Position numbers and translations under genes: made by a program. A stretch of 64,000 bases of DNA from Hyalangium minutum (GTDB taxonomy: Bacteria; Myxococcota; Myxococcia; Myxococcales; Myxococcaceae): contig NZ_JMCB01000002.1 of assembly GCF_000737315.1 (NCBI RefSeq), forward strand, positions 1 through 64,000, written 5' to 3'. The notes beneath the pieces were generated by a model. It was not told the DNA's origin. It was given only the letters and a program-made list of their open reading frames with translations, and searched no databases. Position 1 is the first letter of the stretch. The number at the start of each line of letters is the position of its first letter. Below are positions 1 to 64,000 of the stretch, in pieces.

Positions 1-504
1 GGGAGCGGGGAGTGCCTGCTGACGCTGAGTGGGCACGCGGGCGGTGTGACTGCGTGCGGGTGGAGTCCGGACGGGAAGCGAGTGGTGTCCGGGGCGTCTG
101 ACCGCACGGTGAAGGTGTGGGACGCGGGGAGCGGGGAGTGCCTACTGACGCTGAGCGGGCACGCGGGCGGTGTGACTGCGTGCGGGTGGAGTCCGGACGG
201 GAAGCGAGTGGTGTCCGGGGCGGATGACAGCACGGTGAAGGTGTGGGACGCAGGGAGCGGGGAGTGCCTGCTGACGCTGAGCGGGCACGCGGGCTTTGTG
301 AATGCGTGCGGGTGGAGTCCGGACGGGAAGCGAGTGGTGTCCGGGGCGGATGACAGCACGGTGAAGGTGTGGGACGCGGGGAGCGGGGAGTGCCTGCTGA
401 CGCTGAGCGGGCACGCGGGCTTTGTGAATGCGTGCGGGTGGAGTCCGGACGGGAAGCGAGTGGTGTCCGGGGCGTCTGACCGCACGGTGAAGGTGTGGGA
501 CGCG
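1..504 (+). repeat. Four near-identical 126-bp tandem coding repeats (1-126, 127-252, 253-378, 379-504) plus a partial fifth
   Basis: Direct comparison; each unit starts gggagcggggagtgcct and ends gtgtgggacgc(g/a). Confidence 0.97.
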
Positions 505-696
505 GGGAGCGGACAGTGCCTCTGGTCGGCTCACCAGCTCCCAGAAGGACAGATCGCCACGGTAGACGGCGCTCACGAGCGAATCCTCCATGCATCCGCA
601 GAGGCGTGGCGGTGGCTCGGCTGGCGGTGGATGGATCCTGCCACCGGCCGTCTTCGCATTCTCCCAGCGGAGATGTTTGGCCCCCTTCCCGCGTGA
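1..696 (+). CDS. C-terminal part of a WD40-repeat protein (5' end outside the window), probably the sensor region of a STAND/NLR-like protein
   Basis: Frame 1 is open from base 1; 42-aa repeats GH...CGWSPDGKRVVSGA.D.TVKVWD; stop at 694-696. NLR identity is inference. Confidence 0.9.
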   Translation, partial: GSGECLLTLSGHAGGVTACGWSPDGKRVVSGASDRTVKVWDAGSGECLLTLSGHAGGVTACGWSPDGKRVVSGADDSTVKVWDAGSGECLLTLSGHAGFVNACGWSPDGKRVVSGADDSTVKVWDAGSGECLLTLSGHAGFVNACGWSPDGKRVVSGASDRTVKVWDAGSGQCLWSAHQLPEGQIATVDGAHERILHASAEAWRWLGWRWMDPATGRLRILPAEMFGPLPA

Positions 697-820
697 TGCC
701 AACGGTCCCACGCCAGTGAAATCACACACAGTGGAAGCCAGCACCCAGCTGACCGCATCCTACTCCTCAGGTAAGATGCGGCAGTGGGAGGCCGTCGCCC
801 TCCACCTCCGCGAGGCGACC

Positions 821-2260
821 ATGCCGGACGAGTCTTCACTCACGCCGCATCCCGCCTTCCTGCCTCCCGGCACGGTGGTGGGGCCTTGGCGCGTGGTGGC
901 CTGGGCTGGCAGTGGCGTTCACGGGGCCGTGTACCGCGTGGTTCCCATGGACAACCCTCAGGCTCCCCCGGTGGCGCTCAAGCTGGCCCTGATGCCGAGA
1001 GATCCTCGCTTCGTGCGCGAGGCCCAGTTGCTTTCGCGCATCCGCCACCCGAGTGTTCCGCAGTTGGTGGGTTCCGGGCTCTGGCTGCATCCCAGTGGGC
1101 TTGTCTTCCCCTACCTGGCCATCGAATGGATCGACGGAATACCGCTCTACGACTGGACCCGGCGGAACCGTCCCTCTCAAGCGCAAGTGCTCCAATGGGT
1201 GGTGCAGCTCGCGGGAGCCCTCGCTGCTCTCCACGCACAGGGATGCGTCCACCGGGACGTGAAGGGCGCCAATGTGCTGGTGCGGCGCTCGGATGGCCGG
1301 GCCATGCTCACCGACTTCGGCACGGGCCGTTACCCGGAGGCCACCACGCTGACGCCGCCCCAGGTGCAGCCCGGCACTCCGGCCTACCGTGCCCCCGAGG
1401 CGGGACTCTTCGAACTGCAGTTCTTCTGGGACACCTCGGCTCGTTATCCGGCGGGGCCCGCGGATGATCTCTACGCGCTTGGCGTCACGGCCTGCCGGCT
1501 CGTCACCGGCGAATACCCGGAGTTCGCCCATCCGATTCAGGATGCCCAGGGCCAGTGGCACCTCGAGAAGGTGCTCCTTCCCGCCGCGCTCCAGCAGCTA
1601 AAGCCGCCCCTGAGAGAGCCCATCCTGCGCCTGCTATCGCTGCGCCCCGAGGATCGCGGCACTGCGGCCGAGCTTGCCCAGGCGTTGGAGTCCGTGAGCG
1701 AGCCCTCCTCGGAGAATCCTCCACAGCTCCCGGCTCAGACACCGTCCACGGTTCGTGCGCCCGCGCCAGCCGCGAGGCGTTCCTCCTCCTCGCGTGGACA
1801 GGTCGAAGCGGGGCTCTTGGTGGCTGTGGTGATGCTGGGGCTGACGGCCGGATCCTGGTGGCTCGCCCCAAGCCAGGTGCGCGGGAAGCCGGACCTTGCT
1901 CGAGCCGAGGCCTCAGGGCCCAGTCAGAAGGAGGGAGACTCGGCAGCGCTCGGGGAGACCGTTGCGGCGATGGTCCAGGAAAAGCCCCCCAGCGTGCTCA
2001 CGCCCGAGGCTGTGGCAGACGACCCGCTGCCCGAGCCTCAGGAGGGACAGGCGGTCCCGGACGCAAAGGGACGGTGCCAGCACAAGCGGCAGGTCGCTCT
2101 CAATGGAGGCTGTTGGGTGCCACAAACGCAGGATGGCGAAGGGTGTGAGTCCCTGACCGGACAGCTCTACAAGGGCACCTGCTACATCCCCGTGCTCCCT
2201 CGCGAGCGTCCCCGCCGCCCTCCGACTTCGGGCCCCACGAGGAAGGCTCCGCGCCGGTAG
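821..2260 (+). CDS. Membrane-anchored Ser/Thr protein kinase (myxobacterial Pkn type) with a Cys-containing C-terminal domain
   Basis: GSGVHGAVY, VALK, HRDVKGANV, DFG, GTPAYRAPE, DLYALG motifs; TM segment GLLVAVVMLGLTAGSWWLA; ATG at 821 preferred over the ORF-track start at 590. Confidence 0.92.
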   Translation: MPDESSLTPHPAFLPPGTVVGPWRVVAWAGSGVHGAVYRVVPMDNPQAPPVALKLALMPRDPRFVREAQLLSRIRHPSVPQLVGSGLWLHPSGLVFPYLAIEWIDGIPLYDWTRRNRPSQAQVLQWVVQLAGALAALHAQGCVHRDVKGANVLVRRSDGRAMLTDFGTGRYPEATTLTPPQVQPGTPAYRAPEAGLFELQFFWDTSARYPAGPADDLYALGVTACRLVTGEYPEFAHPIQDAQGQWHLEKVLLPAALQQLKPPLREPILRLLSLRPEDRGTAAELAQALESVSEPSSENPPQLPAQTPSTVRAPAPAARRSSSSRGQVEAGLLVAVVMLGLTAGSWWLAPSQVRGKPDLARAEASGPSQKEGDSAALGETVAAMVQEKPPSVLTPEAVADDPLPEPQEGQAVPDAKGRCQHKRQVALNGGCWVPQTQDGEGCESLTGQLYKGTCYIPVLPRERPRRPPTSGPTRKAPRR

Positions 2261-2276
2261 AGCAGGGGAATGGAAG

Positions 2277-2510
2277 TCACACGGGGAGATCTGCCTGCTG
2301 CGGCTCGGCCTTGGCGTCCTTCAGGCCCTTGATCGAGTAGTAGATGCCCGCAGCCACGGCGCCCCCTACGAGCACGAGGGCCGCAGCAGCGCCGCACGCA
2401 ACGATGGTCGCCGGACTGCCCCGCGCGCTCACCACAATGCCTCGGGAGGCTTCGACCGCCACCTCGATTGCCTTCGCACCGGCCTTCTGGAGGATCTGGC
2501 TCTTGGACAT
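2277..2510 (-). CDS. Small (77 aa) single-pass membrane protein, hypothetical
   Basis: MSKSQILQKAGAKAIEVAVE... with hydrophobic stretch IVACGAAAALVLVGGAVAAGIYY; fills the gap between genes. Confidence 0.55.
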   Translation of the reverse strand: MSKSQILQKAGAKAIEVAVEASRGIVVSARGSPATIVACGAAAALVLVGGAVAAGIYYSIKGLKDAKAEPQQADLPV

Positions 2511-2635
2511 GCCCCGGATGTTCAACCGTCCCGCACGGTGAAGCAACCGCACCCCAGCTCCGGGCCTTGCTCCCGCTGCCGTTCCCCTGAACAGCAAGCG
2601 GGCGGACGGGACGCCTCGCCGCCCTGGGCTTCCGC

Positions 2636-3316
2636 TCAGGGTGAGGCGGGCGGCTCGGAGACGTAGAGCTCCTTGAAGCTGCTCTCGTCCTCGCCGATGG
2701 GGCCGACTTCCTTGCCCGCCGGATCCACCAGCCAGAACCAGTCATAGGTGCCGCCGCCCAGGAAGTACTTGTGCTTCTGGACGATGAGCTTCCCCTGGTG
2801 CTCGCCGCGCGGGATGACCTCCAGGGTGTTGCCGTCCGTGACGAACGAAGTCTTCCCCGAGGCCACGTCCACCTTGTGCACCGAGCTCGACGTCGCCCAG
2901 GCCGCGCTCATGAAGTACACGGCCTTCCCATCTGGAGAGAACTGGGGCGCCTGGAGCCCGCCGAGGAACTTCTTCGGATCATCGCTCTCCGCGGACTTCA
3001 CGAGCTGCCGGGGCTTGCCGCCCGTGGTGCTGATCCACCAGAGCTCATTGGCCTCGACTTCGCCCGCGGCGGACTCCAGCTTCTTGCCGGAGCCCTTGCG
3101 GACGAAGACCACGGCCTTTCCGTCCGGCGAGAGGCTCGGCTGCGAGTCCTGTGCCCCGGAGGTCAGCGGGAGCTTCTTCCCGTTGGCCTCCACGAACACG
3201 ATGCGGCCCTTTTCCTCCACCACGGAGGGGCCTTTCGCCTCGGCGGGCAGGGCGAACAGGAAGAGGGACAGCAGCAGCGGAACAGCGGCCTTCAGGCAGG
3301 AGCGGAGCGTGGGCAT
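2636..3316 (-). CDS. Secreted TolB/PD40-like beta-propeller protein
   Basis: Signal peptide ending ALPAEA; PSLSPDGKAVVF and PQFSPDGKAVYF repeats. Confidence 0.8.
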   Translation of the reverse strand: MPTLRSCLKAAVPLLLSLFLFALPAEAKGPSVVEEKGRIVFVEANGKKLPLTSGAQDSQPSLSPDGKAVVFVRKGSGKKLESAAGEVEANELWWISTTGGKPRQLVKSAESDDPKKFLGGLQAPQFSPDGKAVYFMSAAWATSSSVHKVDVASGKTSFVTDGNTLEVIPRGEHQGKLIVQKHKYFLGGGTYDWFWLVDPAGKEVGPIGEDESSFKELYVSEPPASP

Positions 3317-3366
3317 GGCCTGAGTTGACCCACTCTTTGCCGAGAGGGCAACCCGGTGTGCTCCCG

Positions 3367-4047
3367 TTAGCGGGCCTCAAGTCCGCGAAGCAACGTCGTC
3401 AGCGCGTCCGTTAGCTCGGGCGTGAAGTCCACGCGCAGCGGTGCCATGTGGGGCAGGTCCAGCATCTCGCGCGTCACCGGCGCCACGTCCGCCAGCTGCC
3501 GCAGCCCCGTCATCAGCGCGTGCACATGGATGAAGAAGTGCCCGCCCTCGCCCCGCTTCAGGAACGCCAGCCGCTTCTCCAGCAGCGCTCCCACGCGCCC
3601 CCCCGCCGCCAGCAGCCGCTCCTGGAAGCCGCGCACCTGCTCCACCGTGACGTTCTGCTCGAGCACCGTCTGCCGCAGCGCCAACAGCCGCGTCAGCGTC
3701 TCCTCGCCCTCCAGCGACTCGGCCACCGTGCGCGCCACCTTCGCCCCCGTCCACCGGTCCTCGGTGCCACCCAGCTGCGCCTCCAGCTTCTCGAGCCAGG
3801 CGAAGAGCAGGTCCCCCAGCAGCGCCAGGAACAGCGCCTCCTTCGTCGGGAAGTAGAGGAACACCGTCCCCTTGGCGAGCTTCGAGCGCTCCGCCACATC
3901 CGCCATCTTCACCTCCGCATAGGAGGTGGCCGTGTAGAGCGCCTGCGTCTCCGCCAGGATGAGCTGACGCCGCGCCTCCTTGTCCTCGTCCCTGCGCGCC
4001 CGCTGCGGTCCCGCCCGCTTCGCCTTCGCCGTCCCATGGCTCACCAT
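3367..4047 (-). CDS. TetR family transcriptional regulator
   Basis: HTH VKMADVAERSKLAKGTVFLYFPTKEALF. Confidence 0.93.
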   Translation of the reverse strand: MVSHGTAKAKRAGPQRARRDEDKEARRQLILAETQALYTATSYAEVKMADVAERSKLAKGTVFLYFPTKEALFLALLGDLLFAWLEKLEAQLGGTEDRWTGAKVARTVAESLEGEETLTRLLALRQTVLEQNVTVEQVRGFQERLLAAGGRVGALLEKRLAFLKRGEGGHFFIHVHALMTGLRQLADVAPVTREMLDLPHMAPLRVDFTPELTDALTTLLRGLEAR

Positions 4048-4082
4048 GCGCCGGTCATGAGGGACCTGAAGTCAGCCGTCAA

Positions 4083-4095
4083 TGACCCTCGGTCA
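4083..4095. promoter_or_regulatory. Candidate TetR operator TGACC-N3-GGTCA
   Basis: Inverted repeat in the divergent gap between tetR and the PLD gene. Confidence 0.4.
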
Positions 4096-4150
4096 CTTCC
4101 TGAAGCCCCTGGGACTCGCCGTGAAGGCGAATGTGCGATAGTGTGGGCGC

Positions 4151-4759
4151 ATGATGCGAAGCATGCAGGCGGAGCTGCTCCAAGGCCGCGCGCTCTACCG
4201 CGAGGTGGTGCTGGCCAAGCTGGCGCACGCGCGCGAGTCGGTGTGGATCGCCACGGCGAACGTGAAGGCGATGTTCGTGGAGCAGGGCGGCCAGTTCGCT
4301 CCGGTGCTGGAGCTGTTCGATTCGCTCGCGAAGCGCGGGGTGGGGCTGCGGCTGCTGCACGCGGAGCTGCCGAGCCGTCCGTTCCGCGAGGCGTTCGACT
4401 CGCGCGAGCGGCTGGTGCGCGGCGGGCTGGAGCTGAAGGTGTGCCCGCGCGTGCACTTCAAGGCGGTGGTGGTGGATGGCGCGTGGGCCTACGTGGGCAG
4501 CGCCAACCTCACGGGCGCGGGCCTGGGCGCCAAGGGCGAGGACACGCGCAACTTCGAGCTCGGTTTCGTCACCGAGGACTTCGACGTCATCGACCGGGTG
4601 ACGGCGCTCTACCAGGCCGTGTGGAGCGGTGCCGAGTGCCGGAGCTGCCGGCTGCGCTCGATCTGCCCGGATCCGATTCTTCCCGCGAACGCTGCTCCCG
4701 CGAAGCAGAGGAAGTCCGACGGCATCCAGCTGGGCAAGGCTCGCCGCCTGCGCCGCTGA
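4151..4759 (+). CDS. Single-domain phospholipase D/nuclease-superfamily protein with a C-terminal CxxCxxxxxC motif
   Basis: HFKAVVVD (HxKxxxxD) followed by YVGSANLT; CRSCRLRSIC near the C-terminus. Confidence 0.85.
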   Translation: MMRSMQAELLQGRALYREVVLAKLAHARESVWIATANVKAMFVEQGGQFAPVLELFDSLAKRGVGLRLLHAELPSRPFREAFDSRERLVRGGLELKVCPRVHFKAVVVDGAWAYVGSANLTGAGLGAKGEDTRNFELGFVTEDFDVIDRVTALYQAVWSGAECRSCRLRSICPDPILPANAAPAKQRKSDGIQLGKARRLRR

Positions 4760-4762
4760 GCG

Positions 4763-5605
4763 CTACTCGCCCGAGGAGCTCTGCGGCGGGGGCTGCTGCT
4801 TGCGCTGCTGGTCACGCCAGGTACTGGGGGACTCGCCCACGAGCTTGCGGAACAAGCTGCTGAAGTGCTGCAGCGAGGCGCAGCCCACCTCCACCGCGAC
4901 GGCCGTCAGCTTCATGTCCGTCTCCATCAAGAGCTGCTGCGCGGTGCGCACCTGCACGTTGTTCAGCTCGGCCTGGAACGAGGTGTTGGCCTCCTTCAGG
5001 CGACGCTGGAGCGTCCGCTCGGACATGCCCATCTCGCGCGCCGTGTCCGCCAGGCTCGCCTCCACCAGCCGAGGCCGAAGCACGCGGTGGAGCTGCTGCA
5101 GCAGCGGCGACTCATTCGTGGCCTCGGCGACGAGCTTGTTCAGCTCCGCCATTAGCGCGGTGCCCTGCTCCTGCGTCAGGCCCAGCCACGTGAGCGCCTC
5201 GGCCGAGTCCGTGAAGACGCGGCTGGGATACGAGGGGCTCAGCAGGCTGTAGAACCCGCCCACCACCGCGCCGATGATTCCCTCCGGCCGCACCAGCGCC
5301 TGGCGCTTCACCGCCACGGCGAAGTCCTTCTCGCGCTGCCGCATGTAGTTGACGAAGAGGTGGAACGCACTGGGGTCCGGTGACTCCAGCCGCCGCAAGT
5401 CCACCAGCGACAGGTGCGGCGCCTCCGCTGTCCGCTCCACGTCCAGCACCTGCACCAGCCGGCGGATGAACGGCTCGTCAGCGCGCTGCCACACGATGAA
5501 CCCGCACAGGTCCGCCGAGGCGTACCAATGCAGGAACCCATCGCCGATCAGGTAACGGCCGATGGGGTCCCGGAGGTAATCGTCGACTCCGTCTGCCGGT
5601 CGCAC
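4763..5605 (-). CDS. AraC family transcriptional regulator (start uncertain)
   Basis: C-terminal double HTH LADTAREMGMSERTLQRRL...VAVEVGCASLQHFSSLFRK; GTG at 5605 chosen. Confidence 0.88.
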   Translation of the reverse strand: MRPADGVDDYLRDPIGRYLIGDGFLHWYASADLCGFIVWQRADEPFIRRLVQVLDVERTAEAPHLSLVDLRRLESPDPSAFHLFVNYMRQREKDFAVAVKRQALVRPEGIIGAVVGGFYSLLSPSYPSRVFTDSAEALTWLGLTQEQGTALMAELNKLVAEATNESPLLQQLHRVLRPRLVEASLADTAREMGMSERTLQRRLKEANTSFQAELNNVQVRTAQQLLMETDMKLTAVAVEVGCASLQHFSSLFRKLVGESPSTWRDQQRKQQPPPQSSSGE

Positions 5606-6447
5606 GGTTCGGCAGAATAGCCCCGGATCACCTTCGCCACCCACAAGGGATTGATCGGGGAGAGCGAGGTTTGCAGTGTTGGACGAACGCGGGCCGACGC
5701 TGCCAGCTCCTGGGTGGCCGTCGGCAGGTGCTGCCACGGCACCTGGGGCCAGAAGTGGTGCGCCTGATGATAGCCCGCGTTGAAGAAGAAGAAATTATAG
5801 AACCGGGACGTGGAGGTGACCGCCAGCGAGTCCCGACGCGTCGAGTCCGACTCGTAGTGCGCCGCCAGGTTGAGCCAGAAGATGGAGACCTGGCCCACCA
5901 GCCACAGGGCGAACAGGCTCAGCCCCAAAGCCGGCTCCCAGAAGACGAGCCCCAGCAGCGTGCCGTCCACCACCACGAAGTCCAGCACCAGCTCCAGGCG
6001 CTGCGTGCGCGTCTTCGCCGCCCGCCACACGTTGCCGACGATGGCCCACGGCCAGAACCACGGCTGCAGCGCGTTGCGCAGCACGTAGCGCACCGCGCCC
6101 TCACCGGGCTGACGGCGCCCCCAGTCTCCGGGCCCGTCGTTGTACTTGTGATGGTTGAAATGGAACAGGTAGTAGCCCCGGTACGGGAAGCCACATGACA
6201 GCCCGAGCGTCCGCGACACCCCCCACTTGAGCGCCGCGGGCTTCGCGATGGGCACGTGCATGTGGTTGTGCAGGACGGCGTAGTTCCAGAACAGCACCGC
6301 CCAGCCCGCCACTAACATCGCCGCCCGGCCTGTCCACGTCAGGTGGTTCCAGCTCAACACGAAGGCGGGGAACCAGGCCCACCACAGCGCGTGTACCGCG
6401 AGGCTCGGCAGGTCCAGCGAAGGGGACGTCGTTTGGGGGGGGCGCAT
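5548..6447 (-). CDS. Membrane fatty-acid desaturase family protein
   Basis: Three His boxes HNHMH, HFNHH, HQAHH; several hydrophobic segments. Confidence 0.9.
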   Translation of the reverse strand: MRPPQTTSPSLDLPSLAVHALWWAWFPAFVLSWNHLTWTGRAAMLVAGWAVLFWNYAVLHNHMHVPIAKPAALKWGVSRTLGLSCGFPYRGYYLFHFNHHKYNDGPGDWGRRQPGEGAVRYVLRNALQPWFWPWAIVGNVWRAAKTRTQRLELVLDFVVVDGTLLGLVFWEPALGLSLFALWLVGQVSIFWLNLAAHYESDSTRRDSLAVTSTSRFYNFFFFNAGYHQAHHFWPQVPWQHLPTATQELAASARVRPTLQTSLSPINPLWVAKVIRGYSAEPCDRQTESTITSGTPSAVT

Positions 6448-6573
6448 GGGGGCGATGTACGCCCCTGCCGCCCCAGGTCGCTTCTCTCCATGCGCCAAGG
6501 AGTTGCGAAAAAAAGCCAACCGGCGCGCGGAGACTTCAGCCGCTCGGCCTTCCTCCGCGGGAAGGCCGAACGG

Positions 6574-6930
6574 TCAGCGGATGGCGCCAGCCACCTGGCT
6601 GATGAGGCGCAGCTGCGCGGGCTCGAGGCGCCGCAGGGTGCGAAGCACGCGACGCACCTCGGGACGCTCGCCGTACTCCGGCGGATCCTCCGCCACCGCC
6701 ACCGGCTTCTCCGCCGACGCGACGCCCAGCAGCACGTCCGACGAGCAGTTGAGCACCAAGCACAGCCGCCGCAGCGTCTTCACGCTCGGCAACATGTGGC
6801 CGCGCTCGAGCCGGCCATACACCTCGGTGGCAATGCCGACGCGCTCAGCGACATCGGCCTGGGTCAAGTCCAAGCGCTGCCGTGCGGATCGCACGGAAGC
6901 TCCAATGATAGCTGCCAGCTTCTGTTCCAT
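6574..6930 (-). CDS. XRE family HTH regulator (alternative start at 7050)
   Basis: VRSARQRLDLTQADVAERVGIATEVYGRLERGHMLPSVKTL. Confidence 0.88.
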   Translation of the reverse strand: MEQKLAAIIGASVRSARQRLDLTQADVAERVGIATEVYGRLERGHMLPSVKTLRRLCLVLNCSSDVLLGVASAEKPVAVAEDPPEYGERPEVRRVLRTLRRLEPAQLRLISQVAGAIR

Positions 6931-7785
6931 GGCTGCTGACACCTGCGAAGAAGGGCGTTGACCCTCGGTGTCGCGAGATGCGCCATCGAGGGAGTCGTCA
7001 CTCGTTGTGAGCGACGGCGTAAGAGGGACATTACGGAGGGAGTCTGACATCCCAGGATCCTCGTAGCCGCCTCGGGAGGACTCTCCGCTCGCACCGCACG
7101 CGCACACCCCGTGCCGTCGCAGTGACGTACCGCACACAGTTCTACCTGTGCCGTCGTGAACAGGCGCCAAGGCCGATTTCTCGGCTTCCGAGCAGCCTGT
7201 GGGAGAATCAACCCGCAGCGTTGGAAATGAGTGGATCAACTTTGCGGTGGATCAACGCTTGCCGCCCTCGAAACGTTCCGAGGCCGAATTTCAGGCTCCG
7301 GAGCGATGTTTCCTTCGGAATCTGGGGGGCATGTCCTCGCTGATCAACCCTGCCTGATGGGATGGCCAGCCAGCGCGGCAAGCGCCACGCACGCGCGCGT
7401 GCAACACCTGCCCTCGCACGGCTGATCAGCTCGCGGTCCGCGCGTGAAGGTGCCGCATCCCGCCGTCTTGCACAGCATGGCGCGCGGTGCTGACGCGCTC
7501 GCACGCGGCGCTCTGTGATGGCCCGAGGACAGATGCGCGGCGGGCCTGCGTCATCACCTCGAGAGGGGGGAAGGGCTGCTGCAGGCTCCCATGACAGCCA
7601 GGAGGCCGGGCGCTGGCTCGTGCGCACACCCCTCCTGTACGCGCCGAGGCCGAAAAATCGGCCCGCGCGGTGTTGTCAATGGGGTTGAGGCCCGATCAGG
7701 CGAAAGCCTCAACTATTTCGGGGGTTTACCTGCCATTCGGGTCTGACATAAGGTGCCCGGACCCCGTGCCCAGGGGGGGGCTTGG

Positions 7786-7801
7786 TGTCCTATGTAGGAC
7801 A
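7786..7801. promoter_or_regulatory. 16-bp palindrome TGTCCTA-TG-TAGGACA upstream of pomY
   Basis: Perfect 7-bp arms, 48 bp before the pomY start; function inferred. Confidence 0.45.
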
Positions 7802-7848
7802 GCCCTCCCAGAGCACCCCAGCGCCTTGTGTGGAGGGCTCTTCAAGTC

Positions 7849-9654
7849 GTGAGTGACGAGCGTCCGGACGCGCTGCTCAAGAGCGCACTCGAAAAGATCG
7901 TCTATTTCGAGGCCCGCGCGGACCAGCTGCATCGCGAGCTGGAGGCAGCCCGGGAAGAGGTGGGGAGCCTCAAGCGCGAGCTGTCCGAGACGGGGCGGCG
8001 CGAGATTGTCCTCCGGCGCGAGCTGGCCGAGCTCGAGGTGCGCGTCAACCGCGCCCACACCGAGCGCGATGAGCTGGCGCGCCTCAACAAGGCGCTGCGC
8101 GACGAGCGCACGCAGCTCATGGGCAAGCTGCTCGATGCCACGCGCATCCACACGGCGGATCAGGTTCGCGATGACGCGGACGATGATCTCGGCATCGACC
8201 TGGCCTCGTTCATCTCGCAGCTGCGCAGCGAGGCGCTGAACCAGTCGGGCGCGGCGCACCCTCACGCGGAGGCTCCCGCTGCTCGCTTCACGCCCGCTCC
8301 GGTGGCCGCGAAGCCCGCGCATGAGTGGCCTCCTCCGCCGGTGCCGGATGAGCCGCGCGTGCCGCCGGGGCTTTCGGGGCTCGTCGTGGCGGCGGCGGTG
8401 GTGCCGAAGGGGAGTGGGGCGGTGGCGGCGTCGCCCGTGGTGCAGCAGGCACAGCGCCTGCGCCACGAGGGCCGGTTGGCGGTGAGCCCGCAGCAGTTCG
8501 CCGAGCTGTCCGGGCAGATGGGGCCGGTGGGCAGCCCGGACGAGACGCTGTTCGGCTTCTCCGTGCGCGAGCTGTCCTCTCCGAACCCAGCCGCTCGCAT
8601 TCGCGCCGCTGAGAGACTCAAGGCCCTGGCTCTTCCCGCCGCGGCTCCCGCGCTCGCGAGCGCCCTGCACGCCGAGACGGATCCGGCGGTGCAGGTGGTG
8701 CTGCTGCAGACGTTCGCCGGGCTGTGCCGGGAGGAGGGGGCCTCTGTTGTCTCGTCGCTGCTGGCCTCGCCCGTGGCCGAGGTCCGCATCTCCGCGCTCA
8801 AGGCCCTGCTCACGCTGGCGCCCGATGAGGCCGCGCCGCACCTCGCCCAGGCGATGAAGGATCCGGACCGCTCCGTGCGGCGGCGGGCCTCGCTGCTCGC
8901 GGTGGGCCTGGAGGGCGCGGCGGCGCGGCGGCTGGGTGAAGAGGCCATCCACGACAGCGTCCCCGAGGTGCGCGCCCTGGCCGCGCTGGCGCTCGGTGCA
9001 GCCAATGGCGAGGGGGCCCGGACGCTGCTGCTCGAGGCGCTCATGGATGACGAGCTCCGCGTGCGCAAGGCTGCCGCGCAGAGCCTCTCGCGCATCCTCG
9101 GCCACGATGTCTCGTCGGTGGTGGGGCTGGACGAGCCGCAGCGGCGGCGCGAAGTCCGTCGGCTCGCCACGCTTCCCTCCCAGCCCGTGCGTGCGCCGCT
9201 CAAGGCGAGCCCGCCCCCGAGTCCTGTTCCCGTGGTGGAGCTTGTCTCTCCGCCTCCCGCTGTGGCCCGCGCCGCTGCTCCCGCGCCTGTGCCTGCTCCC
9301 GCAGCGCAGCCGGTGGCCGCGGCTCCCGTGACGCTGGCGCGCACGGTGCCGGCGTCTGCTCCCGAGCGCTCGGGCTCCGTCCGGACCGCCCTGGCGGTCA
9401 TGGGCACGCGGTCCTCGCCCGGGGAGCCCTCCGCGGCCGAGCCGAGCGCTCCCGGGGCGCGTCCGGGCCCCTCGCCGGTGGAGGCGCTCTGCACGTCGCT
9501 GATGGCGGACATCCGCTCGGCCATCCGGGGGCGGTCAATGGGTGAACTGACGGCGGTTGTCTCCGCTCCAGTCGAGCTGGCTCAGGAGGCATTGACCCTC
9601 CTGCTGGCCCGTGGGGCTGTGGTACGCCGGGGGCACAAGTACTTCGTGGCATGA
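7849..9654 (+). CDS. pomY: PomY: N-terminal coiled coil, Pro/Ala-rich linkers, HEAT repeats; division-site positioning
   Basis: Domain layout and position directly upstream of the ParA-like pomZ and pomX. Confidence 0.82.
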   Translation: MSDERPDALLKSALEKIVYFEARADQLHRELEAAREEVGSLKRELSETGRREIVLRRELAELEVRVNRAHTERDELARLNKALRDERTQLMGKLLDATRIHTADQVRDDADDDLGIDLASFISQLRSEALNQSGAAHPHAEAPAARFTPAPVAAKPAHEWPPPPVPDEPRVPPGLSGLVVAAAVVPKGSGAVAASPVVQQAQRLRHEGRLAVSPQQFAELSGQMGPVGSPDETLFGFSVRELSSPNPAARIRAAERLKALALPAAAPALASALHAETDPAVQVVLLQTFAGLCREEGASVVSSLLASPVAEVRISALKALLTLAPDEAAPHLAQAMKDPDRSVRRRASLLAVGLEGAAARRLGEEAIHDSVPEVRALAALALGAANGEGARTLLLEALMDDELRVRKAAAQSLSRILGHDVSSVVGLDEPQRRREVRRLATLPSQPVRAPLKASPPPSPVPVVELVSPPPAVARAAAPAPVPAPAAQPVAAAPVTLARTVPASAPERSGSVRTALAVMGTRSSPGEPSAAEPSAPGARPGPSPVEALCTSLMADIRSAIRGRSMGELTAVVSAPVELAQEALTLLLARGAVVRRGHKYFVA

Positions 9655-9690
9655 CGCCACGTCGCCCTGGGGTCGAACGAAGGGTTCTCG

Positions 9691-10647
9691 ATGGAAGCTC
9701 CAACCTACACCGCCAAGCAAGTAGCCGAGATGCTCGGCGTGTCCGCGAAGGAGCTCTCCCAGGCCCTGAAGAAGGACGCGTACACGCCGGATGACCTGTG
9801 GGAGCTGCGCGCCACGCTGCAGAAGTACCCGGAGGTCATCACCCACCGCCGACAGCTGTTCCTCAACTTCAAGGGCGGCACGGGCAAGACGTCGCTGTCC
9901 ACCTCCTATGCGTGGCGCCTGGCCGAGCTGGGCTACGCGGTGCTGCTCATCGACTTGGACAGCCAGGGCCACTCCACCAAGTGCCTGGGCTACGAGGGCG
10001 AGGACTTCCCGAAGACGCTGCAGGATGTGCTGGTGCGCAAGGCGCCCCTGTCGCAGGTCATCCAGAAGTCCACGCTGCCCAACCTGGACTTCGTGCCCTC
10101 CAACCTGAGCATGTCCACGGTGGACCTGGCGCTGATGCCCATGGCCGGCCGTGAGTTCAAGCTGCGCAACGCGCTGAAAGAAGTCGAGGCTCAGTACGAC
10201 GTCATCGTCTTCGACGCGCCTCCGTCCTTCGGCCTGCTGAACCTCAACGCGCTGATGGCGGCCAACGACTTGTTCGTCCCGGTGCTCGCCGACTTCCTGT
10301 CCTTCCACGGCCTGAAGCTGCTCTTCGAGACGGTGCAGAGCCTGGAAGAGGACCTGCAACACGTGCTGGACCACGTGTTCATCGTCGTGAACTCCTTCAA
10401 CGCCACTTTCAAGCTGGCGAAAGAGGCACTCGAGGCGCTGCAAACGCACTACCCCGAGTACCTGCTGCCGACCATCATCCGGCAATGCACCAAGTTCGCA
10501 CTGGCCTCCAGCGAGGGCCGCCCCGTGTTCGTCGCCGACCCGGCGAGCAAGGGCGCCACCGACATCCAGGCCATGATTGACCATGTTCTGCCGCTGATGG
10601 CGGCCACGGCGCCCAAGGCCGGCGCCAAGGCCACCAAGGCCAGCTGA
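9691..10647 (+). CDS. pomZ: PomZ (AgmE), ParA/MinD-family ATPase
   Basis: Deviant Walker A KGGTGKT, LLIDLDSQG, DAPPS; N-terminus MEAPTY..KQVAEMLGVS as in Myxococcus PomZ. Confidence 0.9.
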   Translation: MEAPTYTAKQVAEMLGVSAKELSQALKKDAYTPDDLWELRATLQKYPEVITHRRQLFLNFKGGTGKTSLSTSYAWRLAELGYAVLLIDLDSQGHSTKCLGYEGEDFPKTLQDVLVRKAPLSQVIQKSTLPNLDFVPSNLSMSTVDLALMPMAGREFKLRNALKEVEAQYDVIVFDAPPSFGLLNLNALMAANDLFVPVLADFLSFHGLKLLFETVQSLEEDLQHVLDHVFIVVNSFNATFKLAKEALEALQTHYPEYLLPTIIRQCTKFALASSEGRPVFVADPASKGATDIQAMIDHVLPLMAATAPKAGAKATKAS

Positions 10648-10685
10648 CCCTTTCCTTCTCTTCCTCCTCCGCCCACTGCTCGCCC

Positions 10686-11816
10686 ATGAAGAAAGCCTTC
10701 GAACAGAATGTGTCCCGCGCCAAGCCGCGCGTCCGCCTTGGTGCGCTGACGGGCCTCCTGGATTCTCCCGAGGGTGCCGAGACCGCCGAGGACGCGCCCG
10801 AGCCTGTCGCGGAGGCCCCCGCGCCCGCCGCCCCGGACCTGTCCTCCGAGGTGCGTGCCCGCATTGAGCGTGCGAGGGCGCCTCGTCCCACGGCGGCCGA
10901 GGCGATTGACGCGGCCCTGCGGGCCCCGCTGTCCCAGCCCGAGGCGCAGGCGATGGCCGCGGTGCACTCCGAGGTGTTTGGGCCTCAGGCCGTGGCCCCG
11001 CCTCCGCGGTTGACGGCGGCGGAGCCCGAGCCCGTGGTGGCCTCCACGCTCACCGCATCCGTGGAGGTGCCGGTGGCGCAGGTGGCCGCGCCCGTGGCGC
11101 ACGGAAATGCGCCGGCGACGGAGGTGGAGGTGCAGACGCCGCCCTCGCCCGTGGAGGACATGGCGCCGGAGGCTCGGCGCGAGCGGCTGAAGGAGCGGCT
11201 CAAGGCGGTGCGGGAGAACCCGCGTCCAGAGCCGCTGCCGGCCTCGGTGTCCGAGGCGGGGATGCGGGCGGTGGAGCGCATCAACGCGCTCCAGGTCGAG
11301 CTGAACCGGGTGAAGGGGCTGAACCTGACGCTGACGCAGGAGCTGGAGGCGGCGCGGCGGCAGTCGGAGAAGGCGACGGAGGAAGCGCGCCTGCGGATGG
11401 ACGAGGCGCGGAGGCTGTCGTCGGAGATGGAGGGCCGGGTGAAGCTGCTCGGCGACCTGGAGCGCGAGCTGGCGGCACTGGAGGGCGAGCGGGACGAGGC
11501 GATGCTGTCGCTGCAGGAGTCGCGGCAGGCGCTGCAGGCGGCGGCCGAGGAGCGCGAGGAGTTGGAGGCGGAGGTCGCCAAGGGCACGCAGGCCCTGGCT
11601 GACAGCCTGTCCGAGGAGGAGCGGCTGGCGGCGGAGCTGGAGACGGCCAAGGACGAGGCCGCCTCGCTGCAGCGCGCGGTGGAGACGCTGAAGAGCGAGC
11701 GGGACGTGCTGGCGCAGCAGGTGGCGGCGCTCACGGCGGAGCGGGCCGAGCTGCTCGAAGCGCGCAAGGCGCTGGAGGCGGTGCACCGCGCGCTGAGCCA
11801 GGCCACCGTCCGCTGA
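10686..11816 (+). CDS. pomX: PomX, PomZ ATPase-activating protein with C-terminal coiled coil
   Basis: N-terminal peptide MKKAFEQNVSRAKPRVRLGALT (K13, R15) matches the known PomX activation peptide. Confidence 0.9.
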   Translation: MKKAFEQNVSRAKPRVRLGALTGLLDSPEGAETAEDAPEPVAEAPAPAAPDLSSEVRARIERARAPRPTAAEAIDAALRAPLSQPEAQAMAAVHSEVFGPQAVAPPPRLTAAEPEPVVASTLTASVEVPVAQVAAPVAHGNAPATEVEVQTPPSPVEDMAPEARRERLKERLKAVRENPRPEPLPASVSEAGMRAVERINALQVELNRVKGLNLTLTQELEAARRQSEKATEEARLRMDEARRLSSEMEGRVKLLGDLERELAALEGERDEAMLSLQESRQALQAAAEEREELEAEVAKGTQALADSLSEEERLAAELETAKDEAASLQRAVETLKSERDVLAQQVAALTAERAELLEARKALEAVHRALSQATVR

Positions 11817-11830
11817 CGGCGGGCCCGCGC

Positions 11831-12928
11831 TCAGCGCGAGAGGACGCTCAGGTTGCTGGCTCCGCCCACGAACTCGATGTCGTAACGGTCCGCCACGCTC
11901 TTGAAGTCCGGGCTCTCCAGGTTCATCGCCCCGCCCACGGATCCCAGGCGCTGCTCCTGGAACGCCAGCTTGCTCACGCCACCCCGCACCTGGAGCCGTG
12001 CGGCAGCTCCAGGAGGAAGGTGCAGGGTGAGATCGCTCGCGCCTCCTGTCACGCGGATTGGCACCGTGCCCGATGGCCGCGGGAGCCTCACGACACAGTC
12101 GCTGGCACCCCCCAGCAGCTCCAGCCCCTCGAGCTTCAGCGCGCTCAGCTCCGCTTCCAGCTTGCTCACGCCTCCCTTGAGCTCGAGCTGCCAGGGAATC
12201 GCCGCGTTGAGGGAGATGTGCGCCCCCTGCTTGCGCCAGTCGAGCAGCGAGAAGCGCTGATACTGGATGGAGACCGTGCCCGCCTCCTCCTTCACGGTGG
12301 GCGGCTTTCCCTCGAAGCGCGCCAGGTAGAGGAGCTCCGGTGGCGCATCGGTGCGCAGCGTCACCCGTGAGGCCCCGGTCATGAACCGCAGGCGCCCACT
12401 CTTCAGCGCCCCGAGCGGGCTGGAGAACTCCCCAGGAGGCCCCTCGCTCCGGTTGCCGGAGTCGGTGCGCAGCTTCCCTGTCTCGTCGCGCAGCACCCCC
12501 GCGGTCCGGTGGAGGAAGTCCACGAGGAACTCCAGCTGCTCCTCGGAGTTCTCCTCCACCAGCTCGCCCATCGCCTTGTCTGAGCTGCTGAACAGCGCCT
12601 CGAACTCCTCGCTCCGCTCAGGCACGGCCTCGATGATGACGTGCCGCCGATCGTTCGGATCCCTCACCCGCCGCGCCCACCCCGCCTTCTCCAGCCGGTC
12701 GATCAGCCCCGTCACTGCCCCCGACGTCAGCCCCGTCAGCTCTGCCAGCTTCCCCGCTGTCACCGCCCCGTTCCGCTCCAGGATGCTCAGGCACTTGAAG
12801 TCGGTCAGGTTGATCCCCAACCGCTCCGCCAGCGCCTGGCTGAACAGCACGTCCTGATCACTGAAGTCCCTCAACTCCCGCAGCAGCGACTCCAGCAAAG
12901 CCGCGCGCTTCCCCTGCCCACTTGACAT
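11831..12928 (-). CDS. MarR family regulator fused to a C-terminal GGxS-repeat (DUF4097/toast-rack-like) beta domain
   Basis: LGINLTDFKCLSIL...TAGKLAELTGLTSGAVTGLIDRLEKAGWARRVRDPNDRR, then about 200 aa of GGAS/GGVS repeats. Confidence 0.88.
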   Translation of the reverse strand: MSSGQGKRAALLESLLRELRDFSDQDVLFSQALAERLGINLTDFKCLSILERNGAVTAGKLAELTGLTSGAVTGLIDRLEKAGWARRVRDPNDRRHVIIEAVPERSEEFEALFSSSDKAMGELVEENSEEQLEFLVDFLHRTAGVLRDETGKLRTDSGNRSEGPPGEFSSPLGALKSGRLRFMTGASRVTLRTDAPPELLYLARFEGKPPTVKEEAGTVSIQYQRFSLLDWRKQGAHISLNAAIPWQLELKGGVSKLEAELSALKLEGLELLGGASDCVVRLPRPSGTVPIRVTGGASDLTLHLPPGAAARLQVRGGVSKLAFQEQRLGSVGGAMNLESPDFKSVADRYDIEFVGGASNLSVLSR

Positions 12929-12956
12929 GGTGGTGAACTCCTCTTATTTCTAGAAC

Positions 12957-12973
12957 ATCTTAGCTACTAAGAT
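12957..12973. promoter_or_regulatory. Candidate MarR operator ATCTTAG-CTA-CTAAGAT
   Basis: Perfect 7-3-7 inverted repeat in the AT-rich divergent promoter, 29 bp upstream of the marR ATG. Confidence 0.7.
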
Positions 12974-13053
12974 ATCTCGCCTCGAAGCCTTTCGCACCGT
13001 CAGTATACACGCATCCACCTCAAACCACCCCGTCGAACCCCAGGAGCCCTGCC

Positions 13054-13761
13054 ATGAACCCCTCCATGCCCCACGACCCGGCGTCGAAGTCCTCTCTGCC
13101 CCCGGAGGCCGCCGCCTTCCTCCAGAGCGAAGGGGAGGCGCGTGAGTTCTCGGCCCCGCTCGGTGAGGTCACCAGCGGCCGGCTGGAGTTCATGCAGGGC
13201 GCCTCGCGCATCACCCTGCGCGTGGACCCCACGATGACGGAGCTCTTCCGCGCCCGGTTCACGGGCCCGGTGCCCGAGGTGCGCGCAGAGAACGGCACCA
13301 TCGCGGTCCGCTACCACCTGTCGTTCTCCTCGTGGCTCCAGCTGGCCCTGCCGTGGAGCCAGGCGAGCGGGGAGATCGTCCTCAACGGCTCCATCCCCTG
13401 GCAGCTCGAGGTGCACGGGGGCGCGTCGGACATCTCGGGAGACCTGAGCGCGCTGCAGCTGCGCTCGCTCGACGTGGGAGGTGGGGCCAGCAACATCCGC
13501 CTGCGGCTGCCCAAGCCCGCGAGCGTCGTCCCCGTGGAGATCCAGGGAGGCGTGAGCAACGTCGTCTTCCACCGCCCCGTGGGCACCGCGGTGCGCATGG
13601 AGATCGACGGAGGCGCTGCGGATCTCGACTTCGATGAGCAGCACCTGGGCGCCGTGGGCGGCTCCACCCGGCTGGCCAGCCCCGGCATTGAGGATCGGCC
13701 TCACCGCTACGAACTGCGCATCCGGGGCGGCGCCAGCTGCATCACCGTCAACACGCGCTGA
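13054..13761 (+). CDS. Stand-alone GGxS-repeat beta-domain protein, paralogous to the MarR C-terminal domain
   Basis: Colinear similarity, e.g. EFSAPLGEVTSGRLEFMQGASRITLR vs EFSSPLGALKSGRLRFMTGASRVTLR. Confidence 0.85.
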   Translation: MNPSMPHDPASKSSLPPEAAAFLQSEGEAREFSAPLGEVTSGRLEFMQGASRITLRVDPTMTELFRARFTGPVPEVRAENGTIAVRYHLSFSSWLQLALPWSQASGEIVLNGSIPWQLEVHGGASDISGDLSALQLRSLDVGGGASNIRLRLPKPASVVPVEIQGGVSNVVFHRPVGTAVRMEIDGGAADLDFDEQHLGAVGGSTRLASPGIEDRPHRYELRIRGGASCITVNTR

Positions 13762-13838
13762 GCGGAGGGGAGAACGGACTGGCGAGCGTCGGCTTGAAGT
13801 TCCGGGCATCGCCTCATAGCCTTCTTCCAGGCGCTCCC

Positions 13839-14066
13839 ATGGACTCGATGCTCACTGCAGAAGATCTCTGGCCTCTCGTGCAGAAGCTCTCCCACGACGA
13901 GCAGGTCCGTCTGGCGAAACTTGCGCTGAGCGCCGCTGCGAAGAGCGGCGGTTCGGATGCGGCGAGCTACCGAGCCAGTCCTCCGGGCCGGGAGGAGTTC
14001 TCTTCCGAGGAAGATCCCCTGGCGTGGGAAGCCGAGGGCTGGGACGAGTTCAATGCTCCGCGGTGA
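13839..14066 (+). CDS. Putative antitoxin (75 aa, acidic Trp-rich C-terminal tail)
   Basis: Directly upstream of the PemK/MazF gene and overlapping it by 14 bp; tail EEFSSEEDPLAWEAEGWDEF. Confidence 0.65.
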   Translation: MDSMLTAEDLWPLVQKLSHDEQVRLAKLALSAAAKSGGSDAASYRASPPGREEFSSEEDPLAWEAEGWDEFNAPR

Positions 14067-14385
14067 GCTCCGGTGGTACACGTTCGCCTCCCCGGACAAG
14101 CGGCGACCCGTTCTGCTTCTCACGCGCGACGAGGTCATTGACGCGCTCAACGAGATCATCGTCGTGCCTGCCACGCGGACCATTCGCGGGCTGGAGACAG
14201 AGGTGCTGCTGTCACCAGAGGACGGGATGCCGGCGGTGTGCTCCCTCAACTTCGATCATGTGAGCCTCGCTCACCGCTCACGGCTCGGGGCGCTCATCAC
14301 CCGCCTTCCGCCTGCGCGTTGGCCGGAGGTCGAGCGCGCGCTGCTCATCGCATGTGGGTTCTCTGACTCTGCAAGCGGGAGCTAA
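14053..14385 (+). CDS. mazF: PemK/MazF family endoribonuclease toxin
   Basis: RGELRWY...DKRRPVLLLT...IIVVPAT...CSLNFDHV pattern; 110 aa. Confidence 0.88.
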   Translation: MLRGELRWYTFASPDKRRPVLLLTRDEVIDALNEIIVVPATRTIRGLETEVLLSPEDGMPAVCSLNFDHVSLAHRSRLGALITRLPPARWPEVERALLIACGFSDSASGS

Positions 14386-14451
14386 GCCCCAACCCAGGAG
14401 GAACGCCCGGGGAGCGCGGCGCATGGGACGCGCCCCCCAGGCCAGGACGCA

Positions 14452-16575
14452 TCAGGCGTTCGTGATGGTGCCGTTCTGCACGCGCAGCGCGTGGGTGATG
14501 AACTGCCGCTGCAGCTCGTTCGGCGTCCGCTTCGTGTAGTCCTTGTGGACCTCGCTGCTGGGGAGCAGGTGGTAGGTGGCCAGCACCTCGCCGGGCTTGG
14601 CCTCCACCACGAGGAAGCCATGCCGATCCGCCTCGGAGAAGACCATGTTCGGGTTGGCCGCCCGTAGCGTCTGGTCCGTCTCCACGGCGATGTACCGGTA
14701 GATGGGGCTGCCTTGCGCGAAGCCCGCGCCCTGCACCGCCGTGCCCGCCTCCTCCTTGATGGAGCTGGAGGAGATGGACGGCGCCGTCAGCGTGGGCACG
14801 CCCTCCTCCACCGAGGCGAACGAGGCATGAATGTCCCCCGACAGGAAGACCGCGTTGCTCACGTTGTTCTTCACGTACGTGAGCAGCTCTTTCTTCTTCG
14901 TCGGGAACCCATCCCACTGGTCCGTCGTGAAGTAGAAGCGCTGCCGCAACGAGGCGTCCGGGATGTCCGTCTTCTGCCTCAGGTCCAGCATCAGCGCCGA
15001 CAGCGACACCGAGCTGACGATGAACTTCCACGTGTTCGCCGCCTGCAGCTTGCCCTTGAGCCACGTCTCCTGCTCGGTGCCCAGCGCGTTCTCGCTGGCC
15101 GTCTGCGTGGCCGCGTAACGGTAGGCCGCGTACAAGTCATACGTGTCCTTGATGACGATGTTGCGCGTGCCCCGGACGTCGAACGGGTTCAGCTTGCCCA
15201 TGTGCACGAAGGCCAGGCCCCGGGGCTTGCCCGCCGGAGGAATGGCCAGCGCACCCGCGCCCGCTGCCGCCAGCACCTGGTTCACGTAGGCCAGCGCCAG
15301 CTTGCCCTTCACCCACGTGGCCGCCTTCGCCGAGGCCTCCTGCTGCGTGAGCCCCGCCTGCTGCGACTGTGCCACGTATACCTGCCGCAGCGTGGCCCTG
15401 TGCTGCTCGTACTCCGTCGCGTCCAAGTCCACATATGCGAACAAGTCGTTCGCGAAGGCCGGCGTCGCGCCGAGCGCCGCCAGCACCGTCTCGTCCATCA
15501 CCACTGCGCCCGGGTAGCCGTCCTCGGGGATGAGGTGGTCCGGACGGTAGGTGCGGTAGTCGGTGACGATGAGCTTCACGTGCTTGCCGAACTCGAAGTC
15601 CCGGTAGATGCGCGTGTTGGGGTACTTCGGCTCGGCGTCCACGTCGATGGAGCCCTCGCCGGCGGTGCCCGCCGTGTCGATGGGCAGGAACTCGAAGAAC
15701 GCCTGCTCCGCGTTGCGCCGCCGGTCGTCCTGCTTCTCCGTCCGCCGCCCGTTCTCGTACGTCGCGTTCGAGCCCCAGCAGTCGTTGGAGAACTCGTGGT
15801 CGTCCCACATGTTGATGAACGGGTAGCGCTCGTGGACTTTCTGGATGACGGGATCCGAGCGCACCGTCTTGTACAGGTCGCGGTAGTTCGAGAGCGACTG
15901 CGCCGCGTAGTACTGGAAGAAGCCCGTCTTCTGGACCAGCGCCTCCTCCGGCTTCTGGAACTTCACCTCGCGCAGCGTGTTCGTGGACTGGAAGGCCGGG
16001 TCCCCCGTGGTCTCGTAGATGTAGTCGCCCAGGAAGACGATGGCGTCCGCGTCCAGGCCGAGCTGCGTCAGGCGTTGCCACGTGTTGTAGTAGCGCCCCA
16101 CGTAGTCCTGGCAGCTGGCGACCACGAGCTTCACCGCCACGTCCTCCCCCGGCGCCGGCGCCGTCTTGGTGCGGCCCACCGGAGAGACGAAGCGCTCGCC
16201 GTCGTGCTCGTAGACGAAGCGGTAGTAATAGGTGGTGCGCGGCGACAGGTTCGTCACCTTCACCTTGAGGGCGTTGTCGTGCGCAACCAGCGCCTGGAGG
16301 CCCTTGGGGTTGGCGATCAGCGTGCCGAAGCTCTCCTCGGTGGAGACCTCGAGCGACAGGGTGACGTCTCCGCCATGCTCCTCATCCACGGCGCGCGTCC
16401 ACAGCACCACGCTGTCGGGGCGTGGATCTCCCGAGGCCACGGACTGCGGGAAATAGGCGCGCGACTGCGCTGCCTGCTGCTCGGTCGTCTCTTCTTCGTT
16501 GCAGCCAAACGCAGTCGTCGCCGCGACCGCGACGATGGACTGCAAGAGGGTGCGGCGGTGCAGTTTCTGGGACAC
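14452..16575 (-). CDS. phoD: Alkaline phosphatase D family protein, Tat-exported lipoprotein
   Basis: RRTLL Tat motif and FGC lipobox; FPQSVASGDPRPDSVVLWTR, FLGDYIYE, WDDHEF, DQWDGF, LSGDIH. Confidence 0.93.
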   Translation of the reverse strand: MSQKLHRRTLLQSIVAVAATTAFGCNEEETTEQQAAQSRAYFPQSVASGDPRPDSVVLWTRAVDEEHGGDVTLSLEVSTEESFGTLIANPKGLQALVAHDNALKVKVTNLSPRTTYYYRFVYEHDGERFVSPVGRTKTAPAPGEDVAVKLVVASCQDYVGRYYNTWQRLTQLGLDADAIVFLGDYIYETTGDPAFQSTNTLREVKFQKPEEALVQKTGFFQYYAAQSLSNYRDLYKTVRSDPVIQKVHERYPFINMWDDHEFSNDCWGSNATYENGRRTEKQDDRRRNAEQAFFEFLPIDTAGTAGEGSIDVDAEPKYPNTRIYRDFEFGKHVKLIVTDYRTYRPDHLIPEDGYPGAVVMDETVLAALGATPAFANDLFAYVDLDATEYEQHRATLRQVYVAQSQQAGLTQQEASAKAATWVKGKLALAYVNQVLAAAGAGALAIPPAGKPRGLAFVHMGKLNPFDVRGTRNIVIKDTYDLYAAYRYAATQTASENALGTEQETWLKGKLQAANTWKFIVSSVSLSALMLDLRQKTDIPDASLRQRFYFTTDQWDGFPTKKKELLTYVKNNVSNAVFLSGDIHASFASVEEGVPTLTAPSISSSSIKEEAGTAVQGAGFAQGSPIYRYIAVETDQTLRAANPNMVFSEADRHGFLVVEAKPGEVLATYHLLPSSEVHKDYTKRTPNELQRQFITHALRVQNGTITNA

Positions 16576-16671
16576 GGTTCCCCCATTGAGTGAGCCGGGG
16601 CATGGGGCTCCCGGCGCGCGCAGCGTACTTCCCGGCCTGCACTGCGGGAAGAGAGGGGGAGGAGTCGAGCG

Positions 16672-17652
16672 CTACGGCTTGCCGCGGGAGGCCGAGCTCT
16701 TCACGGAGGCGGCGAACTCGGGAGGCAGCGGAGGCTGTACCAGCCCCTCGGTGCTGGCGAGCGGCTCGGGGAAGTCCGCGGTGGGCTGCTGGGGCCCTTC
16801 CAGCATCGCCACCAGCCGCTTCACGCGATCCACCTTCTTCGGGTGCTTGGCAAAGCTGTTCCGCCCGTCGGGGATCTTGGCGAGGAACTCCAGGTACTCC
16901 CGTGGGTCATACCCGGCGGAGACGAGCAGGCGGACCGCTTCCTCGTCCGCAGCGTACTCCTCGTTCTTGTCCAGGCCGTTCTCGGTCAGGTCCTTCACCG
17001 TACTGTCCGCGAAGTTCCCCAGCAACTCCAGGTGGTGGTCCAGGTCCAGCACACCGTTCCACTTGCCGAGGACTCCGTTCAGCTCATCCGAGAACCGGGG
17101 CGTGACATCGAGACCGAAGTGGCTCACCAGCTTGTTGTTCTCGCGGCTGTTCACCGCCCGCTCGCACTGCGACACCTTGAGCTTGCCGTAGCGCGTCAGG
17201 ACATGCTTGCCGGTGATGTGGGCAATCTCGTGCGCGAGCACTCCGGCGAGCTGCGCCTCGTTCTCCACGCCTTGGAGCAGCCCCCGCGTGACGAAGACGT
17301 AGCCTCCGGGGGCGGAGATCGCGTTGAAGGACTCCGGGGTCTTCAGCACGCCGAAGGTCCACCTCAGCGTGGGGCGCTGAGACTGCGCGCCCAGGTTCTT
17401 TCCCACGACGTTGACGTAGTGAACGAGCTTCTCGTCCGTCTCCAGCGGGAGCAGCCCGCCGCCCTGCTGAACCCAGTTGAGGGCCACGGCGCCGCCCAGC
17501 GCGTATTCCTCCTCCACCGAGGGAGGCTGCGCCAGCTTCTGGCACTCGGCGCGCTCTTGCTTCGCTTGCTTGGACGTCGCCGGGATCACCGAGCACGACA
17601 GCGTCAGGGCGCCCAGGCCCGCCACGAAGGGCTTCCAGGAACGGGCGCTCAC
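16672..17652 (-). CDS. M48 family zinc metalloprotease, probable lipoprotein
   Basis: NAISAPGGYVFVTRGLL, AHEIAH, EYAADEEA; GTG overlaps the upstream stop (GTGA). Confidence 0.9.
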   Translation of the reverse strand: MSARSWKPFVAGLGALTLSCSVIPATSKQAKQERAECQKLAQPPSVEEEYALGGAVALNWVQQGGGLLPLETDEKLVHYVNVVGKNLGAQSQRPTLRWTFGVLKTPESFNAISAPGGYVFVTRGLLQGVENEAQLAGVLAHEIAHITGKHVLTRYGKLKVSQCERAVNSRENNKLVSHFGLDVTPRFSDELNGVLGKWNGVLDLDHHLELLGNFADSTVKDLTENGLDKNEEYAADEEAVRLLVSAGYDPREYLEFLAKIPDGRNSFAKHPKKVDRVKRLVAMLEGPQQPTADFPEPLASTEGLVQPPLPPEFAASVKSSASRGKP

Positions 17653-18209
17653 TTGCCACCTCGCGAGGCCGTGGTCCGGGGACCCACCACGGGGAAGAGC
17701 TTGGCCTTGCTCGCATGCGCGGCCAGCTCCTCGGAGGTGATCTTCTCGGAGTGCGTCTCGAGCGCCTGGAGTTGCTTCACGGCCTCCTGGAGGTCCACAT
17801 CCTGCTTGCCCTGACCATACTTGATGGCGCCATCGCTCAGGCCCCTCACCGCCGCGCCCGAGCTGGCGAAGACCCCGGCGTTCACCTCTTTCTTCCCCCC
17901 GTCCTGGGCGACGAGCTCCATGCTGGGGGCCTGCTTGGAGAGGTTGGACTGGAAGACCACGCCCTGCTTGCCAGACACCTTCACGTGGTGCCACTGCTTG
18001 GCCTTCGGGTCCGCGCCCAGCCACTCCACCGTCTGGCCCGGCTGGAGGATGGCCACCACGTTGGCGGTGGGGGCCGAGCTGGCCATCAGCCGGGTGTTCC
18101 GGGCCTTCACATACAAGGTGGTGGCCTGGGTCTCCGCCGCCCCGGCGGGGCCCAGGGCACACAGGCTCAAGGCGGCGGCCAGCAGTCGGACTTTCTTGCG
18201 CATGGGCAT
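17649..18209 (-). CDS. Secreted SH3-like domain protein
   Basis: Signal peptide; LYVKARNTRLMASSAPTANVVAILQPGQTVEWLG...WHHVKVSGKQGVVFQSNL. Confidence 0.78.
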   Translation of the reverse strand: MPMRKKVRLLAAALSLCALGPAGAAETQATTLYVKARNTRLMASSAPTANVVAILQPGQTVEWLGADPKAKQWHHVKVSGKQGVVFQSNLSKQAPSMELVAQDGGKKEVNAGVFASSGAAVRGLSDGAIKYGQGKQDVDLQEAVKQLQALETHSEKITSEELAAHASKAKLFPVVGPRTTASRGGK

Positions 18210-18219
18210 CGTGAGCACC

Positions 18220-20583
18220 TTATGACTTGTCCAGGCTCGTGACGCCATCCCACTCAGGGGGAGGAGGCGTCTCCGCGTACTCCTGGCAGCGCTTGAGCAG
18301 GGCGGCGGTGGGGCCATCCTGCGGAGCCCTCGACAGCTGTGTGTCCAGCACGATGGACGCCTCCGAGAAGCGCCGCAGCCGGTAGAGCGCCAGCGCCTCG
18401 TGGTAGCGATTCACCGTCTCGCGCTTCTCCGAGGACAGCTCGCCCCGGAGCGCCAGCAGCTCGTACACCCGCACCGCCTCCTTCTTCCCCGCCACGCGGA
18501 CCTGATCCAGCTCGCGTACCTCGATGGAGTCCTTGGCCAGCTCGTAGGTGCGAGGGCCTATCATGATCAGCGAGCCGTAGGCCTTGTTCGCGCCCTCCAG
18601 CCGCGAGGCCAGGTTCATACCGTCGCCCATGGCCGTGTAGTCGAAGAGCTGATCGCTGCCGAAGTTGCCCACGAAGAGCCTGGCGGTGTTGATGCCGATG
18701 CGCGTGTACACGTCCGGCAAGTTCTTCTCCCGGAACTCCTCCCGGAGCCGTTCCACCGCCGTCTGCACCGCCAGCGCTCCCTTGCACGCGCGCACCGCGT
18801 GGTCCGAGTGGTTCACCGGCGCGCCGAACAGGCACACCACCGCGTCGCCGATGTACTTGTCCAGGCAGCCGCCCTCGTACAGCAGCGCCGAGCTCACCCG
18901 CGTCAGGTACCGGTTCAGCACGCTGACCAGCATGCGCGGGTTGTCCCGGAAGCTCTCGGAGAAGCTGGAGAAGCCTCGGATGTCACTGAAGAACGCGGTG
19001 ATCTCCCGCTCCTCGCCATCCAGCCGGGGCAGCTCGCTCTCCTCGATCATCTGCTCGATGAGCTTCGGCTCCATGTACCGGCTGAACGCCTCGCGGATGA
19101 ACAGGGCCTCGCGGTTGGCGAACAGGTGGTTGGAGGCCGTGGCCCCCAGGCTCGACAGCAAGCCGGCCGCCGCCGGCAGCGCCGCCAGTGGGTGCACACG
19201 CCCCAGCGCCAGGCAGACGCCCACCCCCATGAACACCACGGGCACGATGCCCAGCAGCCACACGAACTCCAGCACCGGCCGCCGCAGCGTCATCAGCAAC
19301 ACCGACGAGAACAGCGCCAACCCCAGCCCGAAGAGCACGCTGACCCAGAACGGAGTCTCGGTGATGAAGCGGCCCGCCAGCAGGTTGTCCAGCACTGCCA
19401 CCTGCTTGCTCACGCCCGGGGTGAGCGCCATGAACGGCGTGGACTTCTGGTCCGCCAGCCCCAGCGCCAGGCCGCCCACGACGACGATCTTCCCGCGCAG
19501 CACCTCCAGGTCCTCCTTCCGCCCGGCCTTGCCTTCCTGGCGCAGCCCCCACGAGTCCAGGACATCGGCGACCGGGACAAGAGGGAAGCGCTGGTAGAGG
19601 GTGCCGCCGAAGTCGATCTCCGCGCTGCCGTCCTCGTTCACCTGGAACTCGCGCGAGCCCAGCCGCATCGTCCGGCCGGAGAACTCCAGCTCCTTCGCGC
19701 CGAACAGGTCCGCGGCCAGCGCCACCGGGAGCGTGACGAACGGGTTCACCCCATCCGAGTACGCGAAGCGGGTGCGCCGCATGCTCCCGTCCGGATCCGG
19801 CTCCACTTCCACCAACCCGAAGCCCCCCGCCTCCGGCAGGAGGACCGGCAGGGGAGGCACGATGTGGCTTGGCACGCGCAGGCCCGGCGTGGGCTCGTAC
19901 TCCAGGAGCGGCAGCTCGCGCCCATTCGTCTTCACAGGAAAGGCCAGCACCTTGGCAGTCTCGATGGGATCCGTGGGCGCCTGGGAGGGGTCCTCCTGCT
20001 CCTCGAACTCCTCGGCCTGCTGCGGCGCGGCATCCTGCCCAGGCGCCTGCGCGGGGAGCGGGCGGGGGGGCGTGAGCGCTCTCGGGACGTGGACGGGATC
20101 CACTTTCGGGAAGGGCGGCGTGCTCGGATGCGCGGACATGCCCAGGTAGAAGGGCATGCCCGTGTCTCGCACCGCCTGCGCGAAGCTCTCGTCCGTGCTC
20201 GGATCCGTGCTGCGCTCGTCCATCACCATGTCGAAGAGCACGGCCTTCGCGCCTCGGTACGCCAGCTCATCCACCACATGGGCCCACAAGTTGCGGGTCC
20301 ACGGATAGTTGCCGAAGTTGCGCGCGTAGGTGGGGTTGTTGCGCACTCGCTCCAGGCTCGGCTGATCAATGGCCAGCACGACGATGTCGGAGGACACTCC
20401 CTGGCGGTGGGTGAAGCGCGTGAGAGCGCTGTCATAGAGGATGCGCTCCAGGTTGGGCAGCCACAGCAATCCCAGCTTCCAGCTCCCCGCGGCCACGGCC
20501 GTGGCCGCCACCGCCATGCCCACCATCAGCGCCAGGTGGTTGCGGAGGCGCAGCCGTAGGATCCTCCCAGCGTCACTCGCCAT
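18220..20583 (-). CDS. CHASE2-domain class III adenylate cyclase with C-terminal TPR-like tail
   Basis: DIVVLAID CHASE2 start, three TM helices, FSDIRGFS, DKYIGDAV, YTAMGDGMNLASRLE. Confidence 0.92.
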   Translation of the reverse strand: MASDAGRILRLRLRNHLALMVGMAVAATAVAAGSWKLGLLWLPNLERILYDSALTRFTHRQGVSSDIVVLAIDQPSLERVRNNPTYARNFGNYPWTRNLWAHVVDELAYRGAKAVLFDMVMDERSTDPSTDESFAQAVRDTGMPFYLGMSAHPSTPPFPKVDPVHVPRALTPPRPLPAQAPGQDAAPQQAEEFEEQEDPSQAPTDPIETAKVLAFPVKTNGRELPLLEYEPTPGLRVPSHIVPPLPVLLPEAGGFGLVEVEPDPDGSMRRTRFAYSDGVNPFVTLPVALAADLFGAKELEFSGRTMRLGSREFQVNEDGSAEIDFGGTLYQRFPLVPVADVLDSWGLRQEGKAGRKEDLEVLRGKIVVVGGLALGLADQKSTPFMALTPGVSKQVAVLDNLLAGRFITETPFWVSVLFGLGLALFSSVLLMTLRRPVLEFVWLLGIVPVVFMGVGVCLALGRVHPLAALPAAAGLLSSLGATASNHLFANREALFIREAFSRYMEPKLIEQMIEESELPRLDGEEREITAFFSDIRGFSSFSESFRDNPRMLVSVLNRYLTRVSSALLYEGGCLDKYIGDAVVCLFGAPVNHSDHAVRACKGALAVQTAVERLREEFREKNLPDVYTRIGINTARLFVGNFGSDQLFDYTAMGDGMNLASRLEGANKAYGSLIMIGPRTYELAKDSIEVRELDQVRVAGKKEAVRVYELLALRGELSSEKRETVNRYHEALALYRLRRFSEASIVLDTQLSRAPQDGPTAALLKRCQEYAETPPPPEWDGVTSLDKS

Positions 20584-20673
20584 GCTTCATCCCCATGGGC
20601 GCGGACTCTATGTCACCTTGTCCGTGCGCAGCAGCCGCCTCGGGTGCATTAGACTGGGGGGGCTGCCAGCGGG

Positions 20674-21252
20674 GTGGGCTTGGAACTCGAGAAGCAAGGG
20701 CGTGAGAAGTTCTCCGGCAACACATTCCTGGCCTATCTCCAGGGCCTGGACGCACTGGGCTTGCGCTCCGTGGTGCGCGCCATGGTGCCGCCGCGCGTGC
20801 AGCGGATGATGGACCATCCGCCCGCCCCCACCGCATGGCTGGACACAGACGAGCTGCCGCTCATCTTCAACGCGGTGATGAAGCTCCAGGGCCTGGAGGG
20901 CATGCGCAAGCTGGGGTACGCGGCGACGCAGGGCACCACGGCCCGCTTCCTCCAGCCGTTGATTCAGCTGACGCTGTCGAAGCAGGGCCGCCACCCAAGC
21001 GTGCTCTTGTCGCAGCTGTCCTCCATCTTCCGCCCCTTCTTCCAGGGGATCGACTTCCACTACAAGCAGGAGGGACCGCGCTCGGGCGTGCTGCAGATTC
21101 GCTCGGTCACGCCCATGGGCGCTGCGTCCTGGGCCGCCTGGGAGGGCACGCTGCGCATCCTCTACGACGAGTGCGGCGTGAGCACGGGCGTTGTCGGACA
21201 CAGCCAGATCTCCGAGCAGGGCCGCCTGGCGACCCTGAAGGTGCGCTGGTAG
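20674..21252 (+). CDS. Myxobacterial hypothetical protein (tentatively DUF2378/V4R-like)
   Basis: Clean ORF filling the gap; family resemblance from recall only. Confidence 0.6.
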   Translation: MGLELEKQGREKFSGNTFLAYLQGLDALGLRSVVRAMVPPRVQRMMDHPPAPTAWLDTDELPLIFNAVMKLQGLEGMRKLGYAATQGTTARFLQPLIQLTLSKQGRHPSVLLSQLSSIFRPFFQGIDFHYKQEGPRSGVLQIRSVTPMGAASWAAWEGTLRILYDECGVSTGVVGHSQISEQGRLATLKVRW

Positions 21253-21396
21253 TCCCAGAGAGCGGGCACCCAGCCGAGCCACCGTCCCAGCCCGTGGAGT
21301 CCCAGCCACGGACTTCAGTCCATTGCCGCGAGCCGAGGCGTGTCGAAGCTTTAGCCGCGACTCATTCACCCCTGTGTGAACTCAAAGGAGCGGGAC

Positions 21397-22602
21397 GTGG
21401 CCCTGGATCTCTTCAAGGAGAAGGGGGTGCCGCTGGATCGACAGGTCTTCACCTGGAAGGACCTGGTTCAGCGCACCTATAGCAAGCTGGATGACGACGC
21501 CTTCACCCGCGTCCGTGTCATCCTGATGAATGGCATCGAGGCCGATTCACTGCGCTTCAAGCACATCGCGGCCCGCTTCAGCCGCCAACTGCGCGAGCCG
21601 CTCGCGCTCATCCGCCGCATGGAGCACCACCAGCAGACGATGGTGAACTGGCTCAACCCCGCGGACCAGAACCCGCTGGAGACGACGCTCGGCTTCGAGC
21701 AGGTGGCCATTGAAGTCACCGCCAGTGTGGCCCAGCGCGAGCCGGACCCGTACATGGCGCAGACGTACCGCTTTGGGCTGCTCGAGGACTTTGACCACCT
21801 GTACCGGTATGCCGCCCTGTACGACCGGCTGGAGGGCAAGGATCCGAACTCCCTCATCCAGTCCTACTCGGACATCCGTCCGGGCCGACCCACCGCGGTG
21901 GAGCACCGCCACCCGCTGGATGATCTGCGGCGGCCGTACGACATGCGCACGGCACACCCGCTCACCAAGATTCACGCGCTGCTCATCACCGCGGCCGAGT
22001 TCCAGACGCACGACTACTACATGACCATTGGTCCGATGTTCGCGGACCCCGTGGCCCGCCAGCTCTACGCGGAGATCGCCTCCATCGAGGAGCAGCACGT
22101 CACCCAGTACGGCTCGCTGGTGGATCCGGACGAGTCGCTGCTGGAGAAGTGGATGCTGCACGAGGCCATGGAGCTGTACTGCTACCAGTCGTGCCTGGCC
22201 TACGAGGGCAACCCGCGCGTGAAGGCCATCTGGGAGCGCTTCATGGACTACGAGCTGGGCCACCTCCACTACGTGATGGAGCTGTTCCAGCGGCTCGAGG
22301 GGCGTGATCCCGCTGAGGTGCTGCCGGCCACGCTGCCCGACCCCGTGGAGTTCAAGAGCCACCGCGAGTTCGTGCGCCGCGTGCTGAACCAGGAGGTGGA
22401 TCTGCGCGCCAACGGGCCGGACTTCGTGGACAAGGCGGAGCTGTCGCCGGGACACCGCTCGATTGTCTACCGCGACGCGCTCAACGCCGAGGGCTCGCCG
22501 TCCGAGACGGCCGCCGCGGGCTACCAGTGGACGCCGGGCACCGAGGTGGCGGCGCGCGGACAGCGCCTCGTCACCGGGCCGGAAGGGAGGCTGCAGTCAT
22601 GA
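21397..22602 (+). CDS. Ferritin-like superfamily protein with two four-helix-bundle repeats
   Basis: Several ExxH motifs (EHHQ, EDFDH, EFQTH, EEQH, ELGH); AAAGGAG RBS before GTG 21397. Confidence 0.75.
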   Translation: MALDLFKEKGVPLDRQVFTWKDLVQRTYSKLDDDAFTRVRVILMNGIEADSLRFKHIAARFSRQLREPLALIRRMEHHQQTMVNWLNPADQNPLETTLGFEQVAIEVTASVAQREPDPYMAQTYRFGLLEDFDHLYRYAALYDRLEGKDPNSLIQSYSDIRPGRPTAVEHRHPLDDLRRPYDMRTAHPLTKIHALLITAAEFQTHDYYMTIGPMFADPVARQLYAEIASIEEQHVTQYGSLVDPDESLLEKWMLHEAMELYCYQSCLAYEGNPRVKAIWERFMDYELGHLHYVMELFQRLEGRDPAEVLPATLPDPVEFKSHREFVRRVLNQEVDLRANGPDFVDKAELSPGHRSIVYRDALNAEGSPSETAAAGYQWTPGTEVAARGQRLVTGPEGRLQS

Positions 22603-23357
22603 AGAAGACGTCCAGTGATGTGGGGCTCAACCGCACGGGCATCCAGACTTCGCCCATCGACAGCAAGGAGGCCATCGAAGGCGCGAAGGCGGGCATCCCT
22701 AGCTCCATGGGCACCGAGGCTGGCATCCTCGAGGTGCGTGCCATCTACGCCCGGGAGAGCGACGGCTTGGGCACGGTCCCCGTGCCGGCCACCCTCAAGG
22801 GCATGTTCACCACGGCCAAGGAGCTGCTGAAGGGCAACAAGCCCACGGTGTTCATCGACAAGCTGGGCGAGCGGCTCAGCTTCGAGCGCACGGGCGTGAG
22901 GCTCTACGAGGCGGCCCTGGGCAAGTTCGACATCCACGGCACGTGGGCGGGTGGGCCCTCGCGGGAACAGCTGGAGAAGATCCTCAGCGATGAGCTGTCT
23001 CACTTCGTCCTCATCCGCGAGGCCATCGAGAGGCTGGGCGCGGATCCGACGGCGCTCACGCCCTCGGCGGATCTGGTGGCGGTGGCGTCCATGGGGATTC
23101 CGCAGGTGCTGCAGGATCCGCGCACCAACCTCATTCAGTGCCTGGAGGCGCTGATGGTGGCGGAGCTGACGGACAACTCGGGCTGGGAGCTGCTCATCGA
23201 GCTGGCCGAGGGCTTGGGGCAGACCGAGCTCGTCGAGCAGTTCGAGGCCGCGCTGGGCGTGGAGGCCGAGCACCTCCAGTTGGTGCGCCGGTGGCTCATC
23301 GCCGGGGTGACGGGCGAGGCCGGTGTCCGCGAGGAGGCGGGCATCCCCGCGATGTAG
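22599..23357 (+). CDS. Ferritin-like domain protein
   Basis: ERLSFERTGVRLYE, DELSH, ELTDNSGWELL, EAEH; ATGA overlap with the upstream gene. Confidence 0.85.
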   Translation: MKKTSSDVGLNRTGIQTSPIDSKEAIEGAKAGIPSSMGTEAGILEVRAIYARESDGLGTVPVPATLKGMFTTAKELLKGNKPTVFIDKLGERLSFERTGVRLYEAALGKFDIHGTWAGGPSREQLEKILSDELSHFVLIREAIERLGADPTALTPSADLVAVASMGIPQVLQDPRTNLIQCLEALMVAELTDNSGWELLIELAEGLGQTELVEQFEAALGVEAEHLQLVRRWLIAGVTGEAGVREEAGIPAM

Positions 23358-23372
23358 TGCCCATCTTCAGGG

Positions 23373-23409
23373 GGGAGAGCGGTGGAGGGTCCGCTCTCCC
23401 TTTCTTTTT
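23373..23409 (+). terminator. Rho-independent terminator after the ferritin-like pair
   Basis: 10-bp stem GGGAGAGCGG/CCGCTCTCCC, 8-nt loop, TTTCTTTTT tail. Confidence 0.85.
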
Positions 23410-23424
23410 GCCTGGAGGAACAGC

Positions 23425-23937
23425 ATGCAGCCGAGCCCAGCGTTGAAGAGCCCGTCGTTGAGAGCGGAGTCCGCCGCAGCACTCGGTGTCTTTGGTGCCC
23501 TGACTGCGGGGGCAGGCGCTCTGGGGGCGCTCGTGACGGACCATGGGACCCAGCTCTGGTACCGGCGGCTGCGCAAGCCTCCGTTCCAGCCGCCCAGCGC
23601 CGTGTTCGGACCGGTGTGGACGGTGCTGTACGGCCTCATGGCCGTGTCTGCCTGGCGGGTGTGGAACCGGCCGGCCGGGCCTGCTCGCTCGCGGGCTCTG
23701 GGGCTGTGGGCGCTCCAGCTTGGCTTCAATGCCGCGTGGAGCTGGCTCTTCTTCGGGAAGCGCCTCAAGCGGACTGCGCTCGCGGACATCGGCGCGCTCG
23801 GAGCCAGCATCGCGGCCTATATCGCGGCGGCCCGGAAGGTGGACAAGCCGGCCGCGGCCCTGGTGGCGCCGTACCTGGGATGGGTGTGCTTCGCTGGCCT
23901 CCTCAATGAGGAGCTTGTCCGCAGGAACCCGTCTTGA
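23425..23937 (+). CDS. tspO: TspO/MBR family tryptophan-rich sensory protein
   Basis: WYRRLRKPPFQPPSAVFGPVWTVLY, LQLGFNAAWSWLFFG, APYLGWVCFA; GGAGG RBS. Confidence 0.93.
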   Translation: MQPSPALKSPSLRAESAAALGVFGALTAGAGALGALVTDHGTQLWYRRLRKPPFQPPSAVFGPVWTVLYGLMAVSAWRVWNRPAGPARSRALGLWALQLGFNAAWSWLFFGKRLKRTALADIGALGASIAAYIAAARKVDKPAAALVAPYLGWVCFAGLLNEELVRRNPS

Positions 23938-23994
23938 TGCGCACCTGGACGTCCGGGGGAGCAGGGAGGCACCCCCCGGGCGTTGGGTCAGCTG

Positions 23995-24276
23995 CTAGAA
24001 ACACTCAGTGCTGTACTGCGAGTACGTGCTCGTCCTGCCCCACACGGACCATGAGCCGCAGTAGCAACCCCTGCCGCCGATCTGCGTGGAGTACGTCGCG
24101 TCGCTGAAATACGCCGTGTAGTAAGTCTCCCCCGCACAGTCCGGAATGGCATCTTCGCGGGTCTGCAGGTTGGACGGCGACGGCTCCTGCGTGGCCTCGT
24201 CGGCAACGCTACCGCCACAGCCCACCATCAGACCCATCACCAGCGACAGACTCGCAGCCCACATCGCGTTCTTCAT
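23995..24276 (-). CDS. Small Cys-containing lipoprotein (DUF6289-like, tentative)
   Basis: LMVGC lipobox; YFSDATYSTQIGGRGCYC. Confidence 0.7.
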   Translation of the reverse strand: MKNAMWAASLSLVMGLMVGCGGSVADEATQEPSPSNLQTREDAIPDCAGETYYTAYFSDATYSTQIGGRGCYCGSWSVWGRTSTYSQYSTECF

Positions 24277-24445
24277 GTGACCCTCCCGTACAGAAAGTGA
24301 AGGGCTGAACGTTAAGCCCGGGATTTCGGGAGGCTCAAGAAAAGTCGCAGCCGCCTTGCACGGGACGTGTGGGCCGTCCCGCCTCAACGAAAACTTTCAG
24401 AAAGTCCTTCGGGAAGATCTGCGCGGCCCGCCGTTCCAGAGGGGA

Positions 24446-25099
24446 ATGAACGCGGTTGCCCTACACAACATTGGCTTGCTCGCTGCTCCTCGGGTTGGTC
24501 GGTACTTGACTGTGCGTGACTGGGCTGCGAAGGCTGCCACCTTCGTGGATTCCCGGTCTCTCTCAGAGCCCACCGTTGATAGCCGGTGGTTCGCCGCGTT
24601 CATCCGGGAGCACGAGTCCGTCCTCCAGGCCACTGCGCTGCGCTTGTGCGGCAACCCCACGGATGCCCGGGATTTGGTCCAGGACACTCTGGAGCGTGGG
24701 CTGAAGAACCTGTCCCGCTACAAGCCGGGCACGGATGGGCGCGCATGGCTGCTCACCATCCTCCACCACATCTTCATCGACCGGTGCCGCTCGCGCACCC
24801 GGGAGCGCCGCGCGGATGTGTCCGCCGAGGATGTGGAGGAGAAGGTCGCCGCCCCCGAGCCCGACGCCCAGCCCGCCTGGGCCGCCATCAGCCCCGAGCA
24901 GCTGCGCGAGGCCCTGGACAAGATTCCCGAGGAGTTCCGCCTCGTCTACCAGCTGCACTCGCTGGAGGGGCGCTCCTATATCGAGATCGCGGAGCGGCTT
25001 GGCATCCCCAAGGCCACCGTGGGCACGCGGCTCATCCGCGCGCGCCGCCGCCTGAAGGAGTTGCTGATGCCCACTGTGACCGGAGGCGCCGAGGCATGA
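24446..25099 (+). CDS. ECF RNA polymerase sigma factor
   Basis: DARDLVQDT, AWLLTILHHIFID (region 2); SYIEIAERLGIPKATVGTRLIRARRRL (region 4). Confidence 0.93.
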   Translation: MNAVALHNIGLLAAPRVGRYLTVRDWAAKAATFVDSRSLSEPTVDSRWFAAFIREHESVLQATALRLCGNPTDARDLVQDTLERGLKNLSRYKPGTDGRAWLLTILHHIFIDRCRSRTRERRADVSAEDVEEKVAAPEPDAQPAWAAISPEQLREALDKIPEEFRLVYQLHSLEGRSYIEIAERLGIPKATVGTRLIRARRRLKELLMPTVTGGAEA

Positions 25100-26859
25100 G
25101 CGGCATGGGCGACATGGGCGAGGACATCCATGACCTCGTGCACGCGTTCGCGGACGGGGAGCTGGAGCCCTCAGAGGCCGAGGCCTTCCGCGAGCACCTC
25201 GGCACCTGCGAGCAGTGCCAGGCCGAGCTGGATGACATTCTCCAACTCCAGGCGCTGAGCGGGCGGCTGGCCTCGATGGAGGCGAAGCAGGCTCCGGCTC
25301 CCGAGACGGTGGCGCCTCCTGTGGAGAGGGCCCGGCCTGTCGAGGCGGCGCGGAAGACCGAGGAGGCGGCGGCTTCTTCTCGCGCCTTCCGCCCCGCGTG
25401 GAGCCGCCGCCGGCGCGTGGGCCTGAGCGTGGTGCTGGGTGGTGCGCTGGCCGCAGCCTTTGCCCTGGCCGTGCTGCGGACGCCGGGCCTGGAGGGTGGG
25501 AACACTCCCGAGACGCTCGCGCTGGCCCCCACCCGCTCCACCGAGGCGCGGCTGAGCTACGGCGGTGCCAGTGGCTGGCGGCCCTACGGCGTGAAGCGCT
25601 CCGGCAACGAGCGCCCCGTGGAGCGCGTGCCGCTGGAGACGCAGGCGAAGCTGGAGAAGAAGAGCGACCTGCACGGCCTGGCCACCACCTTCCTGCTGCA
25701 GGGCGAGAAGGATCAGGCCGCCGAGTACCTCGGCAAGCTCTCCTCCTCGCCGGACGTGGACAGCGATCGCGCGGTGGTGGCGCTGTCGAAGGGCGCGCTG
25801 GAGGAGGCGCTCAGCCTGCTGGAGGGCGTGCTCGAGAAGGCGCCGAACCACGCTCCCGCGCTGTGGAACCGTGGCCTGGTGCTGCGTGAGCTGGGGTTGG
25901 ATCTGCTGGCCGCCGAGAGCTTCGGCAAGGTGGCTGCGCTCAACGAGCCCGGCTGGAGTGACGAGGCCCGCGAGCGCAAGGCGCAGCTGGAGCGTCAGGG
26001 CCAGGAGCGCCACAACCGCTGGAAGGCCGTGTGGGACGCCGGCAATCGCATGGTGGCCGATGGCACGCTGCTGACGGACAGCCAGGTGCGTGACGCTCCG
26101 CCCATGGCGCGCCGCTCCCTGTACCTGGCCGCCTGGACCGCTCCCACCGCTGAGCGGGTGCTCGCGCTGCGGCCCGTGGCCCAGGCACTCGATGCGCACT
26201 ACGGCGGCAGGGTGCTGGAGACCTACCTGGAGCGCACCGCGAAGCGGGACTTCGCCACGCGCGCCCCGCTGGCCGCCACCTTCTCCCAGGGGCTCGAGGG
26301 CAAGCTGGACGCCACCGCGGGGGAGGCCTTCATCCGCCAGCTCCAGGCCTCGGGCGAGCAGGACATCCTCCTGGGCGCGCTCTCACTGCTCGGCATGCTC
26401 CCGGCGCGGGTGGACCTGTATGAGGCGGCCGCGCGCTCGCTGGGAGACCCCTGGTTCCTGATGAGCGCCCAGCTCCAGCGGGCCCAGGCGCAGCTCGCTG
26501 CCCGTGAGCTCGGGCAGGCGGAGGCCACGCTGCGCACCGCGCTCCCCGAGTGCGAGCAGCAGCACCTCGACTCCCGCTGCGCCGAGCTGGAGCAGATGCT
26601 CGTGGAGCTCTACACGCTGGATCACCGTCTGTCCGAGGCCGGTGAGCTGGCCCGCAAGGGGCTCACCCGCGCCCAGCAGATGAACGAGGCGGGCCTGGAG
26701 GTCCGATTCCTACAGAACCTCGAGCAGATCGCCCGCTTCCAGAAGGGCTTAGCCCTGGCGCGCGCGTACCTCCAGGAGTCCGCCCTGCGCGAGCCGGACT
26801 CCTGCCCCACGCAGATCCACGTGCACGCCTGTCGCTGTTGGCCGTTGTGTGTGCCGTGA
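25096..26859 (+). CDS. Anti-sigma zinc-finger (HxxxCxxC) / TM / TPR protein, apparently truncated at its C-terminus
   Basis: HLGTCEQC, TM VGLSVVLGGALAAAFALAVL, TPR helices; ATGA overlap with the sigma gene; ends abruptly in HVHACRCWPLCVP. Confidence 0.75.
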   Translation: MSGMGDMGEDIHDLVHAFADGELEPSEAEAFREHLGTCEQCQAELDDILQLQALSGRLASMEAKQAPAPETVAPPVERARPVEAARKTEEAAASSRAFRPAWSRRRRVGLSVVLGGALAAAFALAVLRTPGLEGGNTPETLALAPTRSTEARLSYGGASGWRPYGVKRSGNERPVERVPLETQAKLEKKSDLHGLATTFLLQGEKDQAAEYLGKLSSSPDVDSDRAVVALSKGALEEALSLLEGVLEKAPNHAPALWNRGLVLRELGLDLLAAESFGKVAALNEPGWSDEARERKAQLERQGQERHNRWKAVWDAGNRMVADGTLLTDSQVRDAPPMARRSLYLAAWTAPTAERVLALRPVAQALDAHYGGRVLETYLERTAKRDFATRAPLAATFSQGLEGKLDATAGEAFIRQLQASGEQDILLGALSLLGMLPARVDLYEAAARSLGDPWFLMSAQLQRAQAQLAARELGQAEATLRTALPECEQQHLDSRCAELEQMLVELYTLDHRLSEAGELARKGLTRAQQMNEAGLEVRFLQNLEQIARFQKGLALARAYLQESALREPDSCPTQIHVHACRCWPLCVP

Positions 26860-26871
26860 GCTCCGGAGCGC

Positions 26872-27048
26872 TCAGTTTCGGAAGCGCGTGGGCTTCAGCG
26901 GGTTGAGCGCGAGCATGACGGCGAAGTAGCGGGCCTGCACCTCGTTGGTGCAGTGCACTTCCTGAATGCGGCCGCCCATCTTCACTCGAATGAGCCAGCC
27001 ATCCTTCTCGCGAGTCAGCGTGGGGGTTTCGGTCGTCATTGGGTCCAT
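26872..27048 (-). CDS. Small myxobacterial hypothetical protein
   Basis: TPTLTREKDGWLIRVKMGGRIQEVHCTNEVQARYF; resembles a recurrent Myxococcales small-protein family (recall). Confidence 0.6.
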   Translation of the reverse strand: MDPMTTETPTLTREKDGWLIRVKMGGRIQEVHCTNEVQARYFAVMLALNPLKPTRFRN

Positions 27049-27195
27049 TCCTGGGTGTTGAGCCAGCCTCCCACCTTTCTCATTAGCAGCCTGCATGCCA
27101 GTCTCCGGAGCGTGGGATTGCGGGCGTTTGGCCGCCCCTGGCGAACACCGGTGGACAGGGGAGCTGTCATTCTTGCAGACCCGTCTGCAAGAACT

Positions 27196-28773
27196 TCAGT
27201 GCACGGTGTGACTCGACGCTTGCTCGGGCTGCGCCTGCGCCGAGGGCAGTGTCGGAAGGGCGACATAAAATGTGGAGCCGCGGTCCACCTCGCTCTCCAC
27301 CCAGATGCGGCCTCCGTGGCGCGCGACGATGTCGCGGCAGATGTAGAGCCCCAGCCCGAGGCCTCCATAGGAGCGAGGGGACACATTGCGCGCGCGGAAG
27401 TAGCGCTCGAAGAGGTGCTCCTGCTGATCAGCGGGGATGCCGATGCCCGGGTCGCTCACGGACAGCAGGGCTGTGTCGCCGCGCGGCTCGAGCGAGACGT
27501 GGATGGTGCCGCCGTCCGGGCTGTACTTGAGCGCGTTCTCCAGGAGGTTGGCGATCACCTGCTCGAGCCGGTAGGGGTCTCCCAGCACCTGGAGCGGCGT
27601 GGCGGGCGCGTGGAAGAGGATGCGGTGCCCGGCTTCGTAGAGGCCCTCGGTGACGTGGATGACGTGCTCGGTGAGCAGGTCCAGGCGGGTGGGCTGAGGT
27701 TGGAGCGCGAGCCCGCCGGACTCGATGCGCGAGGCGTCCAGCAAGTCATTGATGAGCGAGGTGAGGCGCAGCAGGTGCTGGCGCGCGTGGCGCAGGGAGG
27801 AGGGGTCCACGGGCTCGCCGCGCTCCAGGCGGCGCTCGAGGTTGGCCAGGCGCAGGGAGAGCGGGGTGAGGGGCGTCTTCAGCTCGTGCGAGGCGATGGT
27901 GAGGAAGTCCTCGCGCACGCGCACGGCCTCCTGGGCCTCGCGGAAGAGGCGAGCGTGCTCCCGCTCCACCTTCTTGCGCTCGGTGATGTCCTCGACGATG
28001 CCCACGCCTCCAGCCACCTGGCCGCTACCGTCGTGGCAGGGGGCGAAGTGGATGCGCACGGGCGTCACCTTGGAAGCGGTGACGGAGGCGTAGTCGCCTT
28101 CATAGTGCGAGTGCTTGCCGCTGAGCGTGGCGCTGATGCAATGGGTGATGCGCGGATCCTTCAGGGTCAGCAGGTTGAGCCCGATCAGCAACTGCTTGGA
28201 CGAGCCGGTGATGCGGACGAAGTAGTCATTGCAGGCGGTGATGACGGGCGTCTTGTCGAAGTGGAAGATGCCGAGCGGGGCGTTCTCGACGATGGTCTGG
28301 TAGCGGCGCTCGGCCATGTCGGGCTTGCGCGCGGCGCCGAGGTGGCCGCTTTGCCAGAGCTCGAGGGACACCTCCTGTTGGAGGGGCTCGGGGCTGAAGC
28401 TGGGGGCCTCGGGGGCGCGGCGCAGGGACAGGACAATGCGCTGCTGCCCATGCCGCTGGGCCTGGCCGGTGGTGATCTCCAGCAGCAGCTCTTCGCCGCC
28501 CCGGCGCTTCAAGGGGAGGAGCGTGGAGTGGCCCGGCTGCTGCTGTTGGCGTGCGAGCAGGTAGCGGAGCAGGGAGTTCCCGTCGAGGGTCTGGAGGCGT
28601 GGGGGAACGAGGAGGGAGAAGGGCTGGCCGCGCAGCTCTTCTCCCTTCCATCCGAGCAGCCGCTCTGCGGCGGGGGTGATGTAGAGGATGTGTTCGCGGC
28701 CATCGCACGCCAGCAGGGGATCGGTCAGGGCATCGATCAGGAGCTCGAGCTCATCACCTTCCAGGCAGGACAC
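27196..28773 (-). CDS. PAS-PAS sensor histidine kinase (start approximate)
   Basis: Two PAS domains; ASHELKTPLT H-box, NLLENALKYS, DPGIGI, GLGLGLYI. Confidence 0.92.
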   Translation of the reverse strand: MSCLEGDELELLIDALTDPLLACDGREHILYITPAAERLLGWKGEELRGQPFSLLVPPRLQTLDGNSLLRYLLARQQQQPGHSTLLPLKRRGGEELLLEITTGQAQRHGQQRIVLSLRRAPEAPSFSPEPLQQEVSLELWQSGHLGAARKPDMAERRYQTIVENAPLGIFHFDKTPVITACNDYFVRITGSSKQLLIGLNLLTLKDPRITHCISATLSGKHSHYEGDYASVTASKVTPVRIHFAPCHDGSGQVAGGVGIVEDITERKKVEREHARLFREAQEAVRVREDFLTIASHELKTPLTPLSLRLANLERRLERGEPVDPSSLRHARQHLLRLTSLINDLLDASRIESGGLALQPQPTRLDLLTEHVIHVTEGLYEAGHRILFHAPATPLQVLGDPYRLEQVIANLLENALKYSPDGGTIHVSLEPRGDTALLSVSDPGIGIPADQQEHLFERYFRARNVSPRSYGGLGLGLYICRDIVARHGGRIWVESEVDRGSTFYVALPTLPSAQAQPEQASSHTVH

Positions 28774-28930
28774 CAGCGGGCCTCTCTCCAATCGTCCTGC
28801 TAGAGATAGGCACTTCTGGAGTGAGCGGCTGGGCCTGAGGGAGGACTCCCGGCGCCCGGGCGGGGAAGGGCCCGCTGCTGCGGTATGCTGCGACCGAAGT
28901 GGCAACGCTTTTGGGGCGGCTGAGGCGGCT

Positions 28931-29152
28931 ATGCGCTGGAAGGCAGCGATAATCGGGTGGATGGTCTTCTTCCTGATGGGATGTCCCCACTCGTTCGGAC
29001 GGGGAGGGATCCTGGACCGGGCCGCAGCCAAGGACACGAAAGAGTACCTGGAAGACCTCAACGGCGAGCAGCCCTGTCCATCACCTGAGGAGCTGAGTCA
29101 GCTCTGCGAGGAGCGAGACGATCCGGCATGCCCTCGGGAGTGCTTGCAGTGA
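28931..29152 (+). CDS. Small Cys-rich lipoprotein
   Basis: MRWK...FLMGC lipobox plus four more Cys; stop overlaps the next start (GTGA). Confidence 0.7.
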   Translation: MRWKAAIIGWMVFFLMGCPHSFGRGGILDRAAAKDTKEYLEDLNGEQPCPSPEELSQLCEERDDPACPRECLQ

Positions 29153-30036
29153 AGTGGCGATTCGCGCTGGTCGCGCTCGCGGGTTTGCTGCTGGTGGTCC
29201 CCTGGGTGTTCACCGTTCGCATCATGATGCGAGACGAAGCTGTGAACCGGCTGCCAGGCGGGGCGCCAGTCAGCCCCGTGCTCTCGCAGGAAGACCGGGC
29301 GAGGCTGATGACCTTCCATCGCGACTGCAAGCAGAGTGATGACTGCGACCCCCCGCTGGGCTGCCGGAAGTACTGGAAGCTGCGAAGGTCGATCTGTACG
29401 GACAGCGAGTGCGTGTCTGACCTCCAATGCTCGGAGGGAGAGACGTGTCAGGTGGTGCCTTCCGAGGGGAACGGGCCCCGGCTGCGCCTCTGTGTTCAGC
29501 AGGGCGTGCGGCAGGAGGGGGAGGCGTGTGACCTCTTTCCTGGGAGTAGCCCGCAAGCCTGCGGGCCAGGGCTGCTCTGCCGCGAAGGCCGCTGCGGACG
29601 GGCTTGCCAGCCCTCAGCGCCCGAGAGCTGCCCGCGGGGGTTCTTCTGCTCGGACAGCCCTGAAGGCTCAGTGTGCCTGCCCACGTGCGAGGAGCAGGGC
29701 TGCCCCGAGGGACAGCAGTGCCTCCGGTTCAACCGCGTGGGGGACCGGAGCGTGTCCGCCTGCGTGAGGGTGCGCGGGGTGAATTGTCAGAAGACTTCCT
29801 GCGCCCAAGGGCAGGAGTGCCGGGTGCTCCATGTCCCCGAGCATCCAGAGGAGGCACATGTGTCCTGTGCCATCCCCTGTGGCTCGGGCCGGCCCTCTTG
29901 CCCGGAGGGCCTCATCTGCCCCCGGTTCTTCTGTGTAAAACCTTGTGACCCACGGGCCGAGGGGATGTGTGGCCCGGATGACGAGTGCCGGCAGCTCAGC
30001 TCGAATGATCCTTGGGCCTGCCGGCCCCTTCTGTAG
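29149..30036 (+). CDS. Membrane-anchored exported protein with 32 cysteines (Dickkopf-like Cys repeats)
   Basis: N-terminal hydrophobic anchor; repeated CxxxxC/CPxGxxC units. Confidence 0.8.
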   Translation: MKWRFALVALAGLLLVVPWVFTVRIMMRDEAVNRLPGGAPVSPVLSQEDRARLMTFHRDCKQSDDCDPPLGCRKYWKLRRSICTDSECVSDLQCSEGETCQVVPSEGNGPRLRLCVQQGVRQEGEACDLFPGSSPQACGPGLLCREGRCGRACQPSAPESCPRGFFCSDSPEGSVCLPTCEEQGCPEGQQCLRFNRVGDRSVSACVRVRGVNCQKTSCAQGQECRVLHVPEHPEEAHVSCAIPCGSGRPSCPEGLICPRFFCVKPCDPRAEGMCGPDDECRQLSSNDPWACRPLL

Positions 30037-30051
30037 CGTAGGCTCTGGCCC

Positions 30052-30807
30052 GTGGTCCACGTCCTCTTCTTCTCCGACAGACAGGTGCGCGACAAGCTCT
30101 TCGCCCTCGTGGACGGGACGCGAGGGTTGGTGCTCGTGAAGGGCGTGCGCCATGGCAAGGACATGACGCCTCCGCAGGAGCGCGAGCCCTTTGACACCCT
30201 CGATGCCAGCTTCGGCCACGCGCTCACCACCGTCATCGTCGCCGACGAGGGCAGCATCGAGGGCATGTGGCGAGACCCGCTCGGAGACCTCGCCGAGCGT
30301 CTCTACCCGCGCAGCAAGGACGACGCCTATACCGCCGCGAGCAGCTACCTCATCCTCGAGAACGGCCGCCCCCGCGCCGTCGTGCGCAAGCGGGAAACGC
30401 CCCGCGAGGATCTCTGGTACCTCCAGGAGGCGCTCAGCCAGCTCACGTCCCGCATCCCCGCGCCTGACCCCGCTCGCAAGCCGGGCCCTCGCAAGGCCGC
30501 TGCTCCCAAGGCCTCGCGCCGCCCGCCCTCCAACGACCCCACGCCCCCGCGTGGTACCCGCGCCTACGCCTACGCCGAGCCCGAGTTCGAGCCCCCTCCC
30601 GAGCCGCCCGCAATGGACCCCTGGAAGGTGCTCGGCATCGCCCCCGGTACCTCCAAGGACGAGGCCCGTCGCGCCTTCCGCGCGCTCGTAGCCCAGTACC
30701 ACCCGGACAAGGTCGCCCACCTCGCTCCCGAGTTTCAGGAGCTGGCCGAGCGCAAGACGCGCGAGCTCCTCGAGGCCTGGGAGCAGCTCGAGAAGTCGCT
30801 CCCCTGA
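30052..30807 (+). CDS. J-domain (DnaJ-like) protein with the J domain at the C-terminus
   Basis: DPWKVLGI...QYHPDKV. Confidence 0.88.
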   Translation: MVHVLFFSDRQVRDKLFALVDGTRGLVLVKGVRHGKDMTPPQEREPFDTLDASFGHALTTVIVADEGSIEGMWRDPLGDLAERLYPRSKDDAYTAASSYLILENGRPRAVVRKRETPREDLWYLQEALSQLTSRIPAPDPARKPGPRKAAAPKASRRPPSNDPTPPRGTRAYAYAEPEFEPPPEPPAMDPWKVLGIAPGTSKDEARRAFRALVAQYHPDKVAHLAPEFQELAERKTRELLEAWEQLEKSLP

Positions 30808-30810
30808 GCC

Positions 30811-31797
30811 TCAGCCCTCCGAGGACACGGGCGCGGAGGGCGGCACCGAGTCCTCCAGCGTGAAGCGCCCAATCAGCGGCATGTGGTCCGACAGCCCATG
30901 GAACCGGCTGGTGATGTCCCCGAACGGCCGCGTCTCCTCCATGTCCAGCCACCGCACCCCGCTCCCCGAGAACAGGTGGTCCAGGTGCATGCGCATGTGC
31001 ATGAAGCCCGCCGTGGGAAAGCCTCGGATGGACTTCGGATCAATCTGTCCCACGCACGCCTGCGCGCACGTGAGCCGCGCCTCGTCGCACAGGTACTGGA
31101 ACACGGGCGAGGCTGGCGGCGAGTTGAAGTCCCCGGTCACCACGAACGGCTCGCCCTGCGAGTGCTCCGTCAACAGCGACACCAGCTTGCGCGCCTCGTG
31201 CAGCTGGTTCATCCCGCGCCCCATCTTGTCCTTCGTCGCCCAGAACTCCTTGGCGAACGGCGTGGGCAGGCTCAGGTGCGTGTTGAAGACGTGGAACGCC
31301 CGCCCATCGTCCGCCCGCTGCAGCCGCATGTGCGCGCAGATGCGGCTCTGCTTGCGCTCCTTCAGCCGCTGCACGTGGTGGTAGGTGATTTGAGCCGGCG
31401 CCTCCACGTTGTGCCGGTCCACTCTCAGCGTCTTCCGGTTCACCAGGATGGCCAACCCCGTGGTGTACAGCGAGAAGTCCCACAGCTTGTAGTGGTGCGC
31501 CCGGAAGTAGAAGGCGTCGTAGGGCATCTCGCGGCCCTGGGCCCCGAAGATCTCCACCATGCGCCCCATGAAGGCCTGCAGCTGGGTCTCCCCCGGGTGG
31601 CTCGGCCGGTGGGCCACCGAGCTGCGGAAGGAGCTCGTCTCCACCTCTTGCAGGCAGACGACGTCGGGCAGCGGATTCAACGAGGCAATCGCCGCGGAGA
31701 CCCGGCGCTTGGGGCCCGTGGTGCTCGCCAAGCCGCGAAGCGCATGGCCGAAGTACCGAACGTTGTAGCTCACGAGACGTAAGGATGTGGCAGCCAC
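30811..31797 (-). CDS. Endonuclease/exonuclease/phosphatase family protein
   Basis: SYNV, DVVCLQEV, NTHL, GDFNS, LDHLF, SDH motifs. Confidence 0.92.
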   Translation of the reverse strand: MAATSLRLVSYNVRYFGHALRGLASTTGPKRRVSAAIASLNPLPDVVCLQEVETSSFRSSVAHRPSHPGETQLQAFMGRMVEIFGAQGREMPYDAFYFRAHHYKLWDFSLYTTGLAILVNRKTLRVDRHNVEAPAQITYHHVQRLKERKQSRICAHMRLQRADDGRAFHVFNTHLSLPTPFAKEFWATKDKMGRGMNQLHEARKLVSLLTEHSQGEPFVVTGDFNSPPASPVFQYLCDEARLTCAQACVGQIDPKSIRGFPTAGFMHMRMHLDHLFSGSGVRWLDMEETRPFGDITSRFHGLSDHMPLIGRFTLEDSVPPSAPVSSEG

Positions 31798-31990
31798 GAG
31801 ATGACTTTACCCATGCCGCCCGCTCCGGCTACTCCGGGGCGTCTGGTCCCTTGCCTGCTTTGCGTTCTAGCTGATAGTGGACACTCCGCCCGGGTGCTTC
31901 CGCCCCGGTGAAAAAGTTCCCGCCCCCAGGGTCGGCTGTGCGCGGGGGGGCGCTGAATCGCCCCAGCTCTTCCATTTCAAGGAGTCTCAG

Positions 31991-32548
31991 ATGCGTTCGC
32001 TCAAGTGGGCAGTCGCCGTCGTGGCAGCAACCAGCTTCCTGGGTTGTGGTGGCAACCAGCCCTCCATCTACCGCGTGGCCGTGCAGCGGGTGACCGCGGA
32101 GAACACCCCTGCGGGCTGCTACGTCCCGGGTCAGGCGCCTACCACCATCAACGACAAGTCCACGAACCTCGTGGACCGGCAGCAGTGGGTTCTCTGGGAG
32201 GGTATCGAGGACGCCGTGTACCTGGAGCCCGGGAACATCAACTACAACATTGGCCAGGCCGAGAACGTCGCCATCAGCGCGGACACCATCCAGGGCACCA
32301 AGGCCGACGGCAAGCACACCTTCACCAGCGAGCGCACGCGGAGTGCCCCGAACGAGGTCTACACCACCTCGGCCACCTACACGATCGACAAGCTGGGGAG
32401 CACCATCGAGGGTGCGCTGCTGCTCCGCTCCGTGTGCACGGGAGCGAACTGCGATTTCACGACCGCTTGCGAGGTCACGCTGACCTACTCCGGCATCAAG
32501 ATCGACGCCGACCAGTTCAGCGTCTTCACCCCCAGCCCGGGGACCTGA
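31991..32548 (+). CDS. Hypothetical lipoprotein
   Basis: MRSLKWAVAVVAATSFLGC lipobox; GGAG RBS. Confidence 0.8.
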   Translation: MRSLKWAVAVVAATSFLGCGGNQPSIYRVAVQRVTAENTPAGCYVPGQAPTTINDKSTNLVDRQQWVLWEGIEDAVYLEPGNINYNIGQAENVAISADTIQGTKADGKHTFTSERTRSAPNEVYTTSATYTIDKLGSTIEGALLLRSVCTGANCDFTTACEVTLTYSGIKIDADQFSVFTPSPGT

Positions 32549-32562
32549 TCCCCTTTGGGCCG

Positions 32563-32591
32563 CCAGGCCTCTCCGGGCAGGGGAGGCCTGG
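32563..32591. terminator. GC-rich hairpin, possible terminator
   Basis: CCAGGCCTC/GAGGCCTGG stem just after the lipoprotein stop; no U-tract. Confidence 0.4.
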
Positions 32592-32662
32592 GCCTCAGGC
32601 AGGCGGAGCGCTCAGTCCAGGCGCGCGTCCGGGCCGAGGATGTTAAAGGTGGGGGTAACACC

Positions 32663-33505
32663 ATGACGCCCACCTCCTCCCGTTTCCGTGGCACCGAGAA
32701 GTACCTCTCCAGCGAGGGCCTCCAGGCCGCCGTCAACTGTGCGCTGACGCTCCAGCGTCCCCTGTTGGTGAAAGGCGAGCCCGGCACCGGAAAGACCCTC
32801 CTGGCCGAGGCCATCTCCGAGGCGCTCGGCATGCGCCTCATCCCCTGGCACGTGAAGAGCACCACCCGCGCCCAGGATGGCCTCTACGTCTACGACACCG
32901 TGCAGCGCCTGTATGACTCGCGCTTCGGCGACGGGGACGTGAAGGACATCCGCCGCTACATCCGCCTGGGGCCTCTGGGCGAGGCCTTCTCCGCGAAGGA
33001 GCGCGTGGTGCTGCTCATCGACGAGGTGGACAAGGCGGACCTCGAGTTCCCCAACGACTTGCTCCACGAGCTGGACCGGATGCGCTTCCGCATCGTGGAG
33101 ACGAACGAGGAGGTGGTGGCCGCGCACCGCCCCGTCGTCATCATCACCAGCAACAACGAGAAGGAGCTGCCGGACGCCTTCCTGCGCCGCTGCGTGTTCC
33201 ACTTCATCGACTTCCCGGACACGGACCTGATGCGCCGCATCGTCGGCGTGCACCACCCGGGGCTGGACGCGGAGCTGGCCGAGCAGGCCCTGAAGGTCTT
33301 CTACGAGCTGCGCGGCTTCTCGCGGCTGCGCAAGCGGCCCACCACCAGCGAGCTCATCGACTGGATCGCCGTGCTCAAGGCCAGCGGCGTGCAGAGCTTC
33401 AAGCTGGATGAGAACCTGCCCTTCCTCGGCGCGCTGCTGAAGAAGGAGCAGGACCTGATGGCGGTGGCCGAGGCGTTCGGCCGGGGCCGCCGGACGCGGG
33501 CCTAA
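32663..33505 (+). CDS. MoxR family AAA+ ATPase
   Basis: GEPGTGKT, LLIDEVDKAD, TSNNEKELPDAFLRRC. Confidence 0.93.
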   Translation: MTPTSSRFRGTEKYLSSEGLQAAVNCALTLQRPLLVKGEPGTGKTLLAEAISEALGMRLIPWHVKSTTRAQDGLYVYDTVQRLYDSRFGDGDVKDIRRYIRLGPLGEAFSAKERVVLLIDEVDKADLEFPNDLLHELDRMRFRIVETNEEVVAAHRPVVIITSNNEKELPDAFLRRCVFHFIDFPDTDLMRRIVGVHHPGLDAELAEQALKVFYELRGFSRLRKRPTTSELIDWIAVLKASGVQSFKLDENLPFLGALLKKEQDLMAVAEAFGRGRRTRA

Positions 33506-33523
33506 GTCCCGGGAGAGCGCGCC

Positions 33524-34729
33524 ATGTTCCTGCCCTTCCTCTACGAGCTGCGCAAGCGCAACATCCCCGTGGGCACCCAGGAGGCGCTGGCCCTCGCGGG
33601 CGCGTTGCGCGCGGGGCTTCATGACAGCAGCCTCGACGGCTTCTACCACGTGGCGCGCTCGCTGCTGGTGCACTCGGAGGCGCACCTGGACGCCTTTGAT
33701 CAGGCCTTCCTGGCGCACTTCAAGGGCGTGGAGTCCGCGGGCCTGCAGCTGACGCAGGAGCTGATGGACTGGCTTCGCGAGGCCAAGGAGCGGAGGGACC
33801 TCACCCCCGAGGAGCAGGAGCTGCTCAACTCGCTGGATGAGGAGGCCCTGCGGCAGCTCTTCGAGGAGCGGTTGCGCGAGCAGCGCGAGCGCCACGACGG
33901 CGGCAACCGGTGGATCGGCACGGGGGGCACATCGCCCTTCGGCAACGGGGGCCATGGGCAGCAGGGCATGCGCGTGGGCGGCACCGGCGGTCGGCAGGGC
34001 ACTGCTCTCTTCCAGGCCGGCGAGCGCAAGTACCAGGGCTACCGGGACGACGTGGTGCTGGACACCCGTCAGTTGGAGGTGGCGCTGCGCAAGCTGCGGG
34101 CCTTCGCGCGCGAGGGCGCTCCGGACGAGCTGGACGTGGACGAGACGATCAACGCCACGGCGAAGAACGCGGGCGAGCTGGAGGTGGTGACGCGGCCGCC
34201 GCGCCGGCCCAACACGCGCGTGGTGCTGCTGATGGACGTGGGCGGCTCGATGGATCCGTACGCAGCGCTGATGAGCCGGCTCTTCAGCGCGGCCAGCCGG
34301 GCCACGCACTTCAAGGAGCTGCGCACCTACTACTTCCACAACTGCGTCTACGGGAAGCTCTACGCCACCCCGCAGCTCACAGGCGGCACCACGGTGCCGG
34401 ACCTGATTGCGCAGGTGGGCAAGCACCACAAGCTCGTCATCGTGGGCGACGCGTACATGGCGCCTTACGAGCTGGGCATCCGCGCGGATGCCAACGGGCA
34501 CTACTCCCCGGACGGGCTGGAGGGGCTTGTCTGGATGATGCAGTTGGCGCAGCACTTCGAGCGCAGCGCGTGGCTCAACCCCGAGCCGCCTCGCATCTGG
34601 CCCAACAGCACCATCGCCACCATCGGCCGCGTCTTCAACATGTTCCCCCTCACCCTCGAGGGGCTGGGCGAGGCCGTGTCCCACCTCACCAAGGGCCGCA
34701 CCCCCAAGGGCCTCTCCGCCCGCCGCTGA
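33524..34729 (+). CDS. VWA domain protein (CoxE-like), MoxR partner
   Basis: DVGGSMD MIDAS motif, FHNCVY, IVGDAYMAPYEL. Confidence 0.9.
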   Translation: MFLPFLYELRKRNIPVGTQEALALAGALRAGLHDSSLDGFYHVARSLLVHSEAHLDAFDQAFLAHFKGVESAGLQLTQELMDWLREAKERRDLTPEEQELLNSLDEEALRQLFEERLREQRERHDGGNRWIGTGGTSPFGNGGHGQQGMRVGGTGGRQGTALFQAGERKYQGYRDDVVLDTRQLEVALRKLRAFAREGAPDELDVDETINATAKNAGELEVVTRPPRRPNTRVVLLMDVGGSMDPYAALMSRLFSAASRATHFKELRTYYFHNCVYGKLYATPQLTGGTTVPDLIAQVGKHHKLVIVGDAYMAPYELGIRADANGHYSPDGLEGLVWMMQLAQHFERSAWLNPEPPRIWPNSTIATIGRVFNMFPLTLEGLGEAVSHLTKGRTPKGLSARR

Positions 34730-34754
34730 GTTGAATTTTCGCGACTGACCCGGG

Positions 34755-36053
34755 ATGCTTGTCTTCATGCCCGTGGGTCTTCTGGCGCCGCAGAGTGATT
34801 CCTTTGCACTGCAGGCATTGGAGCGGCATCGCCGCAGGCGCGAAGAGCAAGGGATTCCCACGTTGACCGTGTTGGTGGGACCCCTGGGACGGTCCAAGGG
34901 CCTCTTTTCCCGCTGGCTCGCCTCGCGTCACCGGCCGCTCTGTACGGTTGTGTCCGCGACCCCAGCCGAAGCTGTTCGTGCTTGGACCGAGGCTCTCGCC
35001 AAGGCGCGGGACCTCCCGGCTGCGGCTGCGGATTTCCTCGGGAACGTGCTGGGCTTCGCCCCAGGGGCTCTGCGAGCCCGGTTGGAAGGCAAGACGGCCT
35101 ACGAGCGGGACGTGTTGCTTCAGGAGCTCCTGCCTGCGGCACCCGTGGGAGATTCCGGCCCCCTGTGCAGGCTGCTTTTGCTCTCTTCGGAGGTGCCAGC
35201 TCCTGGGGCTCTCTTCGAGCCGCTGCTCCGCGGTTATGGAGGGGACCCCGCTCGCACTTTCTCGGCGCTGCACGCCATCCTTCCCGCAGGGACGGCTCCG
35301 GCGCTCTTGCTGACGGGCTCCGGGGCAGAGGGGTGTGCGCGTGCTTCCAGAGCCGCAGCCAATCTCTGCGAGGCCGTGCCCGTGTTGCCCATCGCGCTCA
35401 GCGTGGAGCGGACCTGGGTCGACGCGTTCCTGGCAGGCCCTGAGAGTCGCTCACTCGCCATGGTCCGCGAGGGGCTCATCGAGGTGGCAGCGCCTTCACC
35501 TCAGGCTTTGCAGCGGAGGTTGGAGGAACTGGGCGTCCGCGACACCGAGCTTCTCGCTGCGCCCCTGGCCCAGCTTGCCGAGGATGGCGCCTCGGATGAG
35601 CTGGTGACCCGCTTTGGCCGGGCAGCGCTGGCTCGGGAAGCCGCTGCCCGCGAACCTTCCGGAGCCAGCCGCGCCCGGAGCGCCGAAGAGGAGTTCCTGC
35701 ACCTGCTCTTGGAAGAGATTCCAGAGACGCAAGGCCTCTTCGAGCTCAATCAGAGGGCAGGATTCCTCATCCAGGGCCGACCTGTCGAGGTGGATTTCCT
35801 GTCACTGACCTTGCGTGTGGCGATAGAGGTCGACGGTTACTATCACTTCCGGGACAAGGAAGCCTATCGGCGCGACCGCCGAAAGGATTTGGCGCTCCAG
35901 CGAGAAGGCTATCTGGTGCTCCGGTTCCTGGCGGACGATGTGGTGGAGCGGTTTCGCGAGATTCGCGATACACTCTTGGAGGTCGTGGCCCACAGGCGCG
36001 ACCCGTCAAGGCGGCAACCGCCGCTGGGGGAGGATGCAGATGGTGGGGAGTGA
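34755..36053 (+). CDS. Protein with a C-terminal DUF559/Vsr-like endonuclease domain and an uncharacterised N-terminal region
   Basis: RSAEEEFL...EVDFL...VAIEVDGYYH...DRRKDLALQREGYLVLRF. Confidence 0.85.
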   Translation: MLVFMPVGLLAPQSDSFALQALERHRRRREEQGIPTLTVLVGPLGRSKGLFSRWLASRHRPLCTVVSATPAEAVRAWTEALAKARDLPAAAADFLGNVLGFAPGALRARLEGKTAYERDVLLQELLPAAPVGDSGPLCRLLLLSSEVPAPGALFEPLLRGYGGDPARTFSALHAILPAGTAPALLLTGSGAEGCARASRAAANLCEAVPVLPIALSVERTWVDAFLAGPESRSLAMVREGLIEVAAPSPQALQRRLEELGVRDTELLAAPLAQLAEDGASDELVTRFGRAALAREAAAREPSGASRARSAEEEFLHLLLEEIPETQGLFELNQRAGFLIQGRPVEVDFLSLTLRVAIEVDGYYHFRDKEAYRRDRRKDLALQREGYLVLRFLADDVVERFREIRDTLLEVVAHRRDPSRRQPPLGEDADGGE

Positions 36054-37080
36054 AGTGTCTCATGTTGGAGATCTGGCACTCGCCTGGTTGCTGACACGCG
36101 CGGAGGGGAAGGGGGCTCGGAGTGACCTGGCCCGTGCGTTGAAGCCTCTCACGGACCACCGCTGGAGCAGTGGGGAGTGGAACACCCGGTTGGAGGGGCT
36201 GCTGGAGCAGCTCGTTCACGAGGGGCTCGTGCAGCAGAACGCTCGCAAGGGACTGACCCTCACCCCGCAGGGACGCACGCGGGCCCTGGCGGCCTTGCGC
36301 CTGGAGCGCCTGCCCAAGGGAACCACCTGGAAACAGCTCAAGCGGACTCACCTGGTGGCGCTGGCCTTGGGGCTGGCTCCTTCGCCGTCGACGCTGGCTC
36401 GGCTGGGCCGCGCGGATGGCATGCGCGCGGTGCTCGTGCAGAAGCAGCTCGGGCTCCCGGCTCCCGGCTCCCAAAGCCTCGCGCAGGTCCGGGATGCCTT
36501 GTGCTGGCGGCAGCTGGGCGTGGAGACGGACAAGCCTTTCACGCTGGCGGCCGTTCAGTCGGTGTTGCTCAGCCGGGCGCTGGAGGCCACGCGCGAGCTC
36601 GCTCCCTCGCAGGCGCTGCACCAGCTCGCCGCCAGGAGCGTGGGCGCGCGGCGGACGGACCCGGAGAGTCTCCGGCTGGCCACGCTGCGGGCCTGGGCAC
36701 TGCCTTTCGGGGAGCCCGCTCCGGCTCAGCCCCGTGCTCCAGACAGCGCCTCCGCCCCTCCGAGCGCCGCCGCCACGGGAGCGGAAGCCACTCGCCAGGA
36801 CGAGGGCCTGCACCACTTCGCGGAGCGCGTCTTGCAGGTAGCCCGTGGCGCGACAGAAGGACGTTTTGGAGATGACCGGGTCTTCATCTCTCACGTCTGG
36901 CGGGCCATGCAGGCGCCCGGCCTGGACGAGCAGTCCTTCAAGCGCCGCCTCATCGAAGCCAACCAGAAGCGGCTCCTGTCCCTGAGCCGCGCCGACATGG
37001 TGGAGCTGATGGACCCCACGGAGCTCTCCGCTTCGGAGACCCGGCACCTGGGCGCCACCTTCCACTTCATTGCGTTGTAG
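36034..37080 (+). CDS. Hypothetical protein with an N-terminal winged-helix-like region and a distinct C-terminal domain
   Basis: GGAGG RBS and ATG 36034 overlapping the upstream stop; LLEQLVHEGLVQQNARKGLTLTPQGR resembles a wHTH wing. Confidence 0.75.
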   Translation: MQMVGSEVSHVGDLALAWLLTRAEGKGARSDLARALKPLTDHRWSSGEWNTRLEGLLEQLVHEGLVQQNARKGLTLTPQGRTRALAALRLERLPKGTTWKQLKRTHLVALALGLAPSPSTLARLGRADGMRAVLVQKQLGLPAPGSQSLAQVRDALCWRQLGVETDKPFTLAAVQSVLLSRALEATRELAPSQALHQLAARSVGARRTDPESLRLATLRAWALPFGEPAPAQPRAPDSASAPPSAAATGAEATRQDEGLHHFAERVLQVARGATEGRFGDDRVFISHVWRAMQAPGLDEQSFKRRLIEANQKRLLSLSRADMVELMDPTELSASETRHLGATFHFIAL

Positions 37081-37121
37081 CCGCAGCTCACCCCGCCGTA
37101 CGGGCTTGAGAACCGCCGCTC

Positions 37122-40100
37122 ATGAGCCACCAGAACGATCTCCGCCTCTCCGCCTTCTTCTCGGACACCGAGGTCTTCCACCCCATCCAGCACCGCCACG
37201 ACATGTGGCGGCAGGATCCGTTCGATGTCGAGACGATCCACAAGGAGGCACGCTCCGCCTTCGAGCGCCTGCTGCTGCGCGCGACGACGCCCCCGCGCCC
37301 GGAGTCCGGCCGCATCCTGCTGCTGCTGGGGGACTCGGGCTGCGGGAAGACCCATCTGATGCGGGCCTTCCGCTCCAGGGCCCACGAGCGCTCGCTGGGC
37401 TTCGTCGGCTACATGCAGATGACGACGGCCCAGTCCAGCTATGGGCGCTACATGCTCAACAACCTGGTGGACTCGCTGGACCAGCCCTATCTGGCGCCCT
37501 CGGAGCCTCGTTCGGGCCTGGAGCGGCTCTCCGGAATGCTGCTGGAGCGGTGCAGCAAGGTCGCCGCCCTCCTCGCGGACTCCGAGCAGGATGCCGATGA
37601 GGTGCCCGCGCTGGTGGACATTGCCGCGGATGAACTCAAGGGGCAGCCCCTCTTCGAGCGGTGCGACCTGGACCTGATGCGGGCGCTCTTGTTCCTGCAG
37701 CGCAATGACACGCGCATCAAGAGCCGGGTGCTCAAGTACCTGCGCTGCGAGGATTTGTCCGAGGGCGATCGAAAGGTGCTCGGAGGTCTGGTGCCTCGCA
37801 TCCACGACCATCACCCTCTGGAGACCGTGGAGCACCTGGGGCGGCTCGTGGCGGCGCTGGACCACTCGCTGGTGTTGTGTGTGGACCAGCTCGAGGGGTT
37901 CAACGACTTCGAGTCCCAGCAGGTGCCGCACTTCCGCCGGGCCATGACCGCGCTGTGTGACTTGGCCGATCGCGTGCCCTCGTCGATCATCGTCATCAGC
38001 TGCTTGCACAACTTCTGGCAGGGGTTGAGCAACCAGCTCACGCAGTCGCTGCGGGACCGCATCGAGAATGCGCCGCCCTTCATCAAGCTGGAGGCCCAGC
38101 GCACGGCCGATGAGGCCCGGCTCATCACCGAGCGCAGGCTGGAGCACCTCTACGCGCTGAAGGATGCACCCTTTGATTACGCGGAGCCCACCTACCCCTT
38201 CCCGCATGAGGGCTTCGAGGCGCTGTCGGGCCATCGCGCACGGGAGGTTCTCGATACGTGCCGGCGCTGGCGCGAGCACGCCATCTCCACGGGAGTGCTT
38301 CCCCATCAGTTCCCCTTGAGCAGCGAGAAGGCAGAGCCGCTGCCCGAGGTTCCCCCGCAGGAGACCCTGGCGCTGGATCAGGAGTGGAACGATTTCCGCA
38401 CCGGGCACTCCACGCCGCCTCCGGAGGAGGACTCGGAGCTGTCCTCGCTGCTGGCGTGGGCGCTGCAAGCTTCCATGGACGAGTTGGAGACAGGACACCG
38501 CGTCCAGGCCCGGTCCGAGGGTGAGGCCCTCTTCGTGGAGCTCACGCCCGGAGATCAGCGGCTGCGCCTGGCCTTCTGCAACAAGGGGGCTCAGCGGGGA
38601 GCCCTCGCGAGGCAGATCGAACAGGTGCGCAAGGACGCCAAGGGGCGCATCCCCGTCGCCGTTCGTTCCAGCTCCTTTCCCAACAGCCCCAAGTCCGAGG
38701 CAGCCCTGGAGCTGGGCAAGCTCCTCAGCAAGGGCGGGCGCAACGCCGTGCTCGAGGACAGCGATTGCCGCCTCATCCTGGCGCTGAAGGCTTTCCGGCA
38801 GCAGCACGAGTCCTACCCGGGCTTTGCCGCGTGGCTCCGCTCGACCCAGCCCCTGAGCCAGCTCAAGCCCTTGCGGGACATTCTGGATCTCGACCACCTG
38901 AGCCGCCCGGCGGCCGTGCCCGGTGCAGCGCCCGCGCCCGCGGTGGCGCCGCAGACCGAGTCTTCAGCGCCTGCTCCCGTGACCGCTCCACCCGTGGCAG
39001 CTGCTCCTCCCCGGGCGGCGCCGGAGCGCCAAGGGACCGAGCAACCCCCCCCGCAGCGTCAGCCTTCTGCTCCCTCACGTGCGCGTGGGCCGGTGCCTCT
39101 CCGGTTGGGCGCCGAGGAGAGTCTGCTCAAGGAAGAGATCTCCCTGCTCCCGGATGAGCTGACCAAGCATGCGGCCTTCCTGGGCGGCTCCGGGAGCGGC
39201 AAGACGACACTGGCGCTGAACGTCATCGAGCAGCTCTTGCTGCAGGGCATTCCGGCCATCCTCGTGGATCGCAAGGGAGACCTGGCGGGCTATGCGACCG
39301 AGGAGTTCTGGACGCGCAGTGCCAGCAGCCCCGAGCGCGCCGAGCGCCAGGCCCGGCTCCGCGAGTGCCTGGATGTGGCGCTCTTCACTCCGGGGCATCC
39401 ACAAGGGCGTCCGCTGTCCATCGCCATCGTTCCGGAGGGGCTCGCTCAGCTGCCAGAGTTCGATCGGCAGTTGGCCACCCGCCATGCCGCGGATGCGCTG
39501 GCGGGCATGCTGGACTACCGGCAGAGCCCTCGCGACAAGTCCTGCCGGACCTTGCTCAGTCAGGCCATTGATCAATACGTCCAGCTCTCGCAGCAGACCG
39601 TCGCCCTGGAGCCGCTCATCCAGTTCATCGGGGACAAGGATCCTCGGCTGGTCAGCGCCGCGGGCCGGCTGGACACCAAGTTGTTCGACAAGCTGGCGGA
39701 TGACCTGGACCGGCTGCGCATCGACACGGAGAAGACCCAGCTGCTGGGGGGCAGCGGGGCAGACAAGCTCGACATGGACCTGCTGCTCGGACGAGGCGCC
39801 CATGCGCGGCCCGGAAAGACGCGCTTGAGCGTTCTCAGCACCCGGTTCCTGGGAGACACGCACAGCGTCCTCTTCTGGATCTCCCAGTTCCTCATTGAGG
39901 TGACGCGGTGGCTCAACCGCAGCCCCTCCAGCTCACTGCAGGCCGTCATCCTCTTTGACGAGGCGGACATGTACCTGCCTGCCACGCGTCAGCCCGCCAC
40001 CAAGCAGCCCATGGAGAACCTGCTGAAGCGGGCTCGCTCGGGAGGGCTGGGCTTGATGCTGGCGACCCAGAGCCCGGGCGACTTCGACTACAAGTGCCGC

Positions 40101-40349
40101 GACACCATCCGCTCCTGGTTCGTGGGCCGCGTCAAAGAGAAGAACTCCTTGGACAAGATGCGGCCCATGCTCAGCGAGGCCCGGGTGGACTTCACGGCGA
40201 AGATCCCCCAGCAGACCACGGGCGAGTTCCACCTCATCCGTGAGGGCAAGGTGAACCGCTTCCGGGCGGACCCGTCCGCCCTGTCCACCGAGCAGCTCGC
40301 GGAGGAGGAGCTGCTGCGGCTGGCCGCCCGCACTCAGTCGCGCCCCTGA
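37122..40349 (+). CDS. 1075-aa dual P-loop NTPase: N-terminal AAA-like domain plus C-terminal HerA/FtsK-like domain
   Basis: Walker A GDSGCGKT (37329-37352) with LCVDQLE; second Walker A GGSGSGKT (39183-39206), ILVDRKGD, ILFDEAD, RARSGGLGLMLATQSP. Confidence 0.9.
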   Translation: MSHQNDLRLSAFFSDTEVFHPIQHRHDMWRQDPFDVETIHKEARSAFERLLLRATTPPRPESGRILLLLGDSGCGKTHLMRAFRSRAHERSLGFVGYMQMTTAQSSYGRYMLNNLVDSLDQPYLAPSEPRSGLERLSGMLLERCSKVAALLADSEQDADEVPALVDIAADELKGQPLFERCDLDLMRALLFLQRNDTRIKSRVLKYLRCEDLSEGDRKVLGGLVPRIHDHHPLETVEHLGRLVAALDHSLVLCVDQLEGFNDFESQQVPHFRRAMTALCDLADRVPSSIIVISCLHNFWQGLSNQLTQSLRDRIENAPPFIKLEAQRTADEARLITERRLEHLYALKDAPFDYAEPTYPFPHEGFEALSGHRAREVLDTCRRWREHAISTGVLPHQFPLSSEKAEPLPEVPPQETLALDQEWNDFRTGHSTPPPEEDSELSSLLAWALQASMDELETGHRVQARSEGEALFVELTPGDQRLRLAFCNKGAQRGALARQIEQVRKDAKGRIPVAVRSSSFPNSPKSEAALELGKLLSKGGRNAVLEDSDCRLILALKAFRQQHESYPGFAAWLRSTQPLSQLKPLRDILDLDHLSRPAAVPGAAPAPAVAPQTESSAPAPVTAPPVAAAPPRAAPERQGTEQPPPQRQPSAPSRARGPVPLRLGAEESLLKEEISLLPDELTKHAAFLGGSGSGKTTLALNVIEQLLLQGIPAILVDRKGDLAGYATEEFWTRSASSPERAERQARLRECLDVALFTPGHPQGRPLSIAIVPEGLAQLPEFDRQLATRHAADALAGMLDYRQSPRDKSCRTLLSQAIDQYVQLSQQTVALEPLIQFIGDKDPRLVSAAGRLDTKLFDKLADDLDRLRIDTEKTQLLGGSGADKLDMDLLLGRGAHARPGKTRLSVLSTRFLGDTHSVLFWISQFLIEVTRWLNRSPSSSLQAVILFDEADMYLPATRQPATKQPMENLLKRARSGGLGLMLATQSPGDFDYKCRDTIRSWFVGRVKEKNSLDKMRPMLSEARVDFTAKIPQQTTGEFHLIREGKVNRFRADPSALSTEQLAEEELLRLAARTQSRP

Positions 40350-40366
40350 GCGTGGACCCCCGCGCT

Positions 40367-40430
40367 CCCGCATATAATGATGCGGGGCCTCAAAACGGGG
40401 TTGGGTAGGATGTTTGCCTACCTGAGTTTT
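40367..40430 (+). terminator. Two hairpins after the ATPase gene, likely a terminator
   Basis: CCCGCAT/ATGCGGG (40367-40386) and GGTAGG/CCTACC followed by TGAGTTTT (40404-40430). Confidence 0.5.
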
Positions 40431-40532
40431 CCACAAGTTGTCCCCACCTTCCCACAAATCAGCCATGTAGGTGATGTGGAGCTATTTGTAGGTGGATAGG
40501 CAACTTCCTCCGCCATTTGCCGACAATTCGGC

Positions 40533-42131
40533 ATGGCTACCATCTCCAAGCTCCCTTCTCCTTCGCTTCCGACTTCGACCCCCCGCACCGAGACGGCGCA
40601 GCCTAAGGCCCCGGCCCCGGCTCCTCGCTCGGAGGCCCGCGCGAGCCGCGCGGCGGATGGCTTCGACTCCGCACCCGCGCGCTCGAACTTCGTGGATCGC
40701 CCGGGCAACACCTTCGTGGCGCGCCCCACCGGCCTGCGTCCGGGCTCGCCGCAGCTGAACCCGACGGAGGCCCCCGCGCCCCGCCCGACGCTCTCGCGCC
40801 AGCCGCTGGCCCGCGAGGCGACAGCGCAGACGCTCAAGGCCGAGGCCACGCCGAACCTGGAGGTGAAGGACCTCTCCAAGGTCACCTCCACAGTGAGCTT
40901 CGACAAGGACGTGAGCATCGACTCGCTGAAGCTGTCGATGGACCTGGCGCACACCTACCGGGGCGACCTGAAGGTGACGCTGACGAGCCCCTCGGGGAAG
41001 ACGGCCACCATCAGCGACAAGCAGGGCGGCAGCGCGGACGACCTGAAGGGCACCTTTGACCTGAGCGCCTTCAAGGGTGAGAAGACGAAGGGCACCTGGA
41101 CGCTGACGGTGGAGGACACGGCGCGTTCCGACACGGGCACGCTGAAGAACTGGAGCCTCGAGGCCACGGGCAAGGCCGAGGGCCCGGTGGATCCGAAGCC
41201 GACCCCCAAGGGCCCGCCTGTCGTCGCCATCTTCGACGGCGGCGTGGACTACAAGCACTCGGACTTGGACGGGGCCATGTGGACCAACCCGAACGAAGTC
41301 GAGGGTGACGGCATCGACAACGACGGCAACGGCGTGGCGGACGACATGCACGGCTTCAACGTGGGCTTCAACTCGGGCGACCCGATGAAGGGCGAGGGCA
41401 CGGACCACGGCACGCACGTGGCGGGCATCATCGCCGCCGAGGACAACGGCCAGGGCAACACTGGCGTGGCGGCGGGCAAGGCGCAGGTGCTCTCGGTGGG
41501 CGGCCTCTACGACGGCAATGACTTGCTGACGAACTTCGAGCGCTCGGTGGACTACGTGGTGGGCCTGAAGGACAAGGGCGCCAACATCCGCGCGGTGAAC
41601 GCGAGCTTCGGGGACGAGTACAAGGACGCGGCCTCGCAGGCGCGCTGGAAGGCGGCCATCCAGAAGCTGGCGGACGCTGACATCCTCCTGGTGGCGGCCA
41701 CGGCGAACGGCAACGGCAGCAACATGAACAACGTGCAGGACTTCCCGGCCAACGTGGATCTGCCCAACGTCATCACCGTGGCGTCCATGGACAAGAACAA
41801 CGACAAGCTGGCGCGCTTCTCCTCGCACGGCGACAAGGTGGTGGAGCTGGCCGCAGTGGGCGAGGACGTGCTGAGCACGGTGCCGGGCGGCCGCTGGGAG
41901 AAGATGAGCGGCACCTCCATGGCCACCCCGCGCGTGGCGGCCACCGCGGCGCTCATGTTCGCGGAGAACCCCAACCTCACGGCGGCGCAGGTGCGCGACA
42001 TGCTGGTGAAGACGGTGGAGGTGGATCCGGACCTGAAGGGCAAGGTGAGCACGGGCGGCAAGCTGGACATCGCCGCCGCCGTGGCCGCCGCCCGCGCCGC
42101 CGCGGCCACCTCCTTCGCCGCGCGCCCGTAG
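40533..42131 (+). CDS. S8 subtilisin-like protease with an N-terminal P-domain and no classical signal peptide
   Basis: Catalytic D (FDGGVD), H (DHGTHVAG), S (SGTSMATP); P-domain HTYRGDLKVTLTSPSG...GTWTLTVED. Confidence 0.92.
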   Translation: MATISKLPSPSLPTSTPRTETAQPKAPAPAPRSEARASRAADGFDSAPARSNFVDRPGNTFVARPTGLRPGSPQLNPTEAPAPRPTLSRQPLAREATAQTLKAEATPNLEVKDLSKVTSTVSFDKDVSIDSLKLSMDLAHTYRGDLKVTLTSPSGKTATISDKQGGSADDLKGTFDLSAFKGEKTKGTWTLTVEDTARSDTGTLKNWSLEATGKAEGPVDPKPTPKGPPVVAIFDGGVDYKHSDLDGAMWTNPNEVEGDGIDNDGNGVADDMHGFNVGFNSGDPMKGEGTDHGTHVAGIIAAEDNGQGNTGVAAGKAQVLSVGGLYDGNDLLTNFERSVDYVVGLKDKGANIRAVNASFGDEYKDAASQARWKAAIQKLADADILLVAATANGNGSNMNNVQDFPANVDLPNVITVASMDKNNDKLARFSSHGDKVVELAAVGEDVLSTVPGGRWEKMSGTSMATPRVAATAALMFAENPNLTAAQVRDMLVKTVEVDPDLKGKVSTGGKLDIAAAVAAARAAAATSFAARP

Positions 42132-42134
42132 TCC

Positions 42135-42521
42135 TCAGTGGGAGGCGGTGACTTCCGGGCAGTGACGCCGGGTGATGCTGACGAACTCCTGGAGCTGGAA
42201 GGGCTTCTCGAGGAGGCCCACGGCCTTCATCTCCTGAGCGATCGGCGTCAGGTCCCGGAACGCGGAGATGACCACCACGGGGATGGACGCCAGCTCGGGG
42301 GTGCGCAGCTGCTCCTGCCGGAAGGCGCGGCCGTCCATCCGGGGCATCATCAGGTCCAGGAAGATGAGGCAGGGCTGGGGCCCGGGGCCGCGCAGCCGGT
42401 CCAGCGCCTCGAGCCCGTTCTCGGCGCCCACGGCCTCATAGCCCTGGTCCTCCAGAATCTCGAGGAGGCTCTCACGGATCTCCAGGTCGTCCTCGACGAT
42501 CAGGACGCGGTGGGACTTCAT
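42135..42521 (-). CDS. Single-domain response regulator
   Basis: VLIVEDD, FLDLMMPRMDG, EKPF. Confidence 0.93.
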   Translation of the reverse strand: MKSHRVLIVEDDLEIRESLLEILEDQGYEAVGAENGLEALDRLRGPGPQPCLIFLDLMMPRMDGRAFRQEQLRTPELASIPVVVISAFRDLTPIAQEMKAVGLLEKPFQLQEFVSITRRHCPEVTASH

Positions 42522-44104
42522 GCGGGCAGCTCCTCGGAAGAAGTGCGCTCGGGCTCGGGGTGCACGCTGGGGGCCAGCGGCAGCCGGACCGTGAAGCAGG
42601 CCCCGCCCTCGGGCAGGTTGTGCGCGGTCACCATTCCATCGTGCGCCTTGACGATCTCCCGGACGACGTAGAGGCCGAGCCCCAGGCCTCCGTAGTGGCG
42701 TATCTCGGCGGCGCGCTCGAAGCGGTCGAAGATGCGGGACAGGGCGTCCTCCGGGATGCCCGGGCCCCGGTCGCGCACGTCGATGACCGCCGTCTCTCCG
42801 TCCTGGGCGAGCGACACCTCGATGGGCGCACCGGCCGCGTACTTGAGGGCGTTGGACACCAGGTTGCTCACCACCTGCTCCAGGCGCAGCCGGTCCCAGG
42901 TGCCCACGATGGAAGCGCCCGTGCGCAGGGTGAGCGCACAGCCCGCGCGGGTGGCGGCGTCCCGGAAGCGCTCGGCGGCCTCGCTCACGGCCTCGGTGAG
43001 CTCGAAGCGCTGCAGGCTCAGCTCGAAGTGGCCCGTGGAGATGCGCGAGACGTCCAGCAGTGTCTCGACGAGGTCGGTCAGCCGCTCGGTGCTCCGGGCG
43101 GCCCGGTCAATCTTCGTCACCACCCGCTTCTCCAGCTCGTCGCTGCGCTGACGCAAGCCCTGCAGCTGGAGCTGGAGCGCGGTGAGGGGCGTCTTGAGCT
43201 CATGCGAGGCAATGGAGAGGAACTCGTCCCGCAGGCGGATGGCCTCCTGCGCCTGGGCCAGTCGCAGCTGCTCCTGCGCCATCCGCCGGCGCTCGGTCAA
43301 ATCCCGCGTCACCTTGGCGAAGCCGATGTGCTTGCCCGTGCTGTCGCGCAGCACGGTGAGGATGACGCTGGCCCAGAAGCGGGAGCCGTCCTTGCGCACC
43401 CGCCAGCCCTCCTCCTCGTAGCGGCCCTCTCGCAACGTGATCTCCAGCTCGCGCTCGCACTTGCTGGAGCGGACGTCCTCCTCCGGGTAGAAGCGGGTGA
43501 AGTGCTGGCCGATGATTTCCTGAGCCGTGTAGCCTTTGATGCGCTCGGCACCGGGGTTCCACGTCATCACATGGCCCTGGGTGTCCAGCATGAAGATGGC
43601 GTAGTCCTTCACGCCATCGACGAGCAGGCGGAAGCGCTCCTCGCTCAGTCGCAGCTGCTCCTCCGCGAGCCGGCGCTCCGTGAGATCCCGCGTGACCTTG
43701 GAGAAGCCAATCAGCCGCCCTGAGGCATCCCTCATGGCCGACAGCACCACATTGGCCCAGAAGGGGGTACCGTCCTTGCGCACCCGCCAGCCCTCGTACT
43801 CGAAGCGCCCCTCCTCTGCGGCCCGCTTCAGGTGCAGCTGGGGCTTGCCGATGTGCTGATCCTCCGGCGTGTAGAAGCGCGAGAAGTGCTGGCCGATGAT
43901 CTCTTCGGCGCGGTAACCCTTGGTGCGCTCGGCACCGGGGTTCCAGGTCAGGATTCTCCCCTGGGGATCCAGCATGAAGATGGCGTAATCGCGGACGCTC
44001 TCAATGAGCATCCGCCAGGGGCCCTGGTCATTCCATAAGGGGGGGAGGGCTTCTGCCACGGAGCGATCCTGCCGCGGAGCGACTGTCCGCTCGTCGTCGG
44101 TCAT
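42518..44104 (-). CDS. PAS-PAS sensor histidine kinase
   Basis: Two near-duplicate PAS domains (DYAIFMLD..G...TWNPGAER); ASHELKTPL, NALKY, GLGLGLYV. Confidence 0.94.
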   Translation of the reverse strand: MTDDERTVAPRQDRSVAEALPPLWNDQGPWRMLIESVRDYAIFMLDPQGRILTWNPGAERTKGYRAEEIIGQHFSRFYTPEDQHIGKPQLHLKRAAEEGRFEYEGWRVRKDGTPFWANVVLSAMRDASGRLIGFSKVTRDLTERRLAEEQLRLSEERFRLLVDGVKDYAIFMLDTQGHVMTWNPGAERIKGYTAQEIIGQHFTRFYPEEDVRSSKCERELEITLREGRYEEEGWRVRKDGSRFWASVILTVLRDSTGKHIGFAKVTRDLTERRRMAQEQLRLAQAQEAIRLRDEFLSIASHELKTPLTALQLQLQGLRQRSDELEKRVVTKIDRAARSTERLTDLVETLLDVSRISTGHFELSLQRFELTEAVSEAAERFRDAATRAGCALTLRTGASIVGTWDRLRLEQVVSNLVSNALKYAAGAPIEVSLAQDGETAVIDVRDRGPGIPEDALSRIFDRFERAAEIRHYGGLGLGLYVVREIVKAHDGMVTAHNLPEGGACFTVRLPLAPSVHPEPERTSSEELPA

Positions 44105-44246
44105 CTGTACTCCGGCTCGAGGATGCGCTGGCTAGGCAGACAAGGTACTGCCCGCTTCCAATCTGGGTTCGCAAGATGCGAGAAACAACCCCGATCTTCG
44201 TAAAAACATTGAACCATCAAAGATCTATTGGATCTTCCGGAGTCAC

Positions 44247-46058
44247 ATGAGTCGCTCGCGCAGGGAGTTTCTGACCAGTACCGCACTGGGCGTGGCCGGA
44301 GTGGCCGCGGCCGTTACCGCAGAGGCGGCACCTTCCGATGCGGGTGTTCCGGCGGCAGCGCCTGCTGGTGCACCGCCCGCGTTTGGGACTGCACCCTCCG
44401 TGGGGCCTGGGGTGAGCGCGGCCACCTTCGCGGAGGCGGAGAAGCTGGTGCAGGTGCAGCTCACTCCAGCGGAGAGGGCTCAGGCGGCCAGCAACTGGCG
44501 CGAGATGATGGCCCCGCTCTACGAGTTCCGCACGGGGCCCCGCCGCGCGAAGCTGGAGCCGGAGGTGGCGCCCGCCTCGCGGTGGGACCCCTTGCTCCCT
44601 GGGCTCGCCAGCGGGCCTGCGCGCAACCGCTTCGTGCGGAGCAAGGCCTCGCCCGGGCCATTGCCGGGGAAGGATGAGGACATCGCCTTCGCGCCCGTCA
44701 CGGCGCTCTCGAGGTGGCTCGAGTCCCGGGCGCTGAGCTCGGAGCGGCTCACGCGCATCTACCTGGAGCGGCTGCAGCGCTTCGATCCGAAGCTGAAGTG
44801 CGTCATCACCCTGACGCCGGAGCTGGCGCTGGAGCAGGCCCGGCGCGCGGACAAGGAGATTGCCGCGGGCAAGTATCGCGGTCCGCTGCACGGCATCCCC
44901 TGGGGCGCGAAAGACTTGGTGGACACGGCGAACATTCCCACCACCTACGGCGCCGAGCCGTTCCGCAACCGCGTGCCCACCGCGGATGCGACGGTGGTGG
45001 ACCGGCTGCACCGTGCGGGCGCGGTGCTGGTGGCCAAGCTGAGCCTGGGCGCGCTGGCGCTCAATGACGTCTGGTTCGGCGGCGAGACGAAGAACCCGTG
45101 GCTCTTGGAGGAGGGCTCCTCGGGCAGCAGTGCGGGGCCGGGCGCGGCGACGGCGGCGGGCCTCGTGGGCTTCTCGCTGGGGAGCGAGACGGGAGGCAGC
45201 ATCATCTCGCCGTCCATGCGCTGTGGCATCACCGGCCTGCGGCCCACGTTTGGCCGCGTGCCGCGCACTGGCGCGATGACGCTGTGCTGGTCGCTGGACA
45301 AGCTCGGGCCGATGACGCGCGGGGTGGAGGACTCGCTGCTGGTGCTCCAGGCGCTCTCCGGGCCGGACGCGGGCGATGTGGACAGCGTGCCGAGCGCGCT
45401 GGACTTCGACGCCACCGCCGGCGTGAAGGGCCTGCGCGTGGGTTATTTCCCAACGTGGATGGAGGACTTCCCCGCGACGGACGTGGACCGCGCCGCGCTG
45501 GAGACGCTGAAGCGGCTGGGGCTGAAGCCGGTGGAAGTCACGCTGCCGGACTGGCCGTACATCTCACTGATGATCATCCTCTTCGCCGAGGCGGCGGCGG
45601 CCTTCGAGGAGCTCACGCTGAGCCACGGCGTGGACGCGCTGAAGATGCAGGTGCCGGACGCGTGGCCGAACCTCTTCCGCCAAGCGCGCTTCCTGTCGGC
45701 GGTGGACCTCATCCAAGCGGATCGGCTGCGGCGCAAGGTGGCGCAGGAGATGGTGCGGGTGATGAAGGAGGTGGACCTGCTGCTGGTGCCCTCGCTGCAG
45801 CTCGACATGCTCACGATCAGCAACTTCACGGGGCACCCCTCGCTGACGCTGCGCACGGGTTTCGTGGAGGTGGATCAGGCCCGGAGCGACTGGGCGCCGG
45901 ACCCCGCGCGGCCGCTGCCGAAGTTCTCGCCCATGCGGCGGGTTCCGCACGGCGTCACGCTCATCGGGCGGCTGTTCGACGAGGGGACGCTGGGCCGGGT
46001 GGGCATGGCCCTGGAGAGGGCCTCGGGTGTCGCGGGTGAACGGCCCCCGGGCTTCTGA
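44247..46058 (+). CDS. Amidase signature family enzyme, Tat-exported
   Basis: SRREFL Tat motif; GAKDL, GSSGSSAG, GSETGGSIISPS. Confidence 0.92.
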   Translation: MSRSRREFLTSTALGVAGVAAAVTAEAAPSDAGVPAAAPAGAPPAFGTAPSVGPGVSAATFAEAEKLVQVQLTPAERAQAASNWREMMAPLYEFRTGPRRAKLEPEVAPASRWDPLLPGLASGPARNRFVRSKASPGPLPGKDEDIAFAPVTALSRWLESRALSSERLTRIYLERLQRFDPKLKCVITLTPELALEQARRADKEIAAGKYRGPLHGIPWGAKDLVDTANIPTTYGAEPFRNRVPTADATVVDRLHRAGAVLVAKLSLGALALNDVWFGGETKNPWLLEEGSSGSSAGPGAATAAGLVGFSLGSETGGSIISPSMRCGITGLRPTFGRVPRTGAMTLCWSLDKLGPMTRGVEDSLLVLQALSGPDAGDVDSVPSALDFDATAGVKGLRVGYFPTWMEDFPATDVDRAALETLKRLGLKPVEVTLPDWPYISLMIILFAEAAAAFEELTLSHGVDALKMQVPDAWPNLFRQARFLSAVDLIQADRLRRKVAQEMVRVMKEVDLLLVPSLQLDMLTISNFTGHPSLTLRTGFVEVDQARSDWAPDPARPLPKFSPMRRVPHGVTLIGRLFDEGTLGRVGMALERASGVAGERPPGF

Positions 46059-46167
46059 TCCGGCCAGTCCACATTTCCGGCAGGATTCCGTTGCAACCCG
46101 GGGCGTTGGTCACTACGTCGGGAGCGCTCAGTCGTAGGCACTCCACCCGAAGTAAATCGAGGACACC

Positions 46168-46602
46168 ATGGCTCCTGTCACCATCACCCCCCTGTACACC
46201 GCCACCGCGACCTCTCACGGTGGCCGCAATGGCCGCGTGAAGTCGTCGGACAGCGTGCTGGACCTGCCGCTGGCGATGCCCAAGGAGCTGGGTGGGCCGG
46301 GCGGTGCGGTCACCAACCCCGAGCAGCTCTTCGCGGCGGGCTACTCCGCGTGCTTCGAGGGCGCGCTCCGGCTGGTGGCGGGCAAGCAGGGCAAGAACGT
46401 GAAGGACGCGAGCATCACCGCGCAGGCCACCATCGGCAAGACGCCGGATGGGGGCTTCGGGCTGGCGGTGGAGCTCAAGGGCAAGCTGCCCGGCCTCTCC
46501 AAGGAAGAGGCCGAGAAGCTCATGCACGACGCGCATCAGGTGTGCCCGTACTCCAAGGCCACGCGCGACAACATCAACGTGACGCTCTCCGTGGAGAGCT
46601 GA
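46168..46602 (+). CDS. ohr: Organic hydroperoxide resistance protein
   Basis: TNPEQLFAAGYSACF and AHQVCPYSKATR. Confidence 0.95.
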   Translation: MAPVTITPLYTATATSHGGRNGRVKSSDSVLDLPLAMPKELGGPGGAVTNPEQLFAAGYSACFEGALRLVAGKQGKNVKDASITAQATIGKTPDGGFGLAVELKGKLPGLSKEEAEKLMHDAHQVCPYSKATRDNINVTLSVES

Positions 46603-46611
46603 GCCGGGCGG

Positions 46612-46959
46612 CTACTCCGCCTCCGGCTCCGCATCCACTTCGAAGCGGGACACCTCGCTGAAGACCTGGCGCCGGAGGCGGGTGACGTAACCGAACATCC
46701 GGTCCGAGTCCGCTCGCAGGCGCTTCGCCGCATCGCTGGCGGCGTAGCGCTCGACGGCCTCGGTGCTGGCCATCTCGTAGTGGCACACGTAGCGCGCCCA
46801 CCCATCCTCCGCGGCCGCCGTGTCCTTCCACTTGCGGCACGAGAGGAAGCCCGGCTGGCGCAGCACCTCCGGGACGTGGTGCTGCTCGTGCCACTCGTTC
46901 CAGGCGGCCTCGGAGTTCTGAGCCACCTCGATGGTGACGACGTAGAGCGCGGGCTTCAC
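46612..46959 (-). CDS. DUF4286/EthD-like protein
   Basis: AWNEWHEQHHVPEVLRQPGF; GGAGG RBS before GTG 46959. Confidence 0.75.
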   Translation of the reverse strand: MKPALYVVTIEVAQNSEAAWNEWHEQHHVPEVLRQPGFLSCRKWKDTAAAEDGWARYVCHYEMASTEAVERYAASDAAKRLRADSDRMFGYVTRLRRQVFSEVSRFEVDAEPEAE

Positions 46960-48149
46960 TTCGCGCCTCCGGCCCAGGTGCCCCAGTCCGAGAGCTGCTG
47001 GGTGAACGTGGGCTTGCGGCTCTTGCCCTCCACGCGCTCCACCGTCTCTCCCAGCGCGCCGAAGCGGGCCTGGTAATGCAGCCCATCCAGCGTGGAGTCC
47101 CACGGCTCCGCGGCGTAGAACTCCGAGCGGAGCTGCTGCGCACCGTCGGACTTCTCGGACGTCTCGAAGATGAGCGAGGGGACCTTGCGGCCCTTCACGT
47201 CCAGGGTGCCGCGGCGGTTCGGGGAACCCGTGTACCGAGGCGTGCGGAGCTGATCGGCCATCCAGGGGGCGAGCGAGTGCAGGAACTCCTCGACGGGCAC
47301 CACCTCGGCATTGGCGAAGCTCGGGCAGGGAGCGCCGCTGGTGGGAGCGGGGCCGACGCTCGTGAGCAGGAAGCCGCGCTCGGCGGCGAGGCAGGTGCGG
47401 TTGACCTCTTCACCGGTGCCCGGGTTCAGGCGGGAGTCGGACCAGGTGCCCGGGCCCAGCGGGTACTGCAGCGAGGGAGCCGTGCCCGTGCTGCCCTCGG
47501 CGCCCTGGCGGAACTCCACGAGGGTGAGCTGGTGGCCGCCGCTCGCGCCGAAGCCGGACAGGGTGGTGCTGGCGGAGAGCAGCCCATTCGTCAGGTACAG
47601 CGGGCCCGGGTTCGAGGCGTAGAGGCGGTTCTCCAGCGGGCCATCCACGGGCCGCTTGTCCTCGGTGTAGCGCTTGGCCTCCCAGGTGCGGCCGCCGGCC
47701 GAGAGCTCCTCGGTGCTCTCGGTGCCTCCGCGGGTCCATTCCAGGGAGCGCGAGGCCTCCGTGCTCATGGGGAAGACGAGCTCCTTCGACAGCGGCAGGC
47801 TCGAGCTGGGCTTGCCCGCCTCATCGCTCGTGGAGAGCTTCAGCCAGACCCAAGGAGCTTGGACGGCGACCACCTCCAACGCCAGCCGCCCGGCGACGCG
47901 CGCCTCGGTCTTCGCGCCGACGTTCGCGCGGTTGGCAGTGAAGGCATACACGACGCGGTCGCCCACGCGGGCGGTGTGCCACGGGGTGGTGCCCGAGGAG
48001 GGAGGCGGCGTGTTCGTCATGGGCTCGGTCTGAGGCGGCTCGGTGGCGGTGCCATCGGGTTGCGTCTGAGAGGACGTGGTGGCGCAGCCGGCGAGAACTC
48101 CGAGCGCCGCGGCGCCCACGAGGGACAGGAACGAGGAGCGGGGATGCAT
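46956..48149 (-). CDS. Myxobacterial hypothetical lipoprotein
   Basis: LAGC lipobox; WHTARVGDRVVYAF. Confidence 0.78.
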   Translation of the reverse strand: MHPRSSFLSLVGAAALGVLAGCATTSSQTQPDGTATEPPQTEPMTNTPPPSSGTTPWHTARVGDRVVYAFTANRANVGAKTEARVAGRLALEVVAVQAPWVWLKLSTSDEAGKPSSSLPLSKELVFPMSTEASRSLEWTRGGTESTEELSAGGRTWEAKRYTEDKRPVDGPLENRLYASNPGPLYLTNGLLSASTTLSGFGASGGHQLTLVEFRQGAEGSTGTAPSLQYPLGPGTWSDSRLNPGTGEEVNRTCLAAERGFLLTSVGPAPTSGAPCPSFANAEVVPVEEFLHSLAPWMADQLRTPRYTGSPNRRGTLDVKGRKVPSLIFETSEKSDGAQQLRSEFYAAEPWDSTLDGLHYQARFGALGETVERVEGKSRKPTFTQQLSDWGTWAGGAK

Positions 48150-48150
48150 C

Positions 48151-48879
48151 TCAGCTTTCCTTGCAGGGGTTGAGGGGAGACATGAAGGTGCGAATGGCCT
48201 CGGGGTCCACGGGGGTCCCCTTGAGATCGAGAGAGTCGAGCGGCGCTTCGGGGTCCGGATCCTCGCCCATCCAGAAGGCCATGCGCAGCTGCGTCTGGCC
48301 TGGGCACTCGAGGAAGAGGACGGAGTTCAGCCCGTGGTCCGTGCTCTTCTGATTCTGGGCGGACAGCTCACCGCGCTGGGTGACGTAGAGCACGCGCCGG
48401 CCATCGGAGAGCGGGACGATGCCTCGGCCGATGATCTCTCCCTGGCCGACATGCACGCCGTTGCGGGTGAGCACCGAGGTGTCGTCGGACTTGCCCTCGA
48501 CGTACTGGCGCAGCTTCTGCTGGTCGGAGGCGGAGGACATCTTGAGGAACATGTAGACGAAGACACGCACCTCCTCCTTGGGGCCGGTGGTGGGGGCGTC
48601 CGGAGAGCGCGTGCTGAGGACGGCCATGTCCATGATGGCGGGCACGCTGAGGGACATGACGGCGAAGTAGCCATCCGGCAGCGTGTCGGCGCCCAGGGTC
48701 TTCTTCACCATGGCGGTGCGCGTGACGGGGTTGGAGAGGTCCGCTGCGTATTCCTCTCCCTTCTTGAACATGAACGAGATGGCCACCACGACGGCCACGA
48801 TGGACAGCAACAGCAGAGCGCCGCAGCCGATGCCGACATACAGCCACGGTGAGCGCTTCTTGGGCGCAGCAGGTTCCAT
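48151..48879 (-). CDS. Hypothetical single-pass membrane protein
   Basis: KKRSPWLYVGIGCGALLLLSIVAVVVAISF anchor; GGAG upstream. Confidence 0.78.
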   Translation of the reverse strand: MEPAAPKKRSPWLYVGIGCGALLLLSIVAVVVAISFMFKKGEEYAADLSNPVTRTAMVKKTLGADTLPDGYFAVMSLSVPAIMDMAVLSTRSPDAPTTGPKEEVRVFVYMFLKMSSASDQQKLRQYVEGKSDDTSVLTRNGVHVGQGEIIGRGIVPLSDGRRVLYVTQRGELSAQNQKSTDHGLNSVLFLECPGQTQLRMAFWMGEDPDPEAPLDSLDLKGTPVDPEAIRTFMSPLNPCKES

Positions 48880-48946
48880 GGTGTCCTCCCCTCGGGCGAC
48901 TTGATACACCGAGGAGCGCCGAAGATCCCCAATTCCTGGAGGCCTC

Positions 48947-50935
48947 ATGCCCGCAGCCCTGCCGATTCGTCGTGTTGTCCTCTACAAGCACGGGGTGGGT
49001 TACTTCGAGCGCAAGGGCCAGGTGAACGGCTCCGAGGCCCTGCACCTGGACTTCAAGGCGCGCGAGATGAACGACGTGCTGAAGTCGATGACGGTGCTGG
49101 ACCTTTCGGGTGGCACGGTATCGGCGGTGAGCTACGACTCGACGAAGCCGCTGGAGCAGCTGCTGAAGGAGGCCACCATCCGCATCCCCGAGACCGGCAG
49201 CCTGACGGCGCTGCTGGGGCAAATCAAAGGCGCACGGGTGCGGGCGCGCATCGGCGGCAAGGAGGGGGTGGAGGGCATCATCGTCGGGATGGAGTCGCTG
49301 CCGGTGGTGGAGGGCAAGGCGTCCGTGGTGCGGCCGTTCCTATCGCTGCTGGTGGACGGAGCGCTGCGCACGTTCGACGTGCTGGAGCTGGGGGCGCTGG
49401 AGTTCCTGGATGACGCTGTGCGCAAGGACCTGGAGTTCTACCTGGCGACGGTGCTGTCTTCGTACAAGAAGGACAGCAAGCGGATGTCCATCCTCACGGC
49501 GGGGGAGGGCCAGCGGGAGCTCTTCGTGAGCTACGTGGTGGAGGCGCCGGTATGGAAGACGAGCTACCGGATTCTCCTGGAGGAGAACGAGAAGCCGCTG
49601 CTGCAGGGCTGGGCGCTGGTGGACAACACGGGGGACGAGGACTGGGTGGACGTGGAGCTGGCGCTGATCGCCGGGCTGCCTGTGTCCTTCGTGCATGACT
49701 TGTACAACCCCCGGTACATGAAGCGGCCCATCGTGGAGGTGGTGACGGAGGCGGCCGCCGCGCCCGTCATCCCCGAGGAGGCGCTGGGGGAGATGGACCG
49801 GGCCTCTTTCGGAGGGCTCCAGCAGGAAAAGGAGTACGCGACGCTCGGGGCCCCGGCGATGCAGGCGCCGGCGAGGGGTGGGCGGATGAAGGGCGGAATG
49901 GGGATGCGGGAGGCGGCGGAGCGCAGCGTGGAGGTGAAGACGCTGACGAAGGAGGTGGGGGATCTGTTCGAGTACCGGGTGGGTCATCCGGTGACGGTGC
50001 ACCGCAACCAGAGCGCGCTGGTGCCCATCCTGCAGCGGCCGTTCGAGGGGCGCCGGGTGCTGCTCTACAACCGGTCCACGCGCGAGAAGAACCCCATGGC
50101 GTGTATCGAGTTCACGAACACGACGGGGCTGACGCTGGAGGGCGGGCCGGTGACGGTGTTGGAGGCGGAAACGTACGTGGGCGAGGCGATGCTCGACACG
50201 ATGAAGCCGGACGACAAGCGCTTCGTGCCGTACGCGGTGGAGCTGAGCTGTGTCGTGACGCCGGTGGACTCGACGGAGAACGGGCCGGTGTTCCGGGTGG
50301 TGGTGGACCGGGGAGTGATGGTGGTGGAGCACTACCTGTTCCGGAAGATGACGTACACGGTGCGGAACAAGGGGAAGCGGCCGGCCACGCTCTACCTGGA
50401 GCACCCGCGCCTGGGGGGAGGGGAGCTGAAGGACACGCCCGCGCCGGCGGAGACGACGGAGGGCTTCTGGCGCTTCAAGCTGGAGCTGGCGCCGGGGGCG
50501 AGCGTGGAGCTCCCGGTGACGGAGCGCACGCGGGGGACGGAGCAGTACCACCTGAGCTCCATCCAGAGCGAGCACGTGATGCTCTTCGTGAAGAAGCGCT
50601 ACGTGGACACGAAGCTGGCGGAGGCGCTGAGGGAGATCCTCGCGCTGAAGGATCGGGTGGCGAAGCTGACGCAGGAGGAGCAGCAGCTGACGAACGAGCG
50701 GACGGAGCTCTTCAAGGACCAGGAGCGCATCCGGTCGAACATCGAGTCACTCAAGAGCGGAGCCACGCAGCGGGAGCTGGCCGAGCGCTTCGTGTCGAAG
50801 CTGAGCGAGCAGGAGAACCGGCTGGACGCTATCGGTGCCGCGCTAGAGAGACTCACCCGGGAGCGCAAGGCAGCCAACGAGGAGATCGTCCGCCGCATCC
50901 AGTCGCTGAGCTACTCAGCGGACGCGGAGGCGTAG
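48947..50935 (+). CDS. DUF4139/DUF4140-type protein with C-terminal coiled coil
   Basis: IRRVVLYKHGVGYFER, WKTSYRI, LQGWALVDNT..EDW..VEL..I.G.P. Confidence 0.8.
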   Translation: MPAALPIRRVVLYKHGVGYFERKGQVNGSEALHLDFKAREMNDVLKSMTVLDLSGGTVSAVSYDSTKPLEQLLKEATIRIPETGSLTALLGQIKGARVRARIGGKEGVEGIIVGMESLPVVEGKASVVRPFLSLLVDGALRTFDVLELGALEFLDDAVRKDLEFYLATVLSSYKKDSKRMSILTAGEGQRELFVSYVVEAPVWKTSYRILLEENEKPLLQGWALVDNTGDEDWVDVELALIAGLPVSFVHDLYNPRYMKRPIVEVVTEAAAAPVIPEEALGEMDRASFGGLQQEKEYATLGAPAMQAPARGGRMKGGMGMREAAERSVEVKTLTKEVGDLFEYRVGHPVTVHRNQSALVPILQRPFEGRRVLLYNRSTREKNPMACIEFTNTTGLTLEGGPVTVLEAETYVGEAMLDTMKPDDKRFVPYAVELSCVVTPVDSTENGPVFRVVVDRGVMVVEHYLFRKMTYTVRNKGKRPATLYLEHPRLGGGELKDTPAPAETTEGFWRFKLELAPGASVELPVTERTRGTEQYHLSSIQSEHVMLFVKKRYVDTKLAEALREILALKDRVAKLTQEEQQLTNERTELFKDQERIRSNIESLKSGATQRELAERFVSKLSEQENRLDAIGAALERLTRERKAANEEIVRRIQSLSYSADAEA

Positions 50936-50999
50936 AGCCCGGGGAACCTGGCAGCCAGTTGGAGGGGCCTGCCCAGGGTGGTAGGTTCTCCCTCATCCC

Positions 51000-52532
51000 A
51001 TGACTGCGCTGATGAGCAAGGCTACCCGCGGGCTGTGGACCCTTGCCGGGTTGGTCCTCGCTGCGGGCATCGCTTCCTTTGTCTACCGGCACTCGCCTCC
51101 CGGCGTGGAGCCAGGGCTGCGGCTCGGCGGCTCCTACCTGCAGGTGGCCCTGTCGCCGCTGCTGTTCTTGAGCGCCGGGCTGGCGATTGCGCTGGGCGTG
51201 GGCGCGCGACTCGTCACGTCCTTTGCGCACAAGGCGCCTCCGCCCATGGCGAAGCGGCCTGCCTTGTCTCCGCTGGAGGTGGTGAACGAGGACGTGGCCA
51301 TTGTCGTGCGCGAGATGCTGGTGGAGCTGGGCCGGTACCTGCGCAGCATCGTCACCCAGCCCGAGCCGGACATCATCGTCTTCATGGACTCGCTGATGGA
51401 TGGGGCCATCCGCGTCGGTGCCAGTGACGTCCACATCCACCCGCTCGAGTCGGGTACGCGCATCGCCTTCCGCGTCCACGGTGTGCTGGAGGAGGTCATC
51501 ACCATCCCCCGCGAGCACCACCCGCGCCTCATCAACCGCATCAAGGTGCTGGCGAAGCTCACCCTCTACAAGCTCGACAAGCCGCAGGACGGACATTTCC
51601 CGCTCTCCACCCATGAGGGCCCCGCCGACGTCCGCGTCTCGATTCTCCCCACCAACCACGGCGAGGCCGTGGCGCTGCGCATCGCTCGCACGGGCGTGAA
51701 GCTGCCGCAGCTCACGGCGCTCGGGTTCCCGCCTGTGCTGCAGGAGCGCTACCAGCGCATCCTCGGGCTGCCCCAGGGCGTCATCTTCGTCGCGGGCGCC
51801 ACGGGCAGCGGTAAGACGACGTCGCTGTATGCCTCGCTGGGCTTCATCAAGGAGTCCCGCGGCGAGCTGACGCGCATCGCGACCATCGAGGACCCTGTCG
51901 AGTTCGACGTGCCCCTCTTCGCGCAGACGCAGGTCAACGCCGAGCAGGGCTTCACGTTCGCGCAGGGTCTGCGCTCGGTGCTGCGCCAGGACCCGAACGT
52001 CATCATGGTGGGCGAGATCCGCGATCCGGAGACGGCGCGCACGGCCATTCAGGCGGGCCTGAGCGGTCACTTGATCGTCACCACCATCCACGCGAACTCG
52101 GCCTCGGGCGTGTTCAACCGGCTCATCGAGATGGGCGCGGAGCCGTTCCTCCTGGCATCTGCCACGGTGGCCACCATCTCGCAGCGCCTGGTGCGCGCAC
52201 TGTGCCCGCACTGCCGCACGCCGTCGCCCATCAGTCCCGAAGAGGTCATCCGCTTGGACTCGGCGGGACTGGCGGGGGGCACGTTCTACAGCCCAGTGGG
52301 CTGCCAGCGCTGCGGCGGTAGCGGGTACCTGGGCCGCACGGCCATCTACGAGATGCTGGTGGTGACACCGGCCATCCGCGATGCCATCAACGCCAAGCTG
52401 CCTTCGCCTCAGCTGCAGGAGATCGCGATGAAGGAAGGGATGGTGCCGCTGCTGGCGGCGGGGGTGGAGCGGGCGCGCGCCGGGGCGACGACGCTGCGTG
52501 AGGTGTTCCGAGTCGTCGGCGGTGGAGCCTGA
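51000..52532 (+). CDS. GspE/PulE family secretion ATPase with two N-terminal hydrophobic helices
   Basis: ASDVHIHP, GATGSGKTT, TIEDPVE, LRQDPNVIMVGEIRD, TTIHAN, CPHC...CQRC. Confidence 0.92.
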   Translation: MTALMSKATRGLWTLAGLVLAAGIASFVYRHSPPGVEPGLRLGGSYLQVALSPLLFLSAGLAIALGVGARLVTSFAHKAPPPMAKRPALSPLEVVNEDVAIVVREMLVELGRYLRSIVTQPEPDIIVFMDSLMDGAIRVGASDVHIHPLESGTRIAFRVHGVLEEVITIPREHHPRLINRIKVLAKLTLYKLDKPQDGHFPLSTHEGPADVRVSILPTNHGEAVALRIARTGVKLPQLTALGFPPVLQERYQRILGLPQGVIFVAGATGSGKTTSLYASLGFIKESRGELTRIATIEDPVEFDVPLFAQTQVNAEQGFTFAQGLRSVLRQDPNVIMVGEIRDPETARTAIQAGLSGHLIVTTIHANSASGVFNRLIEMGAEPFLLASATVATISQRLVRALCPHCRTPSPISPEEVIRLDSAGLAGGTFYSPVGCQRCGGSGYLGRTAIYEMLVVTPAIRDAINAKLPSPQLQEIAMKEGMVPLLAAGVERARAGATTLREVFRVVGGGA

Positions 52533-52549
52533 GGGCGGGGAGAAGTCAC

Positions 52550-53278
52550 GTGAGCAACGCCAAGGATCCCCAGCAGGACGAGATGATGGACGCGCTCATG
52601 GGCCGAGCCCAGGAGACCGAGCACGTCCAGTCGCGCTTCTCCAATCTTCAGGCTCCCGGTCAGTCCCCGAGCGGGCAGCCGGATCAGCCTGGAGCCAGGG
52701 GCTCGGGGACGCCGGTGTCGACGGGAACGGTGTCCGTGCACCAGCCGCTCCGGGACAAGGTGGGCACGTTCCTGCCCTCGACGGAGGGCGGGCTGTGGAA
52801 GGTGGCGGGGGCGCTGCGGCTGGGCGCGGCGGGGTTCGGGCTGATGACAGCGGTGCTGTTCGTGATGCCGGAACTGAAGGGGACGTTCCAGGCGCCGTCG
52901 TCGTTCTCGTCGCCGTCGTCGTCATCGCCGTCCGATTCGGGGAAGCAGCCGACGTACAAGACGATCGCGCCGACACTCGATACGCCGGCGGCGAACCCGG
53001 AGCAGGTCATCACCGAGCAGAGCGCGGCCTTCGATGGCGCGTCGGTCCTGATGATCGAGTCCGAGCAGAGTGGGGTTTCGGTGCGGGTGGACGGCAACGA
53101 CCAGGGGAACACGCCGGTGTCGCTGACGCTGGACTGCCTGCCAGGCAAGCCCATCAAGGTGGAGGTGTCGCGCAAGGGTTACGAGCGCGCGCAGCACCTG
53201 ACGTTCTGCCGCCCGGATACGATGATCAAGCTGTACGCCCGGCTGCGCAAAGTGGAGAAGGCGGGCGGAGCGAAGTAG
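52550..53278 (+). CDS. Single-TM PEGA domain protein
   Basis: TM segment; LMIESEQSGVSVRVDGNDQGNTPVSL...VEVSRKGYE. Confidence 0.85.
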   Translation: MSNAKDPQQDEMMDALMGRAQETEHVQSRFSNLQAPGQSPSGQPDQPGARGSGTPVSTGTVSVHQPLRDKVGTFLPSTEGGLWKVAGALRLGAAGFGLMTAVLFVMPELKGTFQAPSSFSSPSSSSPSDSGKQPTYKTIAPTLDTPAANPEQVITEQSAAFDGASVLMIESEQSGVSVRVDGNDQGNTPVSLTLDCLPGKPIKVEVSRKGYERAQHLTFCRPDTMIKLYARLRKVEKAGGAK

Positions 53279-53284
53279 CGCGGC

Positions 53285-54130
53285 TCAGCGGGAGACGGGG
53301 CTGGGAGGCCAGGACACGGGCCGGTCATTGAACCGGGCGCGGAGTCCATCGAGCGCCTGGAGTCGCACGTCGCGGTTGTACTTCTGGGCGCCGCTGACGG
53401 CTCCGAAGATGGTGCCTGTGTACCAGATCATCTCGAGCGCCCCGAGGAGCACGGCAACACCCACCTGATCGCGGCGGATGGACTCATAGAGGGCGAAGGA
53501 GAACAGGCCGTTCCATCCCAAGGCCGCGAGCCCGGTTAGTGGCTCACCGATGTAGAGGTGCCCGGCGCCCGGGACGATGGAGAGCAGCCCCGCGAGCAGG
53601 GGAGACTTGCGGGGCAGGGAGGGCCAGCTCCGAGCCGCCTGGGTCAGCGGGCCTTTCTCGGGGAGAGAGGAGACAGAGGCAAAGGCGTCCAGAGCCTCTT
53701 CTCCGCGGTCTTCCGCGAGCAGCGCCCAGCCCAGCAGATAGCGAGCACGGTCGGTGTCTGCGGGTGGCTGTGCGTCGTTCCACCGGAGGAAGGAGCGGAG
53801 GGAGAGGATCGCGGCCTGGGAGCGGCCCGAGGCGTAGCGCGCCCAACCGACCTCCAGCTGCGTCCGGGCTCGCCACTCGGGAGAGAGCTCAGCCAGGGAG
53901 AGGAAGTGGGCCTCGGCCGCATCGGGTTGCTCTCCGTGCACATAGGCGCGGCCAATGGCGAGCCGGGCCTCATCCGCCAGGGGAGAGTCCGGGTACAGAT
54001 AGAGGAAGCGTTTGTACTCACCGATGGCGCGGTAGTAGTCGCCCTCGGTGTCGAGAGCGCGGGCGAAGCCCAGCTGCTGCTCCGCGTCGGGCGCTCCTGC
54101 GAGTACGAGGGCCAGAAGGGTCAAGAGCAC
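53285..54130 (-). CDS. Secreted/membrane TPR protein with a TM2-like C-terminal segment
   Basis: TPR helices GDYYRAIGEYKRF; KSPLLAGLLSIVPGAGHLYIG; AGGAG RBS. Confidence 0.82.
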   Translation of the reverse strand: MLLTLLALVLAGAPDAEQQLGFARALDTEGDYYRAIGEYKRFLYLYPDSPLADEARLAIGRAYVHGEQPDAAEAHFLSLAELSPEWRARTQLEVGWARYASGRSQAAILSLRSFLRWNDAQPPADTDRARYLLGWALLAEDRGEEALDAFASVSSLPEKGPLTQAARSWPSLPRKSPLLAGLLSIVPGAGHLYIGEPLTGLAALGWNGLFSFALYESIRRDQVGVAVLLGALEMIWYTGTIFGAVSGAQKYNRDVRLQALDGLRARFNDRPVSWPPSPVSR

Positions 54131-54140
54131 GAATGCTCCT

Positions 54141-54833
54141 CTAACAATTGCTCGTGGGGGGTACCGGCTGAGGATAGAGGAGCTGCATCGGATCCCAGAC
54201 GTATTTGTCGATGGGGATCCAGGTGAAGTGGCTGAGGGCGTGCTTCTCAGTGAAGCGCATGAAGCGCTCGGAGACCATGAGAACTCCCCACATGCCTCGG
54301 GGACGGAACACGTCCTCCCCGTTCCAGGTTCCTGGCTCCAAGGCGAGTCCGTCGATGGCCCCAGGACCGATGGCGCGGCACCAGGTGCACCGCATGGGCT
54401 TGTGGATCAGGATGTGGCTACGGCTCATGTCCAGCGCGGGCTGGCCGTAGGTGGGCAGCACATAGAGATACCGAGGCGGTGGTCCGGGCTTGGGGCCACG
54501 GCGTTTCCGGCGGACCCGCAGAATCTCCACCGGCTGGAAGCCACTGAGCCCCGTCAGGCCCTCGGCCTTGAAGTCTTCAGCAAAGCGCTCGGTTACCAGC
54601 AGTCCACCGCTGGGCTCCTGCATGAGGTCTCCGAAGTCCTTGCCGTAGAGCTCCAACTCACCTTGGAACGGAGGCTCCCAAGTCAGCATCCCCACGGTCT
54701 CTCCGCATTGAGGACAGCGCAGCGCAGGGCCGACATTCGCCTTGCTCGGGCTGAACTCCGTGTCGTGCTGGCCCTCAGTGAGCTTCTTCATGACGAAGAA
54801 GCGCGGTGGGGTTGAAGAAAAGTTAGCAGCCAT
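54141..54833 (-). CDS. Putative immunity protein with two CxxC motifs (resembles the myxobacterial double-CXXCG/Imm families)
   Basis: PRFFV, RCPQCG, RCTWCR, WNGEDVF...VSERF; family resemblance from recall. Confidence 0.65.
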   Translation of the reverse strand: MAANFSSTPPRFFVMKKLTEGQHDTEFSPSKANVGPALRCPQCGETVGMLTWEPPFQGELELYGKDFGDLMQEPSGGLLVTERFAEDFKAEGLTGLSGFQPVEILRVRRKRRGPKPGPPPRYLYVLPTYGQPALDMSRSHILIHKPMRCTWCRAIGPGAIDGLALEPGTWNGEDVFRPRGMWGVLMVSERFMRFTEKHALSHFTWIPIDKYVWDPMQLLYPQPVPPTSNC

Positions 54834-54921
54834 CAGTGAAGATCGTGCGCATCTCTGGCCGACTACAGAATTACTGCAAGAAGATTTCGAACTCCGCAGG
54901 AGTCACTGTCTTGTGGAATCC
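54823..54921 (-). pseudogene. Probable 3' remnant of a polymorphic toxin gene with an internal stop
   Basis: Reads GFHKTVTPAEFEIFLQ*FCSRPEMRTIFTDGC*; the final TAA overlaps the start of the immunity-like gene. Confidence 0.45.
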
Positions 54922-55823
54922 AACAAACTATATGGGCGTGTTTGGTGGATTATTTAGTTCCGCTAGTCTGGATGTTTTGCGAATGCGCTCTGCTTCTTCG
55001 AAATACTTGCTGAGTTGCGTGACCTCGTCTGGGCCGAACGCCTCAGGACGGTCCATTATCCTCCGTCGAAGATCAAAGAACTCGGATTCGGCTGTTCGGT
55101 ATGCTCTGTAATTTTCTTCGGCCCGGAAAGCTTTGCTGATTCCGAGTAAGAGTCCGCTGGTTAAAGTTAAGATTGTCATGAATGCTTTCGCCCAAAGATT
55201 TGCTGGATCGTATTCTTGTACCAAGGCTGCAACTAGGATCGAGGCGCTCACGCTCCAGGTGACCGAATAAACATGAAGTCTCTCGAACAAAGCCGCTTTG
55301 CTTTTCCAAAACACTAGAGTGCCCATGAACCGATCGTAGTGCTGCTGAAGGCGCTCTCGGGAAGGCTCTTTGAAATGAACTGCTTTCTCGAAGCCGGAAC
55401 CACCGGGATGCAATTGTACGCGGCGAAAGAGGCTAATGAAGAGGTGAAGAAATGTACCAGCGGCGCATGCTGCCAGGACAGTCGTTGCGATTTGCCAGAG
55501 GTCCACCAACATTCAACAGCCTCTCCGAAGAAGTATTGTTAGAGAGTGTATCGAAACTGAGGATTCGAAGGGCAAGTCCACTAGGTGCGTGTCGGAGTAC
55601 CGCCAAAATTCGGCTCCTACATACGATCTGTAGCGGTGCGTGTAGATCGCACCACTCATGATGTAGTGGGTCGTCGAGGTTCTCCGACAGGCTCCTAGCG
55701 GGTCTTGTTGCATAGAAAATCACTTTGGGCTTCGTTGCGCTCAAACTTGAGGGTTCCTAATTCGTGCAAGTTGGGTGTGGATTCCATCCTGCGAATGATG
55801 GGACTACTTGCAAGTAGAGCCAC
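54835..55823. mobile_element. Low-GC horizontally acquired segment; no mobility gene seen
   Basis: Hand counts of four 60-bp lines in 55021-55260 give 42-57% GC against roughly 70% in the flanks. Confidence 0.7.
54928..55512 (-). CDS. SLATT/DUF4231-like two-TM effector with an extra N-terminal TM; low GC
   Basis: Two adjacent TM helices (YSVTWSVSASILVAAL; FMTILTLTSGLLLGI) followed by ENYRAYRTAESEF. Confidence 0.65.
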   Translation of the reverse strand: MLVDLWQIATTVLAACAAGTFLHLFISLFRRVQLHPGGSGFEKAVHFKEPSRERLQQHYDRFMGTLVFWKSKAALFERLHVYSVTWSVSASILVAALVQEYDPANLWAKAFMTILTLTSGLLLGISKAFRAEENYRAYRTAESEFFDLRRRIMDRPEAFGPDEVTQLSKYFEEAERIRKTSRLAELNNPPNTPI

Positions 55824-56216
55824 TCAGGGAAACCAAAACGTGCTCTCCTCGAGCGGATCCACGAAGACGATTCGCCCCGCTCGCAGCGTCACGGGGAGTT
55901 GCCGCGCCGCAGAGGACTGGGTGCCTCGCAGCAGCCGATCATAGGCCAGCCAGAGCCCCACCACGCCATGCCGGCTGACCGCCTCTCGCGCGTAGGCTGA
56001 GCAGGTGGGCCAGTGCGAGCAACGCGGACCATCGATGGGCGTCACGACGGTTCGGTAGAAGAGATAGGCCACCTGGAGGAAGTCCCCGGCGGGCGGCTCG
56101 TGCCGCACGGGAGCGGCACGAACCACTTCACGAGTGACGGGGTGGCGGGCACTCCCGAACGGCGGCGGAGAGACCGTCAGGGTCCAGGTGGTGGCTGCGG
56201 CGAGGACGAAGCGCAT
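55824..56216 (-). CDS. YidD-like (haemolytic domain) protein
   Basis: YRTVVTPIDGPRCSHWPTCSAYAREAVSRHG...DRLLR. Confidence 0.8.
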   Translation of the reverse strand: MRFVLAAATTWTLTVSPPPFGSARHPVTREVVRAAPVRHEPPAGDFLQVAYLFYRTVVTPIDGPRCSHWPTCSAYAREAVSRHGVVGLWLAYDRLLRGTQSSAARQLPVTLRAGRIVFVDPLEESTFWFP

Positions 56217-56221
56217 GGAAC

Positions 56222-57910
56222 TCAGGGCGCAGCGTTATAGACCGCGTCTCCACCCACCACGGTCATCCGCACCTGGGCCGTGAGCAGGTCCGATGGCTGC
56301 GCGTCCACCGGATCCACCGAGAGCGCCACGAAGTCCGCATCCATCCCCGGCTTCAGCCGCCCACGCAGGTCCTCCGCGAAGGACGCATAGGCGTTGCCCA
56401 CCGTGAAGCCCTCGAGCGCCTCTTCGCCGCTGAGGCGCTGGTCCGGGAGCCAGCCGCCCGGAGGTTGGCCCGCCGCGTCCTGCCGCGTGCGCGCCGCATA
56501 CAGCCCCGCGAGCATGTCCGGACGCTCCACCGGGAAGTCGCTGCCCAGCGCCAGAGTCGCCCCCGCCGCCTTGAGCCGCTGCCACGCATAGGCCCCGCGA
56601 ATGCGCTCGGGCCCCACGCGCGTCTCCGCCCACGGCATGTCGCTGGTGGCGTGCGTGGGCTGCACGCTCGCAATGAACCCGTTTGCCCCCAGCTTCGTGA
56701 TGTCCTCCAGCCGCATCACCTGCGCGTGCTCCACGCGGTGGCGCCCCTTGCGAACGCCCTCGGGGCCCGCCACGCGCAGCAGCGTGTCGACGACGAGGGT
56801 GTTGGCCCGGTCCCCGATCGCGTGCGTGGCCACCTGGAAGCCCCGGCCGATGAACGCCCGCACCCGAGCTTCATACTCCTCGGGGCTGAGCAGAAGCAGG
56901 CCGCTCTGGCTGGGCTCATCGCTGTACGGCTTGTGGAGCGCCGCGCCCCGGCTGCCCAATGCCCCGTCCACCATCAGCTTCACCGCCCGCATCGTCAGCC
57001 GGTTGCCCTGGAACGGCCCCATCTCCAGGAACTTCTCCCAGTCGGGCCCCATCCCCGCTGCCATCGCGTAGACGCGCAGCGGGAGGCGGTTCTCGGCGTC
57101 CCAGCGCTTGAGCAGGTTGAAGGTCCGCAGGTCCATGCCCGCGTCATGCACGCCCGTCATTCCATGGCGCGCGCACACGGACAGCGCCGCCGTGAGCTGG
57201 GCCTCGAACTGCTCGTCCGTGGGTGGAGGCATGACGGCATCGATGAGGTTCATCGCGTTGTCCACGAGGATGCCGGTGGGCTCGCCATCCGGGCCTCGGA
57301 CGATGCGCCCGCCCTGCGGATCCTTCGTGTCCCGGGTGATGTGCGCGCGCCGCAGGGCCTCTCCGTTGACCCAGAGGGCATGGCCGTCGATGCGTGACAA
57401 GGCAATGGGCGTGGTGGGCCAGCCCGCATCCAGCTCCGTTCGCGTAGGGAACGTCTTCTCCGGCCAGTCGTTCTGGTCCCACCCTTGTCCGATGAGCCAG
57501 TCTCCCTGGTACGCGGCGCGGGTTGCGGCCTTCAGGCGATCGATGACCTGCTGCCGCGAGTCTGCCCCCACCAACGCCACGGCGGAGAGCGCACGGCCCA
57601 GCCCCTCCAGGTGTCCATGGGCGTCGGTGAGACCCGGCACCACCGTCGCCGCCCCGAGATCCACCACGCGCGCGTCATGGCCCGCCGCGGCGTGCACCTC
57701 TTCGCGGGAGCCCACCGCCAGCACCTTGCCATCTCGCACGGCGAGGGCCTCGGCCAGCGGGCGCGCCGGATCGAGCGTCCGGATCCGATGGGCGACGTAC
57801 ACGGTGGTGGTGGAAGAGGGAGGAGGCTGCACCTCCGGGCCGCGCCGGGGACAGCCGGCCACGCACACCAGGAGGAGCACTGCCGCGGAGGCATATCGAA
57901 CACGTTGCAT
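56222..57910 (-). CDS. Amidohydrolase family 3 (YtcJ-like), probable lipoprotein
   Basis: PGLTDAHGH, VATHAIGDRAN, RVEHAQ, GSDFPVE. Confidence 0.92.
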   Translation of the reverse strand: MQRVRYASAAVLLLVCVAGCPRRGPEVQPPPSSTTTVYVAHRIRTLDPARPLAEALAVRDGKVLAVGSREEVHAAAGHDARVVDLGAATVVPGLTDAHGHLEGLGRALSAVALVGADSRQQVIDRLKAATRAAYQGDWLIGQGWDQNDWPEKTFPTRTELDAGWPTTPIALSRIDGHALWVNGEALRRAHITRDTKDPQGGRIVRGPDGEPTGILVDNAMNLIDAVMPPPTDEQFEAQLTAALSVCARHGMTGVHDAGMDLRTFNLLKRWDAENRLPLRVYAMAAGMGPDWEKFLEMGPFQGNRLTMRAVKLMVDGALGSRGAALHKPYSDEPSQSGLLLLSPEEYEARVRAFIGRGFQVATHAIGDRANTLVVDTLLRVAGPEGVRKGRHRVEHAQVMRLEDITKLGANGFIASVQPTHATSDMPWAETRVGPERIRGAYAWQRLKAAGATLALGSDFPVERPDMLAGLYAARTRQDAAGQPPGGWLPDQRLSGEEALEGFTVGNAYASFAEDLRGRLKPGMDADFVALSVDPVDAQPSDLLTAQVRMTVVGGDAVYNAAP

Positions 57911-58005
57911 CGGGACACCTGCCAGGGGGCCGCCCCGGACGCCGGGGCGAGGGCGCGGCACTCTGGCGCACCCGCGCGTGGCTGGCTACGGCGTTGGTGC
58001 CCCTG

Positions 58006-58779
58006 TCACGGGTGGTCCGGGTGGAGCCGGTGCCGCCACGTGGTGCGCTGCGCGGTGAAGGCGCGATTCTCGAACAGCTTGATGAGCGCTGCCCCCGCCA
58101 CGAAGCCACCGATGTGCGCCCACACCGCGACACCGCCCGAGGCATCCGAACGGATGGACGAGAGCTGCGGCAGGCCGGTGATGAGCTGGAGGACGAACCA
58201 GTAGATGAGCACCACCCAGGCGGGCACGGGGATGATGCGGATGAAGATGATGATGAAGATGAGCAGGTTCACCCGCACGCGCGGGTAGAGCACCAGGTAC
58301 GCCCCCAGAATGCCCGAGATGGCCCCCGAGGCCCCCACCGTGGGCACCGGCGACGCCGGTTCAATCATCACGTGCGCGCCCGCCGCGATGAGCCCACACA
58401 AGAGGTAGAAGACGAGGAAGCGAAACCGCCCCATGCTGTCCTCGATGTTGTTGCCGAAGACCCAGAAGAACAGGCAGTTGCCGAGGAGGTGGCCCCAGCC
58501 TCCGTGGAGGAACATGGAGGTGATCGGGGTGAAGAGGTTGATGGGCTCGTTGTCGATGACACAGGCGGCGGTGCGGCTCATCGGCACCGCGAGCCCCAGT
58601 GGTGCCCGGCCCGTCAGCTCGCCGGGCACCATGCCCCAGTTGCACACGCTCACGGCCAGCGCTTCGCTGTGCAGCCCCGCTCCCTGGAAGAAGAGCCACA
58701 CGAAGACGATGATCCCCAGCAGCAGGTACGTCATCACCGGGGTGCGCAGGGTTGGGTTGTCGTCACTGATAGGAAACAT
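58006..58779 (-). CDS. Rhomboid family intramembrane serine protease
   Basis: FLHGGWGHLLGN, GASGAISG, AHIGGF. Confidence 0.94.
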   Translation of the reverse strand: MFPISDDNPTLRTPVMTYLLLGIIVFVWLFFQGAGLHSEALAVSVCNWGMVPGELTGRAPLGLAVPMSRTAACVIDNEPINLFTPITSMFLHGGWGHLLGNCLFFWVFGNNIEDSMGRFRFLVFYLLCGLIAAGAHVMIEPASPVPTVGASGAISGILGAYLVLYPRVRVNLLIFIIIFIRIIPVPAWVVLIYWFVLQLITGLPQLSSIRSDASGGVAVWAHIGGFVAGAALIKLFENRAFTAQRTTWRHRLHPDHP

Positions 58780-58906
58780 AGCGGGGCCCCATCATGGGCA
58801 CGGGGGCCCCCCGGCGTCAGGCATTCGCACCTTCCCTGTAAAGCGCATGACGTCCGGGCTCTCCGGCCGTTCCGAGCCGTCCCAGGCCGGTTAACTTCTT
58901 GGGACC

Positions 58907-59812
58907 ATGGTTCCACTCGCGACCCTGTCCCTGTCCCTGCCGTCCCTGCGCATGAAGGCGCTCGAGGCGGGCCCTGCCCATGGGCCGCTCGTCCTGCTCC
59001 TGCACGGCTTCCCAGAGCTGTCCGAGAGTTGGCGCGAGGTGCTCCCGGTGCTCGGGGCCGCGGGCTTCCACGCCGTGGCCCCGGACCTGCGCGGCTATGG
59101 CGGCACGGATCGGCCCAAGCATGGATATGACTTGGACACGCTCGCTGCGGACATCTACCAGCTCGCCCGGCACCTGCAGCCCGGCCGGCCCGTGCATGTG
59201 GTGGGGCATGACTGGGGCGGTGCCATCGCCTACCACCTCGCCGCCCGGCACCCGGAGGTGGTGGACCGGCTCGTCGTCATCAACTGTCCCCACCCGGTGG
59301 TGATGGCCCGGCGCATCTGGAACCCAGCCCAGCTCGCGCGCTCCTGGTACATGTTCTTCTTCCAACTGCCCTGGCTGCCCGAGAAGAAGCTCTCCCAGAA
59401 CCATGGCGCCGCCGTGCCGCGCTCCATCCGCCGGGCCCTGGTGGACAGTTCACGCGTTCCGCCCGAGCGCCTGCAGCCCTACGCGGACAACTTCGCCAGT
59501 CCCGAGGCCGCCCGCGCGGCGCTCGCTTACTACCGCACGGCCATTCGCAGTCTGCTGACGCCCTGGGGCCTGCGCCGCATGCGGGAGGGTTACCCGCGCA
59601 TCCGCGCGCCCTTCCTGCTCATCTGGGGCGAGGAGGACGTGGCCCTCGGCCGCGAGCTCACCTACGATTTGGAGCCCTGGTTCGAGCACCCGCCGCAGGT
59701 GCGCTATCTGCCGAACGTGGGGCACTTCGTCCCATTGGAGGCCCCGGAGCAGGTGGCCTCGCTGCTGACGGAGTTCCTCGGAGTCGAGGCGCCCCGGGCG
59801 CAGGCCCATTGA
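58907..59812 (+). CDS. Alpha/beta hydrolase (epoxide hydrolase-like)
   Basis: LLHGFPE, GHDWGG, VGHFV. Confidence 0.93.
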   Translation: MVPLATLSLSLPSLRMKALEAGPAHGPLVLLLHGFPELSESWREVLPVLGAAGFHAVAPDLRGYGGTDRPKHGYDLDTLAADIYQLARHLQPGRPVHVVGHDWGGAIAYHLAARHPEVVDRLVVINCPHPVVMARRIWNPAQLARSWYMFFFQLPWLPEKKLSQNHGAAVPRSIRRALVDSSRVPPERLQPYADNFASPEAARAALAYYRTAIRSLLTPWGLRRMREGYPRIRAPFLLIWGEEDVALGRELTYDLEPWFEHPPQVRYLPNVGHFVPLEAPEQVASLLTEFLGVEAPRAQAH

Positions 59813-59891
59813 CAATCCATACATCGTGCCTCTTGGCTCGGACGGGGGCCCGTGCTTTGAACGAGGCTCCTCTCACCGCTGGAGCCGAACC

Positions 59892-60404
59892 ATGACGCTG
59901 TCGAAGTCCCCGCTGGGTTCCACCGCGCTGTTGCTGGTGGCCGCTCTCGCCCTCTCCACTGGCTGTGCCGCCAATCGCCGGGAGACCTATCTCCAGGAGA
60001 AGGCTGGTACCCACGTCTACCGCCAGCCCCTCGCCGAGGTGTGGCCCAAGGCCAAGGAGCTCCTCACCGAGGAGGGCTATTCTGTCATGGAGGCCAAGGG
60101 CGGCTTCGAGATGCAGACGGACTGGACGATGCAGGGCGCTCCCTCCTCGCTGGGCACCGCCTACGCGCGCTACCTCGTGCGCGGCATCGAGAAGGGCCCG
60201 GGCCAGTCCACGGTGGAGTTCCTCAGGCAGAACCGCGTCGAGTCCCAGGGCGCCCACGACACCAACACGGGCGCTGCCTCGGCCGCTGCGGCGGACTCCA
60301 GCTCGCTCACCCGCGACTATGCGCTGGAGTGGAAGCTGCTCCAGAAGGTGGATCCGGAGACCGCCAAGGCCTGGGAGGCCGAGGCCGCTCAGAAGGTGCA
60401 GTAG
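59892..60404 (+). CDS. Hypothetical lipoprotein
   Basis: LSTGC lipobox; GGAG upstream. Confidence 0.78.
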   Translation: MTLSKSPLGSTALLLVAALALSTGCAANRRETYLQEKAGTHVYRQPLAEVWPKAKELLTEEGYSVMEAKGGFEMQTDWTMQGAPSSLGTAYARYLVRGIEKGPGQSTVEFLRQNRVESQGAHDTNTGAASAAAADSSSLTRDYALEWKLLQKVDPETAKAWEAEAAQKVQ

Positions 60405-60410
60405 CCCCGC

Positions 60411-61334
60411 TCAGTCCCGCAGAGGGACTTCCACGGTGAGCCCGTCGTGGGCCACCTCCACCGGCCCCTTGAACTCCTCGCGCGCCTGCACGAGCAGCTT
60501 CGAGGGGTCGGTGTCGTGCCGGCTGGACAGGTGCGTGAGGATGAGGCGCCGCACACCTGCCTCGTGCGCCACCCGCGCCGCCTCGCGCGCCGTGGAGTGC
60601 CGCGTCTCCAGCGCCCGCTCCTGCTCGTCATCGCTGAAGGTGGACTCGTGGATGAGCAGGTCCGCGTCCTTCGCCGCTCGCGTCAGCGAGGCGCACGGCC
60701 GCGTGTCGCCGGAGATGACCAGCCGCCTCCCGCTGCGCGGTGCTCCCAGCACGTCCTCGGGCCGCACCGTGGTGCCGTCCGGCAGCGTCACGCTCTCGCC
60801 CTTCTGCAGCCGGCCGAAGTCCGGGCCCGGCGGCACCCCGAGCGCCTTCGCCTTCTCCAGATGGAAGCGCCCGGGCCGGTCATCCTCCGCCAGCACGTAC
60901 CCCAGCGCGTTGATGCGGTGGTCCACGCCCACCGCGTGCACCGTGTAGCCCTCGCGGCGCACGCTGTCCCCGTCCTTCAGCTCGTGAATCTCCACCGGGA
61001 AGGCCAGCTGCTCCACGCCCAGGTGCACCGCCTGGTGCAGCACGCGCTTGGCGGTGGGCGGGCCGTACAGGCGCACGGGCTGGGCGCGCCCCATCATCCC
61101 CAGCGTCCGCAGGAAGCCGATGATTCCCAGGTAGTGGTCCGCGTGGAAGTGCGTGAAGAAGACGGCGTCCACGGTGAAGCCAGTGCCGTAGCGCACCATC
61201 TGCCGCTGGCTGCCCTCGCCACAATCGAAGAGCAGCAGGTCCGCATCCGCCTTCACCGCCAGCCCGGAGAGGTTCCGGTGCAGCGTGGGCTGCGCGGCGG
61301 AGGTGCCAAGGAAGGTGAGCCTCAGAAGAGTCAT
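60411..61334 (-). CDS. rnz: Ribonuclease Z
   Basis: FLGTSAAQP, FDCGEG, THFHADH, ISGDTRP, HEST, LTHLSSR. Confidence 0.94.
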   Translation of the reverse strand: MTLLRLTFLGTSAAQPTLHRNLSGLAVKADADLLLFDCGEGSQRQMVRYGTGFTVDAVFFTHFHADHYLGIIGFLRTLGMMGRAQPVRLYGPPTAKRVLHQAVHLGVEQLAFPVEIHELKDGDSVRREGYTVHAVGVDHRINALGYVLAEDDRPGRFHLEKAKALGVPPGPDFGRLQKGESVTLPDGTTVRPEDVLGAPRSGRRLVISGDTRPCASLTRAAKDADLLIHESTFSDDEQERALETRHSTAREAARVAHEAGVRRLILTHLSSRHDTDPSKLLVQAREEFKGPVEVAHDGLTVEVPLRD

Positions 61335-61473
61335 GCCGGCGCTTCCCACGAAAGAGAGGTCCTCCCGCGTCAACGGCCCTTCCTCCAGGGAGCGGAGGGG
61401 ACGCGAGGCCGCACGCGTGCGGGCCATTTAGCAGGCTTGGCCGGGCCCGTGGTATGGACCGCGCCCCTGTCCC

Positions 61474-62163
61474 ATGCCTGATTCTCTCACGGTTGCCCCT
61501 ACCTCGGACCCGCGCCGCGTGCGCGCCCCTGACGGAACCCTCCTCTCCCCGCCCTCCGGCTGGGCCTTGCTGCCTCCCGGAGACGCCGGGCTCACGCGGC
61601 GGGTGAAGGCCGCCGGCCCGAGCTGGACGGTGGTGGAGAAGAAGGGCCGCAAGACGTTCTCCCAGGGCATCTGGGCCCCCGAGGCCCACATCTCCGCCGC
61701 CCGCGCCGCGCTCGAGGCCGAGCGTGCCACCCCCGCCTACGCCAAGCGCCGCGCCTCGGATGCCGCCCGCCGCGAGCGCGAGCAGGCCGAGTACGAGGTG
61801 GACTTCGCCAACTCCGTGCTGCGCTTCCTCGCCTTCGCGCCCACTTTCACCGCGCACGCCAAGCGGCTGGCCGTCCTGGTGTCGGTCCACGCCACCCCCG
61901 TGGGCAGTGGCACCGTGGCGCGCACCGAGCGCATCCCCATCGAGCGCCGCGCCGAGGCCGCCGTCATCGCCTGGCTGCGCCACCAGACCACCCGCTATGA
62001 CGACATGAGCATCGCCCGGGTGAAGGGCGCCCGCCGCGAGGTGCGCCGCGAGCTGGCCGAGGTGTCTCGTGCCCTGCTCGACGTGCACCGCCGGGATGCG
62101 CCTCACCCCGCCGCGAGCTGCCCCCTGTGCACCGCCATCGAGAACCCTCGCAAGCCGGAGTAG
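61474..62163 (+). CDS. DUF2293-like domain protein
   Basis: WALLPPGDAGLTRRVK...AVIAWLRHQTTRYD. Confidence 0.75.
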   Translation: MPDSLTVAPTSDPRRVRAPDGTLLSPPSGWALLPPGDAGLTRRVKAAGPSWTVVEKKGRKTFSQGIWAPEAHISAARAALEAERATPAYAKRRASDAARREREQAEYEVDFANSVLRFLAFAPTFTAHAKRLAVLVSVHATPVGSGTVARTERIPIERRAEAAVIAWLRHQTTRYDDMSIARVKGARREVRRELAEVSRALLDVHRRDAPHPAASCPLCTAIENPRKPE

Positions 62164-62353
62164 CAGCTTCAGCGGAAAGGTGTGTCTGACTGGAAACGGG
62201 TTCCTCCGTTGCGGGCGGGCGTGCGTCCAGGGGCCCGCGTGGCCGAGTGCCCTGGCCCGTGGCGAAGGGCGGTGAGATCCGGGACCCCCCACCTTGGCGA
62301 TGCCCTACCTACCAGGGTACGAAGGGGCCGCACTCGCACGCTTTGAGGAAACC

Positions 62354-63463
62354 ATGACGCCCTTCAGGACTCCGTCCGTTGCCCGCGTTCTTGCCGCTGC
62401 CGTGGCCCTGGGCTCGGCCCTCTCGCTGTCCGCATGTGGCAAGGCGGAGGCCGCGGAGCAGGCACCCGCCACGGGCGCCGCGGCGGCTGTCCCGGTGGTG
62501 AAGCTCACCGAGTCCCGCACCGCGCAGGCCACTCCGAGCGAGGAGGTGACGGGCACCCTCTATCCCTCCCAGGCGCTGCAGGTGGGCTTCGAGGTGGGCG
62601 GCCGGCTGGAGACGGTGCTGGTGAAGAAGGGGCAGGCGGTGAAGAAGGGCCAGGTGCTGGCCACGCTCAATGGGGAGATCGCCGACGCCCAGGTGGCGCA
62701 GGCCGAGGCCGCCGTGGCCGCCGCCGAGGCCGGTGCCGCCATCGCCGAGGACGTGGCCACCCGCACCTCGAAGCTTCAGGAGGCGGGCGGCGTGAGCGAG
62801 CTGCAGAACCGCACCTCCACCACCACCGCGCAGCAGGCCAAGGCGCAGGTGCTGGCCGCCAAGGCGCAGCTGTCGCAGGCCCGCGCGGCCCGCCGCCGCC
62901 ACGAGCTCAAGGCTCCCTTCGCCGGTACCCTCATCGACGCGCCCGAGCAGGTGGGCGCCACGGTGGCCCCGGGCGTGCCGCTGTTCACCCTGGAGTCGCT
63001 GGAGACGCTGGTGCTCAAGACGACGGTGGCCCAGCCGGTGCGCGGCGTGCTCAAGCCGGGCAGCAAGGTCCGCGTGGAGGCCGTGGGCGCGGGCACCTCC
63101 ACGGATGCCGCCGCGGTGAGCCTCATCCTCCCCTCCGCGGATCCGGCCACCCGCCGCATCCCCGTGGAGATCACCGTGCCCAACGCGGACGGCCGCTTCG
63201 TGGCCCACACGCTGGCCAAGGCCGTGCTCACCGTGGGCGAGCTGCAGGACGTGCACGTGCTCCCTGTCTCCGCGGTCTCCGCGGCCAACGGGGGGGATCA
63301 TGTCTACGTGGTGTCCTCCGCGGGCGAGGTGCGCCGCGTGGACGTGCAGATCATCGAGCGCCGGGCCCGCGAGGTGGTGGTGAAGGCCGCCTCGCCGCTG
63401 TCCAAGGTGATCGACTACCCCACCGCGGGCCTCCAGGACGGGGCCCGTGTCTCCGTGAAGTAG
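62354..63463 (+). CDS. RND efflux membrane fusion (periplasmic adaptor) lipoprotein
   Basis: LSAC lipobox; GRLETVLVKKGQAVKKGQVLATL; LKAPFAG. Confidence 0.93.
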   Translation: MTPFRTPSVARVLAAAVALGSALSLSACGKAEAAEQAPATGAAAAVPVVKLTESRTAQATPSEEVTGTLYPSQALQVGFEVGGRLETVLVKKGQAVKKGQVLATLNGEIADAQVAQAEAAVAAAEAGAAIAEDVATRTSKLQEAGGVSELQNRTSTTTAQQAKAQVLAAKAQLSQARAARRRHELKAPFAGTLIDAPEQVGATVAPGVPLFTLESLETLVLKTTVAQPVRGVLKPGSKVRVEAVGAGTSTDAAAVSLILPSADPATRRIPVEITVPNADGRFVAHTLAKAVLTVGELQDVHVLPVSAVSAANGGDHVYVVSSAGEVRRVDVQIIERRAREVVVKAASPLSKVIDYPTAGLQDGARVSVK

Positions 63464-63505
63464 GCCGCTGCTCTTCCGTTCCCTCGCAGCCTTCGCGAGC
63501 CTCCC

Positions 63506-64000
63506 ATGCTCCTGAGTGATGTCTCCATCCGCCGGCCCGTCTTCACGGGCATGATGTGCCTGTGCCTCACTGTCCTAGGGTTGATGGGGTTCAACCGCCT
63601 GGGGACGGATCTCTACCCGGAGATGGCGTTCCCCTTCGTGGTGGTCAACACCGTCTACCCAGGCGCGGGGCCAGGCGAAATCGAGACTCAGGTCATCAAG
63701 CCCATCGAGGACGCGGTGGCCGGCATCAGCGGCGTGGAGACCATCCACTCCTGGAGCCGCGAGAACTTGGGCACGGTGGCGGTGCAGTTCTCGCTGAACG
63801 TGGAGCTGGACGCCTCGGTGCAGGAGGTGCGCGACAAAGTGGCCAACGTGGCCAACGAGCTACCCCTGGACGCGGAGGCGCCCGTGGTCAGCGCCGTGGA
63901 CATCGGGGCCATCCCGATCCTCACGTACACCGTGTCCGCCGAGCTGCCCTCCCAGGAGCTGCGCAAGCTCGTCGAAGATCGCATCAAGCCGGCGCTGGCT
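63506..64000 (+). CDS. RND efflux permease (AcrB family), 5' part
   Basis: MLLSDVSIRRPVF...GTDLYPEMAFPFVVVNTVYPGAGPGEIETQV..PIEDAV; runs off the window. Confidence 0.93.
   Translation, partial: MLLSDVSIRRPVFTGMMCLCLTVLGLMGFNRLGTDLYPEMAFPFVVVNTVYPGAGPGEIETQVIKPIEDAVAGISGVETIHSWSRENLGTVAVQFSLNVELDASVQEVRDKVANVANELPLDAEAPVVSAVDIGAIPILTYTVSAELPSQELRKLVEDRIKPALA

Follow-up and report, generated by a model that had tools for sequence, protein, structure and literature searches.

The first 64,000 nucleotides of a Hyalangium minutum contig (hereafter the window) contain three adjacent genes, g1, g2 and g3, that had been proposed from the sequence alone to form an undescribed defence or DNA-processing system, raising the question of whether they belong together and, if so, whether they act against invading DNA. 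All three are real, co-oriented genes and the cassette layout was confirmed, the 20 bp overlap between g1 and g2 (36034–36053) and the 41 bp gap between g2 and g3 matching the original prediction exactly (Table 1). Since g1 homologues mostly start at the second methionine, the true start of g1 may be the ATG at 34767, 12 nt downstream. A longer g2 ORF from 35938 was rejected, as homologues gave it no support. The terminator-like hairpins noted after g3 stood only in part: the 96 nt 3′ of the stop codon folded into four consecutive hairpins (ΔG −39 kcal/mol, z −2.78; 2 of 200 shuffled controls folded as well), but only the last (GGGUAGG...CCUACCU, then GAGUUUU) resembles a terminator, and a simple consensus terminator scan flagged none on the + strand. 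The transcription unit probably ends at this last hairpin.

Table 1. Genes, protein domains and the 3′ hairpin run of the cassette; nucleotide positions are those of the window, residues those of each protein.
Feature	Location	Strand	Size	Assignment or basis
g1	34755–36053	+	432 aa	ORF; putative effector protein
g2	36034–37080	+	348 aa	ORF; putative DNA-binding/adaptor protein
g3	37122–40349	+	1075 aa	ORF; dual ATPase
Four-hairpin run	40348–40424	+		Sequence, RNA fold; directly after g3 stop codon
g1 AAA+ domain, inactive (Orc/Cdc6-, MuB-, TnsC-like), with helical lid	residues ~15–335			AF2, Foldseek, alignment
g1 DUF559/Vsr-type endonuclease domain	residues ~336–415			Pfam, Foldseek, alignment
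g2 N-terminal winged helix	residues 1–87			AF2
g2 helical domain	residues 99–222			AF2
g2 disordered linker	residues 230–255			AF2
g2 winged-helix-like C-terminal domain, conserved	residues 259–348			AF2
g3 AAA+ domain, Orc/Cdc6/STAND-like	residues ~40–320			Pfam
g3 conserved middle domain	residues ~320–600			
g3 Pro/Ala-rich linker	residues ~600–660			
g3 HerA/FtsK-type ATPase	residues ~660–1045			Pfam, PADLOC, PDB matches

We surveyed 78 related loci for linkage, scoring the g2–g3 order in full-length cases where the contig allowed, and there g3 came directly after g2 without exception. Directly 5′ of g2, g1 was present in ~30 related loci (about two thirds), with conserved g1/g2 overlaps of 4–20 nt, and it was missing from ~15 (about one third), in which g2–g3 was kept; decayed copies also occurred, one broken over four frames (L009) and another reduced to a remnant (L039). 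The trio was found in Myxococcota, Planctomycetota and Acidobacteriota, and distant trios with the same gene order in Actinomycetota and Alphaproteobacteria, so that the cassette recurs in at least five bacterial phyla. Because the same order appears in dozens of independent loci of several phyla, it is beyond chance. The trio proposed as a unit is indeed a conserved cassette, but its conserved core is g2–g3, with g1 an accessory gene that in some loci is absent, decayed or has other effector genes nearby.

The two complete NTPase modules originally read in g3 held up, both Walker A/B sets being invariant in 30 homologues: G70–T77 and D255/E258 in the AAA+ module, and G688–T696 and D946/E947, together with arginines, in the HerA/FtsK module. 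Pfam returned AAA_22 (1.6e-10), AAA_16 (2.3e-8), HerA_C (1.9e-6), DUF87 (1.3e-5) and also TrwB; the AAA_22/AAA_16 matches fell within residues 50–315, alongside weak NACHT/nSTAND/TniB/Hda/IstB matches, and the closest PDB sequence matches of g3 were YjgR and HerA. The middle domain (~280 residues) had no match by Pfam, PDB profiles or hhalign. It carries, recognised by eye only, a conserved ‘VALCN[KR]’ strand at the place that a (D/E)xK motif would take in a REase, and is possibly an inactive REase.

The DUF559/Vsr nuclease assigned to g1 was supported by a Pfam DUF559 match (E=4.3e-9, residues 346–410), by a Foldseek match of the C-terminus to I-Bth0305I (3r3p) and by nuclease residues invariant in 40 homologues (E345, D347, E358, D360, G361, H364, Y371–D378). 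However, this domain is only the C-terminal fifth of the 432-aa protein, the first ~335 residues forming an AAA+-fold scaffold. In the AF2 model (pLDDT 92, pTM 0.88), the best Foldseek matches of g1 included ORC1 (2v1u), Cdc6/Orc1 (2qby), MuB (8xvc), HslU and TnsC. Among the same 40 homologues, Walker A is degenerate (GPxGxxxxxW, the conserved Lys missing) and the acidic Walker B is missing. Judged by these residues, the AAA+ domain is catalytically dead and the endonuclease domain catalytically intact. An hhalign comparison of g1 with g3 detected no similarity or interface.

With MuB and TnsC among the best structural matches of the scaffold, the cassette could also be what is left of a mobile element, or one of its modules still at work, such as a domesticated transposon or a module for transfer, now perhaps selfish or an addiction module. 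A MuB/TnsC-like regulator with a REase-fold nuclease and an FtsK-like pump would once have served transposition or actinomycete-type transfer, the pairing within g1 being analogous to the nuclease and ATPase subunits of Tn7. PMC10853773 proposes an origin in Mu/Tn7-like transposons for effectors joining an Orc/Cdc6 NTPase to a REase, and regards some HerA/FtsK capture neighbourhoods as domesticated transposons. In g1, a P-loop domain of the Orc/Cdc6 clade precedes a nuclease of the REase fold, which is the architecture of such effectors, a group that is also linked to eukaryotic CR effectors; an island-like insertion in Tsukamurella and the spread across phyla also favour a mobile origin. On the other hand, no transposase, integrase or relaxase was found in the cassette, in the window neighbourhood of the trio or in the census of flanking genes, the only such trace seen being a Phage_integrase fragment 4 kb downstream in Sorangium, and the position of the trio is syntenic in several families, including close relatives of the window. 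Moreover, neither the lysine of Walker A nor the acidic residues of Walker B are present in g1, and because its ATPase is dead, it could not act like MuB or TnsC. We consider a mobile-element origin of this kind improbable.

For g2, the AF2 model (pLDDT 88) contained two winged-helix-like domains, in keeping with the DNA-binding protein that had been predicted. The protein had no family match in Pfam, NCBIfam or PADLOC; weak Foldseek matches were to PadR/DtxR/MarR/MukEF/JetABC, with a profile match to DtxR at E=0.006. The family comprises 2810 clusters at 50% identity. Across the cassette, mean pairwise identity was 0.47–0.56 for the engines and 0.30–0.37 for the g1 scaffold, the N-terminal half of g2 (0.35) and the g3 middle domain. 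Such uneven rates are as would be expected of recognition or interface modules.

By domain content, the closest description of the cassette is that of the ‘HerA/FtsK capture systems’ coupled to Orc/CDC6, a computational prediction (Rakesh, Aravind & Krishnan, NAR 2024, PMC10853773) repeated in PMC12839542. As proposed in the 2024 paper, AAA+ and wHTH domains localise the system, and invader DNA is captured by the HerA motor and passed to the nuclease for restriction; the domains lie on one or several polypeptides, a subset encodes its fast-evolving multi-wHTH protein separately, and as a defining trait an inactive REase is inserted between the AAA+ core and a C-terminal wHTH (PMC10853773). The cassette shares with these systems the HerA/FtsK ATPase in g3, a REase-fold nuclease with seemingly intact catalytic residues (DUF559/Vsr in g1) and a wHTH protein, g2, which in its N-terminal half has diverged more quickly than the engines; the g3 middle domain lies in the right place for the inactive REase but has no profile match. 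It differs in that its nuclease is of the DUF559/Vsr type on a dead AAA+ scaffold, in that AAA+ and HerA are fused through a Pro/Ala linker into one 1075-aa protein, and in that its neighbourhoods are mostly non-mobile and non-defence, with Tsukamurella and Polyangia as exceptions. The original statement that the trio matches no named system is right insofar as PADLOC and NCBIfam name none, returning only a mad8/HerA-like ATPase module, but the domain combination had already been predicted in the 2024 paper.

We put the probability at about 0.5 that this chromosomal cassette is a DNA capture system directed against phages or plasmids, in which g2–g3 would sense and drive and g1 would be an exchangeable nuclease effector, and we infer complex formation, DNA translocation, choice of the targeted DNA and the defence role itself. 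Through its HerA/FtsK module, g3 would oligomerise into a ring and pump double-stranded DNA, with the Orc/Cdc6-like AAA+ module and the middle domain providing ATP-dependent loading or holding of the complex on DNA. The target would be read by the fast-evolving N-terminal winged helix and the helical domain of g2, and contact with g3 would be made by the C-terminal winged helix, which is conserved. The dead AAA+ domain may recruit g1, probably as an inactive subunit beside the AAA+ module of g3; alternatively, g1 may be recruited through g2, its translationally coupled partner. Its Vsr-type endonuclease would then nick or cut the DNA fed by the motor. An optional or decayed g1 and alternative effectors nearby are behaviour typical of effectors in conflict systems.

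Several characterized systems pair a related motor with an effector. In SIR2-HerA and DUF4297-HerA, a hexameric HerA-family ATPase pairs with a toxic effector that is activated by HerA assembly, the DUF4297 effector being a nuclease. The C-terminal module of g3 weakly matched HerA models of these systems (PDB 8wiv, 8xau, 8j4u, 9c1m), but the similarity was partial, at E values of 1e-10 to 1e-3 over sub-regions; neither SIR2 nor DUF4297 was detected by PADLOC in g1 and g2, g3 adds an Orc/Cdc6-like ATPase and the middle domain, and the wHTH protein of the cassette is obligatory. MADS, the methylation-associated defence system, was reportedly described by Maestri et al. in 2024 as an eight-gene system including a methyltransferase and a kinase. 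Its mad8 was the best PADLOC match, both of g3 in the window (E=1.7e-22, residues 681–1042) and of a Tsukamurella relative (1.1e-21), but no other mad genes occur at the cassette, a mad3 match covering the P-loop only (E=1.4e-3), and no methyltransferase was found among the ten neighbouring proteins scanned. Weak DndH matches of g3 (E about 1e-3, residues 938–1009) recall DndFGH, from which the cassette differs in having neither DndF, DndG, a SWI2/SNF2-like module nor a link to phosphorothioate genes.

A HerA-type motor with a nuclease is likewise found in HerA-NurA, and the catalytic core of g1 is Vsr-like. The main rival explanation is that the cassette processes DNA as a housekeeping machine in bacteria with large genomes, such as a repair or resection complex like archaeal HerA-NurA, in which the Vsr-type enzyme would nick damaged or mismatched DNA, the HerA motor would process it and g2 would target chromosomal sites. 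We counted in its favour that both Vsr and HerA-NurA are established enzymes of DNA repair. The trio's stable syntenic chromosomal site in Myxococcaceae (acyltransferase-epimerase ... pseudouridine synthase-ThrE) and in close relatives of the window also speaks for it, as do named genera of Archangiaceae and Myxococcaceae that are well represented among the homologues. Furthermore, the flanks are mostly ordinary metabolic or regulatory genes and are not defence islands: the enrichment in such islands that the original prediction had offered as a check failed to appear, PADLOC matching 2 of 109 flanking ORFs (26 loci), both generic Ser/Thr kinases, and the census of flanking genes included one Cas1. 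Relatives of g3 were found neither on phages nor in IMG/VR, and a plasmid collection yielded only distant HerA-region matches, namely the distant same-order trios, which also fits a housekeeping role. From the corrections to the original prediction, this negative island test among them, the defence function therefore remains inferred.

Several observations argue against housekeeping. First, g1 is dispensable, lost or pseudogenised in many lineages while g2–g3 persist, and this, like the phyletic pattern, is unlike a universal repair role. The spread is patchy across phyla with star-like divergence, families within one order differing as deeply (45–50% identity) as phyla do, and Hyalangium versicolor clusters with the Myxococcaceae clade and not with other Archangiaceae, a single within-genus discordance. 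In Tsukamurella, an insertion between the genes of a ribosomal-protein cluster holds the trio together with a helicase and the toxin-antitoxin pair VapBC. GC at the third codon position (GC3) is 0.73 in g1, 0.84 in g2 and 0.87 in g3, against 0.9–0.95 in adjoining genes, and the recognition-type modules evolve fast. Vsr is a stand-alone enzyme of ~150 aa paired with Dcm, whereas the g1 nuclease is fused to the dead AAA+ domain and no dcm-type cytosine methylase was found among the neighbours and flanks scanned; nor is there a NurA at the cassette. A housekeeping function is, in our judgement, unlikely. In weighing the capture system, we counted the domain content with its mad8 match, the g2–g3 linkage, the effector-like behaviour of g1, the patchy spread, the toxin-antitoxin setting in Tsukamurella, the uneven evolutionary rates, the lower GC3 of g1 and the independent 2024 prediction for defence, and the ordinary flanks, the stable Myxococcaceae site, the absence from phages and IMG/VR, the unassigned g3 middle domain and the negative g1–g3 comparison against it.

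The genes upstream of the trio in the window raise a further alternative. A 223-aa protein, MoxR and vWA precede g1, all co-oriented and with gaps of 6, 18 and 25 nt, and the six genes could form one operon encoding a conflict system of the type of Kaur et al. 2020, gated by the MoxR-vWA chaperone pair, which would set the threshold for activation of the nuclease/ATPase trio. MoxR-vWA pairs gate effectors in described ternary systems (PMC7159879), and the same arrangement recurs in two other loci (L001, L002). However, the pair adjoins the trio in these two and the window only, being missing from L007, whose g3 is 75% identical, and from every other lineage examined; GC3 is 0.94–0.95 in MoxR and vWA versus 0.73 in g1, and the vWA protein, which belongs to the CoxE type, carries no effector or EAD fusion. 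Such a six-gene system is very unlikely.

Returning to the capture system, the effector side of the cassette varies. Two g1-less loci of Polyangia have effector genes adjoining g2–g3, EAD1-trypsin in one (L023) and caspase-bDLD3 in the other (L013); a further locus (L012) probably has caspase-bDLD3 next to g2–g3, judging from ORFs of the same sizes. This adjacency could be coincidence, as these genomes are rich in such genes. In a Verrucomicrobia relative, a PD-(D/E)xK nuclease is fused to the same HerA module. Because many lineages keep g2–g3 without a nuclease or effector in the operon, a nuclease-based mechanism cannot be universal. A broader proposal, that g2–g3 is the universal sensor-motor core of a large, hitherto unrecognised immune family in complex, large-genome bacteria into which varied effectors are plugged, seems to us quite doubtful; if true, the plug-in effectors would include a Vsr nuclease joined to a dead AAA+ adaptor, a caspase with a death domain, EAD-trypsin and a PD-(D/E)xK nuclease in fused form. 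Phage proteins of the virion-associated or polyvalent kind, among them a portal fusion, share the conserved winged helix at the C-terminus of g2, which could therefore be a contact imitated by phages as a decoy or inhibitor, in which case the two would be a defence/counter-defence pair.

The nuclease protein (g1, 432 aa), the winged-helix protein (g2, 348 aa) and the dual ATPase (g3, 1075 aa) are encoded by three co-oriented ORFs, whose coordinates, 20-nt g1/g2 overlap and 41-nt g2-g3 gap were all exactly as first predicted. Judging from third-position GC, all three are coding, and g1 is clearly less host-like (GC3 0.73 vs 0.9-0.95 in its neighbours). The 96 nt 3' of the g3 stop contain four hairpins (RNA fold: dG -39 kcal/mol, z -2.78), of which only the last, which precedes a short run of U, is terminator-like; a consensus terminator scan missed all of them. 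Consensus promoter and terminator scanning of 31.5-41 kb was uninformative in this 68% GC genome (window GC ~68%). Scanning the window for Rfam families and tRNAs gave no matches, including near the low-GC islet on the minus strand. The run of the 223-aa gene, MoxR gene, vWA gene and g1 has gaps of 6, 18 and 25 nt, and the MoxR-vWA pair is possibly co-transcribed with the trio in this genome; GC3 is 0.87 in the 223-aa ORF and 0.94-0.95 in the MoxR and vWA genes. Besides the window, this pair adjoins g1 only in the two closest relatives (loci L001 and L002), so it is probably a separate chaperone pair. A functional link between the trio and the pair in this lineage, which would be compatible with a role against mobile DNA, appears improbable. 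Downstream of the trio lies a subtilase gene, which is kept in L001 and in the homologous locus L007, not in other lineages.

Coordinates of the cassette, neighbouring features and related genes at homologous loci
Feature	Location	Coordinates	Strand
Unknown 223-aa protein, MoxR-like AAA_5 ATPase and CoxE-type vWA protein, directly 5' of g1	window	31877-34729	+
g1, ORF	window	34755-36053	+
g2, ORF	window	36034-37080	+
g3, ORF	window	37122-40349	+
Subtilase S8 with proprotein-convertase P-domain	window	40533-42131	+
Low-GC islet, two ORFs	window	54141-55512	-
Apoptosis-like genes flanking g2-g3, Polyangia-type locus without g1	L013	13212-19398	
Probable apoptosis-like genes flanking g2-g3, Polyangia-type locus without g1	L012	10777-16981	
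Apoptosis-like genes flanking g2-g3, Polyangia-type locus without g1	L023	7657-8679, 13351-17100	
Apoptosis-like genes flanking g2-g3, Polyangia-type locus without g1	L005	13237-16914	
746-aa PDDEXK_1-HerA protein	L019, Verrucomicrobia bacterium LW23	9269-11509	

As anticipated, the C-terminus of g1 is a DUF559/Vsr-type endonuclease (Pfam E=4.3e-9), with a catalytic core (E345, D347, E358, D360, G361, H364 and Y371-D378) invariant in 40 homologues. The first ~335 residues form an AAA+ fold with a lid in the AF2 model (pLDDT 92, pTM 0.88), for which ORC1/Cdc6, MuB, HslU and TnsC were the best Foldseek matches. Across the 40 homologues this scaffold lacks both the Walker A lysine (consensus GPxGxxxxxW) and an acidic Walker B; judged by its sequence, g1 is therefore a dead ATPase bearing a live nuclease. 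A dead AAA+ subunit would here serve as the tether of a Vsr-type nuclease, which is a new arrangement. Derivation of the scaffold as a paralogue of the g3 AAA+ module was rejected (hhalign probability <1%). g3 combines an N-terminal AAA_22/AAA_16-type ATPase, resembling Orc/Cdc6 and STAND proteins, with a C-terminal HerA/FtsK-type ATPase (HerA_C, DUF87; E=1.7e-22 to the PADLOC model of the MADS component mad8), and neither Walker A/B pair varies among 30 homologues, bearing out the two complete NTPase modules originally noticed. The modules are separated by a conserved domain of ~280 residues and a Pro/Ala-rich linker; for this middle domain, five homologues gave no Pfam match even with E allowed up to 10, and it had no PDB profile match and no similarity to g1. 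g2 matched nothing in Pfam, NCBIfam, PADLOC or PDB sequences. Its AF2 model (pLDDT 88) begins with a winged helix and a helical domain, which a disordered linker joins to a winged-helix-like domain at the C-terminus, and structural and profile matches, all weak, were confined to PadR/DtxR/MarR-type winged helices, consistent with the DNA-binding character first ascribed to it. Matches to MukE/F and JetABC, which would have made g2 a kleisin or KITE protein, were too weak to accept (TM-scores ~0.2, E 0.02-0.2). At 50% identity the family comprises 2810 clusters (E<=1e-3) or 819 clusters (E<=1e-30). g2 represents a new winged-helix protein family without a Pfam model.

Homologues come from Myxococcota, chiefly Archangiaceae-type genera. 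We ran per-domain profile HMMs across 21 loci from a one-genome-per-GTDB-species scan and a further 52 from metagenomes searched with the g2 profile. At all loci, g3 is the very next gene after full-length g2 wherever the contig reaches far enough. In ~30 loci (Myxococcia, Chondromyces, Planctomycetota, Bryobacterales and many contigs from soil) g1 immediately precedes g2, and a g1/g2 overlap of 4-20 nt is conserved, indicating translational coupling. g1 is absent from ~15 loci with enough upstream sequence, where the upstream gene is often on the opposite strand, and it is decayed in two others: in L009 it is broken into four frames, and in L039 only a remnant of DUF559 is left. The core unit is therefore g2-g3, which g1 often joins but which can do without it. 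Trios in the same order are known from at least five phyla. Distant ones, in Tsukamurella, Nonomuraea and a Methylobacterium megaplasmid, consist of an X-DUF559 protein, a 223-260-aa protein and an AAA+...HerA protein of ~1090 aa, with the g3 N-terminal HMM aligning over nearly all 600 positions. In Tsukamurella tyrosinosolvens (L079, NZ_LR134464) the trio (DUF559/223-aa/DUF87) sits in a ~9-kb insertion between rplN and rpsQ, together with VapBC, a transcriptional-activator-domain gene and a DEAD/DEAH helicase; this record, labelled 'plasmid 22', is probably a chromosome fragment and not a plasmid. A reduced arrangement is found in L019, where a PDDEXK_1 nuclease and a HerA module are fused directly. 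The module is a close relative of the one in g3 (HMM E=1e-155), and both the Orc/Cdc6-like half and g2 are missing; this protein is a minimal nuclease-motor variant.

The cassette is widespread. Current defence-finding tools miss it. PADLOC, with candidate systems up to 2023 included, named nothing beyond the mad8/HerA module, so the original statement that the trio matches no named system holds for that set; it is nevertheless closest to the 'HerA/FtsK capture systems' that Rakesh, Aravind and Krishnan (2024) defined while dissecting DndH (PMC10853773). One capture class joins HerA/FtsK to an Orc/CDC6 AAA+ ATPase in one or several polypeptides; its further parts are wHTH domains, an active REase and an inactive one inserted behind the AAA+ core, and in some cases a fast-evolving multi-wHTH protein. 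The theme is restated in a 2026 article from the same group (PMC12839542). Set against that description, the trio shares the HerA/FtsK ATPase (g3), an active REase-type nuclease (g1) and a wHTH protein (g2), but differs in lacking a mobile or defence-type gene context. The AAA+ module of g3 may belong to the Orc/CDC6 clade, and its middle domain may correspond to the inactive REase. We consider the cassette best filed as a variant of these computationally predicted Orc/Cdc6 + HerA/FtsK systems. Four features look new relative to their description: a Vsr effector on a dead AAA+ domain, the fusion of AAA+ and HerA modules through a linker, g2 as a family, and a core of g2-g3 from which g1 can be missing. 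Text searches of Kaur et al. 2020 and 2021 (MoxR-vWA, EAD and bDLD systems) and of a 2026 STAND survey found no description of the trio. Menshen (NsnABC), which is built on ParB-DUF262 and has no PADLOC match in the cassette, and CoCoNuT/McrBC with a Vsr effector, whose architecture differs, were both rejected.

We put the probability that the cassette acts against mobile DNA at about one half. A conflict role is favoured by the variable effectors at loci without g1. The nuclease fused to HerA in L019 is one such case. In Sorangium the gene just 5' of g2 encodes an EAD1-trypsin protein, and a giant WD40 protein is encoded downstream; in L013 a caspase-bDLD3 protein directly follows g3 and is itself followed by a 1271-aa protein of RNAP alpha-CTD and sigma-70 region 4 modules, with ORFs in L012 equal to these by size and position alone. 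Together with WD40 proteins of ~1230 aa, these genes make up the Polyangia-type flanks, which would link DNA-pumping ATPases to apoptosis-like effectors. The phylogeny points the same way, with star-like clades (45-50% identity between families and between phyla alike) and Hyalangium versicolor clustering with the Myxococcaceae clade. So does the division of the proteins into conserved engines (identity in 16 complete trios: DUF559 0.54, g2 C-terminal domain 0.56, HerA 0.55, AAA+ 0.47) and fast-evolving parts (g1 scaffold 0.30, g2 N-terminal half 0.35, g3 middle domain 0.37). In such a system, g3 would form a HerA-type ring pumping dsDNA, with the middle domain and the tethered Orc/Cdc6-like module loading or anchoring it on DNA; the variable N-terminal half of g2 may recognize the target and its conserved C-terminal domain may serve for docking, while the dead AAA+ scaffold would recruit g1 to cut the DNA delivered by the motor. 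If immune, the cassette would be the first known concrete, testable example of a class hitherto known from computational prediction.

Against a defence role stand the ordinary flanking genes. Among 109 ORFs at 26 loci, two matched PADLOC, both generic kinases, one was Cas1, and the rest were metabolic, transport or regulatory, LuxR/GerE regulators recurring upstream (4/109); enrichment in defence islands, which the original prediction had proposed to look for, was thus not found. The Myxococcaceae loci also carry the cassette at a common syntenic site. A housekeeping DNA-processing role, with the conflict-like features above weighing against it, is a weaker candidate; it would define a new HerA-based pathway in Myxococcota and Planctomycetota. 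Defence is further disfavoured by the distribution of g3, which has no relatives in the phage and viral collections INPHARED and IMG/VR and just three in PLSDB, all distant and two on records that look chromosomal. Phage or plasmid carriage was rejected on these grounds, and a mobile-element-derived function seems unlikely. The original defence reading remains reasonable, amended by the g2-g3 core, the dead AAA+ scaffold of g1 and the lack of enrichment in defence islands.

The C-terminal domain of g2 (~255-348), marked by the motif RFGxDKVFISHVW...LSRADLV...FHF, also stands alone, without the rest of g2, in predicted viral contigs from IMG/VR (L082-L091; L083 and L088 are also numbered L075 and L077). 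It occurs there as a single 118-aa protein, at the C-terminus of ~360-380-aa proteins (one adjoining a tail-tube gene), within 1400-2000-aa proteins (the N-terminus of one being portal-like; PDB 8rka, E=2e-4) and, in a protein with a receiver domain, in two copies. These occurrences suggest that the system and phages have a module for DNA binding or interaction in common, possibly with a counter-defence angle. Elsewhere in the window, the low-GC islet (0.54-0.60 vs 0.68 overall) encodes a protein of 230 aa with paired CxxC motifs and one of 194 aa that has hydrophobic helices at its N-terminus, and looks like a horizontally acquired two-gene cassette.
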